Source: a virus | Taxonomy: Duplodnaviria; Caudoviricetes | Direction: 5' to 3' (one strand) | Length of the DNA stretch: 55,015 bases | Virus record (IMG/VR): IMGVR_UViG_3300046411_000570 | Location: 1-55,015 of that record | In this document: positions 1-55,015 of the stretch, in pieces | How positions within the stretch are numbered: the stretch's first letter is position 1 | How the letters are laid out: each line of letters starts with the position of its first letter | Translations under genes and position numbers: made by a program | Notes under the pieces: model-generated | The model's input: only the letters and a program-made list of their open reading frames with translations | Told to the model about the DNA's origin: nothing | Database searches by the model: none

Positions 1-208
1 TGAGACCTGGTTCTCCGCCTAATAGATTTATTCTACACTTATATTCTTTTAGATAATCTAAAGTATTTCTTAAAAAGTCCATATCTACCGTCAAGTTTCT
101 CATTTCAAGAGTATAACTTGTACAATAGTGGCAATTTTTATTACAAGACATAGACAGAAAGAAATCTATAGCTAAATAATTTTCTTGTATTTCTTTTAAT
201 GTTTTCAT
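1..208 (-). CDS. Radical SAM protein (N-terminal part, truncated by window edge)
   Basis: Not in ORF track. Manual translation MKTLKEIQENYLAIDFFLSMSCNKNCHYCTSY...INLLGGEPGL has CxxxCxxC and GGEP; ATG overlaps the stop of the upstream ORF (ATGA). Confidence 0.9.
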   Translation of the reverse strand, partial: MKTLKEIQENYLAIDFFLSMSCNKNCHYCTSYTLEMRNLTVDMDFLRNTLDYLKEYKCRINLLGGEPGL

Positions 209-492
209 TTTATCATTTTGTAAAAGAATTTATTAAACGCAATCTTTAGTTTTGTTTCATCATTAAATTGTACTTGTTCAAGGTACTCTGGTGTTTTATA
301 AATTTTCTCAATTATATAATCGTAAATATCCTCTGTCTTTTTGTTAACTAAAGTTTCATCAAACATATTATCACCAAATAGTTTTTTCATACTCTTAACA
401 AGTTCAATAGGACATTTGTTGGTAATGTTATTCATATTACCATTCTTGTCTATATAACTAAATTGTGTTAAAGATTCATTATGTTCTATCAT
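205..492 (-). CDS. Hypothetical protein
   Basis: 95-aa ORF with 4-nt overlaps to both neighbours. Confidence 0.75.
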   Translation of the reverse strand: MIEHNESLTQFSYIDKNGNMNNITNKCPIELVKSMKKLFGDNMFDETLVNKKTEDIYDYIIEKIYKTPEYLEQVQFNDETKLKIAFNKFFYKMIK

Positions 493-1547
493 ACTAATAT
501 TAATATAGTGTTTATAACTTTATCAAGTTCTTCTTTCTTCATATAAGGCGATAATGGCAATGTAAGTATTGTATCACATACCATTTTTGTTATAGTTGTA
601 TCATCTTTTCTATGTTCAATATTATCATACATTTTGTTTTCTGAAATAGGTTTATTATAATGTACTTTTGCATTTAATTTATTTTTAACTAAATCCCTAA
701 CTTCTTTTGTTTTAAACCTTACAACATATTTGTGATAGTTATGATTTACTTTTTCCCATTGTTGCATAGTTTCCGATTGAACAATTACAACATCTTTTAA
801 ATGTTCATCATAATACCTTGCGTTTGCCTGCCTTTTACTAATATATTCATTTAGTTTTTTTAATCTAAAATTAATAATCTCGGCATTGAACAACAACATT
901 TTTGAGTTATAACCAAGAATCTTGTGGTCGCCGTGTTTCCTCAAACGTTTAAATATTTCTGTATCGCCATCTGTCAGTATAGCTCCGCCTCCTGATATGC
1001 CTGATACAACTTTGTTATCGTTAAAGGATAAGGTACTAATATTTCCCTCTGAACCGGCTACAGCACCATTATAACTAGAACCTAAAGATTGGCAAGCGTC
1101 CTCAATAAAGTGTATGTTTTTCTCTTGACAAAATGTTTTGATTTTGCTAATATCAGACATATTACCAAATAAATGAGGATAGATTATTGCTTTTACTTTT
1201 GGAGAGTACATCTTTTGAATACTATCAAAAGACATATGATAAGTTAATAAATCAATATCACAAAATACAGGTTTAGCACCTACCATTGATATTACACTAG
1301 CAGTTGATATCCAAGAAAAGTTGGTTGTTAAAACCTCGTCTCCTTTTCCTATACCTAAACTTATTAATGAAAAATGTAATGCGTCTGTACCACTATTACA
1401 AGCTACTGCTTTTCTACCAACAACTTCTTCTATACTCTTTTCAAGAAACTCTACGTTAGTATCGTTTTCTTTTCTCATTACTCTATCAAAGAGTTTTAGA
1501 TATTGGTCTGTTTCTATTTCTTCGTATTCTCTAATCCAAGTGTTCAT
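489..1547 (-). CDS. DegT/DnrJ/EryC1/StrS PLP-dependent sugar aminotransferase
   Basis: Motifs NSGTDAL, GDEV, IEDACQSLG, SFxxxK, GGAILT, LTLPL; ATG at 1547 preferred over TTG at 1562. Confidence 0.92.
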   Translation of the reverse strand: MNTWIREYEEIETDQYLKLFDRVMRKENDTNVEFLEKSIEEVVGRKAVACNSGTDALHFSLISLGIGKGDEVLTTNFSWISTASVISMVGAKPVFCDIDLLTYHMSFDSIQKMYSPKVKAIIYPHLFGNMSDISKIKTFCQEKNIHFIEDACQSLGSSYNGAVAGSEGNISTLSFNDNKVVSGISGGGAILTDGDTEIFKRLRKHGDHKILGYNSKMLLFNAEIINFRLKKLNEYISKRQANARYYDEHLKDVVIVQSETMQQWEKVNHNYHKYVVRFKTKEVRDLVKNKLNAKVHYNKPISENKMYDNIEHRKDDTTITKMVCDTILTLPLSPYMKKEELDKVINTILILV

Positions 1548-2232
1548 AAAATTTACTCGCAATCAATTGATGACCTTTGGCATTTGGGTGCCTATCTTCA
1601 TCTGAAATATAATCATCATCTGTAAAAAAATCTTGCATATTCCAACCACCTAATGCAGGACAACCAAGATGACCTATGAAATCATCATTAATTAACTTTG
1701 CATAAGGATTTTTATAAATTATCTCATAATGTTTTTCTCTATCTAAAACTTTATCTCTTGCTTCTGGCCATACTTCACTACCTTTATGCCATCTAGCTGT
1801 TTCATATGAATTAATTATTTGTGCTTGTTTCAATGGTATCTTTAGTGATTTACAAATTTGTTGTAAACTATAAACGTATCTTAAATGTCTTTCTATAAAG
1901 TATTTGTTGTCACCATATTTGTCCCATTTTTCATTTCTATTAAGATACATTGTATCGCCGTTGCTAACAGCATAATCACTACGACAAGCTCTTGACCAAC
2001 CAGCTACAACCAATCCTATTTTATTTTTGTGTTCTAAAATTTTATCTAATAGTGATGAGTAAATAAATTCAGAACCAGCACCACTATATCCTAAATTCAT
2101 AGGTTCCATATCTAACTTCTTAGCTAGAAGTTCAGGCCATTTTGGCCAGTTGCAATCTATGTTTGGATGAAATATTGAGAAATATGTAGGGTCGGTATAA
2201 CTACATCCACTTGCTAATAATATCTTTTTCAT
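1531..2232 (-). CDS. SGNH/GDSL-like hydrolase or acyltransferase
   Basis: N-terminal GCSYT, NLGxSGAG, C-terminal DRHPNAKGH. Confidence 0.75.
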   Translation of the reverse strand: MKKILLASGCSYTDPTYFSIFHPNIDCNWPKWPELLAKKLDMEPMNLGYSGAGSEFIYSSLLDKILEHKNKIGLVVAGWSRACRSDYAVSNGDTMYLNRNEKWDKYGDNKYFIERHLRYVYSLQQICKSLKIPLKQAQIINSYETARWHKGSEVWPEARDKVLDREKHYEIIYKNPYAKLINDDFIGHLGCPALGGWNMQDFFTDDDYISDEDRHPNAKGHQLIASKFYEHLD

Positions 2233-3131
2233 TCTATACTTTCTATAAGTTTAACAAGTATATTTATATTGTCAAAATACATCTGAGCCGTAGGTACAGG
2301 TCTTTTAATATACACAGGACCGCCGTCTTTTATGTTTTTGTCTCTTAAATATAATACTTTTTTATCTAACCATTTACACTCTTGTATCAATCTAGGTGCT
2401 GGGTCAAAATAGTTTTTTGTGTAAGCATACTTGTCAAAAAGACCAAGTAAATTTTTAACTGGTGCATAGATGTGATTCATCTTATCATCTAAATATTTTT
2501 CACCATAATATGTTAATATACGATAAGAGCTTTGATAATCATTATCTCTGGAAGATAATATTCTTTTTTTTGCTTCTTTGTAATAAACTTCGTTTGTTCC
2601 TAAAAATAGATATTCAAACTTTTCATTACCTTGTATAACATCTTTGTAAATACCAAAGTTAATCATTTTTTCAAATTGTGTACCCACGCCTTTTGGGTAA
2701 ACATCATAATCGCATAAATCAAAAGTCTCTTTTGTGTGGAAGTATTCAAGAGCTTTTGGATATTCTTCAGGATGATTTTCTGAATATACAGATATCAATT
2801 TACCACCAAACAATAGGTGTAAAGAAAGTAATTGTTCTTTATCGTATCTATGTTTGTCAAGATATGGTAAGGTTATCATACTTCTACCCATAATCAAACT
2901 TATATCATTTGAATGAGGTATATAATTATCAAACCACACATTACCATAATCTTTACGGTCATTGTGATATTTTTCAACTAAAGAATTTATATAATCTTGT
3001 TGTGAAAAGTTAGGGTGAGTTATAATTACCAAATTAGTCTTAATACCTAGTAGATTTAAGCACCTTTGGTGTTCATAACTATACATAAGCAAACCATCGC
3101 CTGGTTTGGAGGAACATACAATATTAATCAT
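2229..3131 (-). CDS. Hypothetical protein (possibly glycosyltransferase-like)
   Basis: 300-aa ORF, first gene of the leftward operon; fold guess is weak. Confidence 0.7.
   Translation of the reverse strand: MINIVCSSKPGDGLLMYSYEHQRCLNLLGIKTNLVIITHPNFSQQDYINSLVEKYHNDRKDYGNVWFDNYIPHSNDISLIMGRSMITLPYLDKHRYDKEQLLSLHLLFGGKLISVYSENHPEEYPKALEYFHTKETFDLCDYDVYPKGVGTQFEKMINFGIYKDVIQGNEKFEYLFLGTNEVYYKEAKKRILSSRDNDYQSSYRILTYYGEKYLDDKMNHIYAPVKNLLGLFDKYAYTKNYFDPAPRLIQECKWLDKKVLYLRDKNIKDGGPVYIKRPVPTAQMYFDNINILVKLIESIE
2261..2268 (-). promoter_or_regulatory. T4-type late promoter
   Basis: TATAAATA on minus strand about 30 nt upstream of ATG 2232. Confidence 0.55.
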
Positions 3132-3147
3132 ATAAATATTTATATGA
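3128..3147. promoter_or_regulatory. Bidirectional overlapping late promoters in a perfect palindrome
   Basis: TCATATAAATATTTATATGA is its own reverse complement; TATAAATA at 3131-3138 (+) and 3144-3137 (-), each 5 nt before an ATG. Confidence 0.85.
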
Positions 3148-3761
3148 GTTATAATAGTATATTATCCTACGGTGACTTGATACCCTTGAATATAGAGTGT
3201 GAAGTTGGTAAGTTATTTAGCGAAATAGAAGGATTTAAATTCGCAAAATATAATCCTAGAAAAGACATACCTAGATATGGTCTTAGCATAACTAGTTTAG
3301 ATGGTTCTCTGAACGGAGTAGATTTAGATTCAATAAAAGAATATAATAAAGAGAACAATACAAACTATGATGAGTTATCTTTTTCCACATTTACAGACGT
3401 TTATCATTCTAGTCCAGAAATTAGAAAAATTGTAGAGCCCTTTAAAAATCACATAGGCAGGTCACATATATTAAATCTACCAGCAGGTGGTTATTTTCCA
3501 CCTCATAGAGATTTGCCGGTCTATACAGAGGAACAAAATAGTTTAAGAATATTAGTGCCTCTTAAAAAATGTAATCCACCTCATATGTATTTTATGTATG
3601 AAAATAAACCATTACATTTTGACCACGGAAGAGCATACTTTTTAAATACAAATAAATCGCATAATCTTTTTTCATTTAAAGATAGTTATATGATAGTGTT
3701 AAATGTAAAAACAGGCGAAGACGTTTACAAGATTATAGGAAATCATTTTCAGGCTTCATAA
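3144..3761 (+). CDS. Aspartyl/asparaginyl beta-hydroxylase-like 2OG-Fe(II) oxygenase
   Basis: LPAGGYFPPHRD (HxD), RILVPL, YFLNTNKSH; start moved from 3066 to ATG 3144. Confidence 0.8.
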   Translation: MSYNSILSYGDLIPLNIECEVGKLFSEIEGFKFAKYNPRKDIPRYGLSITSLDGSLNGVDLDSIKEYNKENNTNYDELSFSTFTDVYHSSPEIRKIVEPFKNHIGRSHILNLPAGGYFPPHRDLPVYTEEQNSLRILVPLKKCNPPHMYFMYENKPLHFDHGRAYFLNTNKSHNLFSFKDSYMIVLNVKTGEDVYKIIGNHFQAS

Positions 3762-3769
3762 ATAGGACT

Positions 3770-4426
3770 ATGGAATTAACAATAGCAATATTATTAGGTA
3801 TAGTGTGGTCTCAAATTATTTCACATTTGGGTGCCAGCATTTTATTACACAGGCATTATTGTCATAAACAATTTAAAGTGCCTGCTTGGTTTGAGGTAAT
3901 GGGTTTGAGTATGTTGATGATAGCTTGCATAAGAACACCGATAGGGTGGATTGCAAGTCACCGGATGCACCACACACATTCAGACGGACCCGAAGACCCT
4001 CACGCTTCAAAATACGTAGGTTTTTGGAAAGTATTATTTACGACTTGGGATATAAAAAAGATACCTACAAAATATGCAAAAGATTTATTTAAAAATCCTA
4101 GATTAGTATTTTGTCATAGACATTGGTTAAAAATATTAATAGCAGTATGGGTAATTAGTTTTCTAATTAGTCCTTACTTCTTTATAGGATTTGCATTAGT
4201 ACCTTTTATATTCGCAAAAATAGGATTTGGATTACTGAATACCATAGGACATAGAACACCAGGTGGTGCCAATGTTGCTTGGTTAAATTTGTTTATTGCA
4301 GGTGAAGGCTATCATAAAAATCATCACGAAAATTTTAAAAGAATTAGATTACATAAGTTTGACACAGGTGGTTGGCTAGCAGAGAGATTATTTAAAGATT
4401 ATGAACCAAAAAGAAAGACTACTTAA
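3770..4426 (+). CDS. Membrane fatty-acid (delta-9-type) desaturase
   Basis: Three His boxes HRHYCH, HRMHH, GEGYHKNHH plus DPH and hydrophobic segments. Confidence 0.92.
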   Translation: MELTIAILLGIVWSQIISHLGASILLHRHYCHKQFKVPAWFEVMGLSMLMIACIRTPIGWIASHRMHHTHSDGPEDPHASKYVGFWKVLFTTWDIKKIPTKYAKDLFKNPRLVFCHRHWLKILIAVWVISFLISPYFFIGFALVPFIFAKIGFGLLNTIGHRTPGGANVAWLNLFIAGEGYHKNHHENFKRIRLHKFDTGGWLAERLFKDYEPKRKTT

Positions 4427-5189
4427 ACAATCATTAGCTATTAGAACATTCCCTATTGCAAAAATAAAAGCAATATGTGATAAGTTCAAATTAGATAATC
4501 ATACAGAGGTAAAGCCGTTCTCTTCAAATATAACAGAGTGGCTAGAACCTGTAATTAATCTATCAGATTTTCCTTACTTATATCCAGCAAACGGTGTAAC
4601 CGAAGGCCTTAATTATTGGTATATGCAAGAAAACAGAAAAGTTTTTAGACATAAAGATGATTATGTATGGTTGCCAGAAAGTCATTCAGGTGATATAATA
4701 TATTTAAGTTGTCCTTCATCTATTGATGGTAACATTGTAGATATACCAACAACAATGCCAGTAGCTTTAGATATTGCATATGTTGGTTCTCTTTCAGAGA
4801 AAATAAAAATAGAAGTACCATACAATGTTGAAAAGGTATTTTTCTCATTAAGTAAATGTTTTGGACTACGAAATTATAGAATAGGATATTACTGGTCAAG
4901 AACGCCAGATAAACAACTTGAAAGATTAATAGGTTCGGCAAAATATTATAATTATCATTCAATGCAATTAGGTGAAAAAATAATAAAAGAAGTTAGCCCT
5001 TATGCAGTACATAATACTTTAAAAAAATATCAAGATAAGATATGCAGAGATTTAAACTTTAGTGCTTCAGATAGTGTGTGGTTAGCAACAACAGAAAACG
5101 AAGAATATAATAAATTTAAAAAGGGTAATGCAAACCGAATAAGTTTGTGTGATTTAATACAAGATGAATATAACAGGCGTATCATTTAG
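4401..5189 (+). CDS. Class I/II PLP-dependent aminotransferase/decarboxylase-like protein
   Basis: NGVTEGL, LDIAY, FSLSKCFGLRNYRIGY (PLP-lysine motif); shorter than cellular homologues. Confidence 0.8.
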   Translation: MNQKERLLKQSLAIRTFPIAKIKAICDKFKLDNHTEVKPFSSNITEWLEPVINLSDFPYLYPANGVTEGLNYWYMQENRKVFRHKDDYVWLPESHSGDIIYLSCPSSIDGNIVDIPTTMPVALDIAYVGSLSEKIKIEVPYNVEKVFFSLSKCFGLRNYRIGYYWSRTPDKQLERLIGSAKYYNYHSMQLGEKIIKEVSPYAVHNTLKKYQDKICRDLNFSASDSVWLATTENEEYNKFKKGNANRISLCDLIQDEYNRRII

Positions 5190-5742
5190 TTATAGTAATG
5201 ATTCAATGAACCATAGAGGTTTATTATTAATGAATCGTTATTTAAACTTTAAACATATTATTAAAATGAATCTACCTATTTGTAATTCAAATAAACCTGA
5301 CGGTAATATACCTATTTCAGTAGAAGATTTGGATAAAAAATTAAAAGATAGTGATGTTTTAGTATTTGCAATACCAGAATATACAGGTCATTATTCAGTA
5401 GGATTTAAAAATCTTATGGACTGGTTGGTTGTTAAAGCTTATTATAATGCAGACCTAGGTCAAAAGTATTCTATATCAAATAAACCTGTATATGTAATAA
5501 CGTTTACACCTGCCAAGAAAGGTGTAGGTGATAGACACTTTGATATGACAAAAGATATATTGACAAAACTAGGTAGTCAAGTAAAAGATATGTGGGCAAA
5601 AAACGATTGTTGGGAAAATTTAACTCCTGAAAACTATAAGTTTGTAGAAAAAGAATGTAAAAAAATATTAAAAAAAGATATGATAGATGAAGTAAGTGGT
5701 TGGCAACAAAAGTATGATGATTGGAATGATAAATGGAAGTAA
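5164..5742 (+). CDS. NAD(P)H-dependent FMN reductase
   Basis: DVLVFAIPEYTGHYSVGFKNLMDWL...NKPV. Confidence 0.85.
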   Translation: MNITGVSFSYSNDSMNHRGLLLMNRYLNFKHIIKMNLPICNSNKPDGNIPISVEDLDKKLKDSDVLVFAIPEYTGHYSVGFKNLMDWLVVKAYYNADLGQKYSISNKPVYVITFTPAKKGVGDRHFDMTKDILTKLGSQVKDMWAKNDCWENLTPENYKFVEKECKKILKKDMIDEVSGWQQKYDDWNDKWK

Positions 5743-6155
5743 AAGGATTATATTGGTTAAAAGATAATTATATTAAACCTTATGATATAGATGAGGGTAA
5801 AAGAATTATTATGTGTGGTGTTCCAGGTGCTTTTACAGAAAATTGTACTTATGAACATCTACCAGGTTTTGTTAGTAAACTAGATAAACTAAAAGAGTTA
5901 GGTATAGATAAGGTCGTATTTGTTTCAGTAAATGACGCTTATGTTATGTGGACTTGGAACAAAATGCACGGTCATAAAGATATTGATAGTGTATCAGACC
6001 CGATAGCAGAATTTGCTAAATCAAAAAAGAAAGACCTTGATTGGGGAAAAACTTTTGGCGTTAGAAGTTCAAGATATGCCTATCTATGGGAAAATGGCAA
6101 GATTGTAAAAGAATTTAAAGACCCTTATATTGATGGAGTGATAAAAGAATTATGA
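5733..6155 (+). CDS. Peroxiredoxin (Prx5-like)
   Basis: GVPGAFTENCTYEHLPGF, VSVNDAYVM, RSSRYA. Confidence 0.9.
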   Translation: MEVKGLYWLKDNYIKPYDIDEGKRIIMCGVPGAFTENCTYEHLPGFVSKLDKLKELGIDKVVFVSVNDAYVMWTWNKMHGHKDIDSVSDPIAEFAKSKKKDLDWGKTFGVRSSRYAYLWENGKIVKEFKDPYIDGVIKEL

Positions 6156-6808
6156 TACCAGGAATAGCAGAGTACGTAAATATAAAACCAGACTATGATA
6201 CTTTAAATAGATTGTATGTAGAAGTAAAGGCTACATCATCAAATACATTTGGTAAAACACCATTTAAAAGTTATTCATTAGAGGATAATAGAACAGGTGT
6301 GCCTACTGGTTACGAACAATTATTTGATTCTATATTATCAAAACATAAAGAAGTACATCCACATTATCAATTTCGTTCAACAGGTTTTAACACAGCAGAT
6401 AGTACAGAAAAGGATGTATTTGCTCATACAGATATTGATTTAGATACTGAACACCCGAATGGTTATAATGTTGTCATACCTATATTTGGAAACTCAAAAA
6501 TAATTTACTATGAAACTAAAGATGATGAAGTTTATTTACCTGAAAAGAATGCTCACGGTTATGCATATTATCACGAATTTAAAGCACAAAAAGAAATGGG
6601 TCAATATACACCAGAGTTTGAAAAGTTTTTAAGTGAAAGAGAGATTGGTCATATTGTAGTTGATAAACCAATACTAATACAAACTACTACAATGCATAGA
6701 GTAGTGGTGACAGAGGCACCTAGGTGTGCTTGGGTGACAAGATGGAATAATATTCCTAAAGATATAAGTTTTAGTCAATTCAAACAAAAGGTAGAAAATA
6801 TATTATGA
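6152..6808 (+). CDS. Putative 2OG-Fe(II)/cupin-fold oxygenase
   Basis: AHTD, NVVIPI, distal MHRV...PR pattern. Confidence 0.55.
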   Translation: MIPGIAEYVNIKPDYDTLNRLYVEVKATSSNTFGKTPFKSYSLEDNRTGVPTGYEQLFDSILSKHKEVHPHYQFRSTGFNTADSTEKDVFAHTDIDLDTEHPNGYNVVIPIFGNSKIIYYETKDDEVYLPEKNAHGYAYYHEFKAQKEMGQYTPEFEKFLSEREIGHIVVDKPILIQTTTMHRVVVTEAPRCAWVTRWNNIPKDISFSQFKQKVENIL

Positions 6809-7617
6809 TAAATCCAGAGAAGATAGATGTACAAATAAAAGAGCTATCAAAAGAACAATTAATAGATATATCAAAAGGTATACACAAACAAGGTGTAGCA
6901 GTATTTTACAATCAAAAACTAGATGAATCTGAATACATAAACACATTAAAAAAATTTGGTGAATGTGAATCACCAGATTTGTTTATGAATCCTAAAGAAC
7001 ATCCGGAAATATTTTTAGTCACGGGCAAGAGAGACAAAGACGGTAAAAAACTTGGTATGTTTGGCGATACAGAATTAGGCTGGCACTCAAATGGTAATTC
7101 ACGACACTTAATAGATAAAATATTAATTAGTTTATATTGTGTAAAAGAAGATATTAATACAACGTTAAGTGTTTGCAATACTCAAATGCCTTTCTATGAT
7201 ATGTCAGATGATGAAAAAGAATATTGGCGTTCAATTACAATTAGACTTAAATTTAAAAACAATACAATATATGATTTAGAAGAAGGCGACCCCGAGTTAG
7301 AGTTTATGAGTAAGAACAAAGGTAGTATTCGTAAACTAGTTGGTCAACATCCACATACTGGTTTAGAATACTTTTATTTTCCTTATCACTTTATCACGAA
7401 AGCTTGGGAAGGTAAGAAACAAATTGACGCTGAAGAAATGATTAAAAAATTAATGCCTAAAATATTTAAATCTCAATATCAATATCATCATATATTTAAA
7501 GAGGGTGATTTATTATTAATGGACCAATTTACAAGTTTACACCGTAGAACACCTGTAATGGATAATAATCGTTTACTATGGAGAATAGCTGCAGATTTTA
7601 ATAATGTCTATAAGTAA
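6805..7617 (+). CDS. TauD/TfdA-family dioxygenase
   Basis: GVAVFYNQ, LGWHSNG, HPHTG, GDLLLMDQFTSLHRR, RLLWR. Confidence 0.85.
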   Translation: MINPEKIDVQIKELSKEQLIDISKGIHKQGVAVFYNQKLDESEYINTLKKFGECESPDLFMNPKEHPEIFLVTGKRDKDGKKLGMFGDTELGWHSNGNSRHLIDKILISLYCVKEDINTTLSVCNTQMPFYDMSDDEKEYWRSITIRLKFKNNTIYDLEEGDPELEFMSKNKGSIRKLVGQHPHTGLEYFYFPYHFITKAWEGKKQIDAEEMIKKLMPKIFKSQYQYHHIFKEGDLLLMDQFTSLHRRTPVMDNNRLLWRIAADFNNVYK

Positions 7618-8221
7618 AAGAATACCTTGGCCTAAAATAACAACAAAGACAGGTAACGTGCCTTTGATGAAAGAGTATGCTATGCAAGATATGTGGTATC
7701 TTGATACACCAGAGGCTAAACCTATTTTTGAAAAACAAGCTGATATAATAATTGAAAATGAATATAAAGGTATAGTAGATGTTGGTTGCAGACACGGTCC
7801 GGTAAATGAAATCTTATATGAAAAAAATTATAAAGATTATCAGTATTATGGTTTTGACACTTCATTAGAACCTATTAATATAGCACAATACGAATGGGTT
7901 GGCAACCTTAATATTGAATATGCAGTAGGTGATTGGTCAAATTTAAAACCTGTTAGTTATAAAGTAGATTGTATTATTTTTAGTGGAGTTTTATTATATG
8001 AAAAAGAACATTATAATATGTTTACAGATATTATGAAATTCTATAATTGTAATAATGCTATAATACAAGAGCCTTATCATACTCAAAAACATTATGATGA
8101 AAGATTAAATTTAAAAACTATTACAAGAGATATGCAACAATATGATTTTTGGGAAGAACATATTATTGACGCAGAAATATTTTGTGGTAGAAGATTAGTA
8201 GCACACGCAAAATTATTATGA
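7604..8221 (+). CDS. Class I SAM-dependent methyltransferase
   Basis: IVDVGCRHG, YYGFD, GDW, DCIIFSGVL. Confidence 0.8.
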   Translation: MSISKRIPWPKITTKTGNVPLMKEYAMQDMWYLDTPEAKPIFEKQADIIIENEYKGIVDVGCRHGPVNEILYEKNYKDYQYYGFDTSLEPINIAQYEWVGNLNIEYAVGDWSNLKPVSYKVDCIIFSGVLLYEKEHYNMFTDIMKFYNCNNAIIQEPYHTQKHYDERLNLKTITRDMQQYDFWEEHIIDAEIFCGRRLVAHAKLL

Positions 8222-8802
8222 TTGTAAAAAGATATTCTGAAGACCCTAACAAATATTGGCCATTGATAGAAAAGTTTAGATTACAAACTTTTGATGAAGG
8301 TAATGATAGTTTAACTCGTAAAAAATATAATCCAGATAATGAAGATATTGAAACTTGGATGTGTTTTAAAGATGATAAGTTAATATCAATATCGGCAGCT
8401 GAAAAATCACATTACACAAATGACCCCGATATTGCAGTTAGAGTATGTCGTTATCACATTTTAAAAGAACATAGATTTACTCATTGTGGTTTAATTATGG
8501 CAGAGTATCAAATTAAATGGGCAAAAGAAAATAATTTTAAAATACTCTATATTACCCACGACATTAAAAATAAAGCGATAAATAATCTATATCAAAGAAA
8601 ACGAAAAATGACCGATAAGGCATTTAAAGATTATATAAAAGGAGAATGGTACACAAAATTACAATTAGAAAATAAGTTTTTATTTAAAACTGGTAAAATG
8701 TTGCAGTATGTTTATAGCATTAGATTACAAGATGACAATTTTAAATGGCAACCAAAATCTGATTACATTATAGAAAGAGAACATAATGGACAAATTAACT
8801 AA
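8218..8802 (+). CDS. Putative GNAT-like acyltransferase
   Basis: RVCRYHILKEHR...WAKENNFKILYIT...NKAINNLY resembles GNAT motifs A and B. Confidence 0.55.
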   Translation: MIVKRYSEDPNKYWPLIEKFRLQTFDEGNDSLTRKKYNPDNEDIETWMCFKDDKLISISAAEKSHYTNDPDIAVRVCRYHILKEHRFTHCGLIMAEYQIKWAKENNFKILYITHDIKNKAINNLYQRKRKMTDKAFKDYIKGEWYTKLQLENKFLFKTGKMLQYVYSIRLQDDNFKWQPKSDYIIEREHNGQIN

Positions 8803-9406
8803 ACATAAACTACCTAGTGTAGCAGACCTAAAACTTGATATAGATTTAGAAAAATTAAGAAATGCTACAAATACATTAGCAAATGATTTTAAAGATGTAA
8901 AATCAGCAAACCCTATGTTATGTGATAATCATATGGATTTAGTAAAAAGTGTATATGATAACTTTGAACAAATTAACTTAACAACACCTAGTGAAATATT
9001 ACCACACACTTTAAGTATTAAAGAACGATTAAAAAGAAAAGAAGAACACTTATATAATGTACCAACACCAGAATATACAGGTAGTTATTTTGAACATATT
9101 GTAAAACAATGTAAAGCACCAGCCAGTAGAATTAGAATTACAAAATTAGCACCAGGTAAGATGATACCTTTTCACGTAGATTATGATGTAAATTATGGTG
9201 TTAGATGTATTGTTCCTATATTTGGTGGTGAGAACGTAGTAAACTTATTTAAAAGAGATAAAGTTGAGGCTTATACTTTAAAAGACGGTACTGCTAATTT
9301 TTTAAATATTGGCTTTAAACACGCAGTAATTAATATGAGTAATAGACCAAGAATCGCCTTGATGTTTACTCTAAATGGTACAAAAGATATAGAAAAACTA
9401 TTATAA
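8786..9406 (+). CDS. Aspartyl/asparaginyl beta-hydroxylase-like 2OG-Fe(II) oxygenase
   Basis: RIRITKLAPGKMIPFHVD, LNIGFKHAVIN...RIALM. Confidence 0.82.
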   Translation: MDKLTKHKLPSVADLKLDIDLEKLRNATNTLANDFKDVKSANPMLCDNHMDLVKSVYDNFEQINLTTPSEILPHTLSIKERLKRKEEHLYNVPTPEYTGSYFEHIVKQCKAPASRIRITKLAPGKMIPFHVDYDVNYGVRCIVPIFGGENVVNLFKRDKVEAYTLKDGTANFLNIGFKHAVINMSNRPRIALMFTLNGTKDIEKLL

Positions 9407-9409
9407 ATA
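9402..9409 (+). promoter_or_regulatory. T4-type late promoter
   Basis: TATAAATA upstream of AAGGAG and ATG 9431. Confidence 0.75.
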
Positions 9410-9430
9410 GTATAAAGGAGAAAATGTGAT

Positions 9431-9640
9431 ATGATTACAATTGATGGAAAAGAATATGATGAGACAAAATTTAGTCCTGAATTACAAAATTACCTAGTAG
9501 TAAGACAAGAAATTCAGGTCAATGCGACTAGACATAAACTAGAGCTTGAAAAAATTGATGTTTTGACAAATCATTATAATGCCAAGATAGTAGAATTAAT
9601 AAAAAAAGAGACCCCAGCAGAGACTAAAGAGAAGAAATAG
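9431..9640 (+). CDS. Small hypothetical phage protein
   Basis: 69 aa, strong SD, MITIDGKEY followed by coiled coil. Confidence 0.8.
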   Translation: MITIDGKEYDETKFSPELQNYLVVRQEIQVNATRHKLELEKIDVLTNHYNAKIVELIKKETPAETKEKK

Positions 9641-9976
9641 ATGGCCGCAATAGCTAACTTAACAATAGACCAAGGCGCAACTTTTACCTCGGATGTGACG
9701 GTAAAAGACGCCAATGGCAATGCATTTAACTTGACAGGTTATACGGCAAGAGCGAAGTTAGCAAAAGGATATCAATCCACGCAAACTAGACAAGATTTCA
9801 CAACTACAATTGCTTCAGACGCAGCTACAGGTACGGTGACATTATCACTTACAGCTGCTCAAACAACAGCCCTAGAAGACACTAGATACGTATATGACCT
9901 AGAGATTCAGACAGGAGATGTTGTAACCAGAGTAATTGAAGGAATTATCTCGGTACGTCCACAGGTTTCAACTTAA
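9641..9976 (+). CDS. Putative virion structural/adaptor protein
   Basis: IDQGATF...NLTGYTARA...GTVTLSLT...YVYDLE beta-rich pattern typical of phage baseplate/fibre adaptors. Confidence 0.65.
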   Translation: MAAIANLTIDQGATFTSDVTVKDANGNAFNLTGYTARAKLAKGYQSTQTRQDFTTTIASDAATGTVTLSLTAAQTTALEDTRYVYDLEIQTGDVVTRVIEGIISVRPQVST

Positions 9977-9993
9977 TTCTAACTCGTTTTCGT

Positions 9994-10001
9994 TATAAAT
10001 A
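9994..10001 (+). promoter_or_regulatory. T4-type late promoter
   Basis: Intergenic TATAAATA before GGGAG and ATG 10022. Confidence 0.8.
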
Positions 10002-10021
10002 TAGAAAAGAGAGGGAGATTT

Positions 10022-10270
10022 ATGCCTGATATTACAGCAAAAATCAACGTAAATACAAGTGCCGGTCCACAAAAAGTAGCAGTAACCTTGCCCTCAGCTC
10101 AGGCTGCCGGGAACAGCACTTTACAATTAAAATTATTAGGCGATGTTGACACTACTGATTTAAATGATGGTTCATTATTACAATACAGAGCTTCAGACGG
10201 TAAGTTTGTAACCAGAACGGAGATAGTAACCACAACCGGAACGCTCTTGTTTAATTGTGGTAACTTTTAA
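10022..10270 (+). CDS. Small putative fibre-associated structural protein
   Basis: LxxLGDVD...DGSLLQY motif and C-terminal NCGNF. Confidence 0.65.
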   Translation: MPDITAKINVNTSAGPQKVAVTLPSAQAAGNSTLQLKLLGDVDTTDLNDGSLLQYRASDGKFVTRTEIVTTTGTLLFNCGNF

Positions 10271-10279
10271 GGATAAAAA

Positions 10280-11998
10280 ATGGCAACTATAATTCAGATA
10301 AAAAGAAGTAATGCAGCTTCAGCTCCAAGTACACTAAAACAAGGAGAAATGGGTCTTACGTTCGGTACAGGTACTCAAGCAAATTTAGGTGATAGACTTT
10401 TCATAGGAACAGGTTCAGTAGATTCAAATGGTGACGCAACTAGTATTGACGTTATCGGCGGTAAATATTTTGCAGATTTAAATGACCACGCTCACGGTAC
10501 ATTAACTGCTAACTCAACAATAATCGTTGACTCAAACAAAGCAATAGATGAGTTAATCGTAGGTAATTCAGCTACTAACGGTGGTCAAATTAAGATAAAT
10601 GAAGGAACAAATAATGGTTCTAATTTCGTTGCTTTAAAATCTGCCAATAATTTAGGTGCAACAACAATATTCACATTGCCTGTCGGAGACGGTACAGCAG
10701 GACAATTTTTAAAAACAGATGGTTCGGGACAATTAGGTTTTGAAACAATCTTTTCAAATATAGATTTAGCGGGTGATACTGGTACAGACATTTACAATAC
10801 TAATGAGACTTTGACATTTACAGGTGGTACTGGTTTAGATTCAGCAATCACAAATAACAATGTTACCTTTAATATTACTGCTTCAGGTGTGGACACTACT
10901 CAAATAGCTGATAACGCAGTAACCAATGCTAAGTTATCAACAAATGGTCAAACTACTTTAGGTTCATCTACATTAACTTTAGGTTCTACAACAACAGATA
11001 TTGCTGGTTTACAATCTTTAGTAGTTGATGATATTACAATTAATGGCCAAACACTTTCAACAGGAAGTGCAAACAAAGATATTAATATAAATCCACACGG
11101 CACAGGTACGGTAAAAGTTCCTAGTGGTTATGAAGATAGAAGTGGTTTTGATAATCAATCATTAGCAAACAAAGCTTACGTTGACCAAGTTGCTCAAGGT
11201 TTAGATACTAAACCATCTTGTAGAGCAGCTACAACAGCAAACTTATCAGCAACATATAATAACGGAAGTTCAGGTGTTGGTGCAACTTTGACAGCAAGTT
11301 CAAATGGTGCAATTGTTATTGATGGTGTATCTGCTAGTGTAAACGATAGAATTTTAGTTAAAAATCAAACAGCAGGTGCTCAAAACGGTATCTATGTTGT
11401 TTCAACGCAAGGTGATGGTTCAACTGCTTTTGTATTAACAAGAGCAACTCCTGAAGACCAACCTGCTGAATTATCTGGTGGTGCTTTCGTATTCGTAGAA
11501 GAAGGTACGGTAGGTGCTAACAACGGTTATGTATTTACACACACAGGTGCTCCAACTTTCGGAACAACTTCTTTAGATGTTGTACAATTTTCAGGTGCAG
11601 GTTCAGTAATTGCAGGTGCAGCTTTAACTAAATCAGGCAATACTTTAGATGTTGCAGTAGATGATAGTTCAGTAGAAGTTGCTACAGACGCATTAAGAGT
11701 TAAGGCTTTAGGTATTACTAACTCAATGTTAGCAGGTAGTATTGCAACAAGTAAATTAAATAATCCTACTATTTTCTTTACAGATGAAACTTCAACTCAA
11801 GGTCAAGTATCTTTAGAAGGTACTTTAGAATTTTTAGCAGGTGAAGGATTAAATACCGTTGCAAACGGAAATAAACTAACTATTTCGGGAGAATTAGCTA
11901 GCAGCTCAAATATTGGTGTTGCTAAATTTAATGCAAATAATTTTGACGTGACTTCAGGTGATGTTGAGATTAGCACTATTGATGGAGGGTCTTTCTAG
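10280..11998 (+). CDS. Fibre-like virion structural protein
   Basis: G/T/S/N-rich 572 aa; N-terminal IQIKRS..P..L..GE, ANKAYVD, DRILVKNQ...NGIY, C-terminal IDGGSF. Confidence 0.8.
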   Translation: MATIIQIKRSNAASAPSTLKQGEMGLTFGTGTQANLGDRLFIGTGSVDSNGDATSIDVIGGKYFADLNDHAHGTLTANSTIIVDSNKAIDELIVGNSATNGGQIKINEGTNNGSNFVALKSANNLGATTIFTLPVGDGTAGQFLKTDGSGQLGFETIFSNIDLAGDTGTDIYNTNETLTFTGGTGLDSAITNNNVTFNITASGVDTTQIADNAVTNAKLSTNGQTTLGSSTLTLGSTTTDIAGLQSLVVDDITINGQTLSTGSANKDININPHGTGTVKVPSGYEDRSGFDNQSLANKAYVDQVAQGLDTKPSCRAATTANLSATYNNGSSGVGATLTASSNGAIVIDGVSASVNDRILVKNQTAGAQNGIYVVSTQGDGSTAFVLTRATPEDQPAELSGGAFVFVEEGTVGANNGYVFTHTGAPTFGTTSLDVVQFSGAGSVIAGAALTKSGNTLDVAVDDSSVEVATDALRVKALGITNSMLAGSIATSKLNNPTIFFTDETSTQGQVSLEGTLEFLAGEGLNTVANGNKLTISGELASSSNIGVAKFNANNFDVTSGDVEISTIDGGSF

Positions 11999-12234
11999 TG
12001 TTCAGTATATTACAAAAGTGGTTTGATAGTGTTTTAAAATCTTATGATAAAAAAACAATAAATTACTTATCAGGTAAAAAGAAACCAGCTGTAAGAGTTG
12101 GTGATTTACAACATAAAACAAAAAAAGAATTAGAAGATATCGGTAGAAAAATCGGTATTGAGTTAGATAGAAGACTAACAAAAGATAAACTAATAAACAA
12201 AATTAAATATAACGTAAAGAATAGAAAAAGATAA
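11998..12234 (+). CDS. Small basic protein with Rho-N/HeH-like motif
   Basis: LQHKTKKELEDIGRKIGIELDRRLTKDKLI; GTG start overlapping upstream TAG, GGAGG SD. Confidence 0.6.
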   Translation: MFSILQKWFDSVLKSYDKKTINYLSGKKKPAVRVGDLQHKTKKELEDIGRKIGIELDRRLTKDKLINKIKYNVKNRKR

Positions 12235-12236
12235 TT

Positions 12237-12668
12237 ATGTCAACCGTAATTAAACCAAAACGTTCATTCACACCACTCGCAATACCGGCTTCTAATGTAA
12301 TGGAAATCGGCGAATTGGCTATGAATGCCTCTGATGGTAAGTTTTATACTAAATTACAAAACGGTACGGTTAAAGAATTAGGTGGTGCAGGTTCGGTTAT
12401 TTTGCAAGACGTTACCACTAACGGTAATATTTCTACAAATGACATTATTCTTAACGGTTCAAATCTAGTATTTGAAGGACTTTTAGAAAACGCTTTTGAA
12501 ACTACTTTAAAGGTAGTTGAGCCAACTGGTGATAGAATTGTAAGATTGCCTAACGTATCAGGTGATGTAATAACAACTGGTAATTTAACTAAAGACGGTA
12601 CTGCTACTGGTGACCCATTAGCTGCCGAGGGTGACGCAGTTGCTTTTGCTATTGCTTTAGGAGGTTAA
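12237..12668 (+). CDS. Putative fibre-associated structural protein
   Basis: IKPKRS..P...GELAMN.SDGKFY N-terminus; ends AFAIALGG. Confidence 0.7.
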   Translation: MSTVIKPKRSFTPLAIPASNVMEIGELAMNASDGKFYTKLQNGTVKELGGAGSVILQDVTTNGNISTNDIILNGSNLVFEGLLENAFETTLKVVEPTGDRIVRLPNVSGDVITTGNLTKDGTATGDPLAAEGDAVAFAIALGG

Positions 12669-12674
12669 TAGATT

Positions 12675-13004
12675 ATGGCTAGTTCGTTTATAAATGCAGG
12701 TGCTCAATTAACTATAACAGACGCTTCAGGTGCTAATATATACACTTGCCCAGCAAGTACAAAAGCAGTTATTCACGCTTGTATGGTATCAAACTTAAAT
12801 AGTTCTGGTACTTCTAAAGGCACAATTAAGATTACGGTTGACGGTGGTTCTACGTTTAGAACGGTATTAAAAGACGCAGAGATACCACCTAATGACACTT
12901 TACAGATGGATAAACCTCTGAATCTAGAGGCTGGTGACATTATTAGAATATATGGTACGAGTACAAATATGGAATGTTTTTTATCAATTTTGGAATTAAC
13001 GTAA
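12675..13004 (+). CDS. Putative structural protein
   Basis: IYTCPA...LNLEAGDIIRI beta-sandwich pattern; strong SD. Confidence 0.65.
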   Translation: MASSFINAGAQLTITDASGANIYTCPASTKAVIHACMVSNLNSSGTSKGTIKITVDGGSTFRTVLKDAEIPPNDTLQMDKPLNLEAGDIIRIYGTSTNMECFLSILELT

Positions 13005-13012
13005 TAAAGTTT

Positions 13013-13020
13013 TATAAATA
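13013..13020 (+). promoter_or_regulatory. T4-type late promoter
   Basis: Intergenic TATAAATA. Confidence 0.8.
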
Positions 13021-13048
13021 TAGATAGAATTTAAGTTAGGAGATATTA

Positions 13049-13495
13049 ATGGCACTAGTAGTAAATAAAGTTTACAACGCTAAAGACGCAAATGGTAAAA
13101 CGATTACTAGTGAATATAGTTTCCACGGATTAAGTCGTGATGGAGATGGTCTCTTAACATATACTAAAACTAATTGGTATAGTGGTGATTCAATTAATAT
13201 GGACAATGGTGAAGGAACAGCTTACAATTCAGTAGGTGAGTTTCAAAAAAATGAGTTAACGTATGCTAGCGGTTCTTATTCAGTAGGACATAATATTAAT
13301 GATATACCTATTGATTATAGTTCAACAACTGACCCTAGACAAGCGAATACTATAAACAGAAAATATGAGCAACACGTATTTGATGAAAACAAAGCGACTT
13401 ACTTTATTAATGCTGACGGTTATTTGGTATTGAGAATTGGAAATGAATATACATACGGTGCTAAAGATGGTGCAACAGGTAACTGGACCACTTAA
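13049..13495 (+). CDS. Hypothetical (likely structural) protein
   Basis: 148 aa, AGGAG SD, downstream of late promoter. Confidence 0.75.
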   Translation: MALVVNKVYNAKDANGKTITSEYSFHGLSRDGDGLLTYTKTNWYSGDSINMDNGEGTAYNSVGEFQKNELTYASGSYSVGHNINDIPIDYSSTTDPRQANTINRKYEQHVFDENKATYFINADGYLVLRIGNEYTYGAKDGATGNWTT

Positions 13496-13517
13496 TAAGG
13501 AAATATAGGAAAAAACA

Positions 13518-14480
13518 ATGGCAGATTTTGTACTAGGTAGATTAAAGTTTCACTTCAAGGGTGCTTGGACTACTGGCACGGCTTATATCAAAGATGATGT
13601 ACTTACCTATGGTGGTAATGCTTTCGTCTGTAAAGTCAATCACACAGCAAACGCAGATTTTTATGTAGATTTAAACCACGCAACTGCTAAATGGGCTAAA
13701 ATGGCCGGCGGTTTTGAGTATAAAGGAAATTGGGCGGCAACAACTCTTTACAAAGTTGACGATATCGTAACCTACGGTGGTTCAACATACAGATGTGTCA
13801 CAGGACATACATCACAAGCAGATTTATATGACGATACTTCAAAATGGCAAACATTTGCCGCTGGTTTGGCTTGGAGAGGTTCTTGGGCAACATCAACAGC
13901 TTACAGAAATGATGACATTGTAAAATACGGTGCAAACACATATCTATGTACAACTCAACACACATCTTCAGGTACAACATTAGACGAAAGTAAATTTACT
14001 TTATTTGTATCAGGACTAGAATTTGAAAATTCTTGGTCATCTTCAACTTTATACCAATTAGGCGATATTGTTACCTACGGTGGTTATAACTACGTTGCTG
14101 AAAGAGCAAACAATAACGTTATACCTTACAACAATGCTTCAGATTGGAAATTATTTACAACAGGATTTACTAACACAGGTACTTGGTCAAACTCAACAGC
14201 ATATAAAACTGGTGATACCGTAAACCACGGTGGTCATTATTATGTGGCTAAAATTGATGGAACAAACCAAGAGCCAACAGGTACAACTAACTCATATTGG
14301 GATTTAGTTGTAGAAGGATTATATTGGAGAAACAATTGGGCAACATCTACTGCTTACAAAATTGGTGACGCAGTTGGTTATGGTGCTTCTTCTTATAGAG
14401 CAAAAACAAATCACACTTCATCAGCTTCTAATAGACCAGATGTTTCAGGTCAAACATCTTGGGATTTACTTGCAGAAGGA
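13518..14480 (+). repeat. Six tandem ~50-aa protein repeats (CBM5/12-like)
   Basis: FKGAW.., YKGNW.., WRGSW.., FENSW.., NTGTW.., WRNNW.. units; divergent at DNA level. Confidence 0.8.
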
Positions 14481-17219
14481 GATTCAAACGCAACTCTAAC
14501 TACAAGAGGTGATATATTAACTAGAGACGCAACTCAAAGAATTAGATTGCCAATCGGCGCAGCTGGTACTTTCTTAAAATCAGATGGTACAGATATAGTT
14601 TGGTCATTACCAAATGTAGCAAACAAAGTTTATTACGTATCTACTTCAGGTACAGATAATACAGATACAGGTAGAGGTACTTCTCCTGAATTACCTTGGA
14701 GAACATTAAAATATGCTTGTACTCAATTAGCTTCAGACGCAACAAATTTTAAAACAATTAAAGTTTCAACAGGAACATATACTGAACAATTACCAATTAC
14801 GGTTCCAAGAAAAACTGCTATTATAGGTGACAACTTACGAAGTGTTACCGTTTCACCAGATACTACAACTAACAATGGTGCTGGTGCAGGTATTTCAAGT
14901 GACGGTTCAACACCAAATAACAGACAGACAATGTGGAGATTAAATGACTCTTGCACATTATCTGGTATGACATTTAGTGGAATGACAGGTCAATTATCTG
15001 GTTCAGCAAGTGCTGACGGTTTAACAAGACCTACAACTGGTACAGGTGCAACAGCAACAGGTGTTGTTTGTGCTCTTGACCCAGGTTCGGGTCCTACTGA
15101 TACTTCAGTTCACATTGTTGCAAGGTCACCTTTTGTACAAAACTGCTCATCTATTGGTACTAGAGCAATCGGTATTAAAATTGATGGTTCTTTACATAAT
15201 GCAGGTAATAAATCAATACTTGCAAATGACTTTACACAGGTACTTGATAATGGTATAGGTGTTTGGATATTAAATGGTGCAAAATCAGAATTAGTATCTG
15301 TATTTACTTATTACTGCCACGTTGGTTATCTTGCTGACTCAGGCGGTGTAATGCGTTCACTAAACTCTAACAACTCTTATGGTGAAAGAGGTTCAGTTGC
15401 TTCAGGCGTTGACCCTAATGAAACACCGGTTACAGCAACGGTAACTAATAGAGACAATGAGGCAATCATTGGTAGAGCATTAGTATCAAACGCTGGTGTT
15501 TACAGATTAGAACAAGAATACGCAGGTGAAACTTATTCGTCTGCTACAGAAACAATAACAGGTTCAGGCGCAAATGCTAACTTTACAGCTGACTTTGCTG
15601 ATGGTGCTGTTAAACATATTGATACAACAACAAATGGTGCAGGTCACTTTACAACAATTGGTGTTGCTCAAGGTGGTTCAACAACAACTATCAGATTGGC
15701 AGCTGCTGATACACAAGCAGATGACTTCTATAACGGTATGAGAATTACGGTTACAACTGGTACTGCTTCAGGTCAAACTGCTTATATTGGTGATTACACT
15801 TCAGCAACAAAAACTGCTACCGTTTTCAAAGAAGATGGTTCAGCTGGTTGGGAAGTTTTTGGTCCTACAAGTGTTGCAGTTGCTCCTAATGCCACAACAA
15901 ATTATGAAATTGAACCAAGAGTCACAATAACAGGTGGTGGTTCTCCTACAAGAAACGCATTAGCGAGAGTTGTAATTGAAAACCAAATTATTAAAAAATT
16001 CTTAATACTTGATGGTGGTGCAGGTTATTCATCAGCTCCTTCAATTTCGGTAACTGACCCTAACGCAACAACGGTAGGAACAGGTACTGCTACAATTGGC
16101 GACGGAGTAATTTCAAGATGGACTTATGTAGCTGCAGGTTCAGGTTATAAACAAGAAAACACAGCAGGTACCGTAAGTGGTAATGGTTATGCAGAAATTT
16201 TACCAGTTGGTGCAACGGTAAAAACTACTGGTTTAGCTGCTTCACCAAAACCTGGTTCAAATATTGTATTCTCAAATGCTTCAAGTGTAAGTTATATTGT
16301 AGTAACCGTTTTATCACACTCAAATGGTGGTATAACAAGTATGGAAATATCGCCAAATATTTCAAAAACAAATGCTCCGTCACACGGAACAACTGCTACA
16401 ATTAGACAAAATTATTCAAATATAAGATTAACAGGTCACGACTTCCTAGATATTGGTACAGGTGGTATATCAACTACAAACTATCCTGACTTAAATGGTT
16501 ATACACAATCACCAGACCAATCAGATGAAGTTTACGATTTAGATAGAGGTAGAGTATTCTATACTTCAACTGACCAAGATGGTAACTTTAGAGTTGGTGA
16601 ATTGTTTAGAGTAGAACAATCAACAGGTAAGGCAACATTGAACGCAGAAGCTTTTGACCTTTCTGGATTAAGACAATTATCTCTAGGTTCAGTTGCATTA
16701 GGAAATTTTGGTGCAACAATTTCAGAATTTAGTACAGATGGTACTTTAGGCGATAATTCTGATACTGCTCTCGTAACCGAGAAAGCAATTAGAACATTCG
16801 TTGAAAACCAATTAGGTGGTGGTCAAAACAACTTGACCGTTAACTCTGCCGTAATTGGTGACATTACAATATCAGGTTCAAATATTTCTGCTTCAAGTGG
16901 AAATACAACAACATTTACAACAATACCACAAACTTCGGTTTCACCTACAAGTTCTAATCACTTAGCTAATAAAGCATATGTTGATGAAAATGTGACACCT
17001 ACTTTACAAACTTTATCTTTTGATAAAGATACAGGTCAATTGAATAGACAAGTGGTTACAAATTTTAACACGGTGACACAAAACGTAGATACTTTGACAA
17101 ATGCTGCTGAAGAAAATTTAGGTTTTAATGTAATTAATGGTTCAATGCAAATTGAATTAGATAAAGGTGGAAATTTAGTTTATAGAACAACAGCTGATGT
17201 TTCAAAAGCTGAGGCGTAA
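13518..17219 (+). CDS. Large tail fibre/spike-like protein with six N-terminal carbohydrate-binding-like repeats and a putative beta-helix domain
   Basis: Six W-x3-T-x-Y-x3-D-x-V-x-YGG-type repeats, then YYVSTSGTD...PWRTLKYA...GTYTE...IIGD typical of pectin-lyase-like domains. Confidence 0.8.
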   Translation: MADFVLGRLKFHFKGAWTTGTAYIKDDVLTYGGNAFVCKVNHTANADFYVDLNHATAKWAKMAGGFEYKGNWAATTLYKVDDIVTYGGSTYRCVTGHTSQADLYDDTSKWQTFAAGLAWRGSWATSTAYRNDDIVKYGANTYLCTTQHTSSGTTLDESKFTLFVSGLEFENSWSSSTLYQLGDIVTYGGYNYVAERANNNVIPYNNASDWKLFTTGFTNTGTWSNSTAYKTGDTVNHGGHYYVAKIDGTNQEPTGTTNSYWDLVVEGLYWRNNWATSTAYKIGDAVGYGASSYRAKTNHTSSASNRPDVSGQTSWDLLAEGDSNATLTTRGDILTRDATQRIRLPIGAAGTFLKSDGTDIVWSLPNVANKVYYVSTSGTDNTDTGRGTSPELPWRTLKYACTQLASDATNFKTIKVSTGTYTEQLPITVPRKTAIIGDNLRSVTVSPDTTTNNGAGAGISSDGSTPNNRQTMWRLNDSCTLSGMTFSGMTGQLSGSASADGLTRPTTGTGATATGVVCALDPGSGPTDTSVHIVARSPFVQNCSSIGTRAIGIKIDGSLHNAGNKSILANDFTQVLDNGIGVWILNGAKSELVSVFTYYCHVGYLADSGGVMRSLNSNNSYGERGSVASGVDPNETPVTATVTNRDNEAIIGRALVSNAGVYRLEQEYAGETYSSATETITGSGANANFTADFADGAVKHIDTTTNGAGHFTTIGVAQGGSTTTIRLAAADTQADDFYNGMRITVTTGTASGQTAYIGDYTSATKTATVFKEDGSAGWEVFGPTSVAVAPNATTNYEIEPRVTITGGGSPTRNALARVVIENQIIKKFLILDGGAGYSSAPSISVTDPNATTVGTGTATIGDGVISRWTYVAAGSGYKQENTAGTVSGNGYAEILPVGATVKTTGLAASPKPGSNIVFSNASSVSYIVVTVLSHSNGGITSMEISPNISKTNAPSHGTTATIRQNYSNIRLTGHDFLDIGTGGISTTNYPDLNGYTQSPDQSDEVYDLDRGRVFYTSTDQDGNFRVGELFRVEQSTGKATLNAEAFDLSGLRQLSLGSVALGNFGATISEFSTDGTLGDNSDTALVTEKAIRTFVENQLGGGQNNLTVNSAVIGDITISGSNISASSGNTTTFTTIPQTSVSPTSSNHLANKAYVDENVTPTLQTLSFDKDTGQLNRQVVTNFNTVTQNVDTLTNAAEENLGFNVINGSMQIELDKGGNLVYRTTADVSKAEA

Positions 17220-17222
17220 AGG

Positions 17223-17230
17223 TATAAATA
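17223..17230 (+). promoter_or_regulatory. T4-type late promoter
   Basis: Intergenic TATAAATA 9 nt before ATG 17240. Confidence 0.75.
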
Positions 17231-17239
17231 GGATAGAAA

Positions 17240-20200
17240 ATGGCAATTACTAGAACAAATATCGGAAATTTATGGTTCAACTATCGTGGTGATTACGATA
17301 ATTCAACTAGTTATAAAAAAGATGACGTTGTAATCTGGAATAATACAGATTATTTGAATGTCAGAGAATCAACTACAACAGGAAAAAGACCTGAACAAAA
17401 TACTCAATATTATTACAATGTTGAAGTTGCAAACGACCCATTAGATTCAACAAACAAATTTAAAATTGACGCAGACGTAACCTCTACAATAGAATATGCG
17501 CCTACTCTTTATGTAAGAAAAGGTGATAAGATTGTTTTCTATCAAAACAATAATAATAATGACGATAATCCTCTTGCAATGTCAACTTCAGCTACGTCTC
17601 AATCTTCAAACTATTTAACTGAAGGTGTTTCATATTATCATAATGAAGAGCCAGTTTCAAGAACAGATTATATCAATACTTCAAAATTTAATACAAAGAC
17701 AGCTAGAAAAGTAGTTGTAGAATTTACAAAAGATACACCAAGTGAAGTTTATTATTTCTCAACAGGTAACGCAAGTTATGGCGCTAAAATAGTTGTTGCA
17801 GAATGGGACACTTGGAGACCTTTAAGAAACTCATTTAAATGGAGAGGTTTACACGTAAACACTTCAGGACAAATTTATTACGAAAATGATGTTGTACAAA
17901 TTAGAGTTGGTATTAACAATGACAGAGGTACAGATTATGAGCCTTATCAAGTTAAAGAAACATTAACAACTTACATATGTTTAAGACAACATACAACAGA
18001 TGGAACAGACAGATTTTTACCTTATAACAGAAATGTAGATACTAATGCTAATATGTATTGGTTAAAAATGGGTACAGAATATGAAGCAGACGACCAACAA
18101 TGGGAAGACAATGGTGTTATTTCAAGTGTAAATAATATTTCAGCTGCTGATGCAAACAGATTACACGGTACTTATAGATTTGTAAGTGCTAAATCATCTT
18201 CAAGAAGTGGTGCATATCCAGGTATGTTCAGAATTGATATACAAGGTAACGGAAATATTCTTGCAGTTGATAACTTTGCGGCTGCAAATTCTTCAAGAAC
18301 AGCAGGAACATATACAAATTTATCTCAAAGTGCAACAACAGGTGTTGGTACAGGTGCAACTTTTAATATTACAATTGATAGTACAGGTGCAGCTTCAAAA
18401 GTAGAAATTATAAAACAAAGAAATAAAACATCTACTCCAACAGGTGGTTCAGGTTATGTTAATAACGAAACGGTAACAATTGCTGATGGTTCATTAGGTG
18501 GCGGTGGTGCTCCTGACTTTACTATTCAAGTAAATGGTGTTGGTGTTGCAGGTGCGGCTACGGTAACCGTAGAAGATACAAGATACGATTCAAGAAGAGA
18601 GAGAAGATATTTTAACGACACAGGTCAATTAGCAGGTGGTGAAGATAACCAAGTTGGTGATACAATTACAATTGATGGTGATGTATTCATTAAATCTGGT
18701 GGCACAGCTGCAGGTGATTTAACTTTCCAAGTTGCTACCGTTGAAAAACAATTAAGAGGTAGTTCAGATTTATTTACAGGTAACCCACACGAATGTATAT
18801 CATTATCAAACAGAGGTCCTGTATTTACAGATAATAGATATGAAAGATTAGGACCTGAAAGAACATTTAGAAATTCAGTTAACACACCAGGATTTATTGG
18901 TGGTACAGGTAACGCTTGGTTATGGGGCTCAAATTCAGATGGTAGTAATGCATTTAACCACGACTTAATGACAGGAAGACAATTAACTTTTTCTCACTAT
19001 GATTGGTGGAGAAGTACAGATAATGGTGGTACAGGTGTTCACACAACTCCTGACGGAGAAATTCCTAAAATAATTCAATTAGAATTAGGTTATGCTTGTG
19101 GTATGGCGCTTATGAATTCTGGTGAATTATATCATTGGGGTTATGGTGGTCACGGTCAAAATGGTGACGCTGGTACTTCAAACAGAGACCACCCGGTAAG
19201 AGTTGGTGGTTCTAACCAAAACGTTTACTTGGCAGCTAATAGTTCAACGCACATATTTAAAGATGTAAGAATTAAAAGATGTTGGATTTCAAATGTTATG
19301 GACGGACAAAATACAAATACACACTCTTGTTATGCTTTAGATGAAAACGGAAATTTATATTCTTGGGGTTATAACGGATATGGTCAACTAGGTACTAACA
19401 ATACAACTAACTATAGCACACCTCAATTAATTGCAAAAGCAACTTACTTTAACGGTAATGAAATTGAGCATATGTGGTGTTCAGGTGGTAACTATGTGAT
19501 GGTTCACGCAGTTGACACAGCAGGAAATTTATATGCTTGGGGTAGAAACAATGATGGCCAATTAGGTGTAGGTAATACAACTGACCAAAATACACCTCAA
19601 CAAATTTCTTCACCGGCATTTACAGACGCAGGTGTTGGTAGAATTAAAAGATTACTACAAGATACAGATTCAGACGACCAAAGAGCTGCAATCTTGACAG
19701 AAAGAGGAAACATTTACGTAACCGGTTATAACGGTTCAGGTTGGATGGGAAATGGTAACACAACTGCTTTAAATACATTTACAATTTGTTCAAATGGTTG
19801 TGGTAATGCGGCTAATTCAGACGCTCACAATATGTGGTTTACAGGTTGTGCTAACTATCCTAATTTCTGGATTGAAGATAGTATGGGTAATATTCAATGT
19901 GCTGGTTACAATAACTATTACAATTTAGGTATTGGTAATAACACAACACAAAATAGTTTCCAAACACCAAAAGTACAAATTGGTTCTAATACACAAAAAG
20001 ATATTCACAACGTAAAACAAATTTCAAGTTATTCACATTATAACGATACGTCTGTAAGAATATTAACTTGGGACGGAATAATGTATTCAGCAGGTAGAAA
20101 TAGTTATGGTATGGCTGCTGTAGGTTTTAGTTCAGGTAATTGTAATACAGATAGAGACGCAGAGAATGGTAAAGACCACTTTAATGATGGTTACTTTATA

Positions 20201-20407
20201 CAAAATAAATTACCACCATCTATGATTGCAAACGTTGAAGATGTAAACGGTTGTGGTTATGGTGATAACTCTGACACAAACTATGGTTTCTTTGAATATA
20301 AAACATTTGATAACAGATATTACTTAAACGGATACGGTGGAAGTTATATGCAAGGACAATGGGATGGACAATATCATTGTATTCCTCATCCACCTATTTT
20401 AGGATAA
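17240..20407 (+). CDS. RCC1-repeat (beta-propeller) virion/receptor-binding protein
   Basis: GELYHWGYGGHGQNG, GNLYSWGYNGYGQLG, GNLYAWGRNNDGQLG repeats. Confidence 0.82.
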   Translation: MAITRTNIGNLWFNYRGDYDNSTSYKKDDVVIWNNTDYLNVRESTTTGKRPEQNTQYYYNVEVANDPLDSTNKFKIDADVTSTIEYAPTLYVRKGDKIVFYQNNNNNDDNPLAMSTSATSQSSNYLTEGVSYYHNEEPVSRTDYINTSKFNTKTARKVVVEFTKDTPSEVYYFSTGNASYGAKIVVAEWDTWRPLRNSFKWRGLHVNTSGQIYYENDVVQIRVGINNDRGTDYEPYQVKETLTTYICLRQHTTDGTDRFLPYNRNVDTNANMYWLKMGTEYEADDQQWEDNGVISSVNNISAADANRLHGTYRFVSAKSSSRSGAYPGMFRIDIQGNGNILAVDNFAAANSSRTAGTYTNLSQSATTGVGTGATFNITIDSTGAASKVEIIKQRNKTSTPTGGSGYVNNETVTIADGSLGGGGAPDFTIQVNGVGVAGAATVTVEDTRYDSRRERRYFNDTGQLAGGEDNQVGDTITIDGDVFIKSGGTAAGDLTFQVATVEKQLRGSSDLFTGNPHECISLSNRGPVFTDNRYERLGPERTFRNSVNTPGFIGGTGNAWLWGSNSDGSNAFNHDLMTGRQLTFSHYDWWRSTDNGGTGVHTTPDGEIPKIIQLELGYACGMALMNSGELYHWGYGGHGQNGDAGTSNRDHPVRVGGSNQNVYLAANSSTHIFKDVRIKRCWISNVMDGQNTNTHSCYALDENGNLYSWGYNGYGQLGTNNTTNYSTPQLIAKATYFNGNEIEHMWCSGGNYVMVHAVDTAGNLYAWGRNNDGQLGVGNTTDQNTPQQISSPAFTDAGVGRIKRLLQDTDSDDQRAAILTERGNIYVTGYNGSGWMGNGNTTALNTFTICSNGCGNAANSDAHNMWFTGCANYPNFWIEDSMGNIQCAGYNNYYNLGIGNNTTQNSFQTPKVQIGSNTQKDIHNVKQISSYSHYNDTSVRILTWDGIMYSAGRNSYGMAAVGFSSGNCNTDRDAENGKDHFNDGYFIQNKLPPSMIANVEDVNGCGYGDNSDTNYGFFEYKTFDNRYYLNGYGGSYMQGQWDGQYHCIPHPPILG

Positions 20408-20425
20408 ATATAAAGAGAGATAAAA

Positions 20426-23400
20426 ATGGCAAAAGTAAATTTAGGACGTATAAAATTCAGTTTCCAAGGCGATTGGAATAAAAATACAAACTATACTAAA
20501 GATGATGTAGTTTGGTTTGCAAACTCCTTATGGATTTGTAAAAATCCTTATCTCTCAACTGGTTATGAAGAATGTGCTCCTGGTGATAAACAATCAGGTT
20601 ATAAATGGACTAGAACATTATCTAATGACCCCGATTTTAGAAGTGGTTATCATACCGTTAGAGACTACGACCAAAGAAATGACGCTACAGGTAGAAGAAT
20701 TGTAAACACATCAAGATATGGTAGTGATGAAAATACACAAAATTCTACAAGAATGCCTTTTGAACAATCTAATTATAGTAATATTTCAAATGGTATGTTC
20801 TTGGATTATCAATATCATTTACTACACGAAAAAGAAGATTACGCTCAAGGTGATAGAAGTAATTTCTATGGATATGGTGAATTAAATACAGAAAAAAATG
20901 CTTTCTATCAATCTTACACACCAGTTCATAATAACTTTTATGTGGAAGCGGTAACTTCTCCTTCAAATCAATTTAAATTTGATAATAGATTACCAAGTAT
21001 AGATTTAGGCCAAGAACAAGATGGCGACAGAAACTTTACTCACTTTAGAGAAGGTGAAAAATATAGATTTCATCAAAGAGACGAATCAAATAAAACTTTT
21101 CCATTAGCGTTTTCAACAACCGTTGATGGTACTCACGGTTCAGGTACTTCACTTGCGGCTGACAATGATGGTCCTTACTATGTTGTAGGTACTAATTCAA
21201 ATGGTCAATCAGGTGTATTCTATCCATTATATCTATCAAGCACAGGTGCAAATACTGAAGATACAAGAATGGGTGGTGCAGGTGCTTCAACTAGTTTTAC
21301 ATTTTCAGAAATTATAAGAGGTCCAAATAACGAAACGGTATCAAATGATAGTACAACTTTTCATTTACCAAATATGATAGACCCAACTGCTGTTGACGAA
21401 AGAATTTTTGAAGTTGCAGTAGTTTCAGGTAACCCTAGTGACCACCCTTATTACAATACAGGTTCTACAAACAAATATTCAATAGACGGTGTAACCGCTA
21501 CGGCTAATGTTGCATTAAATTTAACAGAGGGTAAAACTTATAGATTTGACCAATCAGATAGTTCAAATACAGGTCATCCTTTAAAATTATCAACAACTGC
21601 TAATGGAACACACGCTTCAGGTTCAGCATACACAACTGGCGTAACCGTTGTTGGTACACCAGGTAAAAAAGGTGCATATACAGAAATTAAAGTAAGAGCA
21701 AGTACACCAACACTTTACTACTATTGTACATCACATTCAGGTATGGGTTGGTCAGCAGAGACAAATGCTCCACAAACAAGAGCAAGGTCTTATGTTCCAA
21801 CAAATATTCCAATGTGGAGAGGTGCAGGTAAAAATGGTTACGTAAGATACTTCTTAAATAACAGACAGGTTACAGAAGCACAATACATCAATTCATTAAA
21901 TAATACTTTTGCAAATAGTGGTGGTAATTATACTGGTGATATGCCGTCATACACTACTGAAGATGGTTCTACAAGAGGTGGTAGTGAATTATCTTTTGAA
22001 AAAAACCAAGATAGAGTTGTAGAAATTTATATACCTATCGGTTACAGAAATTCATATACAAAAATATATCCTTATTGTTCAGCTTCAGGCAAAACTGCTA
22101 TGTATGGTAATAACGCAAGCATAGGTTTTGACATAGAACAATCTTGGAGAGGACATAAACATTGGGACAGACTACAAACAGGAATTAAATTTAGAGGTGA
22201 ATATAATCCTTATACTCACTATTCTTATAATGATGTTGTAATTTACAGACCACAAAAAAGAAGAAGTGATGGTGAAATAATTTACAAAGGTCCTACAGGT
22301 ATGTACAGAGCTTTAAGAGATACGCAAGGTAGATATCCTCATTTTGGTCCTCAAGAAAGAACAAGGTCTCCTTTGATGGCAAAATCTACAACAACAAGTG
22401 GTAGATTAATTAAAGAAGATTACGAAGATTATCCAGCACACGTACAATCATATTTCAATGATTGGCAATCTTTTGGTAGAATGGTTAACCAAGAAGAAAA
22501 TGCTGCTATGTTCTTTGGTCCAGAACCAATGCATTGGCCTTACAAACACCACAATAACGTAGCTATGAGTATTGATAATGCTAATAGATACATTGATAAA
22601 AACGGTGTTCTATGGGGTATGGGATATCCTAGAACAGGATTCCAAGATTCACAATCTCATTACTCATCATACTTTGGTGAAATGAATATGAGATTTTGGG
22701 AATACAGACGTTCAGAGGATATGAACGCAGGTGGTTACCAAGAAATGAGAGGTCATCACACAAATCCTAGAAGACAAGAATTTACGACACCAAGAATTAT
22801 ACAATTACACGAAGAAAGAGATAGTTGTATGCTTCTTATGGAAAATGGAGAATTATACAGAAACGGTGAACAATCAAATGGTGAAATGGGACACGGTAAT
22901 ACTCAATCAGACAGAAATGGTTTTTACAGAGTTCACGGTTTAGAAGATACAAGAGTTATTAAAGCCACAACTTATCCTTGGAACAACACTAAACATATTA
23001 TGTGTTTAGATGAATTAGGTTATGTTTGGACTTGGGGTTATAATAACGAGGGTCAATTAGGTGATGGTAGAACACAAAACAAAACAGCACCTTACAGAAT
23101 ACCTAGTAAGTATTTTGACAACGAAAAAATTATTGATATCGCTACAACAGGTGATAGTTCATATGCTAGAACAGCAAGTGACCAAATATATGCTTGGGGT
23201 AATAACGGTATCGGACAATTAGGTGATGGTACAACAACTGACAAATACAGACCTATAAAAATGACAGGTTGGGATCCAGTTGCTAATAATGGTATCGCTG
23301 TGTTTATGTGTGAAGGAAATGAAGAAGATACTTGGGTTGTAATCCTAGATGGTAATGGTTACACACACTGGTGTGGTGAAAACAACTATGGTAACTTTGG

Positions 23401-24007
23401 TAATGGTACTACAACTAATACAACAACATTTACTAAAAACGAAACTACACCTAACGGAGATATTGTTGACATTTGGATACAATATTACAATGGTTACAAA
23501 TCAGGTTACTTTAGAACAAAAGATGGTACAACTTACGGATATGGCCACGCAGGTACATATTACGCATTAGGAACAGGTAATACAGGTAACGTTACCACTC
23601 CAGCAGTTGTACAAAAGGTTACAAATTTAAAAGAAGTTAAAACTTCTTGCAACTATTCAGACCAAGCTAGAACATTCTGGTTAACTGATAGTGGCGAATC
23701 ATTCTGTTATGGTTATGACTCAAGAAATTCTATGTTGCACCCACAGGCAGGTACAAACTGGACTGGTGAAGATGGTAACTATCATCCTTTCCACTGGTAT
23801 TTACCTAACGCAAAACCGGTTACAATGAGAATTACAACAGATGACCAAGGCTCTGCTGAATATGCAGGTACTTACCACTTTATTGATGAGTACGGAAAAA
23901 TATATTATTGGGGTCGTTCAAACTGGTTGTCTTCAACACATAACTGGTGGGGACATAGTTGGACATCACCAAATGGCCAACCAACATCAACAGGTCAAGG
24001 AAGATAA
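20426..24007 (+). CDS. RCC1-repeat virion protein with cupredoxin-like domain
   Basis: GYVWTWGYNNEGQLGDG, IYAWGNNGIGQLGDG; internal GHP...LYYYCTSHSGMG. Confidence 0.82.
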   Translation: MAKVNLGRIKFSFQGDWNKNTNYTKDDVVWFANSLWICKNPYLSTGYEECAPGDKQSGYKWTRTLSNDPDFRSGYHTVRDYDQRNDATGRRIVNTSRYGSDENTQNSTRMPFEQSNYSNISNGMFLDYQYHLLHEKEDYAQGDRSNFYGYGELNTEKNAFYQSYTPVHNNFYVEAVTSPSNQFKFDNRLPSIDLGQEQDGDRNFTHFREGEKYRFHQRDESNKTFPLAFSTTVDGTHGSGTSLAADNDGPYYVVGTNSNGQSGVFYPLYLSSTGANTEDTRMGGAGASTSFTFSEIIRGPNNETVSNDSTTFHLPNMIDPTAVDERIFEVAVVSGNPSDHPYYNTGSTNKYSIDGVTATANVALNLTEGKTYRFDQSDSSNTGHPLKLSTTANGTHASGSAYTTGVTVVGTPGKKGAYTEIKVRASTPTLYYYCTSHSGMGWSAETNAPQTRARSYVPTNIPMWRGAGKNGYVRYFLNNRQVTEAQYINSLNNTFANSGGNYTGDMPSYTTEDGSTRGGSELSFEKNQDRVVEIYIPIGYRNSYTKIYPYCSASGKTAMYGNNASIGFDIEQSWRGHKHWDRLQTGIKFRGEYNPYTHYSYNDVVIYRPQKRRSDGEIIYKGPTGMYRALRDTQGRYPHFGPQERTRSPLMAKSTTTSGRLIKEDYEDYPAHVQSYFNDWQSFGRMVNQEENAAMFFGPEPMHWPYKHHNNVAMSIDNANRYIDKNGVLWGMGYPRTGFQDSQSHYSSYFGEMNMRFWEYRRSEDMNAGGYQEMRGHHTNPRRQEFTTPRIIQLHEERDSCMLLMENGELYRNGEQSNGEMGHGNTQSDRNGFYRVHGLEDTRVIKATTYPWNNTKHIMCLDELGYVWTWGYNNEGQLGDGRTQNKTAPYRIPSKYFDNEKIIDIATTGDSSYARTASDQIYAWGNNGIGQLGDGTTTDKYRPIKMTGWDPVANNGIAVFMCEGNEEDTWVVILDGNGYTHWCGENNYGNFGNGTTTNTTTFTKNETTPNGDIVDIWIQYYNGYKSGYFRTKDGTTYGYGHAGTYYALGTGNTGNVTTPAVVQKVTNLKEVKTSCNYSDQARTFWLTDSGESFCYGYDSRNSMLHPQAGTNWTGEDGNYHPFHWYLPNAKPVTMRITTDDQGSAEYAGTYHFIDEYGKIYYWGRSNWLSSTHNWWGHSWTSPNGQPTSTGQGR

Positions 24008-24016
24008 AAAAATTAT

Positions 24017-24024
24017 TATAAATA
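24017..24024 (+). promoter_or_regulatory. T4-type late promoter
   Basis: Intergenic TATAAATA before AAGGAG. Confidence 0.8.
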
Positions 24025-24051
24025 GTAATAATACTAAAGGAGAAAACTAAA

Positions 24052-24468
24052 ATGGCACAGAAAATTTATGGTATAAATGATATTGCTCAAGAAGATGATT
24101 TTGTCGCTCCTGTGGTAACTGATGACGCAACACCAAATTACATTGATAACATTGACGGAAAAGCTTACTTTTCTTATGATGACTCAAAGGTAACGGTTGA
24201 CGCTTCAGGTACAAATGCTTCAAAATACGGTGTTGCTGTATTAGACGCTTCAGACGCAGACGACTTGGTAATATTAAATAAACTTAAAACTACAAACAAA
24301 ATACAGGTTGCAGTTGCAGAAATTCAATCTACTTTTGATGTAGCAAATCCTAGGCATTTACAACTTGAAGGTCTTGTAGCTAATGAATCAGGTTTAGCAA
24401 CTAAAATTGCAACTTTAAAATCTGACATTAACGCAATATATTCAGGTTACGGTCTGCCAACAGATTAA
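24052..24468 (+). CDS. Hypothetical protein
   Basis: 138 aa with own late promoter and strong SD. Confidence 0.8.
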   Translation: MAQKIYGINDIAQEDDFVAPVVTDDATPNYIDNIDGKAYFSYDDSKVTVDASGTNASKYGVAVLDASDADDLVILNKLKTTNKIQVAVAEIQSTFDVANPRHLQLEGLVANESGLATKIATLKSDINAIYSGYGLPTD

Positions 24469-24492
24469 TAGGAATTAATAAGGAAAAATAAT

Positions 24493-26730
24493 ATGTCTTT
24501 TGATTTAAAAGATTTTAAACTAAAGTGGCAAGGACCTTGGAAAGATAGGACTGCTTATTCTAAAAACGATATCGTTTCTTGGAAAGGTAAGTCTTATAGA
24601 TGTATTCAAGATTGTCCTATTGCATATTCAATATCAATAGATGGTTTAGTTAACACTAACAACTATTCTTTTGACCCACCTAGATTGGTTCAAAAATCTT
24701 TTAGACCAGATAATGCAAAATATTGGCAATTATTTTTACGTTCAACAGACGATATTGGCGAATGGGAAATGTGGAGACAATACGAGCCAGGTGAAATGAC
24801 TACGGTTGGTAGAAGAATTTACCAATGTATAAAAAGAACAAGAAAATATAATACTTGGGTTGTAGAACACGACGGAAGAGATTCAGAATATTGGGTGATG
24901 ATTTATGAATCACCTTTTGCATATCCAGATAGAAACAAAGTTGTATCATACACTAACAGAGCTCCTTTAGGGTGGAAATACAATATGGGTAGAAACTCAT
25001 ACGAAAGACAAGCCAACTATACAATGGGTGTAATTGAATCAAATGGTGATTTCGTAGGTCAAGGTGGTAATAACTCTACTGGACAAATGGGATTTGGTGA
25101 CGGTCAAGAAGGAAATTCAAGAATGGGTAGAAGTCGTTATACTGGATTTACTATGGTTGACTGGATGGTTTCTACTGACAATAAAGATTTAACACAAACT
25201 GAACATACAGGTAGAATGGTAACTCCTGATGGTAAGGCACCAAAAGTAATTCAACACGTATCAAGCACAAACTCTAGTTTCTGGCTAATGAATAACGGAG
25301 AAGTTTATTCTGCTGGTGATAACTCAACATACGATTTAGGTCATCACATAGCGGTAACAAATACAACAGATAGATATTATGCAAATAGAGTATCAGCAGA
25401 TGATACGGTAGATTGGTTAGGTGAAACTATACGTTCATTTAACAATACAAAAATTGTAAAAATAGGTTCTTCAGGTCAAGGTCAAAACTCTGAAGGTAAT
25501 CAACAATTTGCATTAGGCGAAGACGGTTCAGTATGGACTTGGGGTAGAAACAATCAAGCACAATTTGGTGGTGGTAACCCAGGAATAAACAACTCAACTG
25601 ACTTTACTGGTGGTTCGCCTTACTCATTTGCTTTCTATTCAGTTAACGTAAAAAGACCTATTAAAATTCCTCAAGAATTTTTTAACAACAAAAGAATCGT
25701 TGATATGTGGGCAGAGGGCTGTACTGAGCCATCATTCCACGCATTAGACGAAGATGGTTGGTTATGGTTCTGGGGTCAATCAGTTCACGGTGGTGCTGGT
25801 GTAGGTTCTAACTCACACACTTCCGAAGGAACATATTACTATTATATTCCTAGAAGAGTTGAAGTAGATTGGAACAAATACGGTGGTATGAAAATGCTAC
25901 AACATTGGGGTTATTCAACTCAATCACACGTAGGTACTTGGGTACTTGATGGCGAAGGCTACTTATGGTACACAGGTTACTATACAAGTGGACAGGCACC
26001 AGGTTTTTATGGATTAGGTGATAACTCAACTAGATATCAGTCTATGTTTAAAAGAGCAGACTTTCATTTAAACGGAGATGTAGATGAATTCTGGTTAGGT
26101 GGTGATGAACATAAATGGATGTACATAAGACAAAAATCAACAGGTATGTTATGGATTTCTGATGGTAACTATGGTACTTATGGTACAAGAGGTTCACGTT
26201 CACAACAAGGTTACTGGTACAACTCTGGTGGTATTCACGGAATGTTCTCTCACGTAAGAGGACCAGCATATACTAAATGGGTTACAGGTCAAAACGAAGG
26301 AAGAGGTGATGGTTCATACATTTATGACTCACCAATTATATTAGATGAAGACGGTAGTTTCTGGTACGGTAATGCTTATGACTATGCATTTACGGCTTCA
26401 GGTCATTCTGATTCACCTAATAACGGTTCTGATGGATATTGGCATATGCCTTCTCAAGGTTTTGAAGATAACTCTACAAACAGACATAGAAAAAGAAGAG
26501 GTGTACAACCAATGAATAGTAGATTAACAGATTTACACTGCTATGGTTACCCTACAGCTCAAAACTATGCATACAGAAATTGGGACGGTAAAATATTCCT
26601 ATCAGGTTATCAACCAAATAACCAAACACACCTATACGAAGGTATGTCTTATAGATATCAGTCAGCAACTGGTTCATCTTGGGGTAGTAATAACTATCGT
26701 GCTCATATGAAATCTCCTCCAGGAGATTAA
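24493..26730 (+). CDS. RCC1-repeat virion protein
   Basis: GEVYSAGDN, DGSVWTWGRNNQAQFG, DGWLWFWGQS repeats. Confidence 0.8.
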   Translation: MSFDLKDFKLKWQGPWKDRTAYSKNDIVSWKGKSYRCIQDCPIAYSISIDGLVNTNNYSFDPPRLVQKSFRPDNAKYWQLFLRSTDDIGEWEMWRQYEPGEMTTVGRRIYQCIKRTRKYNTWVVEHDGRDSEYWVMIYESPFAYPDRNKVVSYTNRAPLGWKYNMGRNSYERQANYTMGVIESNGDFVGQGGNNSTGQMGFGDGQEGNSRMGRSRYTGFTMVDWMVSTDNKDLTQTEHTGRMVTPDGKAPKVIQHVSSTNSSFWLMNNGEVYSAGDNSTYDLGHHIAVTNTTDRYYANRVSADDTVDWLGETIRSFNNTKIVKIGSSGQGQNSEGNQQFALGEDGSVWTWGRNNQAQFGGGNPGINNSTDFTGGSPYSFAFYSVNVKRPIKIPQEFFNNKRIVDMWAEGCTEPSFHALDEDGWLWFWGQSVHGGAGVGSNSHTSEGTYYYYIPRRVEVDWNKYGGMKMLQHWGYSTQSHVGTWVLDGEGYLWYTGYYTSGQAPGFYGLGDNSTRYQSMFKRADFHLNGDVDEFWLGGDEHKWMYIRQKSTGMLWISDGNYGTYGTRGSRSQQGYWYNSGGIHGMFSHVRGPAYTKWVTGQNEGRGDGSYIYDSPIILDEDGSFWYGNAYDYAFTASGHSDSPNNGSDGYWHMPSQGFEDNSTNRHRKRRGVQPMNSRLTDLHCYGYPTAQNYAYRNWDGKIFLSGYQPNNQTHLYEGMSYRYQSATGSSWGSNNYRAHMKSPPGD

Positions 26731-26772
26731 TAAATACTTTATAGTATATTATTATTAACAAAGTGAGTTGAA

Positions 26773-27429
26773 ATGTATAAAACAAATTTAAATCTAAAAA
26801 ATTTTAAAAAGCATAAAGTCTTTTCTGACTTTTCAGATACTTCAATTTATCCTAAAGAACAACAAGCACAATATTGGTGGAATGTTTGGACTTATATTGA
26901 TAGACTTGAAGGTATGATGACAGAAATTGATTTTGAACATTTAAATCAAGGTCCTGAATTATTTAAAATGTGGAAAGATAAGTGGCCGTTTGATTTAACA
27001 CCCGAAATAGGTGGTGCTCCAGCTCACGCAACTTTACCAACACAATTAGATGGTTTTTCATATGTTGGTGAACAATTTAATTTTTATGGTATTAAACAAC
27101 ATAGAGTAGATATACCAAAAGATTGGTTTGATTTACAAGTTGTTTATATTACAATGTTATCTATGTATTCACAATTGTTAAATGTTGATGAAGATATAAA
27201 AGCATTTACATTACCACTATTTAAATACAATCCTAAAAAATTTAAAAGAGTACAAATAAAAGTTGTTAGTGCAATTGTTAATGTATCTGATTTTGTTATT
27301 GCAACACCAGATGTATTTAAAGAAACTATGGAAATGGGCGAATGGCGATTGAAAGAAGCTGATAAACAGATTGGTGCTTGGCAAGAAGGATATCAAATAA
27401 ACGAAGATGGAACAAGAGAAGAAATATAG
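26773..27429 (+). CDS. Hypothetical protein
   Basis: 218 aa, overlaps the heme oxygenase start; no motif recognised. Confidence 0.75.
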   Translation: MYKTNLNLKNFKKHKVFSDFSDTSIYPKEQQAQYWWNVWTYIDRLEGMMTEIDFEHLNQGPELFKMWKDKWPFDLTPEIGGAPAHATLPTQLDGFSYVGEQFNFYGIKQHRVDIPKDWFDLQVVYITMLSMYSQLLNVDEDIKAFTLPLFKYNPKKFKRVQIKVVSAIVNVSDFVIATPDVFKETMEMGEWRLKEADKQIGAWQEGYQINEDGTREEI

Positions 27430-28009
27430 AATAAAAGACCTGACTTGGGAGTATCATAAAAATGCTGAAAGGCAACAATTTGTGGGACTTTTATTATCAG
27501 GTAATATTGACGAAAAATTATATGCAACTTATTTGTATAATCAGTTAATTTGTTATGGTAAATTAGAAGAATATTGTTTAGAAAGTTCTTTGTTTATGGA
27601 TACAAAATCTTTACCAAGAGCACCTCATATTTTCTATGATTATAAGGCTTTATGGGGCGATACAGATAATCCTCCTATTGAAACAGAAAGCACAAAAGCA
27701 TACGTTAAACATTTAGATACTATTAGAGGTGAAAACGAAAAACTATATGCTCACGTTTATGTTAGACATTTAGGTGATTTATCTGGTGGTCAAATGATTA
27801 TGAAGAAAACGCCGGGACCTAATAGATATTATATTTTTAAACACGGTGAAATTAAAGAATATAAAAGAATAGTAAAAGAAAGAGTTGAAAGTTATTTAAA
27901 TTTATATGAAGTAAATGTATTGCCTGAAGCAATATATTGTTTTGAAAACGCAACAAAATTATTTAAGGAAATGTATGATTTGGGACAGACTAATCAAGTG
28001 GCAAAATGA
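27407..28009 (+). CDS. hemO: Heme oxygenase (biliverdin-producing)
   Basis: TWEYHKNAE (proximal His) and AHVYVRHLGDLSGGQMI signature. Confidence 0.93.
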   Translation: MEQEKKYRIKDLTWEYHKNAERQQFVGLLLSGNIDEKLYATYLYNQLICYGKLEEYCLESSLFMDTKSLPRAPHIFYDYKALWGDTDNPPIETESTKAYVKHLDTIRGENEKLYAHVYVRHLGDLSGGQMIMKKTPGPNRYYIFKHGEIKEYKRIVKERVESYLNLYEVNVLPEAIYCFENATKLFKEMYDLGQTNQVAK

Positions 28010-28679
28010 GACTATTGAAGTCTTAAATAAAAATCTGGTTGAATATGATGAACCAGGTATGGAAAGATTCAATGATGAAAAGTTAGGCTGGGTTAATAGA
28101 ACCTGGAATAATAGATATATTAGAAGAGCTCATTTAGATGTTGTTGATGTAAGAGAATCTAAAGGTTTATGGATGGCTCATCTATGCCTTTTTCCTATGT
28201 TAACTAATGGTGGACCGATTTATGGTTTTGATATCATTGCAGGTCAAAAAAAGGTAACAGGTGCTTTTCACGATTTTAGTCCATTATTACAAAAAGACCA
28301 CCCATTAACAAAGTGGTTTATAGAAGAAAATAAATGGTACAAACCTAGCAAAGAGAGAGAATTACCAGATTGGGCAAAGGCTATTTTTAGTGGTGGAATG
28401 ATAGCCGCTGGTAATGTAAGAGAAGAAGATGAATTAAATAAAATTTGTAATATGGCTGTTTCTAATTTAAATAATTATATAGATAAAATTAGAAATCACG
28501 AAGGTGAAGCAGAAATGAAAGATGTAATTAAAGCACAAAATTACTATTCTGAACACCAACAAAAGAATCCACATACACCTAGAGTTATGCAATCTCTTGG
28601 TTTACCAGATGAAGATATTAAATTATTCTGTTCCGACAACCTATTCCCGATAGTGTCAGAAAACCAACCCTATCTGTAA
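27975..28679 (+). CDS. pcyX: Ferredoxin-dependent bilin reductase, PcyX/PcyA type
   Basis: RRAHLDVVD, LWMAHLCLFP, PIYGFDII, AFHDFSP, RELPDWAKAIFS, QQKNPHT; start at ATG 27975 after AAGGA. PcyX rather than PcyA is from recollection of the family and needs a tree. Confidence 0.85.
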   Translation: MIWDRLIKWQNETIEVLNKNLVEYDEPGMERFNDEKLGWVNRTWNNRYIRRAHLDVVDVRESKGLWMAHLCLFPMLTNGGPIYGFDIIAGQKKVTGAFHDFSPLLQKDHPLTKWFIEENKWYKPSKERELPDWAKAIFSGGMIAAGNVREEDELNKICNMAVSNLNNYIDKIRNHEGEAEMKDVIKAQNYYSEHQQKNPHTPRVMQSLGLPDEDIKLFCSDNLFPIVSENQPYL

Positions 28680-28686
28680 TAACTAT

Positions 28687-28694
28687 TATAAATA
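28687..28694 (+). promoter_or_regulatory. T4-type late promoter
   Basis: Intergenic TATAAATA before gp13. Confidence 0.8.
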
Positions 28695-28714
28695 TACCAG
28701 AAAAGGTATAACAA

Positions 28715-29521
28715 ATGGCAGAACCAGCAACAAGAGAGAATTTAAAACAATATGCTTTAAGAGCATTAGGTAAGCCTGTAATTGAAATAAACGCAGATGA
28801 TGACCAACTTGAAGATAGAATTGATGAGGCATTACAATACTTTGCTCAATACCATTATGATGGTGTAAAAAGAACATATTTAAAATATCAATATACACAA
28901 GCGGATAAAGATAGAATGACAACTGATTCTACTGAATCAGCTACAGCTGACTCTGTGACTACTAGTTGGAAAGAAGGACAAAATTTTCTATCAATACCTA
29001 GTTCTATTATATCTATTATTAATATCTTTCCGTTTTCAAATAAAGGTAATCTAAATCTATTTGATGTTAGATATCAATTAAGATTAAATGATTTGTATGA
29101 TTTTTCATCCACATCAATTGTTAACTATGATGTTGTATTAAGACATTTAGATTTTTTAGACCACATTTTAGTTGGTGAAAAACCTATGAGATTTAATCAA
29201 CACGAAAATAAATTGTATGTTGATATGGATTGGAAAAATGATTTACAAGTAGGTGAATATCTTGTAATTGAAGCATATAGAAAATTAGACCCAGCAACAA
29301 ATACGGATGTGTTTAACGATATATTTTTAAAAAGATATGTGACTGCTTTATTTAAAAAACAATGGGGTGCTAATCTATCAAAATTTGGTGGTGTACAAAT
29401 GATAGGTGGTGTCACATTAAACGGTCAACAAATATATATGGATGCTATTAGTGATATAGAAAAATTAGAGTTAGAGATAAGAAGTTCATTTGAATTAAAT
29501 CCAGCAATGATGATAGGGTAA
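28715..29521 (+). CDS. gp13: Neck protein gp13
   Basis: LRALGKPVIEIN...QLEDRIDEALQYF; KKQWGANLSKF...GGVTLNG. Confidence 0.93.
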   Translation: MAEPATRENLKQYALRALGKPVIEINADDDQLEDRIDEALQYFAQYHYDGVKRTYLKYQYTQADKDRMTTDSTESATADSVTTSWKEGQNFLSIPSSIISIINIFPFSNKGNLNLFDVRYQLRLNDLYDFSSTSIVNYDVVLRHLDFLDHILVGEKPMRFNQHENKLYVDMDWKNDLQVGEYLVIEAYRKLDPATNTDVFNDIFLKRYVTALFKKQWGANLSKFGGVQMIGGVTLNGQQIYMDAISDIEKLELEIRSSFELNPAMMIG

Positions 29522-29528
29522 GTGACTT

Positions 29529-30350
29529 ATGGCTATCAATCACTATTTTCAAGGCGGCAAAGGGATTGGGAATAATGCCGAAAAAGTATTACACGAAAAC
29601 CTAATCATTGAAGGATTAAAAATATACGGTCAAGACGTATATTACCTACCAAGAACATTAGTCAATAGAGATTTAGTTTTAGGCGAAGACACTACAAGTC
29701 GTTTTGATGACTCGTATATGATTGAAATGTATTTTGAAACAACTGAAGGCTTTGCTGGTGAACAAGAATTAATTAATAAATTTGGTTTAGAAATAAGAGA
29801 AGATACAACATTAGTTGTTTCTAAACGTAGATTTGAGGAACACGTTGCAAGTAAGGCTAATTTAATTGCAGTTGGCAGACCAAATGAAGGTGATATAATC
29901 TATTTACCTTTGATGAATTCATTTTTTGAAATCAAGTTTGTAGAAGACCAAGAGCCATTTTTCCAATTAGGAAATTTACCTGTTTATAAATTAAGAGTAT
30001 CAAGATTTGAATACTCTAACGAAGAAATTAATACAGGACAAGATTTACTTGACCAAGCTGAAGACAAATATACCCTTAACACTTTAAATCATAAACTATC
30101 ATTAGAATCAGGTCAAGTAGCATTAACAGGTGATGGTTCAATTGAATTAGAAGATTACTTTGATTATTCAACTGGTCAGAAATCTTTATTGATGTTAGAG
30201 ACATATTCTGGTACTGATAATATTGCCACACAAAGTCCTTATGCTAGTAATTTAGACTTAAATTCTGAAGCAGGTTATGATACAGCTGGTACAGCTGATG
30301 ATATATTAGACTTTACAGAAAGAAACCCTTTCGGAGAGGTAGATGAATAA
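29529..30350 (+). CDS. gp14: Neck protein gp14
   Basis: GQDVYYLPR, KFGLEIRE, RPNEGDIIY, FEIKFVE..PFFQLG. Confidence 0.93.
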   Translation: MAINHYFQGGKGIGNNAEKVLHENLIIEGLKIYGQDVYYLPRTLVNRDLVLGEDTTSRFDDSYMIEMYFETTEGFAGEQELINKFGLEIREDTTLVVSKRRFEEHVASKANLIAVGRPNEGDIIYLPLMNSFFEIKFVEDQEPFFQLGNLPVYKLRVSRFEYSNEEINTGQDLLDQAEDKYTLNTLNHKLSLESGQVALTGDGSIELEDYFDYSTGQKSLLMLETYSGTDNIATQSPYASNLDLNSEAGYDTAGTADDILDFTERNPFGEVDE

Positions 30351-30517
30351 TGGATAGAGATAGAACAAAACAATTAGTAGAACATACTAATAAAATTAAT
30401 TTAAAGAAAAAAGAATTGGAACTATCTAAATCTTTAAGACAAGAAGTAGAGATAGGTGCTACAGGCACACAAAGATATAGAATTAAAAACGGACCTAATA
30501 AAGGTAAAGTATTATAA
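30350..30517 (+). CDS. Small hypothetical protein (55 aa)
   Basis: Not in ORF track; MDRDRTKQLVEH...GPNKGKVL fills the gap exactly, with TAATG overlaps at both ends. Confidence 0.75.
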   Translation: MDRDRTKQLVEHTNKINLKKKELELSKSLRQEVEIGATGTQRYRIKNGPNKGKVL

Positions 30518-31323
30518 TGTTTGGAACACACTTTTACAATCAAGGTATGAGAAAATTAACAATTGCTTTTGGTCAATTGTTTAATAATATTATAGTACAA
30601 AATACAAGTAGCACAGGTGCTGTCACAAAGAGATATAGAGTACCTTTAGCATATGCACCAAAAGAAAAATTTTTAGTTAGATTAGATGAACAAGCTAATT
30701 TAGAAAGTAGAGAATTTGCACAAAAACTTCCTAGAATGGGATTTGAAATGACTGGTTTGGCTTATGACCCTAGTAGAAAGTTAAATAAAATGCAAAAGTT
30801 TAGACAGGTAAAATCAGGCGAAAATGGTAAAGTTTTAAACTTTAATTACACACCTGTTCCGTACAATGTAAGTTATACCTTAAACATTTTTACAGCAACA
30901 GCAGAAAACGGATTAATTATTGTAGAACAAATTTTACCATTTTTCCAACCTGATTATACGGTAACAATTAATATGGTACCTGAATTAAATATAAAAAGAG
31001 ACGTACCAATAATTTTAAATAATGTTGCTTATGAAGATAGTTATGACGGTAGTTTTACTACAAGAAGAGCCGTAATATATACTTTAAATTTTACAGCAAA
31101 AACTTATTTATTCGGACCAATGACTAATCAAAAAGTTATTAAAGAAGTACAAGATGATTTATATACAGATATTAATAAGCCACCATCAACAAGAGAGGAA
31201 AGGATTATTGTGACACCAAATCCTGCTACTGCTGACGCAGATGATGATTTTGGATTTACTACACAAATTTTAAATTTTAGTGACGGTAAAAATTATAATC
31301 CGGTAACAGATACAGATGAGTAA
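30517..31323 (+). CDS. gp15: Tail sheath stabiliser/completion protein gp15
   Basis: FGQLFNNI, VPLAYAPKEKF, LPRMGF, PVPYN, EQILPFFQP. Confidence 0.93.
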   Translation: MFGTHFYNQGMRKLTIAFGQLFNNIIVQNTSSTGAVTKRYRVPLAYAPKEKFLVRLDEQANLESREFAQKLPRMGFEMTGLAYDPSRKLNKMQKFRQVKSGENGKVLNFNYTPVPYNVSYTLNIFTATAENGLIIVEQILPFFQPDYTVTINMVPELNIKRDVPIILNNVAYEDSYDGSFTTRRAVIYTLNFTAKTYLFGPMTNQKVIKEVQDDLYTDINKPPSTREERIIVTPNPATADADDDFGFTTQILNFSDGKNYNPVTDTDE

Positions 31324-31783
31324 ACTTGAAGATAACGTAAATGAAATTTTAGGAATTGAAAAGAAAACTGAAGTTGCTATAAAAGACTTTGAGCAACCAG
31401 CTCCTGTTCCTAGAAAAGTAGATGAAAATAAAAATGATATTGATAATGATTATGTAAATAGTAGAGATAATTATTATAATCTAATAGATAAAGGTAATCA
31501 AGCCATTGAAGGTATATTAGATATTGCAAAAGAAGGCCAACACCCTAGAGCATATGAAGTTGCAGGTCAATTGATTGGTCAAGTTGCACAAACGGTAGAT
31601 AAATTACAAGACTTGCAGAAAAAATTAAAAGATTTAAAAGAAGTACCTAACAAAACAAGTGCTAATATTAAAAATGCTTTGTTTGTTGGTTCAACGGCAG
31701 AATTACAAAAGATGTTAAAAAAAGATGAAGTTATTGAAGGCGAAAGCACAACAGCAACCGAAGATAATACTGGAAATAAGTAA
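31316..31783 (+). CDS. gp16: Terminase small subunit gp16
   Basis: HPRAYEVAGQL, NALFVGSTAELQKML. Confidence 0.92.
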   Translation: MSKLEDNVNEILGIEKKTEVAIKDFEQPAPVPRKVDENKNDIDNDYVNSRDNYYNLIDKGNQAIEGILDIAKEGQHPRAYEVAGQLIGQVAQTVDKLQDLQKKLKDLKEVPNKTSANIKNALFVGSTAELQKMLKKDEVIEGESTTATEDNTGNK

Positions 31784-32012
31784 AATCCATTATATCAAAT
31801 CTATGACACCATTGCCAGAGTTAATGGCTGGTGAGGAGTTGCAGAATCCTATTGAAGTAAGACAACATCACTATTCTTTGACACCTAGAAAAGGTGTTGG
31901 TGGTGTACCTTATGAAGAAAAACATTATAGTGTTTTTAGAGGTAGTCAAAGGGTACAAGCAGCTTTAAAGTTAGGTTATACACATATAGAGGCAGTAGTA
32001 ATAAATGAGTGA
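31725..32012 (+). CDS. Small ParB/Srx-like protein
   Basis: NPIEV...YSVFRGSQRVQAALKLGYTHIEAVV matches the GxxRxxA ParB N-terminal motif. Confidence 0.65.
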   Translation: MKLLKAKAQQQPKIILEISKIHYIKSMTPLPELMAGEELQNPIEVRQHHYSLTPRKGVGGVPYEEKHYSVFRGSQRVQAALKLGYTHIEAVVINE

Positions 32013-33633
32013 TTCATATCTAGGTAATCCAAATTTAAAAAAAGTAAATACACCTGTTGAATTTACAAAAGACCAAATTGTAGAATTTCAAAAGTGTAAT
32101 AAAGACCCTATTTACTTTATGAAAAAATTTATTCGTATTGTATCTCTTGATGAGGGTCTAGTACCTTTTGAAATGTATCCTTTTCAAGAACATATTGTAA
32201 GAACAATACACGATAATAGATTTACAATATGCAAACTACCAAGACAATCAGGTAAATCAACTACCGTGGTTTCTTATCTATTACATTATGCATTGTTTAA
32301 TCCTAATTCAAACATTGCCATACTTGCTAATAAATCTTCTACTGCTAGAGATATTTTAAGTAGAGTACAATTAGCATATGAAAACTTACCAAAATGGTTA
32401 CAACAAGGTGTTATAAACTGGAACAAAGGTAATATAGAATTAGAAAATAAATCTACCATTGTGGCGGCTGCAACATCTTCAAGTGCAATCCGAGGTGGTT
32501 CTTATAATATTATTTTTCTTGATGAGTACGCTTTCGTACCACCTAATATAGCAGAAATGTTTTTTAGCTCAGTTTATCCAACAATATCATCTGGTTCTAA
32601 AACTAAAATGATTATTGTATCTACACCTTATGGTATGAATCAGTTTTATAAATTATGGACAGACGCAGAAAATAAAAGAAATGATTATGTACCTATTGAA
32701 GTACATTGGTCAGAGGTACCAGGTCGTGATGAGAAGTGGAAAGACGATACTATTAGAAATACCTCACCAGAGCAATTTCAACAAGAGTTTGAATGTGAGT
32801 TTTTAGGTTCTGTAAATACACTTATTAGTCCAGCAAAAATTAAAAATATTACTTTTCATACACCAATAAAATCAAATGCAGGCTTAGATGTTTATGAAGA
32901 CCCTATTAAAGATAAAACATACGTGTGTTGTGTTGATGTCGCTAGAGGTGTATCAAAAGATTATTCAGCATTTACAATTATTGACGCTACACAAATGCCT
33001 TATAAGGTTGTGGCTAAATACAGAAACAATGAAGTAAAACCTATTTTGTTTCCTCACACAATTGAAAGAGTATGTAAAGCATATAATCACGCTCATATAT
33101 TAGTAGAAACAAATGACCTAGGTCAACAAATTGCAGAAGCTTTACAATTTGAATTAGAGTATGATAACTTGTTAATGACTACACAAAGAGGTCGTGCTGG
33201 TCAAATATTAGGCGCAGGTTTTTCAGGTAGAGGTTCTGGTTTTGGTGTTAGAATGACTAAACAGATTAAAAAAATTGGTTGTGCTAATATTAAAACACTA
33301 ATTGAAAGTGATAAGTTAATTATTAATGACTTTAATATCATTGAGGAGATGTCAACATTTATTAAAAAAGGTCAAAGTTGGCAGGCTGAAGAAGGAAATT
33401 CAGACGATTTGATGATGTGTTTAGTTATATTTGGTTGGTTATCTAATCAACCATTCTTTAAAGAAATGACAGATACTAACGCAAGACAACAACTATACGA
33501 AGAACAACAAAACTTAATTGAGCAAGATATGTCACCTTTTGGCTTCGTGGATGATGGTACTCCTGACCACGAAAAGGTAGAAGTTGACGAATACGGTACG
33601 GTTTGGCACCCCGTAGTGAGAAAAGGTCTATAA
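32005..33633 (+). CDS. gp17: Terminase large subunit gp17
   Basis: PRQSGKST (Walker A), IIFLDEYAF (Walker B), VDVARG, DDLMM. Confidence 0.97.
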   Translation: MSDSYLGNPNLKKVNTPVEFTKDQIVEFQKCNKDPIYFMKKFIRIVSLDEGLVPFEMYPFQEHIVRTIHDNRFTICKLPRQSGKSTTVVSYLLHYALFNPNSNIAILANKSSTARDILSRVQLAYENLPKWLQQGVINWNKGNIELENKSTIVAAATSSSAIRGGSYNIIFLDEYAFVPPNIAEMFFSSVYPTISSGSKTKMIIVSTPYGMNQFYKLWTDAENKRNDYVPIEVHWSEVPGRDEKWKDDTIRNTSPEQFQQEFECEFLGSVNTLISPAKIKNITFHTPIKSNAGLDVYEDPIKDKTYVCCVDVARGVSKDYSAFTIIDATQMPYKVVAKYRNNEVKPILFPHTIERVCKAYNHAHILVETNDLGQQIAEALQFELEYDNLLMTTQRGRAGQILGAGFSGRGSGFGVRMTKQIKKIGCANIKTLIESDKLIINDFNIIEEMSTFIKKGQSWQAEEGNSDDLMMCLVIFGWLSNQPFFKEMTDTNARQQLYEEQQNLIEQDMSPFGFVDDGTPDHEKVEVDEYGTVWHPVVRKGL

Positions 33634-33644
33634 ACTACGTATAT

Positions 33645-33652
33645 TATAAATA
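33645..33652 (+). promoter_or_regulatory. T4-type late promoter for gp18
   Basis: Intergenic TATAAATA, 97 nt before the gp18 ATG. Confidence 0.8.
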
Positions 33653-33749
33653 TCAGTAGAGTATGAAATTTGACTATGGGCGTATGAACAATACGAGTTT
33701 TGACTAAAATGAGTAATAATAATTTGCAAATTAAGAAGGAGAAACCCTA

Positions 33750-35669
33750 ATGGCATTTCAAGTATCACCAGGTGTTCTCGTACAGGAAAAAGACTTAACA
33801 AGAATTATACCTGCTGTTTCAACTTCAACAGGCGCTTTTGCTGGAAAATTCAGTAAAGGTCCTTTGGACGAAGTAGTAAGTATTTCTAGTGAGCAAGAAC
33901 TTGTAGCAACTTTTGGCAAACCTGATTCTTCAAACTTTGAAGATTTTTTCAGCGCTGCTAACTTTCTACAATATTCTAATGCTTTAAGAGTTGTACGTGT
34001 ACAGAATTCATCTGTATCAAACGCTACCGAATCAGGTTCGGCGTTTGTAATAAAAAATACTACTGATTACACAAATAACTATGCCGCTGGTCAAGCTTCT
34101 GTTGGTTTATGGGCAGGTAGAACTGCTGGCGCATTTGGAAACTCTTTACAGATTTCCTCTTGTCCATCTGCTACTGCTTATGAAGAAGTAAACAAAACTA
34201 CCGTTGCTGACGCCGCTATGGCTGTCGGTGACACGGTTGTGACGGTTACTTCAGCAGCAGGAATTACGGCTGGAGACATTGTTAATTTTGGTGATGAGTA
34301 CGAATATAGAGTAATAAGTGTGGCTACTAATGATTTAAACATTGTTAGAAAAGATGAGCCTGCTTATTTTGGTACGTCTGAATCTTCTGGTCTACATCAA
34401 GCACCTACAAACGGCGCTCAAGTAAGACGAAGATGGAAATATTACGATTTATTTGACAGAGCACCAGGAACATCACCTTATGCACAAGCTAAGAGTGGTG
34501 TAAATGATGAACTTCACATTGTTGTAATAGACGAAGATGGTGAAATTACAGGAACTAAAGGCGATGTTTTAGAAAAATTTGAAGCAGTATCAAAAGCTTC
34601 AGACGCTAAGACAAGTCAAGGTTCTGTAAATTACTATCCAGATGTAATCTATAAAGCTTCAAACTATATCTACTGGATGGACCACAACGCTGGCGGTTCA
34701 AACTGGGGTAGTGCAGCTTCAGGAACAACTTTCACAGACGTGACTGCTGTTTCTAATGTATCACTTCAGGCTGGTTCTGATGGTTCAACAGCGACAATCG
34801 GCCAAAGAAAAACGGCATATGAAAAATTCCAAGACGGTGAAACCGTTGATATCGGATTAATCATTGCTGGTGCCGGTGACGCTACACATATCGGAAACTT
34901 AATCACGATTGCAGAGAACAGAAAAGACGCTGTTGTATTTGCAAGTCCTGAAAGAAGTGACGTTGTAGGTATCGCTGACGCAAATACACAAAAGAGTAAT
35001 GTTGTTGCATTTTTCAATACAATCAACTCATCATCTTACGTAGTATTTGATTCAGGTTACAAATATATGTACGACAGATATAGTGACGTTTATAGATATG
35101 TTCCACTTAACGGAGATATCGCAGGTCTTTCAGCACGAACTGACCTTGTTGCAGACAGCTGGTTCTCACCTGCTGGTTTCAACAGAGGTATAATCAGAGG
35201 CGCTGTTAAACTTGCATTTAATCCAACTAAAGCACAAAGAGACGAATTGTACAGAGCAAGAGTAAATCCTGTTGCAACCTTCCCAGGCCAAGGTACAATA
35301 CTTTTCGGTGATAAAACTGGATTAACTGCTCCAAGTGCTTTTGATAGAATCAACGTAAGAAGATTGTTTATCACTTTAGAGAAGGCGATAGCAACTGCTT
35401 CTAAATTCCAACTCTTTGAATTCAATGATGAGTTTACAAGAGCTAACTTTAGAAACATTGTAGAACCTTTTTTAAGAGAAGTACAAGGTAGAAGAGGTAT
35501 CACAGACTTTTTAGTTGTTTGTGATGAAACTAATAACACAGGCGAAGTAATTGATAGAAATGAATTTATAGCAGAAATCTTTGTGAAACCTGCTAGAAGT
35601 ATCAACTTTATCACATTACAATTTATCGCTACTAGAACCGGCGTCTCTTTTGACGAAGTTGCTGGGTAA
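33750..35669 (+). CDS. gp18: Tail sheath protein gp18
   Basis: SPGVLVQEKD, WFSPAG, FDRINVRRLF, FEFNDEFTR, KPARSINFI. Confidence 0.97.
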   Translation: MAFQVSPGVLVQEKDLTRIIPAVSTSTGAFAGKFSKGPLDEVVSISSEQELVATFGKPDSSNFEDFFSAANFLQYSNALRVVRVQNSSVSNATESGSAFVIKNTTDYTNNYAAGQASVGLWAGRTAGAFGNSLQISSCPSATAYEEVNKTTVADAAMAVGDTVVTVTSAAGITAGDIVNFGDEYEYRVISVATNDLNIVRKDEPAYFGTSESSGLHQAPTNGAQVRRRWKYYDLFDRAPGTSPYAQAKSGVNDELHIVVIDEDGEITGTKGDVLEKFEAVSKASDAKTSQGSVNYYPDVIYKASNYIYWMDHNAGGSNWGSAASGTTFTDVTAVSNVSLQAGSDGSTATIGQRKTAYEKFQDGETVDIGLIIAGAGDATHIGNLITIAENRKDAVVFASPERSDVVGIADANTQKSNVVAFFNTINSSSYVVFDSGYKYMYDRYSDVYRYVPLNGDIAGLSARTDLVADSWFSPAGFNRGIIRGAVKLAFNPTKAQRDELYRARVNPVATFPGQGTILFGDKTGLTAPSAFDRINVRRLFITLEKAIATASKFQLFEFNDEFTRANFRNIVEPFLREVQGRRGITDFLVVCDETNNTGEVIDRNEFIAEIFVKPARSINFITLQFIATRTGVSFDEVAG

Positions 35670-35692
35670 GTATAGAATAGGAGAAATAAAAA

Positions 35693-36220
35693 ATGGCAAA
35701 CATTAATGACTTCAAAGCTAAACTTGCAGGCGGCGGCTCAAGAGCCAATCAGTTTAAGGTTACAATGCCTTTTCCTGGTTACGCACAGGTTGGTGGCGAA
35801 ATAGAGGAACTAGCATTCTTATGTAAGGGCACTCAACTTCCGGCAATGACGATACCGTCATTTACGGTTCCGTTCAGAGGCAGACAAATTAAGATTGCTG
35901 GTGATAGAACATACGCTGATTGGACAATCACGGTACTAAATGATACAAACTTCAAATTAAGAAACGCATTTGAAAGATGGTCAAATGGTATTAACAATGC
36001 GACAGATGGTGAAGGATTAACAAATCCTGCTGACTATCAAGTTGACGCATTTGTTGACCAATTAGATAGAAACGGTGCAACTATTAAGTCGTACACTTTA
36101 AGAGGTGCTTTCCCGACTGAAATAGCTGCAATTGACTTGGCATATGACACTAACGATTCGATTGAAGAGTTTGGTGTTACCTTTGCTTATCAATATTTTG
36201 AAAGTAATACTACTACATAA
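35693..36220 (+). CDS. gp19: Tail tube protein gp19
   Basis: RANQFKV, FRGRQIKIAGDRTYADW. Confidence 0.95.
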   Translation: MANINDFKAKLAGGGSRANQFKVTMPFPGYAQVGGEIEELAFLCKGTQLPAMTIPSFTVPFRGRQIKIAGDRTYADWTITVLNDTNFKLRNAFERWSNGINNATDGEGLTNPADYQVDAFVDQLDRNGATIKSYTLRGAFPTEIAAIDLAYDTNDSIEEFGVTFAYQYFESNTTT

Positions 36221-36227
36221 TAAGTAG

Positions 36228-36235
36228 TATAAATA
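36228..36235 (+). promoter_or_regulatory. T4-type late promoter
   Basis: Intergenic TATAAATA before gp20. Confidence 0.8.
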
Positions 36236-36263
36236 TTAGTAATATAAAAAGTAAGGATATATA

Positions 36264-37778
36264 ATGGCAGAATTATTTGGATTTTCTATCACTAGGGCAA
36301 AGAAACCCCAGGATCCAAAACAAAGCTTTACTACACCACAAGCGGAAGACGGTACACAAACCGTCGCCGCTGGTGGTTATTTCGGTCAGTACCTTGATAT
36401 GGAAGGTACTGCTAGAAATGAGCAGGAACTAATTAGAAGATATAGAGAGATTGCATTACACCCCGAGTGTGATATGGCAATTGAAGATATCGTTAACGAA
36501 GCTATCGTTGCTAATGAGTTGAAAGACGCAGTAAAACTGGATTTGGGTAATCTTGACTTTGGTTTAGAAATTAAAAAGAAAATAGATAACGAATTTAAAG
36601 AAGTATTAAGGTTGATGAACTTTAATACAAGAGGTCACGACTTATTTAGAAGATGGTACGTTGATGGCAGAATATACTATCATAAAATTATAGATAGAGA
36701 TTCACCAATCAAAGGTATAACTGAATTAAGATATATTGACCCCCGAAAAATCAAAAAGATTAGAGAAATAAGAAAGAAAAGACCTGATGGTCCTACTCCT
36801 TATGGTCTAACGGTTGTTGATGAGTTTGAAGAATACTACATTTACAACGAAAAGGGTGTTTCAAACACTACTTCAGGTGGTATTAAAATTGCTCCTGACG
36901 CAGTTGCTTTTTGTCCGTCTGGTATAGTAGACCAGAATAAGAATATAGTATTATCTTATTTACATAAAGCAATTAAACCTGTAAATCAGTTGCGTATGAT
37001 TGAAGACGCTTCAGTTATTTACAGAATAGCAAGGGCACCTGAAAGAAGAATTTTTAAGATTGATGTAGGTAATTTACCTAAAGCAAAAGCTGAACAATAT
37101 CTACGTGATGTTATGGCAAGATATAGAAACAAACTTGTTTATGACGCAAGCACAGGTGAAATCAAAGACGATAGAAATTATATGTCTATGTTGGAAGATT
37201 TCTGGTTGCCAAGTAGAGAGGGTGGTAGAGGTACACAAATAGATACTTTACCAGGTGGTGCAAATTTAGGTGAGATTGCAGACATTGAATATTTTAGAGC
37301 GAAGTTATATCGTTCTTTAAATGTACCTGTAAGTAGATTAGAGTCTTCTTCAGGATTTAATTTAGGTCGTTCAACTGAAATTACAAGAGACGAATTGAAG
37401 TTTACAAAATTTGTTCAAAGATTAAGAAAGAAATTTACTGAAGTCTTTAATGATATTTTAAGAACACAATTAGTTTTAAAAGGTGTAATTGCTGAAGAAG
37501 AATGGCACTTTATTAGAGATAATATACTATATAATTTCTTGCAAGACGGACATTTTGCAGAATTGAAAGAGTCAGAAATGTTAATGGAAAGATTGAGACT
37601 GGCTGATTCAATGAGAGATTATGTTGGTAAATATTTTTCTGTGGAGTTTGTTAGAAAAAATGTATTAAGACAAACAGACAGAGAGATAGCAGCTATTGAT
37701 AAACAAATTAAGAAAGAAATTGATGACGGTATTATCGCTATGCCAGACGCTGGTGAATATACTAGAGAAATCAAATAG
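36264..37778 (+). CDS. gp20: Portal vertex protein gp20
   Basis: WYVDGR, YRIARAPERRIF, EDFWLPSREGGRGT, EITRDELKF. Confidence 0.97.
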   Translation: MAELFGFSITRAKKPQDPKQSFTTPQAEDGTQTVAAGGYFGQYLDMEGTARNEQELIRRYREIALHPECDMAIEDIVNEAIVANELKDAVKLDLGNLDFGLEIKKKIDNEFKEVLRLMNFNTRGHDLFRRWYVDGRIYYHKIIDRDSPIKGITELRYIDPRKIKKIREIRKKRPDGPTPYGLTVVDEFEEYYIYNEKGVSNTTSGGIKIAPDAVAFCPSGIVDQNKNIVLSYLHKAIKPVNQLRMIEDASVIYRIARAPERRIFKIDVGNLPKAKAEQYLRDVMARYRNKLVYDASTGEIKDDRNYMSMLEDFWLPSREGGRGTQIDTLPGGANLGEIADIEYFRAKLYRSLNVPVSRLESSSGFNLGRSTEITRDELKFTKFVQRLRKKFTEVFNDILRTQLVLKGVIAEEEWHFIRDNILYNFLQDGHFAELKESEMLMERLRLADSMRDYVGKYFSVEFVRKNVLRQTDREIAAIDKQIKKEIDDGIIAMPDAGEYTREIK

Positions 37779-37788
37779 GAGATAAATT

Positions 37789-38109
37789 ATGACGGAAAAA
37801 ATACAAGATTTTGTGGACAAATTGGCCACAGGAGATAATGCTGGCGCAGGCGAAGCATTTAAAGACGCATTAAGAGATAAAGTAGCAACTTCTCTTGACG
37901 CACAAAGGCAAGATATCGCAGGTAAAATATTTAATGGAGTACCTGAACCGGAAGCACACAGCGACCCGAAACCAGCGGTAACAGAACCTTCGCCTAAAAC
38001 TGACCAAATGATGGACACTACTGGACAAGAAATTGAATTTACACCAAATACAGAAACGCCAACGGCAGAGGCACCAGTGAGTAATGATGAAAGTCAGCCA
38101 AGTAATTAA
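37789..38109 (+). CDS. Putative prohead core protein (gp67-like position)
   Basis: Acidic 106-aa ORF directly after gp20; F..AL.DKV...LDA.R helix. Confidence 0.6.
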   Translation: MTEKIQDFVDKLATGDNAGAGEAFKDALRDKVATSLDAQRQDIAGKIFNGVPEPEAHSDPKPAVTEPSPKTDQMMDTTGQEIEFTPNTETPTAEAPVSNDESQPSN

Positions 38110-38311
38110 ACAAGACGTGGTTGATACTTCAACATTTAAAGAATTGCCACCACTTCATAAAGATTTGGTGACAGACTTTTATAATAATTTAGACTATGAT
38201 AATGATGACATTGTTAAAGAGGTTGAAACAACAATAGATGATGTTTCACTTCAACATAATATAAAAACAGATGTTATCTATGATTACATAGATAAAGAAT
38301 TAGGAGTATAA
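38084..38311 (+). CDS. Hypothetical acidic protein
   Basis: 75 aa, in head operon. Confidence 0.7.
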   Translation: MMKVSQVIKQDVVDTSTFKELPPLHKDLVTDFYNNLDYDNDDIVKEVETTIDDVSLQHNIKTDVIYDYIDKELGV

Positions 38312-38313
38312 AG

Positions 38314-38550
38314 ATGGCGTGGGTCACGGTACCAGGTTCAAATAGTTTGTGGCAATATGAAAATACTGCTACGGTATCTAATACATATCCAGACTCGGCT
38401 GCTGGGGCAAACTCAACGGTTTCTGGTGGTATAAGAACACATACAAGACCAGGAACTAATGCTGTCACAAAAATTTATATGAGAACACGAATGACTGGTG
38501 AAACGGTTGAACGTGGTGAATTATCAAAAACTTATTATGATGGTCAATAA
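38314..38550 (+). CDS. Hypothetical protein
   Basis: 78 aa, AGGAG SD. Confidence 0.75.
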   Translation: MAWVTVPGSNSLWQYENTATVSNTYPDSAAGANSTVSGGIRTHTRPGTNAVTKIYMRTRMTGETVERGELSKTYYDGQ

Positions 38551-38939
38551 TGACAATACTTTGGTTTGATAATACTGATACTGAATCTAAATCTATTGTA
38601 CACAAATTAGATGATGATTTTAAAGTCATTACAAATATAAAAGGTATACAATCAGATGGTGGTACGGTAGTTGATGTTTCTAAATTAAAGAACGCTACAA
38701 GTCAACCAAAAATTAGTATTGCAAATGTTAATTATGAAATATTTGGAACAGGTAATGTTAAACTAACACTTGGTCAAAAAGAATTGTCTATAAGTGGTAG
38801 AGGTAATTATGGATTAAAACCAACTGAATCAAAGTTGGTTGATGAGGCAGAGCAGAGTGTACAACTATTAGCAGATTCTACGGTGCCAAAATTTAATATA
38901 AGTTTAGAATGTCACAAAGAATCAGGATTTGAGGAATAA
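38550..38939 (+). CDS. Hypothetical (putative head-associated) protein
   Basis: 129 aa; resembles the next ORF. Confidence 0.75.
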   Translation: MTILWFDNTDTESKSIVHKLDDDFKVITNIKGIQSDGGTVVDVSKLKNATSQPKISIANVNYEIFGTGNVKLTLGQKELSISGRGNYGLKPTESKLVDEAEQSVQLLADSTVPKFNISLECHKESGFEE

Positions 38940-38941
38940 AA

Positions 38942-39334
38942 ATGGCAGATACGGTAACAACACAGATATTAGCGGATACAATAGGCGTAAAGTTTGTTGC
39001 AAAATTAACTAATCTATCAGACGGCACAGGCGAGAATTTAGTTAAAAAAATAGACGCTTCAGAGGTCACATTTATGACTGAAGACGGTAATAGAAAAATT
39101 GCCAAAATTTGGTATTCTATTAATACGTCTGATTCTAAATCAGCAGTTGAATTGATTTGGAACGGAGCAACAAATTCAACAGCAACAATTTTGAGTGGTA
39201 ATGGGTATTGGGATTTGCGTACAGCAGGTAATGAGATAACAAATAATGCGACAACACCTACTGGAGACGTACTATTATCAACTAAAAACTTTGCTGTAAA
39301 TGATAATTATACGATTATTGTTGAATTCAGATAA
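38942..39334 (+). CDS. Hypothetical (putative head-associated) protein
   Basis: 130 aa, TNLSDGTGE..KIDAS..KIWYS..LSGNG; GAGG SD. Confidence 0.78.
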   Translation: MADTVTTQILADTIGVKFVAKLTNLSDGTGENLVKKIDASEVTFMTEDGNRKIAKIWYSINTSDSKSAVELIWNGATNSTATILSGNGYWDLRTAGNEITNNATTPTGDVLLSTKNFAVNDNYTIIVEFR

Positions 39335-39341
39335 TAATTGT

Positions 39342-39349
39342 TATAAATA
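39342..39349 (+). promoter_or_regulatory. T4-type late promoter
   Basis: Intergenic TATAAATA before gp21. Confidence 0.8.
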
Positions 39350-39369
39350 TATAACAAGAGAGAGAAAAA

Positions 39370-40014
39370 ATGAAATTAATATCGGAAGAAATTCAACAAG
39401 CAGAGTATATTGTTGAAGATAAAAATGGTAAAAAGGACTACAAAATTCGTGGTGTCTTTTTACAATCAGATATCAAAAACAAAAACGGAAGAATATACGA
39501 GAATGATATTCTTGCGAAAGAAGTTAACCGATATAATAGAGAATTTATCCAAAAAAATCGTGCATTTGGTGAACTAGGCCATCCTGATGGTCCTACGGTA
39601 AATTTAGAGAGAGTATCACATATGGTAACCGCTCTAACACCAGACGGTAAAAATTTTATGGGTGAAGCCAAGATTATGAACACACCTTACGGTAAGATTG
39701 TAAAAAGTCTTATTGATGATGGTGCTCAATTAGGAGTATCTTCAAGAGGTATGGGTTCCTTGGTTCAAAAGAACGGCGCCAACTATGTAGGAAAAGACTT
39801 CTATCTAGCTGCTGCCGCTGACATTGTTGCAGACCCAAGCGCTCCAGACGCTTTCGTAGAAGGTATTATGGAAAATAAAGAGTGGGTATGGGATAATGGT
39901 ATAGTTAAATCAAAAGATATTGAAGAATATAAAGAGTATATACAGAAAGCAAAGTCAATCAAATTAGCAGAAGCTAAGGCGGATGTCTTTAAATCCTTTC
40001 TTAAAAATCTCTAA
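39370..40014 (+). CDS. gp21: Prohead protease gp21
   Basis: NKNGRIY, GELGHP, GVSSRGMGS, DIVADPSAPDA. Confidence 0.96.
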   Translation: MKLISEEIQQAEYIVEDKNGKKDYKIRGVFLQSDIKNKNGRIYENDILAKEVNRYNREFIQKNRAFGELGHPDGPTVNLERVSHMVTALTPDGKNFMGEAKIMNTPYGKIVKSLIDDGAQLGVSSRGMGSLVQKNGANYVGKDFYLAAAADIVADPSAPDAFVEGIMENKEWVWDNGIVKSKDIEEYKEYIQKAKSIKLAEAKADVFKSFLKNL

Positions 40015-40017
40015 TAT

Positions 40018-40025
40018 TATAAATA
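40018..40025 (+). promoter_or_regulatory. T4-type late promoter
   Basis: Intergenic TATAAATA before gp22. Confidence 0.8.
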
Positions 40026-40076
40026 TCATATAGAAGAGAAAATAAACGTTTATTTTTTAAATAAGGAGATTTCTAA

Positions 40077-41267
40077 ATGGCCGAGACAGAAAACAAAGTA
40101 GAGGCTCTGGAAAAAGAAGCGGTGGCAGAAGCTAGTGCTAACCCACAAGCGGACGCTCCAAAGAAGAACGCTGTAGCGGCTGAACCTTCTCACATTGCTA
40201 GTATGAATAATGCTGAGGATTTGGGTGCAGCTGTAGTTAAACCTACAGATTCTAATCCAGACGCAACTAAAAAAACCAAGCAGGTTTCTGGTGACGCTCA
40301 ACAAAAATCGCAAGGTGCTCCTGAGGCAATGCCAAAATTGTCAGGACACAATACGAAGTTAGAGTCAACAGAAGACGAAGGTTCGGAAGAAATCAAAGAA
40401 GGCGAAATGCCTAAAGCTGCTCTTGACGCTCTTAAAAAGTCGCAAGACAAAGAGAAGAAAGAAGAAGCAGACGCTGAAGACAAAGAGAAGAAAGATGAGA
40501 AATATATGAAGGCTTCTTACAAAAAAGAAGACATAGATGTTTCTGACCACGTTGAAGCTCTTGTTAACGGTGAAACTGATTTATCCGAAGAATTTAAAAA
40601 CAAGGCTGCTACCATATTTGAAACAGCAATTAAGTCAAAAGTGGCTGAGATTGCAGAATCAATGGAAGCAGACTATAACAACAAATTAGAGCAAGAAAGT
40701 GCAAAAGCAAAAGAAGAGTTAACTGAAAAAGTTGATTCTTACTTGTCTTACGTTGTTGAAGAGTGGATGAAAGAAAACGAAATCGCTCTTGAACGAGGAA
40801 TTAAAGGCGAGATTGCTGAAGACTTTATTTCTGGTCTTAAAAAACTTTTCTCTGAACATTATATTGATGTTCCAGATGAGAAGTATGATGTTTTGGAAGC
40901 GCAAGCAACTAAAATTGAAGACCTAGAAAAGAAGTTAAACGAGCAAATTGAAAAGAATGTTGAACTAAACAGCGACAACGCAAGCAAAACTCAAAAAGAA
41001 GTTATGGCTGAAGTTGCTTCTGATTTAGCAGACACTCAAAAAGAAAAATTTGCTAAACTTGCTGAAGAGATTGAATACTCAAATGCAGATGACTTTAAGA
41101 AAAAGTGTGAAACTATTAAAGAATCATACTTTGGACAAAAGGCAAAAGCAGATGAGTCTTTAGATGATGTGGCGGCTGATGATGGAGCTTCTAACGAAGA
41201 CCTATCAAAAGCGATGGCTGCTTATACTGCCGCTATTAGTAAAACAAAAGATATGAAAATATCTTAA
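40077..41267 (+). CDS. gp22: Prohead core scaffold protein gp22
   Basis: LSEEFKNKAATIFE, VDSYLSYVVEEWM; between gp21 and gp23. Confidence 0.93.
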   Translation: MAETENKVEALEKEAVAEASANPQADAPKKNAVAAEPSHIASMNNAEDLGAAVVKPTDSNPDATKKTKQVSGDAQQKSQGAPEAMPKLSGHNTKLESTEDEGSEEIKEGEMPKAALDALKKSQDKEKKEEADAEDKEKKDEKYMKASYKKEDIDVSDHVEALVNGETDLSEEFKNKAATIFETAIKSKVAEIAESMEADYNNKLEQESAKAKEELTEKVDSYLSYVVEEWMKENEIALERGIKGEIAEDFISGLKKLFSEHYIDVPDEKYDVLEAQATKIEDLEKKLNEQIEKNVELNSDNASKTQKEVMAEVASDLADTQKEKFAKLAEEIEYSNADDFKKKCETIKESYFGQKAKADESLDDVAADDGASNEDLSKAMAAYTAAISKTKDMKIS

Positions 41268-41291
41268 TATCAAGGAAAAGGGAGAAAAATA

Positions 41292-42629
41292 ATGTACTTA
41301 TCCGAAACTCACGAAAAAAAATGGCAGCCAGTCCTTGAGCATCCTGATTTACCAAAAATCACGGACTCATACAGACGTGCCGTCACCTCTGTTATCTTGG
41401 AAAACCAAGAAAGAGCTTCTAAAGAAGACAACGCTTTCTTATCAGAGGCTGCACCAACTAACGCAACTGGTTCAGCTATCTCTAACTGGGATCCAATCCT
41501 AATTAGTCTAGTAAGAAGAGCAATGCCTAATTTAATTGCTTACGATATCGCAGGTGTTCAACCAATGACTGGTCCTACTGGTCTTATATTTGCTATGAGA
41601 AGCAGATACACTAATCAAACTGGCGCAGAAGCTATGTTTGACGAAGCTGATACTGATTTCTCTGGTAGAAACGCTGCTGGTTCAAGTGTAGATGGTTATT
41701 CATCTACAGCACATTCAGGTGCTAATCCATCAGTATTAAACGATAGCTCACCAGGTACTTACACAAAAGGTACTGCTATGACTACAGCTGCTGCTGAAGC
41801 ATTAGGTGACGCTAGTGGAAATGCATTTGCTGAAATGGCATTCTCAATTGAGAAGTCAACGGTAACTGCTAAGTCAAGAGCTCTTAAAGCCGAGTACACA
41901 ATGGAACTCGCTCAAGACCTTAAAGCAATCCACGGTTTAGACGCTGAAACTGAACTTGCAAACATCTTATCTGCTGAAATCTTAGCTGAAATCAATAGAG
42001 AAGTAGTAAGAACTATCTACATCAACGCTGAAAAAGGTGCTGCTGTAAATACAACAACTGCTGGTATATTTGATTTAGATACTGACTCAAACGGTAGATG
42101 GTCTGTTGAGAGATTCAAAGGTCTTATGTTCCAATTGGAAAGAGACGCAAACAGAATCGCTCAGAGAACAAGAAGAGGTAAAGGTAATATGATAGTCTGT
42201 TCTTCAGACGTTGCCTCTGCTCTTCAAATGGCAGGTGTATTAGACTATACTCCAGCTCTTAACAACAACCTAAACGTTGATGACACAGGTAATACTTTTG
42301 CTGGTGTTCTTAACGGTAGATACAAAGTATATATTGACCCATACTCTGCTAATAGTGCTGCTAAGCAATACTATGTAGTTGGTTATAAAGGTACTTCACC
42401 TTATGACGCTGGTATGTTCTATTGTCCATATGTACCTCTACAAATGGTAAGAGCAGTTGGTCAAGATACGTTCCAACCAAAAATTGGTTTCAAGACTAGA
42501 TATGGTCTTGTTGCTAACCCATTTGCTGAAACAGGTGCCATTTCTGGTGCTGCTACTCCAGTAAATGACGCTGGTTCTGCTAACTCAAACAGATACTACC
42601 AAAAAGTACAAGTTGCAAACTTAATGTAA
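41292..42629 (+). CDS. gp23: Major capsid protein gp23
   Basis: GVQPMTGPTGLIFAMR, SRALKAEYTMELAQDLKAIHGLDAE, FQPKIGFKTRYG. Confidence 0.98.
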   Translation: MYLSETHEKKWQPVLEHPDLPKITDSYRRAVTSVILENQERASKEDNAFLSEAAPTNATGSAISNWDPILISLVRRAMPNLIAYDIAGVQPMTGPTGLIFAMRSRYTNQTGAEAMFDEADTDFSGRNAAGSSVDGYSSTAHSGANPSVLNDSSPGTYTKGTAMTTAAAEALGDASGNAFAEMAFSIEKSTVTAKSRALKAEYTMELAQDLKAIHGLDAETELANILSAEILAEINREVVRTIYINAEKGAAVNTTTAGIFDLDTDSNGRWSVERFKGLMFQLERDANRIAQRTRRGKGNMIVCSSDVASALQMAGVLDYTPALNNNLNVDDTGNTFAGVLNGRYKVYIDPYSANSAAKQYYVVGYKGTSPYDAGMFYCPYVPLQMVRAVGQDTFQPKIGFKTRYGLVANPFAETGAISGAATPVNDAGSANSNRYYQKVQVANLM

Positions 42630-42656
42630 TTTTACTTTGCGAAGTACAAACTTCAG

Positions 42657-42687
42657 AAAAGGGCGGCTTTATGTCGCCCTTTTTTTT
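42657..42687 (+). terminator. Rho-independent terminator after gp23
   Basis: GGGCGGC-TTTAT-GTCGCCC hairpin followed by T8 and preceded by A4. Confidence 0.92.
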
Positions 42688-42732
42688 GGCCTAAAAAACG
42701 CCTAAATAATAATACACTATAAAAAAGGACTT

Positions 42733-43047
42733 ATGGAACTAACAAGTATTTTAAAGAAAAATATTGTAATGATACCTGTTGTGGCCTCAATATTGGTTGG
42801 GTCATTTACTGGTGTCAAATACGTCATCAACTTAACAAGTCAAATTAACGACTCAGCATTAGAAATTACAAATCTTAAAAGAGATATTGCATTAGTAGCC
42901 GAGAATAATGCTGACCTAAAAACACGTTTATCCAGAGCGGAGGGTACGTGGGAAATGGCTGAAAACCTATACAGAGAACTTGCTGAAAAGGTTAGAGACC
43001 AAGCCTGGGATATTAAAGACTTAAACAGAGACGTAAACGGATATTAA
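42733..43047 (+). CDS. Hypothetical membrane-anchored coiled-coil protein
   Basis: N-terminal hydrophobic helix followed by heptad pattern. Confidence 0.75.
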   Translation: MELTSILKKNIVMIPVVASILVGSFTGVKYVINLTSQINDSALEITNLKRDIALVAENNADLKTRLSRAEGTWEMAENLYRELAEKVRDQAWDIKDLNRDVNGY

Positions 43048-43048
43048 T

Positions 43049-43612
43049 ATGAAGTATCTAGCTGCCAAAATATGGTGCTTAGCATTACTGGTACTTCTAA
43101 TCGTATCATTTACAAGTAAAGCAGAAGCAAGAAACGAGTATCTTAACAATGGTTCAAACGATTGTAGATACGGTGATATGGATATTAGTGTAGAAAATTA
43201 TAGAGGTAATACTGATTACATTTATGGCGATAGTGATTATGAATCAGATAACTATAATGTAAGATTAACATTTAGAAAGTATCTAGGAATTAGTAAAAAA
43301 GATTGTGAAGAAAGAAATGAAATTACACTAGAGAATGAAAATTTAAAACAAGAATTGGAAATGCTTAAAGTCTGCCAAAGATATGCAGATAGACCTTTAC
43401 CACCACAATTCTCTACGGTAGAAAAACATTGTAAAGGTTTAAGAGCAACTCCTAAAAGAGTAAAAGAAGAAGAGCCAGCTTGGGACAAATCTAAAAAAGA
43501 ATGGGTAAAAGAAAATCCTGATATAGCTATATACAATACTGAAAAGAAAACGTTGAAAATGCCACCAAAAGATTTCGTATTACCTGAGCCAGGAACACAG
43601 CCTACTAACTAG
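43049..43612 (+). CDS. Hypothetical exported protein
   Basis: Signal peptide ending AEA; four Cys in the mature part. Confidence 0.75.
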   Translation: MKYLAAKIWCLALLVLLIVSFTSKAEARNEYLNNGSNDCRYGDMDISVENYRGNTDYIYGDSDYESDNYNVRLTFRKYLGISKKDCEERNEITLENENLKQELEMLKVCQRYADRPLPPQFSTVEKHCKGLRATPKRVKEEEPAWDKSKKEWVKENPDIAIYNTEKKTLKMPPKDFVLPEPGTQPTN

Positions 43613-43620
43613 TATAAATA
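43613..43620 (+). promoter_or_regulatory. T4-type late promoter (leaderless geometry)
   Basis: TATAAATA 5 nt before ATG 43626. Confidence 0.8.
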
Positions 43621-43625
43621 GTAGT

Positions 43626-44249
43626 ATGACAACTACAAATGCATTATCAAGACAACCAACTAAATTAGACTTAGCGTCTCCGGCGCAGTTTAAATTTAGT
43701 ATTATTAAGTTACCTAAAGTAGAATACTTTTGTACATCAGCAAATATACCAGAAGTTTCTATGCCATCAGCAACACAATCAACACCTTTTAGAGACATAC
43801 CTGTACCAGGTGAAAAGATTAGTTTTGGTGATTTAAATATTACATTTTTGATAGACGAAAATTTAGATAACTACCGAGAAATGCACGGCTGGTTGACAGG
43901 TATAGGTTTCCCTAGTGATAGACAACAATATACAAATATGCTTGACGCAAATAAGGATAGATTTCCAGTCATAGGTAAAGAAAGTAAAGCTACTGACCCT
44001 GGAAAAGTAGTCTCTGGTGCTACTCCAATAGGTCCTATTTTTTCAGACGCCACACTTAACATACTATCTAGTAAGAACCGTGGTAATATAGAGGTTAGAT
44101 TTAGTGATGTATTTCCTGTATCATTATCTTCTTTGTCCTTTGACCAACAAGCAACAGATGTTGAGTATCTATCTGCTACAGCGACCTTTCAATATAAGAT
44201 TTATGAGTTTGCACAACAAGGCAAACAAGCTACTGATATCGTATCCTAA
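43626..44249 (+). CDS. gp3: Tail tube terminator/completion protein gp3
   Basis: FCTSANIP, PGEKISFGDLNITFLIDENLDNY, FPVSLS. Confidence 0.88.
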   Translation: MTTTNALSRQPTKLDLASPAQFKFSIIKLPKVEYFCTSANIPEVSMPSATQSTPFRDIPVPGEKISFGDLNITFLIDENLDNYREMHGWLTGIGFPSDRQQYTNMLDANKDRFPVIGKESKATDPGKVVSGATPIGPIFSDATLNILSSKNRGNIEVRFSDVFPVSLSSLSFDQQATDVEYLSATATFQYKIYEFAQQGKQATDIVS

Positions 44250-44251
44250 AC

Positions 44252-44280
44252 TTTACATTTTCAGTATATTATGATACATT
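44252..44280 (+). promoter_or_regulatory. Sigma70-type promoter for uvsY
   Basis: TTTACA-17 bp-TACATT with extended -10 TG. Confidence 0.6.
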
Positions 44281-44289
44281 GGAGACATT

Positions 44290-44718
44290 ATGGATTTAGA
44301 AAAACTACAAGAGTTGGTTGATAAAGATTTGAAGTTGAATGAAACTGAATTAGATTTAGAGTCTTTAAAAACACCACAATTACACAACAAATATATGAAG
44401 CACTTAACCAACTTTAAGTTGATGTTAAGCAAAGCTGAGTCTGATTTAAATACAATCAAACGTGAAAAATGGGAGTATTATACAGGCAAAGCAGACGCTT
44501 CAGTATATGCAGAGAAACCTTTTAACTTAAAAATTTTAAAACAAGACGTTGACAAGTATCTTGATTCTGATATTGAAATTCAACGTGCAAAACATAAAGT
44601 GGATTACTTACAAACTACAACTGATTTTTTAGATAGAACTATTAGACAAATTTCAAATAGAACCTTTACAATAAAAAATGCAATTGAGTGGCGTAAGTTT
44701 ACTAGTGGCGCTATTTAA
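44290..44718 (+). CDS. uvsY: Recombination mediator UvsY
   Basis: ESLKTPQLHNKY, WEYYTGK, IKNAIEWRKF. Confidence 0.92.
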   Translation: MDLEKLQELVDKDLKLNETELDLESLKTPQLHNKYMKHLTNFKLMLSKAESDLNTIKREKWEYYTGKADASVYAEKPFNLKILKQDVDKYLDSDIEIQRAKHKVDYLQTTTDFLDRTIRQISNRTFTIKNAIEWRKFTSGAI

Positions 44719-46208
44719 TGAACAACATAAGATATCTGGTCATTGAAAAGAAAGATGACGTTTACCTAAAAATTGACGCTGACGAAAGTATCAGGAGAGA
44801 CCTTGGTGAATTTTTTACCTTTGAGGTTCCTGGTTTTAAGTTTATGCCTCAATTTAGAAATCGTGTATGGGACGGAAAGATAAGATTATTTTCTTATCAA
44901 ACAGGTCAAATATATACAGGTTTATATCCTTACATTTTAAAATGGTGTAAAGATAATGATGTTGAAGTTGTTGATGGTACAAAGATTACAGATACAAAAG
45001 TAGATGATACTAAAGTAGATAAGTTTATTGAAGCCTTAAAGATACCTTTCAAAGTTAGAGATTACCAGAGAGAAGCATTTGTATATGCAACAAGAACAAA
45101 TAGGTGCTTGTTATTGTCGCCAACTGCCTCTGGTAAATCTCTTATAACATATCTATTAGTAAGATTTAATTTATTAAGATTAAAAGAAGAAAAGAAAAAA
45201 ATATTAGTTATCGTACCAACCACTTCTTTGGTAGAACAATTATATAAAGATTTTAAAGATTATGGCTGGTCGCCTGAAAAAAATGTACATAGAATATATC
45301 AAGGTCACGCAAAAGAAACAAATAAACCAATTATAATTTCAACTTGGCAATCAATATACAATCAACCTAAAAAATGGTTTACACAATTTGGTATGATTAT
45401 AGGTGATGAAGCACACTTATTCAAGGCAGTTTCACTAACAAAAATTATGACCAAACTGGTAAAATGTCCTTACAGAGTAGGTATGACAGGTACTTTAGAT
45501 GGTTCAAAAACACATAAACTTGTACTAGAAGGACTATTTGGTGCTGTAAATAAGGTAGTATCCACAACGGAACTTATGGAGAAAGGAAAGTTATCTGACC
45601 TCAAAATATTCTGTTTGGTCTTACAACACGGTAAACAGGAAAAAGAATTCGTAAAAGGTAAAACATATCAAGAAGAAATGGATTTTATAGTATCTAACGA
45701 AAAACGGAACAAGTATATTAGAAACTTGGCCGCTGGACTACAAGGCAATACACTATGTTTATTTCAATACGTTGAAAAACACGGCGAAAATTTATATAAA
45801 ATGATAAAGGAAAAAGCAAATGACAAAAAAGTATTTTACGTTCACGGAGGAGTTGACACAGAGGAAAGAGAAACTATTAGAGAGATTACAGAGAATAGCG
45901 ATAGTGCCATTATTGTGGCTTCGTATGGCACCTTCTCAACTGGAATTAATATTAGGAACTTGCATAATATTATCTTTGCTAGTCCTAGCAAGTCTAGGAT
46001 AAGGAACTTGCAAAGCATAGGTCGTGGTCTACGATTAAAAGACAACAATTCACACGCTACTTTATATGATGTCGCAGATGATTTAACTCACAATGAAAAA
46101 GAGAATTACACTCTGGCTCATTTTAGAGAACGGATAAATATATACAGCGGCGAAGACTTTGATTATGAAATTCACAACGTAGAGTTAAACAATGCACCAA
46201 GAAGTTAA
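44718..46208 (+). CDS. uvsW: DNA helicase UvsW
   Basis: WDGKIRLF, SPTASGKS, DEAH, QSIGRGLR. Confidence 0.96.
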   Translation: MNNIRYLVIEKKDDVYLKIDADESIRRDLGEFFTFEVPGFKFMPQFRNRVWDGKIRLFSYQTGQIYTGLYPYILKWCKDNDVEVVDGTKITDTKVDDTKVDKFIEALKIPFKVRDYQREAFVYATRTNRCLLLSPTASGKSLITYLLVRFNLLRLKEEKKKILVIVPTTSLVEQLYKDFKDYGWSPEKNVHRIYQGHAKETNKPIIISTWQSIYNQPKKWFTQFGMIIGDEAHLFKAVSLTKIMTKLVKCPYRVGMTGTLDGSKTHKLVLEGLFGAVNKVVSTTELMEKGKLSDLKIFCLVLQHGKQEKEFVKGKTYQEEMDFIVSNEKRNKYIRNLAAGLQGNTLCLFQYVEKHGENLYKMIKEKANDKKVFYVHGGVDTEERETIREITENSDSAIIVASYGTFSTGINIRNLHNIIFASPSKSRIRNLQSIGRGLRLKDNNSHATLYDVADDLTHNEKENYTLAHFRERINIYSGEDFDYEIHNVELNNAPRS

Positions 46209-46635
46209 AACAAATATAAAAGTTATTAAGCTGATAAATGGTGACGATATTGTATGCCATTTACCACAAAAAGATAAACAATTACCTGACAACTCACCAT
46301 TGTTGAGGTTAGAGAGACCATTACAAATTAAGTATGTGCCTCAAATAACAGCAACTGGTTTTAGGGATTATATTGCTTTGATTCGTTGGGTAAACTTTTC
46401 ACCAGATAATATAGTCACAATACCTAAAGATAAGATTATGACCATAACAGGGGCAACTAAAGAAATGTCTTCACAATACGTTATGATATCAAAAGAATAT
46501 CACACAATACGGCCTCCTGAAAAAGACCAACAAAGGTATGAAAGAAAAGAGTTTACGGCTGATGAAAGTAAAAAGATAAGAGAAATATTTGAAGAATTTG
46601 ATGATGAAGAGGAAGAGAATAAAACTATACACTAG
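46192..46635 (+). CDS. Hypothetical protein
   Basis: IKLINGDDIVC N-terminus and acidic C-terminus; between uvsW and gp55. Confidence 0.78.
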   Translation: MHQEVKTNIKVIKLINGDDIVCHLPQKDKQLPDNSPLLRLERPLQIKYVPQITATGFRDYIALIRWVNFSPDNIVTIPKDKIMTITGATKEMSSQYVMISKEYHTIRPPEKDQQRYERKEFTADESKKIREIFEEFDDEEEENKTIH

Positions 46636-46660
46636 TGTTCTTGAAAACGCTACACCGCTC

Positions 46661-46688
46661 ATTATACAGATAATTTTTCTAATGTCAA
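46661..46688 (-). promoter_or_regulatory. Leftward (antisense) sigma70-type promoter
   Basis: Minus strand TTGACA-16 bp-TATAAT, both hexamers perfect consensus. Confidence 0.65.
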
Positions 46689-46702
46689 GTGTGAAATGAA
46701 CA

Positions 46703-46731
46703 TTGACAAATATAAAAAAATAAGATAGTAT
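46703..46731 (+). promoter_or_regulatory. Sigma70-type promoter for gp55
   Basis: TTGACA-17 bp-TAGTAT. Confidence 0.8.
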
Positions 46732-46740
46732 GAGGATATT

Positions 46741-47259
46741 ATGGCAAGACAAAAATCAAAACCGGAACATTACGTAAACAACAAAGAATTCTTGGCCGCT
46801 ATGGTTGAGTATAGAAAATCTGTTAACAAGGCAAAAAGGAAAAAAGAATCCAAGCCACCTGTGACAGATTATATTGGCAGTTGTTTTCTAAAGATAGCGA
46901 ATCACCTATCGTACAGACCTAATTTTATTAACTATACATACAGAGACGATATGATTTCTGATGGTATAGAAAATTGTTTACAATACCTAGACAATTTTAA
47001 TCCAGAAAAATCTAACAATCCATTTGCATATTTCACACAAATAATTTATTATGCATTTATACGTAGAATTCAAAAAGAAAAGAAACAGACCACAATCAAA
47101 CAAAAGATGATTGCTGAATCTAACTATGATGATATGACCTTACAACCAGGTGAAGACAGAGATTTTAAAAATCAATTCTCGGAGTTTTTAAGACAAAATC
47201 TACCAAAAGAAGAAGACCCTGCTTTATCACCTAAAAAAAAGAAAACTAAAAAGAAGTAA
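46741..47259 (+). CDS. gp55: Late-transcription sigma factor gp55
   Basis: HYVNNKEF, RPNFINYTYRDDMISDGIENC, NPFAYFTQI. Confidence 0.96.
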   Translation: MARQKSKPEHYVNNKEFLAAMVEYRKSVNKAKRKKESKPPVTDYIGSCFLKIANHLSYRPNFINYTYRDDMISDGIENCLQYLDNFNPEKSNNPFAYFTQIIYYAFIRRIQKEKKQTTIKQKMIAESNYDDMTLQPGEDRDFKNQFSEFLRQNLPKEEDPALSPKKKKTKKK

Positions 47260-48305
47260 TGAAAATAGCTTTGTTGAATGACACTCACTTTGGTGTGAGA
47301 AATGATAGCCCGGCTTTTATTAAATATCAAAATAGATTCTATGATGAACTATTTTTTCCATATTTAAAAGAGCATAACATAAACACTTTAATTCATTTAG
47401 GAGATGTAGTTGATAGACGAAAATTCATTAACCATAATACTGCTCATAATTTTAAGCAAGTATTTTGGAACAGATTAGAAGAAATGGGTATTGATACTCA
47501 TATCATTATTGGTAACCACGACACTTATTATAAGAACACAAACGAAGTAAATGCTTTACAAAACCTAGAGATTAGTAAAGGTGCTAAAGTATATACAAAA
47601 GCAACAGAATTAGAATTTGATAATCTTAAAGTATTATTCATACCTTGGATATGTGATGATAATGAAACAGAGTCAGTAGAAACTATTAAAACTAGTACAT
47701 CACCTATTGCAATGGGTCATTTAGAAATAAAAGGTTTTGAAATGCACAACGGCCATTTTAATGACCACGGTCAAGAAAAAGGTATGTTTAAAAGATTTGA
47801 AAAAGTTTTGTCTGGTCACTTTCATAAAAAGTCAGATGACGGACAAATATATTATCTTGGTACACAATACGAAATGACTTGGTCAGACCATATGTGTCCT
47901 AAAGGATTTCATATTTTTGATACTCAAACAAGAGAGATAACAAGAGTACCTAATCCTATTAGAATGTTCAAGAAGATAGTATATAATGACAAAGAAACTA
48001 ACTATGACAATCTTGATTTACAAGAATATGATGAGTGTTTTGTAAAGTTGTTTATATCAAATAAAACTGATACAGATATGTATGATAGATTAATGGATAG
48101 AATATACAATTTAATTAATGTACACTCTATTGATGTTATAGAAGATATGTCAGATGTAAATGCTACCGTAAGGGAAGACATACTTGAACAAGGTGAAGAT
48201 ACATTAACATTTTTAGGTAACTATATTGAACAAGTCAATACAGACCTAGATAAACAAAAGTTAAAAGCTTTTGCAAAAGAACTATATAGTGAGGCAAGCG
48301 AATGA
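47259..48305 (+). CDS. gp47: Recombination endonuclease subunit gp47 (Mre11/SbcD-like)
   Basis: DTHFG, HLGD, GNHD, GHFH metallophosphoesterase motifs. Confidence 0.95.
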   Translation: MKIALLNDTHFGVRNDSPAFIKYQNRFYDELFFPYLKEHNINTLIHLGDVVDRRKFINHNTAHNFKQVFWNRLEEMGIDTHIIIGNHDTYYKNTNEVNALQNLEISKGAKVYTKATELEFDNLKVLFIPWICDDNETESVETIKTSTSPIAMGHLEIKGFEMHNGHFNDHGQEKGMFKRFEKVLSGHFHKKSDDGQIYYLGTQYEMTWSDHMCPKGFHIFDTQTREITRVPNPIRMFKKIVYNDKETNYDNLDLQEYDECFVKLFISNKTDTDMYDRLMDRIYNLINVHSIDVIEDMSDVNATVREDILEQGEDTLTFLGNYIEQVNTDLDKQKLKAFAKELYSEASE

Positions 48306-48994
48306 AACCAGAAATATTAGGAAATATAAAGTTTGGACCATATGTGGCATTGATGAAAGTACATCAACCATTAATTGATGGTCTATTAAAAAGAGCAGAA
48401 AATAAAGAAGAAGGTTCAGGAAATTCTGAACTAGCAAGTTTGATGTCAGACCAAAGAGGCTATAATATGGAAGATAAAGGTTGGTTTGTTAAAGAATTTC
48501 AACCATACATAGACTCTTATGTAGATGGTAATTGTGAATTTTTAGGTACAACTTATAAAGAACCAGAATGGTCTAACAAATTTAATCTAATGAATTTATG
48601 GATTAATTATATGAAAGAAAATGAATATAATCCTACACATACACATAGCGGAATGTTATCTTGGGTTATGTATTTAAAAACACACGACCTAGAAAAAGAA
48701 AGAAAAGAATATACAGGTAGAAGTGCTGGACCAGGCGCAACTATATTTCATTATGGTGAACACTCTTTCCCACAATGGGCAACTCATACACAATCATATT
48801 TACCTGAAGAAGGATATGTATGGATTTTTCCTGCTTTGTTAAGACACGAAGTTATACCTTTTAAAACACCAGGTACTAGAATAAGTGTATCAGGCAATTT
48901 ATACTTTAAACATCCAAGTCAAGAATCAAAAGCAGAACCAGCACCTATGGATCCGGACTTTAAAAGACCACCAGCCGGTACAATGATTAGATAA
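48302..48994 (+). CDS. Putative 2OG-Fe(II) oxygenase
   Basis: WINY...YNPTHTH...LSWVMYL...FPALLRHEV.P...RISVSGN. Confidence 0.85.
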   Translation: MKPEILGNIKFGPYVALMKVHQPLIDGLLKRAENKEEGSGNSELASLMSDQRGYNMEDKGWFVKEFQPYIDSYVDGNCEFLGTTYKEPEWSNKFNLMNLWINYMKENEYNPTHTHSGMLSWVMYLKTHDLEKERKEYTGRSAGPGATIFHYGEHSFPQWATHTQSYLPEEGYVWIFPALLRHEVIPFKTPGTRISVSGNLYFKHPSQESKAEPAPMDPDFKRPPAGTMIR

Positions 48995-49001
48995 TTACTA
49001 A

Positions 49002-50717
49002 ATGATATTATTTAAAAGACTATCTTATAAAAACTTTTTATCAACTGGTAATCAACCAATAGTGGTTAACCTTGATATGTCACAAACTACATTAATTGTA
49101 GGTACAAATGGTAGTGGTAAATCAACACTACTAGACGCATTATGTTTTGTATTATTTAATAGACCATTTAGAATTATTAAGAAAGAACAAATGGTCAATA
49201 CTATTAATAATGCTGATTGTATTGTAGAGGTTGACTTTGAAGTAGGTACCAAAAAATTTAAAGTAAGAAGAGGTATTAAACCAAATCTATTTGAGATATT
49301 TTGTGATGGCAAAAAATTAAATCAAGACGCCAACAATATTGATTATCAAAAGTACCTAGAACAAAATATTATGAAACTTAATTATAGGTCTTTCATACAG
49401 GTTGTTTTATTAGGTTCTTCCTCATACGAGCCGTTTATGAAGATGAAACCGAGATATAGAAGAGAAGTTGTTGAAGAGATACTTGATATTAGAGTTTTTG
49501 GCCTTATGGACCTAATTTTGCGTTCCCAACAGAGTGATTTACAAAAAAAGTTGACGGAGGTGAGGCACCAAGCGGAGTTAATAAAGACCAAGTACGAAAC
49601 TGAAGCAAAGTATCTAACCACTCTGGAAACCAAAGGTAGCGACAACCAGAAGGTAGCGCTAGATAGACTAGAAGAAAATAACAAAAATAAACAAAATTAT
49701 GAAACAAAACTACAAAAACTAAATGAAGAGATAGCTGTTAGTCAAAATGAACTAAATGGTCAAGATGAAGCTGATAATAAACTTAAACAACTGAATAAAC
49801 TAGAAACAAAAATAGAATCTAATTTAGAAACTCATAAAAAAACATTGTCATTTTTTAAAGAGAATGATAATTGTCCTGTATGCACACAACAAATAGATGA
49901 GGAGTTTAAAGGTAAAAAATGCGAAGAAGAACACGGTACAATTTCCAAGCTAGAGACAGGTCTAGTCCAGCTCGTAGAAGAAATATCAAAACAAGAACAA
50001 AAAGTATCAGCCTTCTCCAAGGTTACAAACAAAATATCAGATATGAAACTGGACTTGGCGAAAATTACCTCGTCATTAGAACAGATAAAGAATCAGAGTG
50101 ACCAGATACAAAGAGATATTAGTAGAGTAAGTGAAAAAGATGTTGATATAGAAAGCATAGAACTTGAACTAGAAAAGATGAGACTTGATTTAAAAGAAGC
50201 TGAATTGCAATTAGATAAAGTAAATGAAGAAAAAGGCTATGTAGATATATTAAGAGAAATACTTAATGACAAAGGTGCTAAAGCACAAATCATACGTAAG
50301 TATGTACCTATTATGAATAGTCTTATTAATAAATATTTACAGGCAATGGACTTCTATATTTCATTTAACCTAGACGAAGAGTTTAATGAAACCGTTAAAT
50401 CAAGATTTAGAGATACCTTTAACTATAATAACTTTAGTGAGGGTGAGAAAATGAGAATAGACCTTGCTTTACTATTTACTTGGCGAGATATTGCAAGAAT
50501 GAAGAATAGTACAAATACCAATCTATTAATACTAGATGAAATATTTGATTCATCATTAGACGGCCAAGGTACAGATGACTTCTTTAAAATCATTAAAACT
50601 TTAGAGAAAGAAAACATCTTTATTATATCACACAAAGGTGACATACTATTTGATAAATTTACAAACATAATAAAGTATGAAAAGGTACAAAACTTTACAC
50701 AACTAGGAACAATATGA
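49002..50717 (+). CDS. gp46: Recombination ATPase subunit gp46 (Rad50/SbcC-like)
   Basis: GTNGSGKST, CPVC zinc hook, FSEGE, LILDE. Confidence 0.96.
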   Translation: MILFKRLSYKNFLSTGNQPIVVNLDMSQTTLIVGTNGSGKSTLLDALCFVLFNRPFRIIKKEQMVNTINNADCIVEVDFEVGTKKFKVRRGIKPNLFEIFCDGKKLNQDANNIDYQKYLEQNIMKLNYRSFIQVVLLGSSSYEPFMKMKPRYRREVVEEILDIRVFGLMDLILRSQQSDLQKKLTEVRHQAELIKTKYETEAKYLTTLETKGSDNQKVALDRLEENNKNKQNYETKLQKLNEEIAVSQNELNGQDEADNKLKQLNKLETKIESNLETHKKTLSFFKENDNCPVCTQQIDEEFKGKKCEEEHGTISKLETGLVQLVEEISKQEQKVSAFSKVTNKISDMKLDLAKITSSLEQIKNQSDQIQRDISRVSEKDVDIESIELELEKMRLDLKEAELQLDKVNEEKGYVDILREILNDKGAKAQIIRKYVPIMNSLINKYLQAMDFYISFNLDEEFNETVKSRFRDTFNYNNFSEGEKMRIDLALLFTWRDIARMKNSTNTNLLILDEIFDSSLDGQGTDDFFKIIKTLEKENIFIISHKGDILFDKFTNIIKYEKVQNFTQLGTI

Positions 50718-51286
50718 CAGATAAAAAAATAAAAGAACTATCATTGGTGCCTTCAAATGACGCCAGAGTATTATCAGCAATAGCACCATTTACAGACGAT
50801 ATGTTAAAAGAATCAAGTGACGGATTTAAGACAAGAGCTGACGTTTCCAAATCAATGTTTATGTGTATGAAAAAATATGGTGGTATAGGTCTTACTTGTA
50901 ATCAAGCAGGTCTACCATTTAGAATGTTTGTAATGGGTAATCATTTATCATTAAACAATGGTGAAAAATATGCTTGTTGGAATCCTAAAATAAAATCTAC
51001 ATCAAAAGATGAAATATTAATGTCTGAAGGTTGTTTAACTTTTCCTTATTTGTTTTTAAATATATCAAGACCAAAAAAAGTAATAGTAGAATTTGAAGAT
51101 GATGACGGTAAATCGGTTGAAAAAGAATTTGATGGTATGTTCTCACGAATCTATCAACACGAATTTGACCATACATTAGGTCTTACATTTGTAGAAAAAG
51201 TATCAAAACTGAAGTTTGATATGGCCAAGAAGAAGGCTGAAAAGTTATATAAACGTGACCTACAAAGAGCGGAACTTCAGGCTTGA
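50714..51286 (+). CDS. def: Peptide deformylase
   Basis: GIGLTCNQAG, EGCLT, QHEFDH. Confidence 0.93.
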   Translation: MTDKKIKELSLVPSNDARVLSAIAPFTDDMLKESSDGFKTRADVSKSMFMCMKKYGGIGLTCNQAGLPFRMFVMGNHLSLNNGEKYACWNPKIKSTSKDEILMSEGCLTFPYLFLNISRPKKVIVEFEDDDGKSVEKEFDGMFSRIYQHEFDHTLGLTFVEKVSKLKFDMAKKKAEKLYKRDLQRAELQA

Positions 51287-51311
51287 CAATCTTAAAAAAC
51301 TAGTATAGGAT
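51283..51311 (+). promoter_or_regulatory. Sigma70-type promoter
   Basis: TTGACA-17 bp-TAGGAT. Confidence 0.78.
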
Positions 51312-51320
51312 GTTTATATT

Positions 51321-52619
51321 ATGGCTTATTCGTGGAAGAAAGGTATGTCTATTGACGACCAATGGCAAAGTTGGCAAGAACACAATCCATTAGACAAAAT
51401 ACCTGATATAGATACAGATACATTAAAAGAAACAATCATTAAAGATTTATCTTATGTATCTCAAATGGATGTAAAAGAATATACTTTATATCAAAAATGG
51501 TGTGAAGTACACGACAAATATCCTACTGAAGAAGTCAATAGTTTCTTTGACGATAAACCAGCATTAAAGAATCCTGACCAAGGTGCATTATTACAAGAGA
51601 TTAAAAACAATTTCTGGTTGCCTGAAGACCAAGAAGAATATTTAAATTTAGAACCTGAACTATTGTGGACAGATGGTGATTCTGTTAAATCTATTACTGG
51701 TGCAAATATGCCTGCCATTTGGAATGGTATGAGAACGTTTTTATCAACTATGAAAAACAATAGTAATATTGGTAGAAACCTAAACTTTTTAATCAGAGAT
51801 AAAGTATCAAAAAAACTATTAGGTGTTACCTGTATGTCCTCTGATTTTTTAGACCTTACACCTAGAGACAATTATATTGGTTGGGAACGTGAGGCCAAGA
51901 CGCAAAGAATGATTAATCATACTTGTATCGGGTCTACAATTGTACCAATTCAGCCTTTAGGGTATAACCTGGTAGGTGGCAAACTACTGGCACTTTTATG
52001 CCTATCTGATACGGTTGAAAAAACCTGGGAATACCAATACAAAGATAAACTAGTAGGGGTAACCACAACAAGTCTATATGGTAAGACAAAAACCATACCA
52101 TTATCACAATACGATAGACTTAAAAACTGGAAGAAAATGGGTTGGACTGCTGGTAGTGTATCATATGAACCACTAAAACCAACTAGAATGATGATACAAA
52201 ACTGGTTAAAGAAACAACATACTTACAAATACTTTGAATGGTATGTTGCAAAGAAAGACACAGGTCAACCACATAAAAGAGACCATAGAAATAGAAGTCA
52301 TACATTTACATATAACAAACTAGGTATAGATAAGAAGTTAATCAAATCTGAACACGCTAGAGGTATATACTTTGGTGAATTATATGAGAATACAAAAGAA
52401 TTTTTAAGAGAAGAGATAAAAGAAGACAAATTGGTCAGAAAATTTGATAATTCAGTAGAAGCATTAACTGATTTATGGAAGAATAAGTATGCTAAGAAAA
52501 GACTGGCTAGTTTAAAAAAACAAGACAGAGTATCTAAAGAGACCCATTTCTATGATGATATTATCTATATGAATTGGGAAGAATGTAAATCCAAATACTT
52601 AAATGACGTAGGGAGATAA
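51321..52619 (+). CDS. DUF4338 / Druantia DruA-like protein
   Basis: GRNLNFLIRD, RDNYIGW, GGKLLALL, TTTSLYG..SQYDRL, GWTAG recalled as DUF4338 motifs. Confidence 0.7.
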   Translation: MAYSWKKGMSIDDQWQSWQEHNPLDKIPDIDTDTLKETIIKDLSYVSQMDVKEYTLYQKWCEVHDKYPTEEVNSFFDDKPALKNPDQGALLQEIKNNFWLPEDQEEYLNLEPELLWTDGDSVKSITGANMPAIWNGMRTFLSTMKNNSNIGRNLNFLIRDKVSKKLLGVTCMSSDFLDLTPRDNYIGWEREAKTQRMINHTCIGSTIVPIQPLGYNLVGGKLLALLCLSDTVEKTWEYQYKDKLVGVTTTSLYGKTKTIPLSQYDRLKNWKKMGWTAGSVSYEPLKPTRMMIQNWLKKQHTYKYFEWYVAKKDTGQPHKRDHRNRSHTFTYNKLGIDKKLIKSEHARGIYFGELYENTKEFLREEIKEDKLVRKFDNSVEALTDLWKNKYAKKRLASLKKQDRVSKETHFYDDIIYMNWEECKSKYLNDVGR

Positions 52620-52622
52620 CCA

Positions 52623-53012
52623 ATGGAAGGTCAATTGGAAAAAGAATTCGGTACTAGAACAAATGAGACACATAAATACAAAAGAGTAAGCGACCTAGAT
52701 ATGTACCAAAAGGTTGCAAAAACAACGGCAATATATCCGAGAGAACAGGCCATTATCTATCCAACATTAGGACTGACCGGTGAAGCAGGAGAAGTAGCTA
52801 ACAAGGTTAAAAAACTAATAAGAGACGGATATGAGAACAATAAGGATTATCGTGAAGCGTTATCCAAAGAGATTGGCGATTGCCTTTGGTATATCAGTAT
52901 ATTGGCTGACGATATTGGCTTTAAGCTTTCCGACATTGCTAACGATAATTTAAACAAATTACTAGACAGAGCGAATCGTGGGAAACTCTCGGGTTCCGGC
53001 GACAACCGGTAG
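52623..53012 (+). CDS. mazG: MazG-like nucleotide pyrophosphohydrolase
   Basis: LGLTGEAGEVANKVKK, EIGDCLWY, GSGDNR. Confidence 0.92.
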   Translation: MEGQLEKEFGTRTNETHKYKRVSDLDMYQKVAKTTAIYPREQAIIYPTLGLTGEAGEVANKVKKLIRDGYENNKDYREALSKEIGDCLWYISILADDIGFKLSDIANDNLNKLLDRANRGKLSGSGDNR

Positions 53013-53089
53013 CGAGAATCAAGCGGAAAAGAACGGAACCAGAACAAATGGTAGTCGGCAATCGTTACCTGGTATAGAAAAAATAACGC

Positions 53090-53118
53090 TTGACATTTGT
53101 GGAAAAGGCCTGTAGGAT
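53090..53118 (+). promoter_or_regulatory. Sigma70-type promoter
   Basis: TTGACA-17 bp-TAGGAT. Confidence 0.78.
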
Positions 53119-53129
53119 GGATCCATAGA

Positions 53130-55015
53130 ATGAAAAAGGACACTAACACTATGATAAATCTTGATGTCAAAGGCAATCTAGCCAAACTAATCGCAACAGA
53201 AAATATTATTGTACAACACAATAAAGTACAGACGGCTTCTTTTGATGTAAAGAATCGTGTGTTAACATTACCTATTTTTAAAGAGCAAAAAGGTGACATA
53301 TATGATATGTTGATTGCTCACGAATGTGCTCACGCCCTTTGGACTCCTTATGAACAATGGGAAGAGATTGCTACAGATAATGAATTAAGAGCATATGTAA
53401 ATGTTCTTGAAGATACTAGAATTGACCACCTTATACAGAAAAAATATCCTGGTGTAGTTAGAAACTATCAAAATGGTTTTGACTTACTAGATAAAAAGAA
53501 TTTCTTTGGTCTTATTGGTAAAGATATCAATAAAGACTTAATGTTAATTGATAAAATTAATATTAGAAGTAAATCTTTAAATAGATTACCATTCATATTT
53601 GCTCCTTTAGAAAAAGAATGGTTGGCTAAAGTTGACGCTTTGAAAACTTTTGATGATGTTGTTGCTTTAGCCAAACAAATGATTGAATGGCAGAAAAAAC
53701 AAATTGAGCAAATGAAAAAGTTGCCTAATTTTGATGACTTATCAATGTCTAAAATTTATGATTTATCAGATGATGAAGATGATTTTAATGATGAATCAGA
53801 TTCTTCAGGTTCAAATGTTGAACAAAATGATGATGACTCTGATGAAAAAAATGATTTCAATAACTTTGGTGACCAAGAAGCTGATGATGAAAAAGATGGT
53901 TCTGGTACTCCTGACAAGTCTGAAAAAACAGATGATAAAAAAGATGATGGTAAAGAAGCTAGTCATTACGGACCTGGTTCAGGCGGTGATTTTGACTCTG
54001 GTAAAATGCTTAAAGCGGTTACACAGGAAGCGTTTGATGATAAAGTCACAGATTTATTAAATGAAAATTCTAAAGGTTACACATATGGTAATATGCCTCA
54101 GCCTAATTTAAAAGACTCTTTAACAACTTACAAACAATTCTTATCAACCTTTGAAAAAATCAAAGCAGAAACTAATTATAGTCCTGCTTATGACCAATGG
54201 TTAGCTGATGAATATAAAAAGTTTCTTAAAGAAAACAAAAAAACGGTTTCATATCTTGTTAAAGAATTTGAAATGAAGAAAGCTGCTACTGCTTATAAAA
54301 GAGCAAGTACAGATAAAACTGGTATTATTGACCCATTAAAATTGCCTTCTTACAAATATTCAGATGATATATTTAAAAGATTGACTATTATACCTGATGG
54401 TAAAAACCACGGTATGATGATGTTGCTTGATTGGTCTGGTTCTATGAGTGATGTATTGAATCAAACTATACACCAATTAATTAACTTGGTAGAGTTTGTA
54501 AGAAGAGTTAATATACCTTTTGAGGTTTACTTCTTTACAAGTGAAAGAAAATATATGAATCAAGATACTGGTTATGATAAATCTTTCATCTATCAAAATG
54601 GTGATTGGAAAATGGAAGACTTTAACCTAGTTAATGTTGCCAGCCATAAGATGACTAAAAAACAATTAGACCAATCTATGATGTATATGTATCATATGGG
54701 TGATTATTATAACGAAAACTATTGTAGAGGTTATAGAGATTATAACTTTAAAAAACCTGATAGTTATTCTATACCTAGAGAATTTAGTCTTGGTAATACA
54801 CCATTAAATGAAGCTTTAATATTTGTAAACAAATTGTTACCAATGTTTAAGAAGAAATATGGTATTGAAAAAATGACCTTGATTACACTTACAGATGGCG
54901 GTGCCAATGGTATGAGAGGTAGAGTACACGGTAGTTTACAAGACTATGATTGGGGTACTACTAAAGTATTTAATATGACCAAGAATAAAAGACTTATGAA
55001 AAAAGACTCTGACCA
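53130..55015 (+). CDS. Metallopeptidase-VWA (CobT-like) protein, truncated at window end
   Basis: Not in ORF track. Manual translation gives HECAH and NVLEDTRI, an acidic linker, then LLDWSGSM, GNTPL and LTDG (MIDAS). Start is 53130 or 53151. Confidence 0.85.
   Translation, partial: MKKDTNTMINLDVKGNLAKLIATENIIVQHNKVQTASFDVKNRVLTLPIFKEQKGDIYDMLIAHECAHALWTPYEQWEEIATDNELRAYVNVLEDTRIDHLIQKKYPGVVRNYQNGFDLLDKKNFFGLIGKDINKDLMLIDKINIRSKSLNRLPFIFAPLEKEWLAKVDALKTFDDVVALAKQMIEWQKKQIEQMKKLPNFDDLSMSKIYDLSDDEDDFNDESDSSGSNVEQNDDDSDEKNDFNNFGDQEADDEKDGSGTPDKSEKTDDKKDDGKEASHYGPGSGGDFDSGKMLKAVTQEAFDDKVTDLLNENSKGYTYGNMPQPNLKDSLTTYKQFLSTFEKIKAETNYSPAYDQWLADEYKKFLKENKKTVSYLVKEFEMKKAATAYKRASTDKTGIIDPLKLPSYKYSDDIFKRLTIIPDGKNHGMMMLLDWSGSMSDVLNQTIHQLINLVEFVRRVNIPFEVYFFTSERKYMNQDTGYDKSFIYQNGDWKMEDFNLVNVASHKMTKKQLDQSMMYMYHMGDYYNENYCRGYRDYNFKKPDSYSIPREFSLGNTPLNEALIFVNKLLPMFKKKYGIEKMTLITLTDGGANGMRGRVHGSLQDYDWGTTKVFNMTKNKRLMKKDSD

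Follow-up and report, generated by a model that had tools for sequence, protein, structure and literature searches.

Why would a phage carry a dense run of enzyme genes beside its fibre genes, do these genes serve one pathway, and what would that pathway modify? The window analysed here, a metagenomic contig of 55,015 nucleotides (55 kb), comes from a pelagimyophage, that is, a T4-like phage infecting the marine bacterium SAR11. Its nearest named phage is Pelagibacter phage Mosig, with 93% identity in the capsid protein and 79.5% nucleotide identity to window positions 3121-9500. The original prediction described a single late-expressed island of 15 contiguous, mostly overlapping ORFs, forming one pathway that modifies virion proteins or the host envelope. 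All 15 ORFs are present and fill positions 2-9406, but their layout is that of two divergent arms, which are separate units: a minus-strand arm of five ORFs (2-3131) and a plus-strand arm of ten (3144-9406), the latter corresponding in identical order to Mosig_00081-00072. Overlaps of 4-32 nt in the ORF coordinates mark 12 of the 13 within-arm junctions, the sole exception being an 8-nt gap (3761 to 3770). For g06, the first plus-arm gene, the TTG start of the ORF list (3066) was rejected and the start is the ATG at 3144. The plus arm is a conserved cassette and the minus arm a separate, variable module of amino-sugar type, and both belong to one hypervariable 'host recognition cluster'; passages of Zaragoza-Solas 2020 (PMC7029224) describe the region as hypervariable in pelagimyophages.

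We graded support for function as a score at or above the Pfam gathering score, a predicted fold, or a sub-threshold score plus motif. Most of the predicted enzyme labels are backed by Pfam or a predicted fold, but the putative assignments of g01 (radical SAM), g04 (SGNH-like), g06 and g11 rest on sub-threshold scores and motifs. The minus arm comprises:

2..208, minus strand: g01, putative radical SAM protein, N-terminal 69 aa, cut by the contig end (motif, sub-threshold Pfam).
205..492, minus strand: g02, 95-aa protein with homologues in Mosig and a few loci.
489..1562, minus strand: g03, DegT-type sugar or inositol aminotransferase, likely ATG at 1547.
1531..2232, minus strand: g04, putative SGNH/GDSL-like hydrolase or acyltransferase (sub-threshold Pfam, motifs).
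2229..3131, minus strand: g05, 300-aa protein, possible GT-B glycosyltransferase, a lead only (Atlas).

The translation of g01 contains CNKNCHYC, a CX3CX2C motif; its Radical_SAM match (E 8.7e-4; 19.9 bits) falls below the gathering score of 29.5, and it is 82-91% identical to its counterparts in those relatives that have one. The aminotransferase g03 matches Pfam DegT_DnrJ_EryC1 at 2.5e-78 and, in the PDB, 7b0d at 2.3e-59, followed by QdtB, WbpE and perosamine synthetase, with LegC and PseC matches in NCBIfam below cut-off. The translation of g04 carries GCS and D-x-x-H motifs, and its Lipase_GDSL_2 match (2.4e-5; 25.3 bits) lies below the gathering score of 32.9. Searches of Pfam, PHROG and NCBIfam gave no credible family match for g02 and no match for g05, for which an Atlas feature search gave scores of 0.98 for a viral cluster with the automatic name GT1 and of 0.91 for clusters with PF00534. 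The plus arm comprises:

3144..3761, plus strand: g06, putative small Fe/2OG beta-hydroxylase-like cupin, Cpz10-like (sub-threshold PF05118, motif).
3770..4426, plus strand: g07, membrane di-iron desaturase-like protein of SCD/DesC type (Pfam, His boxes).
4401..5189, plus strand: g08, short (262 aa) fold-type-I PLP enzyme, HisC/CobD-like (motif, profile, model).
5164..5742, plus strand: g09, NADPH-dependent FMN reductase-like flavoprotein (Pfam FMN_red 1.5e-13).
5733..6155, plus strand: g10, Prx5-type peroxiredoxin (Pfam Redoxin 5.6e-19; phrog_2281 1e-24; PGAFTENCT motif).
6152..6808, plus strand: g11, candidate cupin-type HxD oxygenase (motif, Atlas lead).
6805..7617, plus strand: g12, TauD/TfdA-family Fe/2OG oxygenase (Pfam TauD 4.3e-20; 73.2 bits against a gathering score of 27).
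7604..8221, plus strand: g13, class I SAM methyltransferase (Methyltransf_25, 30.1 bits against a gathering score of 27).
8218..8802, plus strand: g14, GNAT-fold acyltransferase (predicted model).
8786..9406, plus strand: g15, small Fe/2OG beta-hydroxylase, PF05118, the cassette's last gene (Pfam).

Among the oxygenases, g15 exceeds the gathering score for Asp_Arg_Hydrox (30.8 against 22.6 bits) and contains H130-x-D132...H179; g06 matches PF05118 below gathering (E 0.01). The two form one BLAST cluster with H-x-D...H and two Arg residues in common, and their joint profile finds Cpz10 (7v4f, 1.7e-10) as best solved relative and proline cis-4-hydroxylase at 3.8e-6; the human AspH chain is not among its matches at E up to 1. 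Both Cpz10 and proline cis-4-hydroxylase are small-molecule enzymes, according to passages of PMC9814697. The candidate oxygenase g11 has no Pfam or PDB sequence match; its alignment shows H92-x-D94...H182, and Atlas leads (0.92-0.95) point to viral clusters, some with PF05118 or PF13640. The best PDB match of g12 is ScoE, with NCBIfam PtlD and ScoE matches below cut-off. Whereas ScoE has a canonical H-x-D (WHaD), g12 aligns H94-S-N96 at this site, and Asn occupies the position in 63/63 distinct cassette TauD sequences; the chemistry of these HxN enzymes is therefore uncertain, as they are without the canonical carboxylate ligand. The desaturase g07 scores 41 bits for FA_desaturase (gathering 29.7), has His boxes HRHYCH, HRMHH and HKNHH, aligns to acyl-CoA desaturase 4zyo at E 0.014 and, judging by hydrophobic segments, is the island's only membrane protein. 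Fold prediction, a check proposed earlier, was run on g08 and g14 and returned HisC-like PLP and GNAT folds. The g08 model (pLDDT 82.9) matches 2f8j in Foldseek at E 1.7e-9, its profile finds HisC 1h1c at 0.0045, and an S-x-S-K152 motif and D124 are invariant in its alignment. For g14, Acetyltransf_1 lies below gathering (E 0.0084), and the model (pLDDT 92.4) has generic GNAT matches from E 5e-7 (8iyo), the top one being a protein acetyltransferase. Tam and UbiE matches of g13 in NCBIfam are below cut-off.

When would these genes be expressed? Late boxes had been reported at 2261, 3131/3144 and 3757, and a motif search found them in place. The elements relevant to timing are:

2261..2268, minus strand: exact TATAAATA box inside g05, 28 nt ahead of the g04 start.
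3129..3146, no strand assigned: divergent start region CAT-ATAAATATTTAT-ATG, start codons 12 nt apart.
3131-3138 (plus) and 3137-3144 (minus): exact TATAAATA boxes of the divergent region.
3757..3764, plus strand: CATAAATA box, 5 nt ahead of the g07 ATG.
9402..9409, plus strand: TATAAATA box over the g15 stop codon, at the fibre module start and the cassette's right border.
46741..47259, plus strand: gp55-type late sigma factor gene, presumed reader of the boxes (phrog_234 'late sigma transcription factor', E 9.6e-64).

Within 3129-3146, a palindrome places one TATAAATA box on either strand, at 5 nt from the respective ATG, and palindromic double boxes also precede the g06 homologue in Mosig, L004, L011 and L023. 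The pattern [G/C]ATAAATA-N5-ATG precedes the desaturase gene in seven cases including the window (L001, L004, L005, L011, L023, L025). An equivalent of the box at 2261 is found for 6/8 SGNH-gene homologues, and, as at the right border, a box precedes the g16-like gene in 12/14 homologues and the 82-aa gene in 26/26. Across the window TATAAATA occurs 14 times against 11.3 expected, which is not above chance; the remaining 11 boxes are all on the plus strand, intergenic and ahead of structural genes. Within 70 nt upstream of inner cassette genes it occurs in 0/278 cases (TauD 0/88, FMN reductase 0/43, GNAT 0/42, PLP 0/41, peroxiredoxin 0/27, g11 0/37). The box heads the co-directional cassette run in 8/12 untruncated phage lineages; an exact copy is missing there in the other four, including L017, whose sole box lies inside the run, and the bacterial copy described below has none. 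Since boxes are conserved at arm heads and absent inside the arms, and a gp55 homologue is present in the window, late expression of the island is plausible.

Do the plus-arm genes form one pathway? We retrieved 47 IMG/VR loci via the TauD gene, so that linkage is measured from TauD's side only; they represent 30 genotypes, 16 of them well flanked (at least 4.5 kb upstream and at least 3.5 kb downstream of TauD). In these 16, TauD is accompanied by the desaturase, PLP enzyme and methyltransferase in every case, by g15 in 15, and by the FMN reductase and GNAT in 13 each. The peroxiredoxin (8/16), g06 (9/16) and g11 (11/16) are dispensable cassette parts. The order of the desaturase-PLP-TauD block is conserved, and the gene set is still linked where order is shuffled (for example L034, L042, L044, L046), so the synteny check bears out the plus arm, whose core partners are retained in 13-16/16 genotypes through reshuffling. 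An FMN reductase-methyltransferase fusion of 427 aa occurs in L042/L043, and two bacterial chromosomes contain diverged copies. In G001, contig C101 (118 kb), which also holds aroA/B/C, AcrB and glutamate dehydrogenase, carries homologues of the desaturase, PLP enzyme, AspH, TauD, FMN reductase, g11 and methyltransferase; in G052, the tuf neighbourhood of contig C34 (349 kb) includes two desaturase, three TauD and two AspH genes as well as PLP and GNAT-SET genes, at 25-47% identity, the g14 homologue being fused to a SET methyltransferase domain. As read from these sequences, the gene set has been inherited and moved as a unit. A single plus-arm pathway is well supported, because linkage persists through shuffling, members are fused and bacterial copies are diverged. 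The one-pathway claim thus stands for the plus arm, but does not extend to all 15 genes, as co-occurrence of minus-arm genes with the cassette is limited to between 2 (DegT) and 6 (g05) of the 16 genotypes. It is highly improbable that the genes are instead independent auxiliary functions (antioxidant, membrane fluidity, unrelated oxygenases) hitch-hiking in a hypervariable region. The variable presence of three members, the island's AT-richness (GC 0.26-0.32, against mostly 0.33-0.41 in structural genes) and the reported occurrence of cyanophage desaturases as stand-alone genes (PMC5776448) are in keeping with such hitch-hiking; the retained core, overlapping stop/start codons, two independent fusions and the same set in a bacterial chromosome argue against it.

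The low co-occurrence of the arms also bears on whether they act jointly, the cassette tailoring a nucleotide-sugar or glycan, which the minus arm would produce and transfer through its aminotransferase, radical SAM protein and glycosyltransferase-like g05, to yield a modified O-chain or capsule, and hence serotype conversion that blocks superinfection. The sugar aminotransferase g03, the glycosyltransferase lead for g05 and the palindromic promoter region common to both arms are compatible with this, as are GT8, epimerase/dehydratase and carbamoyltransferase genes beside the cassette in relatives, an epimerase adjoining the G001 copy, and the surface alteration proposed for the region in passages of Zaragoza-Solas 2020 (PMC7029224). 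However, sugar tailoring has no usual role for a membrane acyl desaturase-like enzyme, and a Pfam search found no sugar-activating or flippase gene in the window's part of the island. Together with the 2-6/16 co-occurrence, this makes joint action unlikely.

Are virion proteins, chiefly the adjoining fibres, hydroxylated, methylated or acylated ahead of assembly, as the original prediction had put first? The cassette lies directly upstream of fibre genes in the window, where fibre-type genes, placed next to the island in the original prediction, begin at 9431; its neighbours are proteins of tail-fibre, baseplate or virion-structural type in L041, L034 and L017 and, in L043, one whose N-terminal domain is of the tropism-determinant kind. 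Late-type boxes, a PF05118 family named after a protein hydroxylase, the protein acetyltransferase match of g14 and the GNAT-SET fusion also speak for it. However, the cassette adjoins fibre genes in only 9/16 well-flanked genotypes, with no fibre-assembly gene near in 7/16, so that this position is not inherent to the cassette. The balance of evidence tilts against virion proteins because Pfam-annotated ORFs around the bacterial copies include no virion gene (many ORFs there are unannotated), the solved structures closest to g06/g15 are those of small-molecule enzymes, human AspH being unmatched, the invariant core includes a membrane desaturase and a PLP enzyme with no obvious protein-directed role, and nine structural proteins adjoining the cassette contain no EGF-like domain. 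We regard a virion target as quite unlikely. The bacterial copies sit in islands, with Rha regulators and a recombinase fragment adjoining that of G001, and only 2/151 genomes of the bacterial family have a match; they could therefore be phage-derived cargo themselves.

Radical SAM/SPASM genes are recurrent cassette neighbours in phages and bacteria; the bacterial clusters are rich in them, and G052 combines a B12-binding one with a PP-loop ATPase and the SET domain. Such a gene content is as compatible with a peptide or protein substrate as with a lipid, and peptide maturases are among the weak NCBIfam matches of g01. It is nonetheless rather improbable that the hydroxylases, methyltransferase, GNAT and neighbouring radical SAM enzymes mature a ribosomal precursor (RiPP-like, possibly a lipopeptide). 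No conserved precursor-like small gene was found near the cassette: the 95-aa and 69-72-aa neighbours resemble ordinary small proteins, and tandem 150-200-aa paralogues have H-x-D...H motifs and are thus enzymes. Annotation of the window and relatives revealed no leader-peptide-binding or protease gene, and sugars are also among the substrates of SPASM radical SAM enzymes.

The reading we prefer, to which we give about an even chance, is that the plus arm is a mobile, oxygenase-rich tailoring cassette serving a single pathway on a small, non-virion substrate, the minus arm being separate. Bacterial copies, the membrane desaturase and the small-molecule relatives of the hydroxylases favour a cellular, amine-bearing and probably lipid-linked substrate. 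In such a pathway, late transcription of the cassette would start at the palindromic divergent promoter and at the 3757 box, and the cassette's products would act in the cytoplasm and inner membrane of the infected SAR11 cell. The HisC-like PLP enzyme may set or move the amine of a small, probably acyl- or lipid-linked substrate, which the GNAT would acylate and the methyltransferase methylate. Its desaturation or hydroxylation would fall to the SCD-like membrane enzyme, the HxD cupin, the TauD-like (HxN) enzyme and both Cpz10-like beta-hydroxylases, with the FMN reductase supplying electrons and the peroxiredoxin clearing peroxide from uncoupled turnover. The likely result, late in infection, would be an altered envelope lipid or surface conjugate.

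The phage is a T4-like pelagimyophage represented by this 55-kb contig, which matches Mosig EXVC030M at 79.5% nucleotide identity over 3121-9500 and at 72% in five pieces over 3-3200, and its major capsid protein shares 93% identity with that of Mosig, compared with 76% for the OM43 phage Melnitz and 73% for HTVC008M. Downstream of the enzyme island come fibre-type genes and, beyond them, genes for the neck, sheath, tube, portal, capsid and for replication; a homologue of the late sigma factor gp55 is encoded at 46741-47259 (phrog_234, E 9.6e-64). We therefore place the island in the region that Zaragoza-Solas et al. 2020 (PMC7029224) named the host recognition cluster (HRC). In the text of that paper, the HRC is a hypervariable region ending at gp14 and carrying fibre, LPS-type and radical SAM genes, with surface alteration against co-infection as its proposed role. 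The island likewise lies in the structural region before gp14 (28715-30350 in the window), whereas its oxygenase cassette goes unmentioned in the text of PMC7029224. The main text contains neither 'oxygenase' nor 'aminotransferase' and has 'desaturase' and 'hydroxylase' in other contexts only (a freshwater group and a core protein list); two text supplement files gave no match, and other supplements, possibly tables S4/S5, may list these clusters.

The original prediction described an island of 15 contiguous, mostly overlapping ORFs. Fifteen ORFs do fill 2-9406 and 12 of 13 within-arm junctions overlap by 4-32 nt, but the genes form two divergent arms instead of one run:
2-3131, minus strand: minus arm of five genes (g01 to g05), the leftmost truncated at the contig end
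3144-9406, plus strand: plus arm, here called the cassette, of ten genes (g06 to g15)

The island has a G+C content of 0.26-0.32, below most of the structural region, and among its proteins only g07 has membrane segments. Seven of the enzyme labels proposed from the sequence were borne out by Pfam scores at or above the gathering score, namely DegT, FA_desaturase, FMN_red, Redoxin, TauD, methyltransferase and Asp_Arg_Hydrox (g15), and two more were backed by structure prediction: g08 as a HisC-like PLP enzyme and g14 as a GNAT. For another four, a sub-threshold score is combined with a motif (radical SAM with CX3CX2C, SGNH, the PF05118-like g06 and the candidate cupin g11 with H-x-D...H), the glycosyltransferase label of g05 is a lead only, and family searches of g02 in Pfam, PHROGs and NCBIfam gave no function. 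PHROGs had no match for most cassette genes; NCBIfam had none for g02, g04, g05, g06, g08, g11 and g15 and only a sub-threshold anthranilate synthase match for g14 (E 0.003); and the Atlas held no structure models for g05 or g11. No scaffold-forming core enzyme (PKS, NRPS, terpene synthase or similar) was found by Pfam among the 15 island proteins. The content of the minus arm, which we regard as a separate variable module, points to amino-sugar work, since a sugar aminotransferase, a radical SAM protein, an SGNH protein and the glycosyltransferase lead lie here and relatives carry carbamoyltransferase, GT8 and epimerase genes.

All ten plus-arm genes recur in unchanged order in Mosig EXVC030M (MT647606, Mosig_00072-00081), with proteins 59-91% identical and the same fibre genes after them. 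Mosig also has a divergent arm on the other strand (00082-00093) with a DegT aminotransferase and radical SAM genes, which is longer than that of the window and includes a nitroreductase, three 'MoaA-like' radical SAM genes, a carbamoyltransferase and a methyltransferase. Its arms are separated by a palindromic double TATAAATA, with a gap of 35 nt compared with 12 nt in the window. The Mosig record annotates the genes of the block one by one, and a text search of the accessible text of the Mosig genome announcement and isolation paper did not find the block's gene names. Among the isolates of the phage collection, a close homologue of the TauD-like protein was found in Mosig only; the P-HM2 protein is 21.6% identical, and HTVC008M and Melnitz, both in the collection searched, gave no TauD match.

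It had been proposed that the island encodes one pathway with its own redox support. We examined 47 IMG/VR loci, fetched via the TauD gene, together with Mosig, mapping all window proteins on these 48 loci and then clustering all ORFs; the loci represent 30 genotypes, 16 of which have flanks long enough to judge, and as every locus was seeded from TauD, linkage is seen from the TauD side. In the well-flanked genotypes the desaturase, PLP enzyme and methyltransferase are present in 16/16, g15 in 15/16, the FMN reductase and GNAT in 13/16 each, g11 in 11/16, g06 in 9/16 and the peroxiredoxin in 8/16. For genes outside the cassette, the corresponding counts are 9/16 (a fibre-assembly gene), 6/16 (g05) and 2/16 (DegT). 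The cassette set is thus kept together across relatives despite shuffled order: the order desaturase-PLP-TauD is conserved nearly everywhere, many relatives have two to four TauD paralogues, and in four distant lineages (L034, L042, L044 and L046) the remaining genes are reordered with the set still together. Two gene fusions were also found, a 427-aa fusion of the FMN reductase to the class I methyltransferase in phage loci L042/L043 (L043:10360-11643) and a 334-aa fusion of a g14-like GNAT to a SET domain in the bacterial genome G052 (L070:13992-14996). The kept linkage, the shuffled order with an intact set and the fusions are marks usually left by mutually dependent genes, and they are confined to the plus arm. 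The single-pathway proposal is therefore supported for the ten plus-arm genes, on linkage, overlap and fusions, but not for the minus arm, where g05 (6/16) and DegT (2/16) come and go.

Tandem paralogues of 150-200 aa with H-x-D...H and without a Pfam match, up to five per locus, occur in L005, L034, L043 and L050, and adjoin the cassette in some phages and in the bacterial genome G001; they are probably further cupin-type oxygenases. We also considered whether a precursor peptide is encoded nearby. The small neighbouring ORFs (a 95-aa family, a 69-99-aa family, g02 and g18) and the tandem paralogues were read, and nothing precursor-like was found; the paralogues would be enzymes rather than precursors, since they carry the H-x-D...H motifs.

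The TauD-like protein g12 is a clear family member (PF02668, 73.2 bits against a cut-off of 27, residues 8-261) that departs from the iron triad H-x-D/E...H, having H94-S-N96...H246 instead. W-H-x-N replaces H-x-D/E in all 63 distinct cassette TauD sequences. These sequences share an invariant distal His and, after it, three invariant Arg (R247, R248 and R260 in g12), one of which may bind the 2-oxoglutarate carboxylate. The wider family is small: of 1.84 billion representatives searched, 567 proteins match at E up to 1e-3, with 156 remaining at 1e-10 and 24 at 1e-30. Among the best 150 representatives (P0002-P0151), 106 are full length, comprising 70 with HxN, 27 with HxD and 9 others, and the HxD sequences are interleaved with HxN among the top matches. 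Since HxN prevails and HxD cases are interleaved with it, the asparagine probably replaces the carboxylate ligand and is not the mark of dead enzymes. What the cassette holds is a TauD branch with asparagine in place of the iron-binding aspartate. The nearest matches to g12 are ScoE and PtlD, and the substrate of ScoE is an N-substituted amino fatty acid.

The two PF05118-like proteins had been called Asp/Asn-hydroxylase-like, in an island for which virion proteins were one of two suggested targets. At a cut-off of 22.6, g15 scores 30.8 and g06 16.1. A joint g06+g15 profile, searched against solved structures, matched Cpz10 best (PDB 7v4f, E 1.7e-10, ~160 residues) and next a proline cis-4-hydroxylase that acts on free proline, and matched no chain of human AspH at E up to 1. 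The closest solved relatives are thus small-molecule enzymes and not of the human AspH type, and none of the nine adjacent structural proteins has an EGF-type domain. The label of g07 as a Delta9 acyl desaturase of SCD/DesC type (PF00487, 41 bits against 29.7) is predicted from sequence. Its three His boxes HRHYCH, HRMHH and HKNHH, aligned to HRLWSH and HRAHH of 4zyo, accompany hydrophobic segments at 3-26, 43-61 and 119-159, in a protein of 218 aa compared with 318-339 aa in solved desaturases; the fold family also includes hydroxylases and ketolases. In g08, S-x-S-K152 and D124 are invariant in 11 sequences, the model matches 2f8j by Foldseek (E 1.7e-9, TM 0.55), and an HMM match to 1h1c aligns the lysine, so that the modelled protein is a short HisC-like PLP enzyme of fold type I. 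The g11 profile gave only spurious Trp-tRNA synthetase matches against solved structures.

Since the cassette combines an amine-handling PLP enzyme with GNAT, methyltransferase and membrane acyl enzymes and with four soluble iron oxygenases, an amine-bearing, probably acyl-linked small molecule would fit best as the substrate. A peptide or protein substrate is kept in play because the clusters in cellular genomes are crowded with radical SAM genes and also include a PP-loop ATPase and a SET domain. Of the two targets originally suggested, virion proteins and the host envelope, we consider virion proteins the less likely. Cpz10, of 182 aa compared with 205-206 aa, is the best solved relative of g06/g15, and PMC9814697 describes it as an Fe/2OG beta-hydroxylase of the caprazamycin cluster acting on an aminoacyl-nucleoside intermediate. 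As here, a tailoring enzyme of this type works within a cluster of several enzymes, among them a TauD-type oxygenase and PLP enzymes; unlike there, we saw no sign of nucleoside-forming steps, and the similarity of g06/g15 is at the family level only. A nucleoside-antibiotic-like pathway, suggested by Cpz10, was set aside, as enzyme classes alone match and no nucleoside-forming step was identified.

Bacterial ornithine-lipid and lipid A modification offers a second comparison for an amine-bearing acyl-linked substrate. OlsB is a GNAT-type acyltransferase, OlsC and LpxO are PF05118-type hydroxylases, OlsE is a di-iron membrane hydroxylase and OlsG is a methyltransferase; these enzymes act on an amino-acid head group borne on acyl chains, and SAR11 makes ornithine lipids under phosphate starvation. 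The likeness to the cassette lies in the enzyme classes only: GNAT, PF05118, membrane di-iron and methyltransferase. The ornithine-lipid pathway has no counterparts of the PLP enzyme, TauD paralogues and FMN reductase of the cassette, and the cassette for its part lacks the O-acyltransferase of that pathway. It is conceivable, though in our judgement improbable as a complete scenario, that a late multi-oxygenase pathway makes or remodels a hydroxylated, N-methylated, N-acylated aminolipid (ornithine-lipid-like) or lipo-amino-acid in the SAR11 envelope, with a TauD branch using an Asn ligand and a gene set shared with predatory bacteria. Such a product would alter the surface seen by the neighbouring, co-varying fibres, so that progeny would not be lost on debris and rival phages would be shut out.

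Tailoring enzymes of these kinds have been seen before in marine phages. Roitman et al. 2017 (PMC5776448) report lipid desaturases in marine cyanomyophages and, in the text available, treat them singly. Cyanomyophages resemble the present case as T4-like marine phages whose variable regions carry many Fe/2OG oxygenases along with a Delta9-type desaturase; their oxygenases are scattered, whereas the genes here form a conserved, partly fused and translationally packed set.

A profile search of bacterial genome bins (MAGs) with the TauD protein recovered three contigs. One of them, of 8.6 kb in a 0.5-Mb 'Paceibacter' bin, looks like a binned phage fragment and was rejected as a cellular copy. In contrast, contig C101 of genome G001, labelled Bacteriovoracaceae, is a true bacterial chromosome piece of 118 kb, which also carries aroA/B/C and genes for AcrB, glutamate dehydrogenase, an outer-membrane efflux protein and an L,D-transpeptidase. 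Within ~23 kb of this contig (about 87.8-111 kb; L050 and L064) lie homologues of the desaturase and TauD, each 58% identical, and of the PLP enzyme, g06, g15, the FMN reductase, g11 and the methyltransferase, with radical SAM genes, Rha regulators and a recombinase fragment as neighbours. Within a family sample of 151 genomes, matches were found in G001 and G052 only. The G052 cluster lies next to tuf on the 349-kb contig C34 (about 153-164 kb; L070 and L071) and has three TauD, two PF05118, a PLP enzyme, GNAT-SET and two desaturases, surrounded by seven radical SAM genes, a PP-loop ATPase and a VanZ-like gene. Its cassette homologues are 25-47% identical; on these low identities, the set is apparently old and more than a recent phage fragment. 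No virion genes were found among the Pfam-annotated ORFs of the cellular loci, in which many ORFs are without annotation.

The proposed late timing was based on gp55-type boxes, and those originally named are present: TATAAATA at 2261-2268 (minus), 3131-3138 (plus) and 3137-3144 (minus), and CATAAATA 5 nt before the g07 start. The window contains 14 exact copies of TATAAATA, no more than chance would give (11.3 expected); 11 of the 14 lie on the plus strand in intergenic gaps, 5-97 nt before structural genes (9402-43620). Across relatives, TATAAATA is found within 70 nt upstream of an 82-aa fibre-module gene in 26/26 cases and of a g16-like gene in 12/14, compared with 0/278 for inner cassette genes and 31/354 for other genes. 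In 8 of 12 untruncated phage lineages it heads the co-directional run bearing the cassette; the exceptions are L017, with an internal box, and three more in which it is absent, and the bacterial copy is also without a box. Mosig, L004, L011 and L023 likewise have double palindromic boxes between the arms, and six relatives have [G/C]ATAAATA-N5-ATG before the desaturase gene, making seven cases when the window is counted. By its placement in the sequences compared, the box is real, conserved and positioned like an operon head. Late expression of the cassette is plausible, since the boxes are conserved and the phage encodes a gp55 homologue to read them.

As in T4-type late units, exact TATAAATA stands before structural genes and at both arm heads in a phage with a gp55 homologue; the difference is that several boxes here end exactly 5 nt before ATG. 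The sites in the window are:
3129-3146, both strands: divergent palindrome CAT-ATAAATATTTAT-ATG, one box per direction, each ending 5 nt before ATG, with the g05 and g06 starts 12 nt apart
3758-3772, plus strand: box ending 5 nt before ATG
43614-43628, plus strand: box ending 5 nt before ATG

ATAAATA-N5-ATG occurs four times in the window against 0.74 expected, a count of at least four being reached in 0/100 shuffles. The arrangement also occurs in L007, L017, L024, L041 and L045, and among the relatives a gap of exactly 5 accounts for 26 of 105 cases of TATAAATA before a gene (loci not dereplicated). Given the 5-nt gap, if T4 spacing applies, the first transcribed base would be the A of the ATG, and these late mRNAs would be leaderless, with no ribosome-binding site. 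These phages encode ribosomal protein S21, which makes leaderless late mRNAs notable. Late promoters are plainly visible in this phage, contrary to the published report, where section 9 of PMC7029224 states that promoter detection failed and late promoters were not found in pelagimyophages. A sigma-70 scan of the window gave 98 promoter-like sites against 75.1 expected, none convincingly placed and uninformative in such AT-rich DNA, and every terminator-like match in the window lay inside genes. The RNA evidence consists of assembled contigs of environmental libraries. Contigs from the oligo-dT libraries X1 and X2 cover all 30 bins of 1-20000, with DNA carry-over possible, and those of the rRNA-depleted metatranscriptome X7 cover parts from 9264 onward and leave the cassette uncovered, with no bearing on its level or timing. 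A literature search found no infection transcriptome or time course of a pelagimyophage.

SAR11 and its phages are among the sea's most abundant biological entities, and the cassette bears on the question of what role the large HRC cargo of pelagimyophages plays. If the pathway reading is true, phages encode a whole pathway and not a single auxiliary gene, and a ten-gene, five-oxygenase pathway exchanged by phages as a unit and also chromosomal in bacteria would represent new virus-driven chemistry of the surface ocean. The cassette is directly testable, as it is present in the cultured Mosig, while no TauD homologue was seen in its relatives in culture, HTVC008M and Melnitz.

Several further features of the window were recorded. 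A stand-alone 2OG-Fe(II) oxygenase (PF13759; 48302-48994, plus) lies apart from the cassette, between SbcD-like and SbcC-like nuclease genes. Genes for a heme oxygenase (27407-28009, plus) and a ferredoxin-dependent bilin reductase (27915-28679, plus; phrog 'ferredoxin oxidoreductase') adjoin each other immediately ahead of the neck genes, a bilin-making pair in the phage of a non-photosynthetic host; such pairs are known in marine phages. The fibre-type proteins encoded at 13518-17219, 17240-20407, 20426-24007 and 24493-26730 (plus) carry CBM_5_12 modules and RCC1-like beta-propeller repeats, with four CBM_5_12 stretches in the 1233-aa protein. Finally, in X1 and X2 contigs 16332 is separated from 19830 by 33 letters of different sequence, which suggests a population variant in which ~3.5 kb of fibre genes (16332-19830) is replaced.
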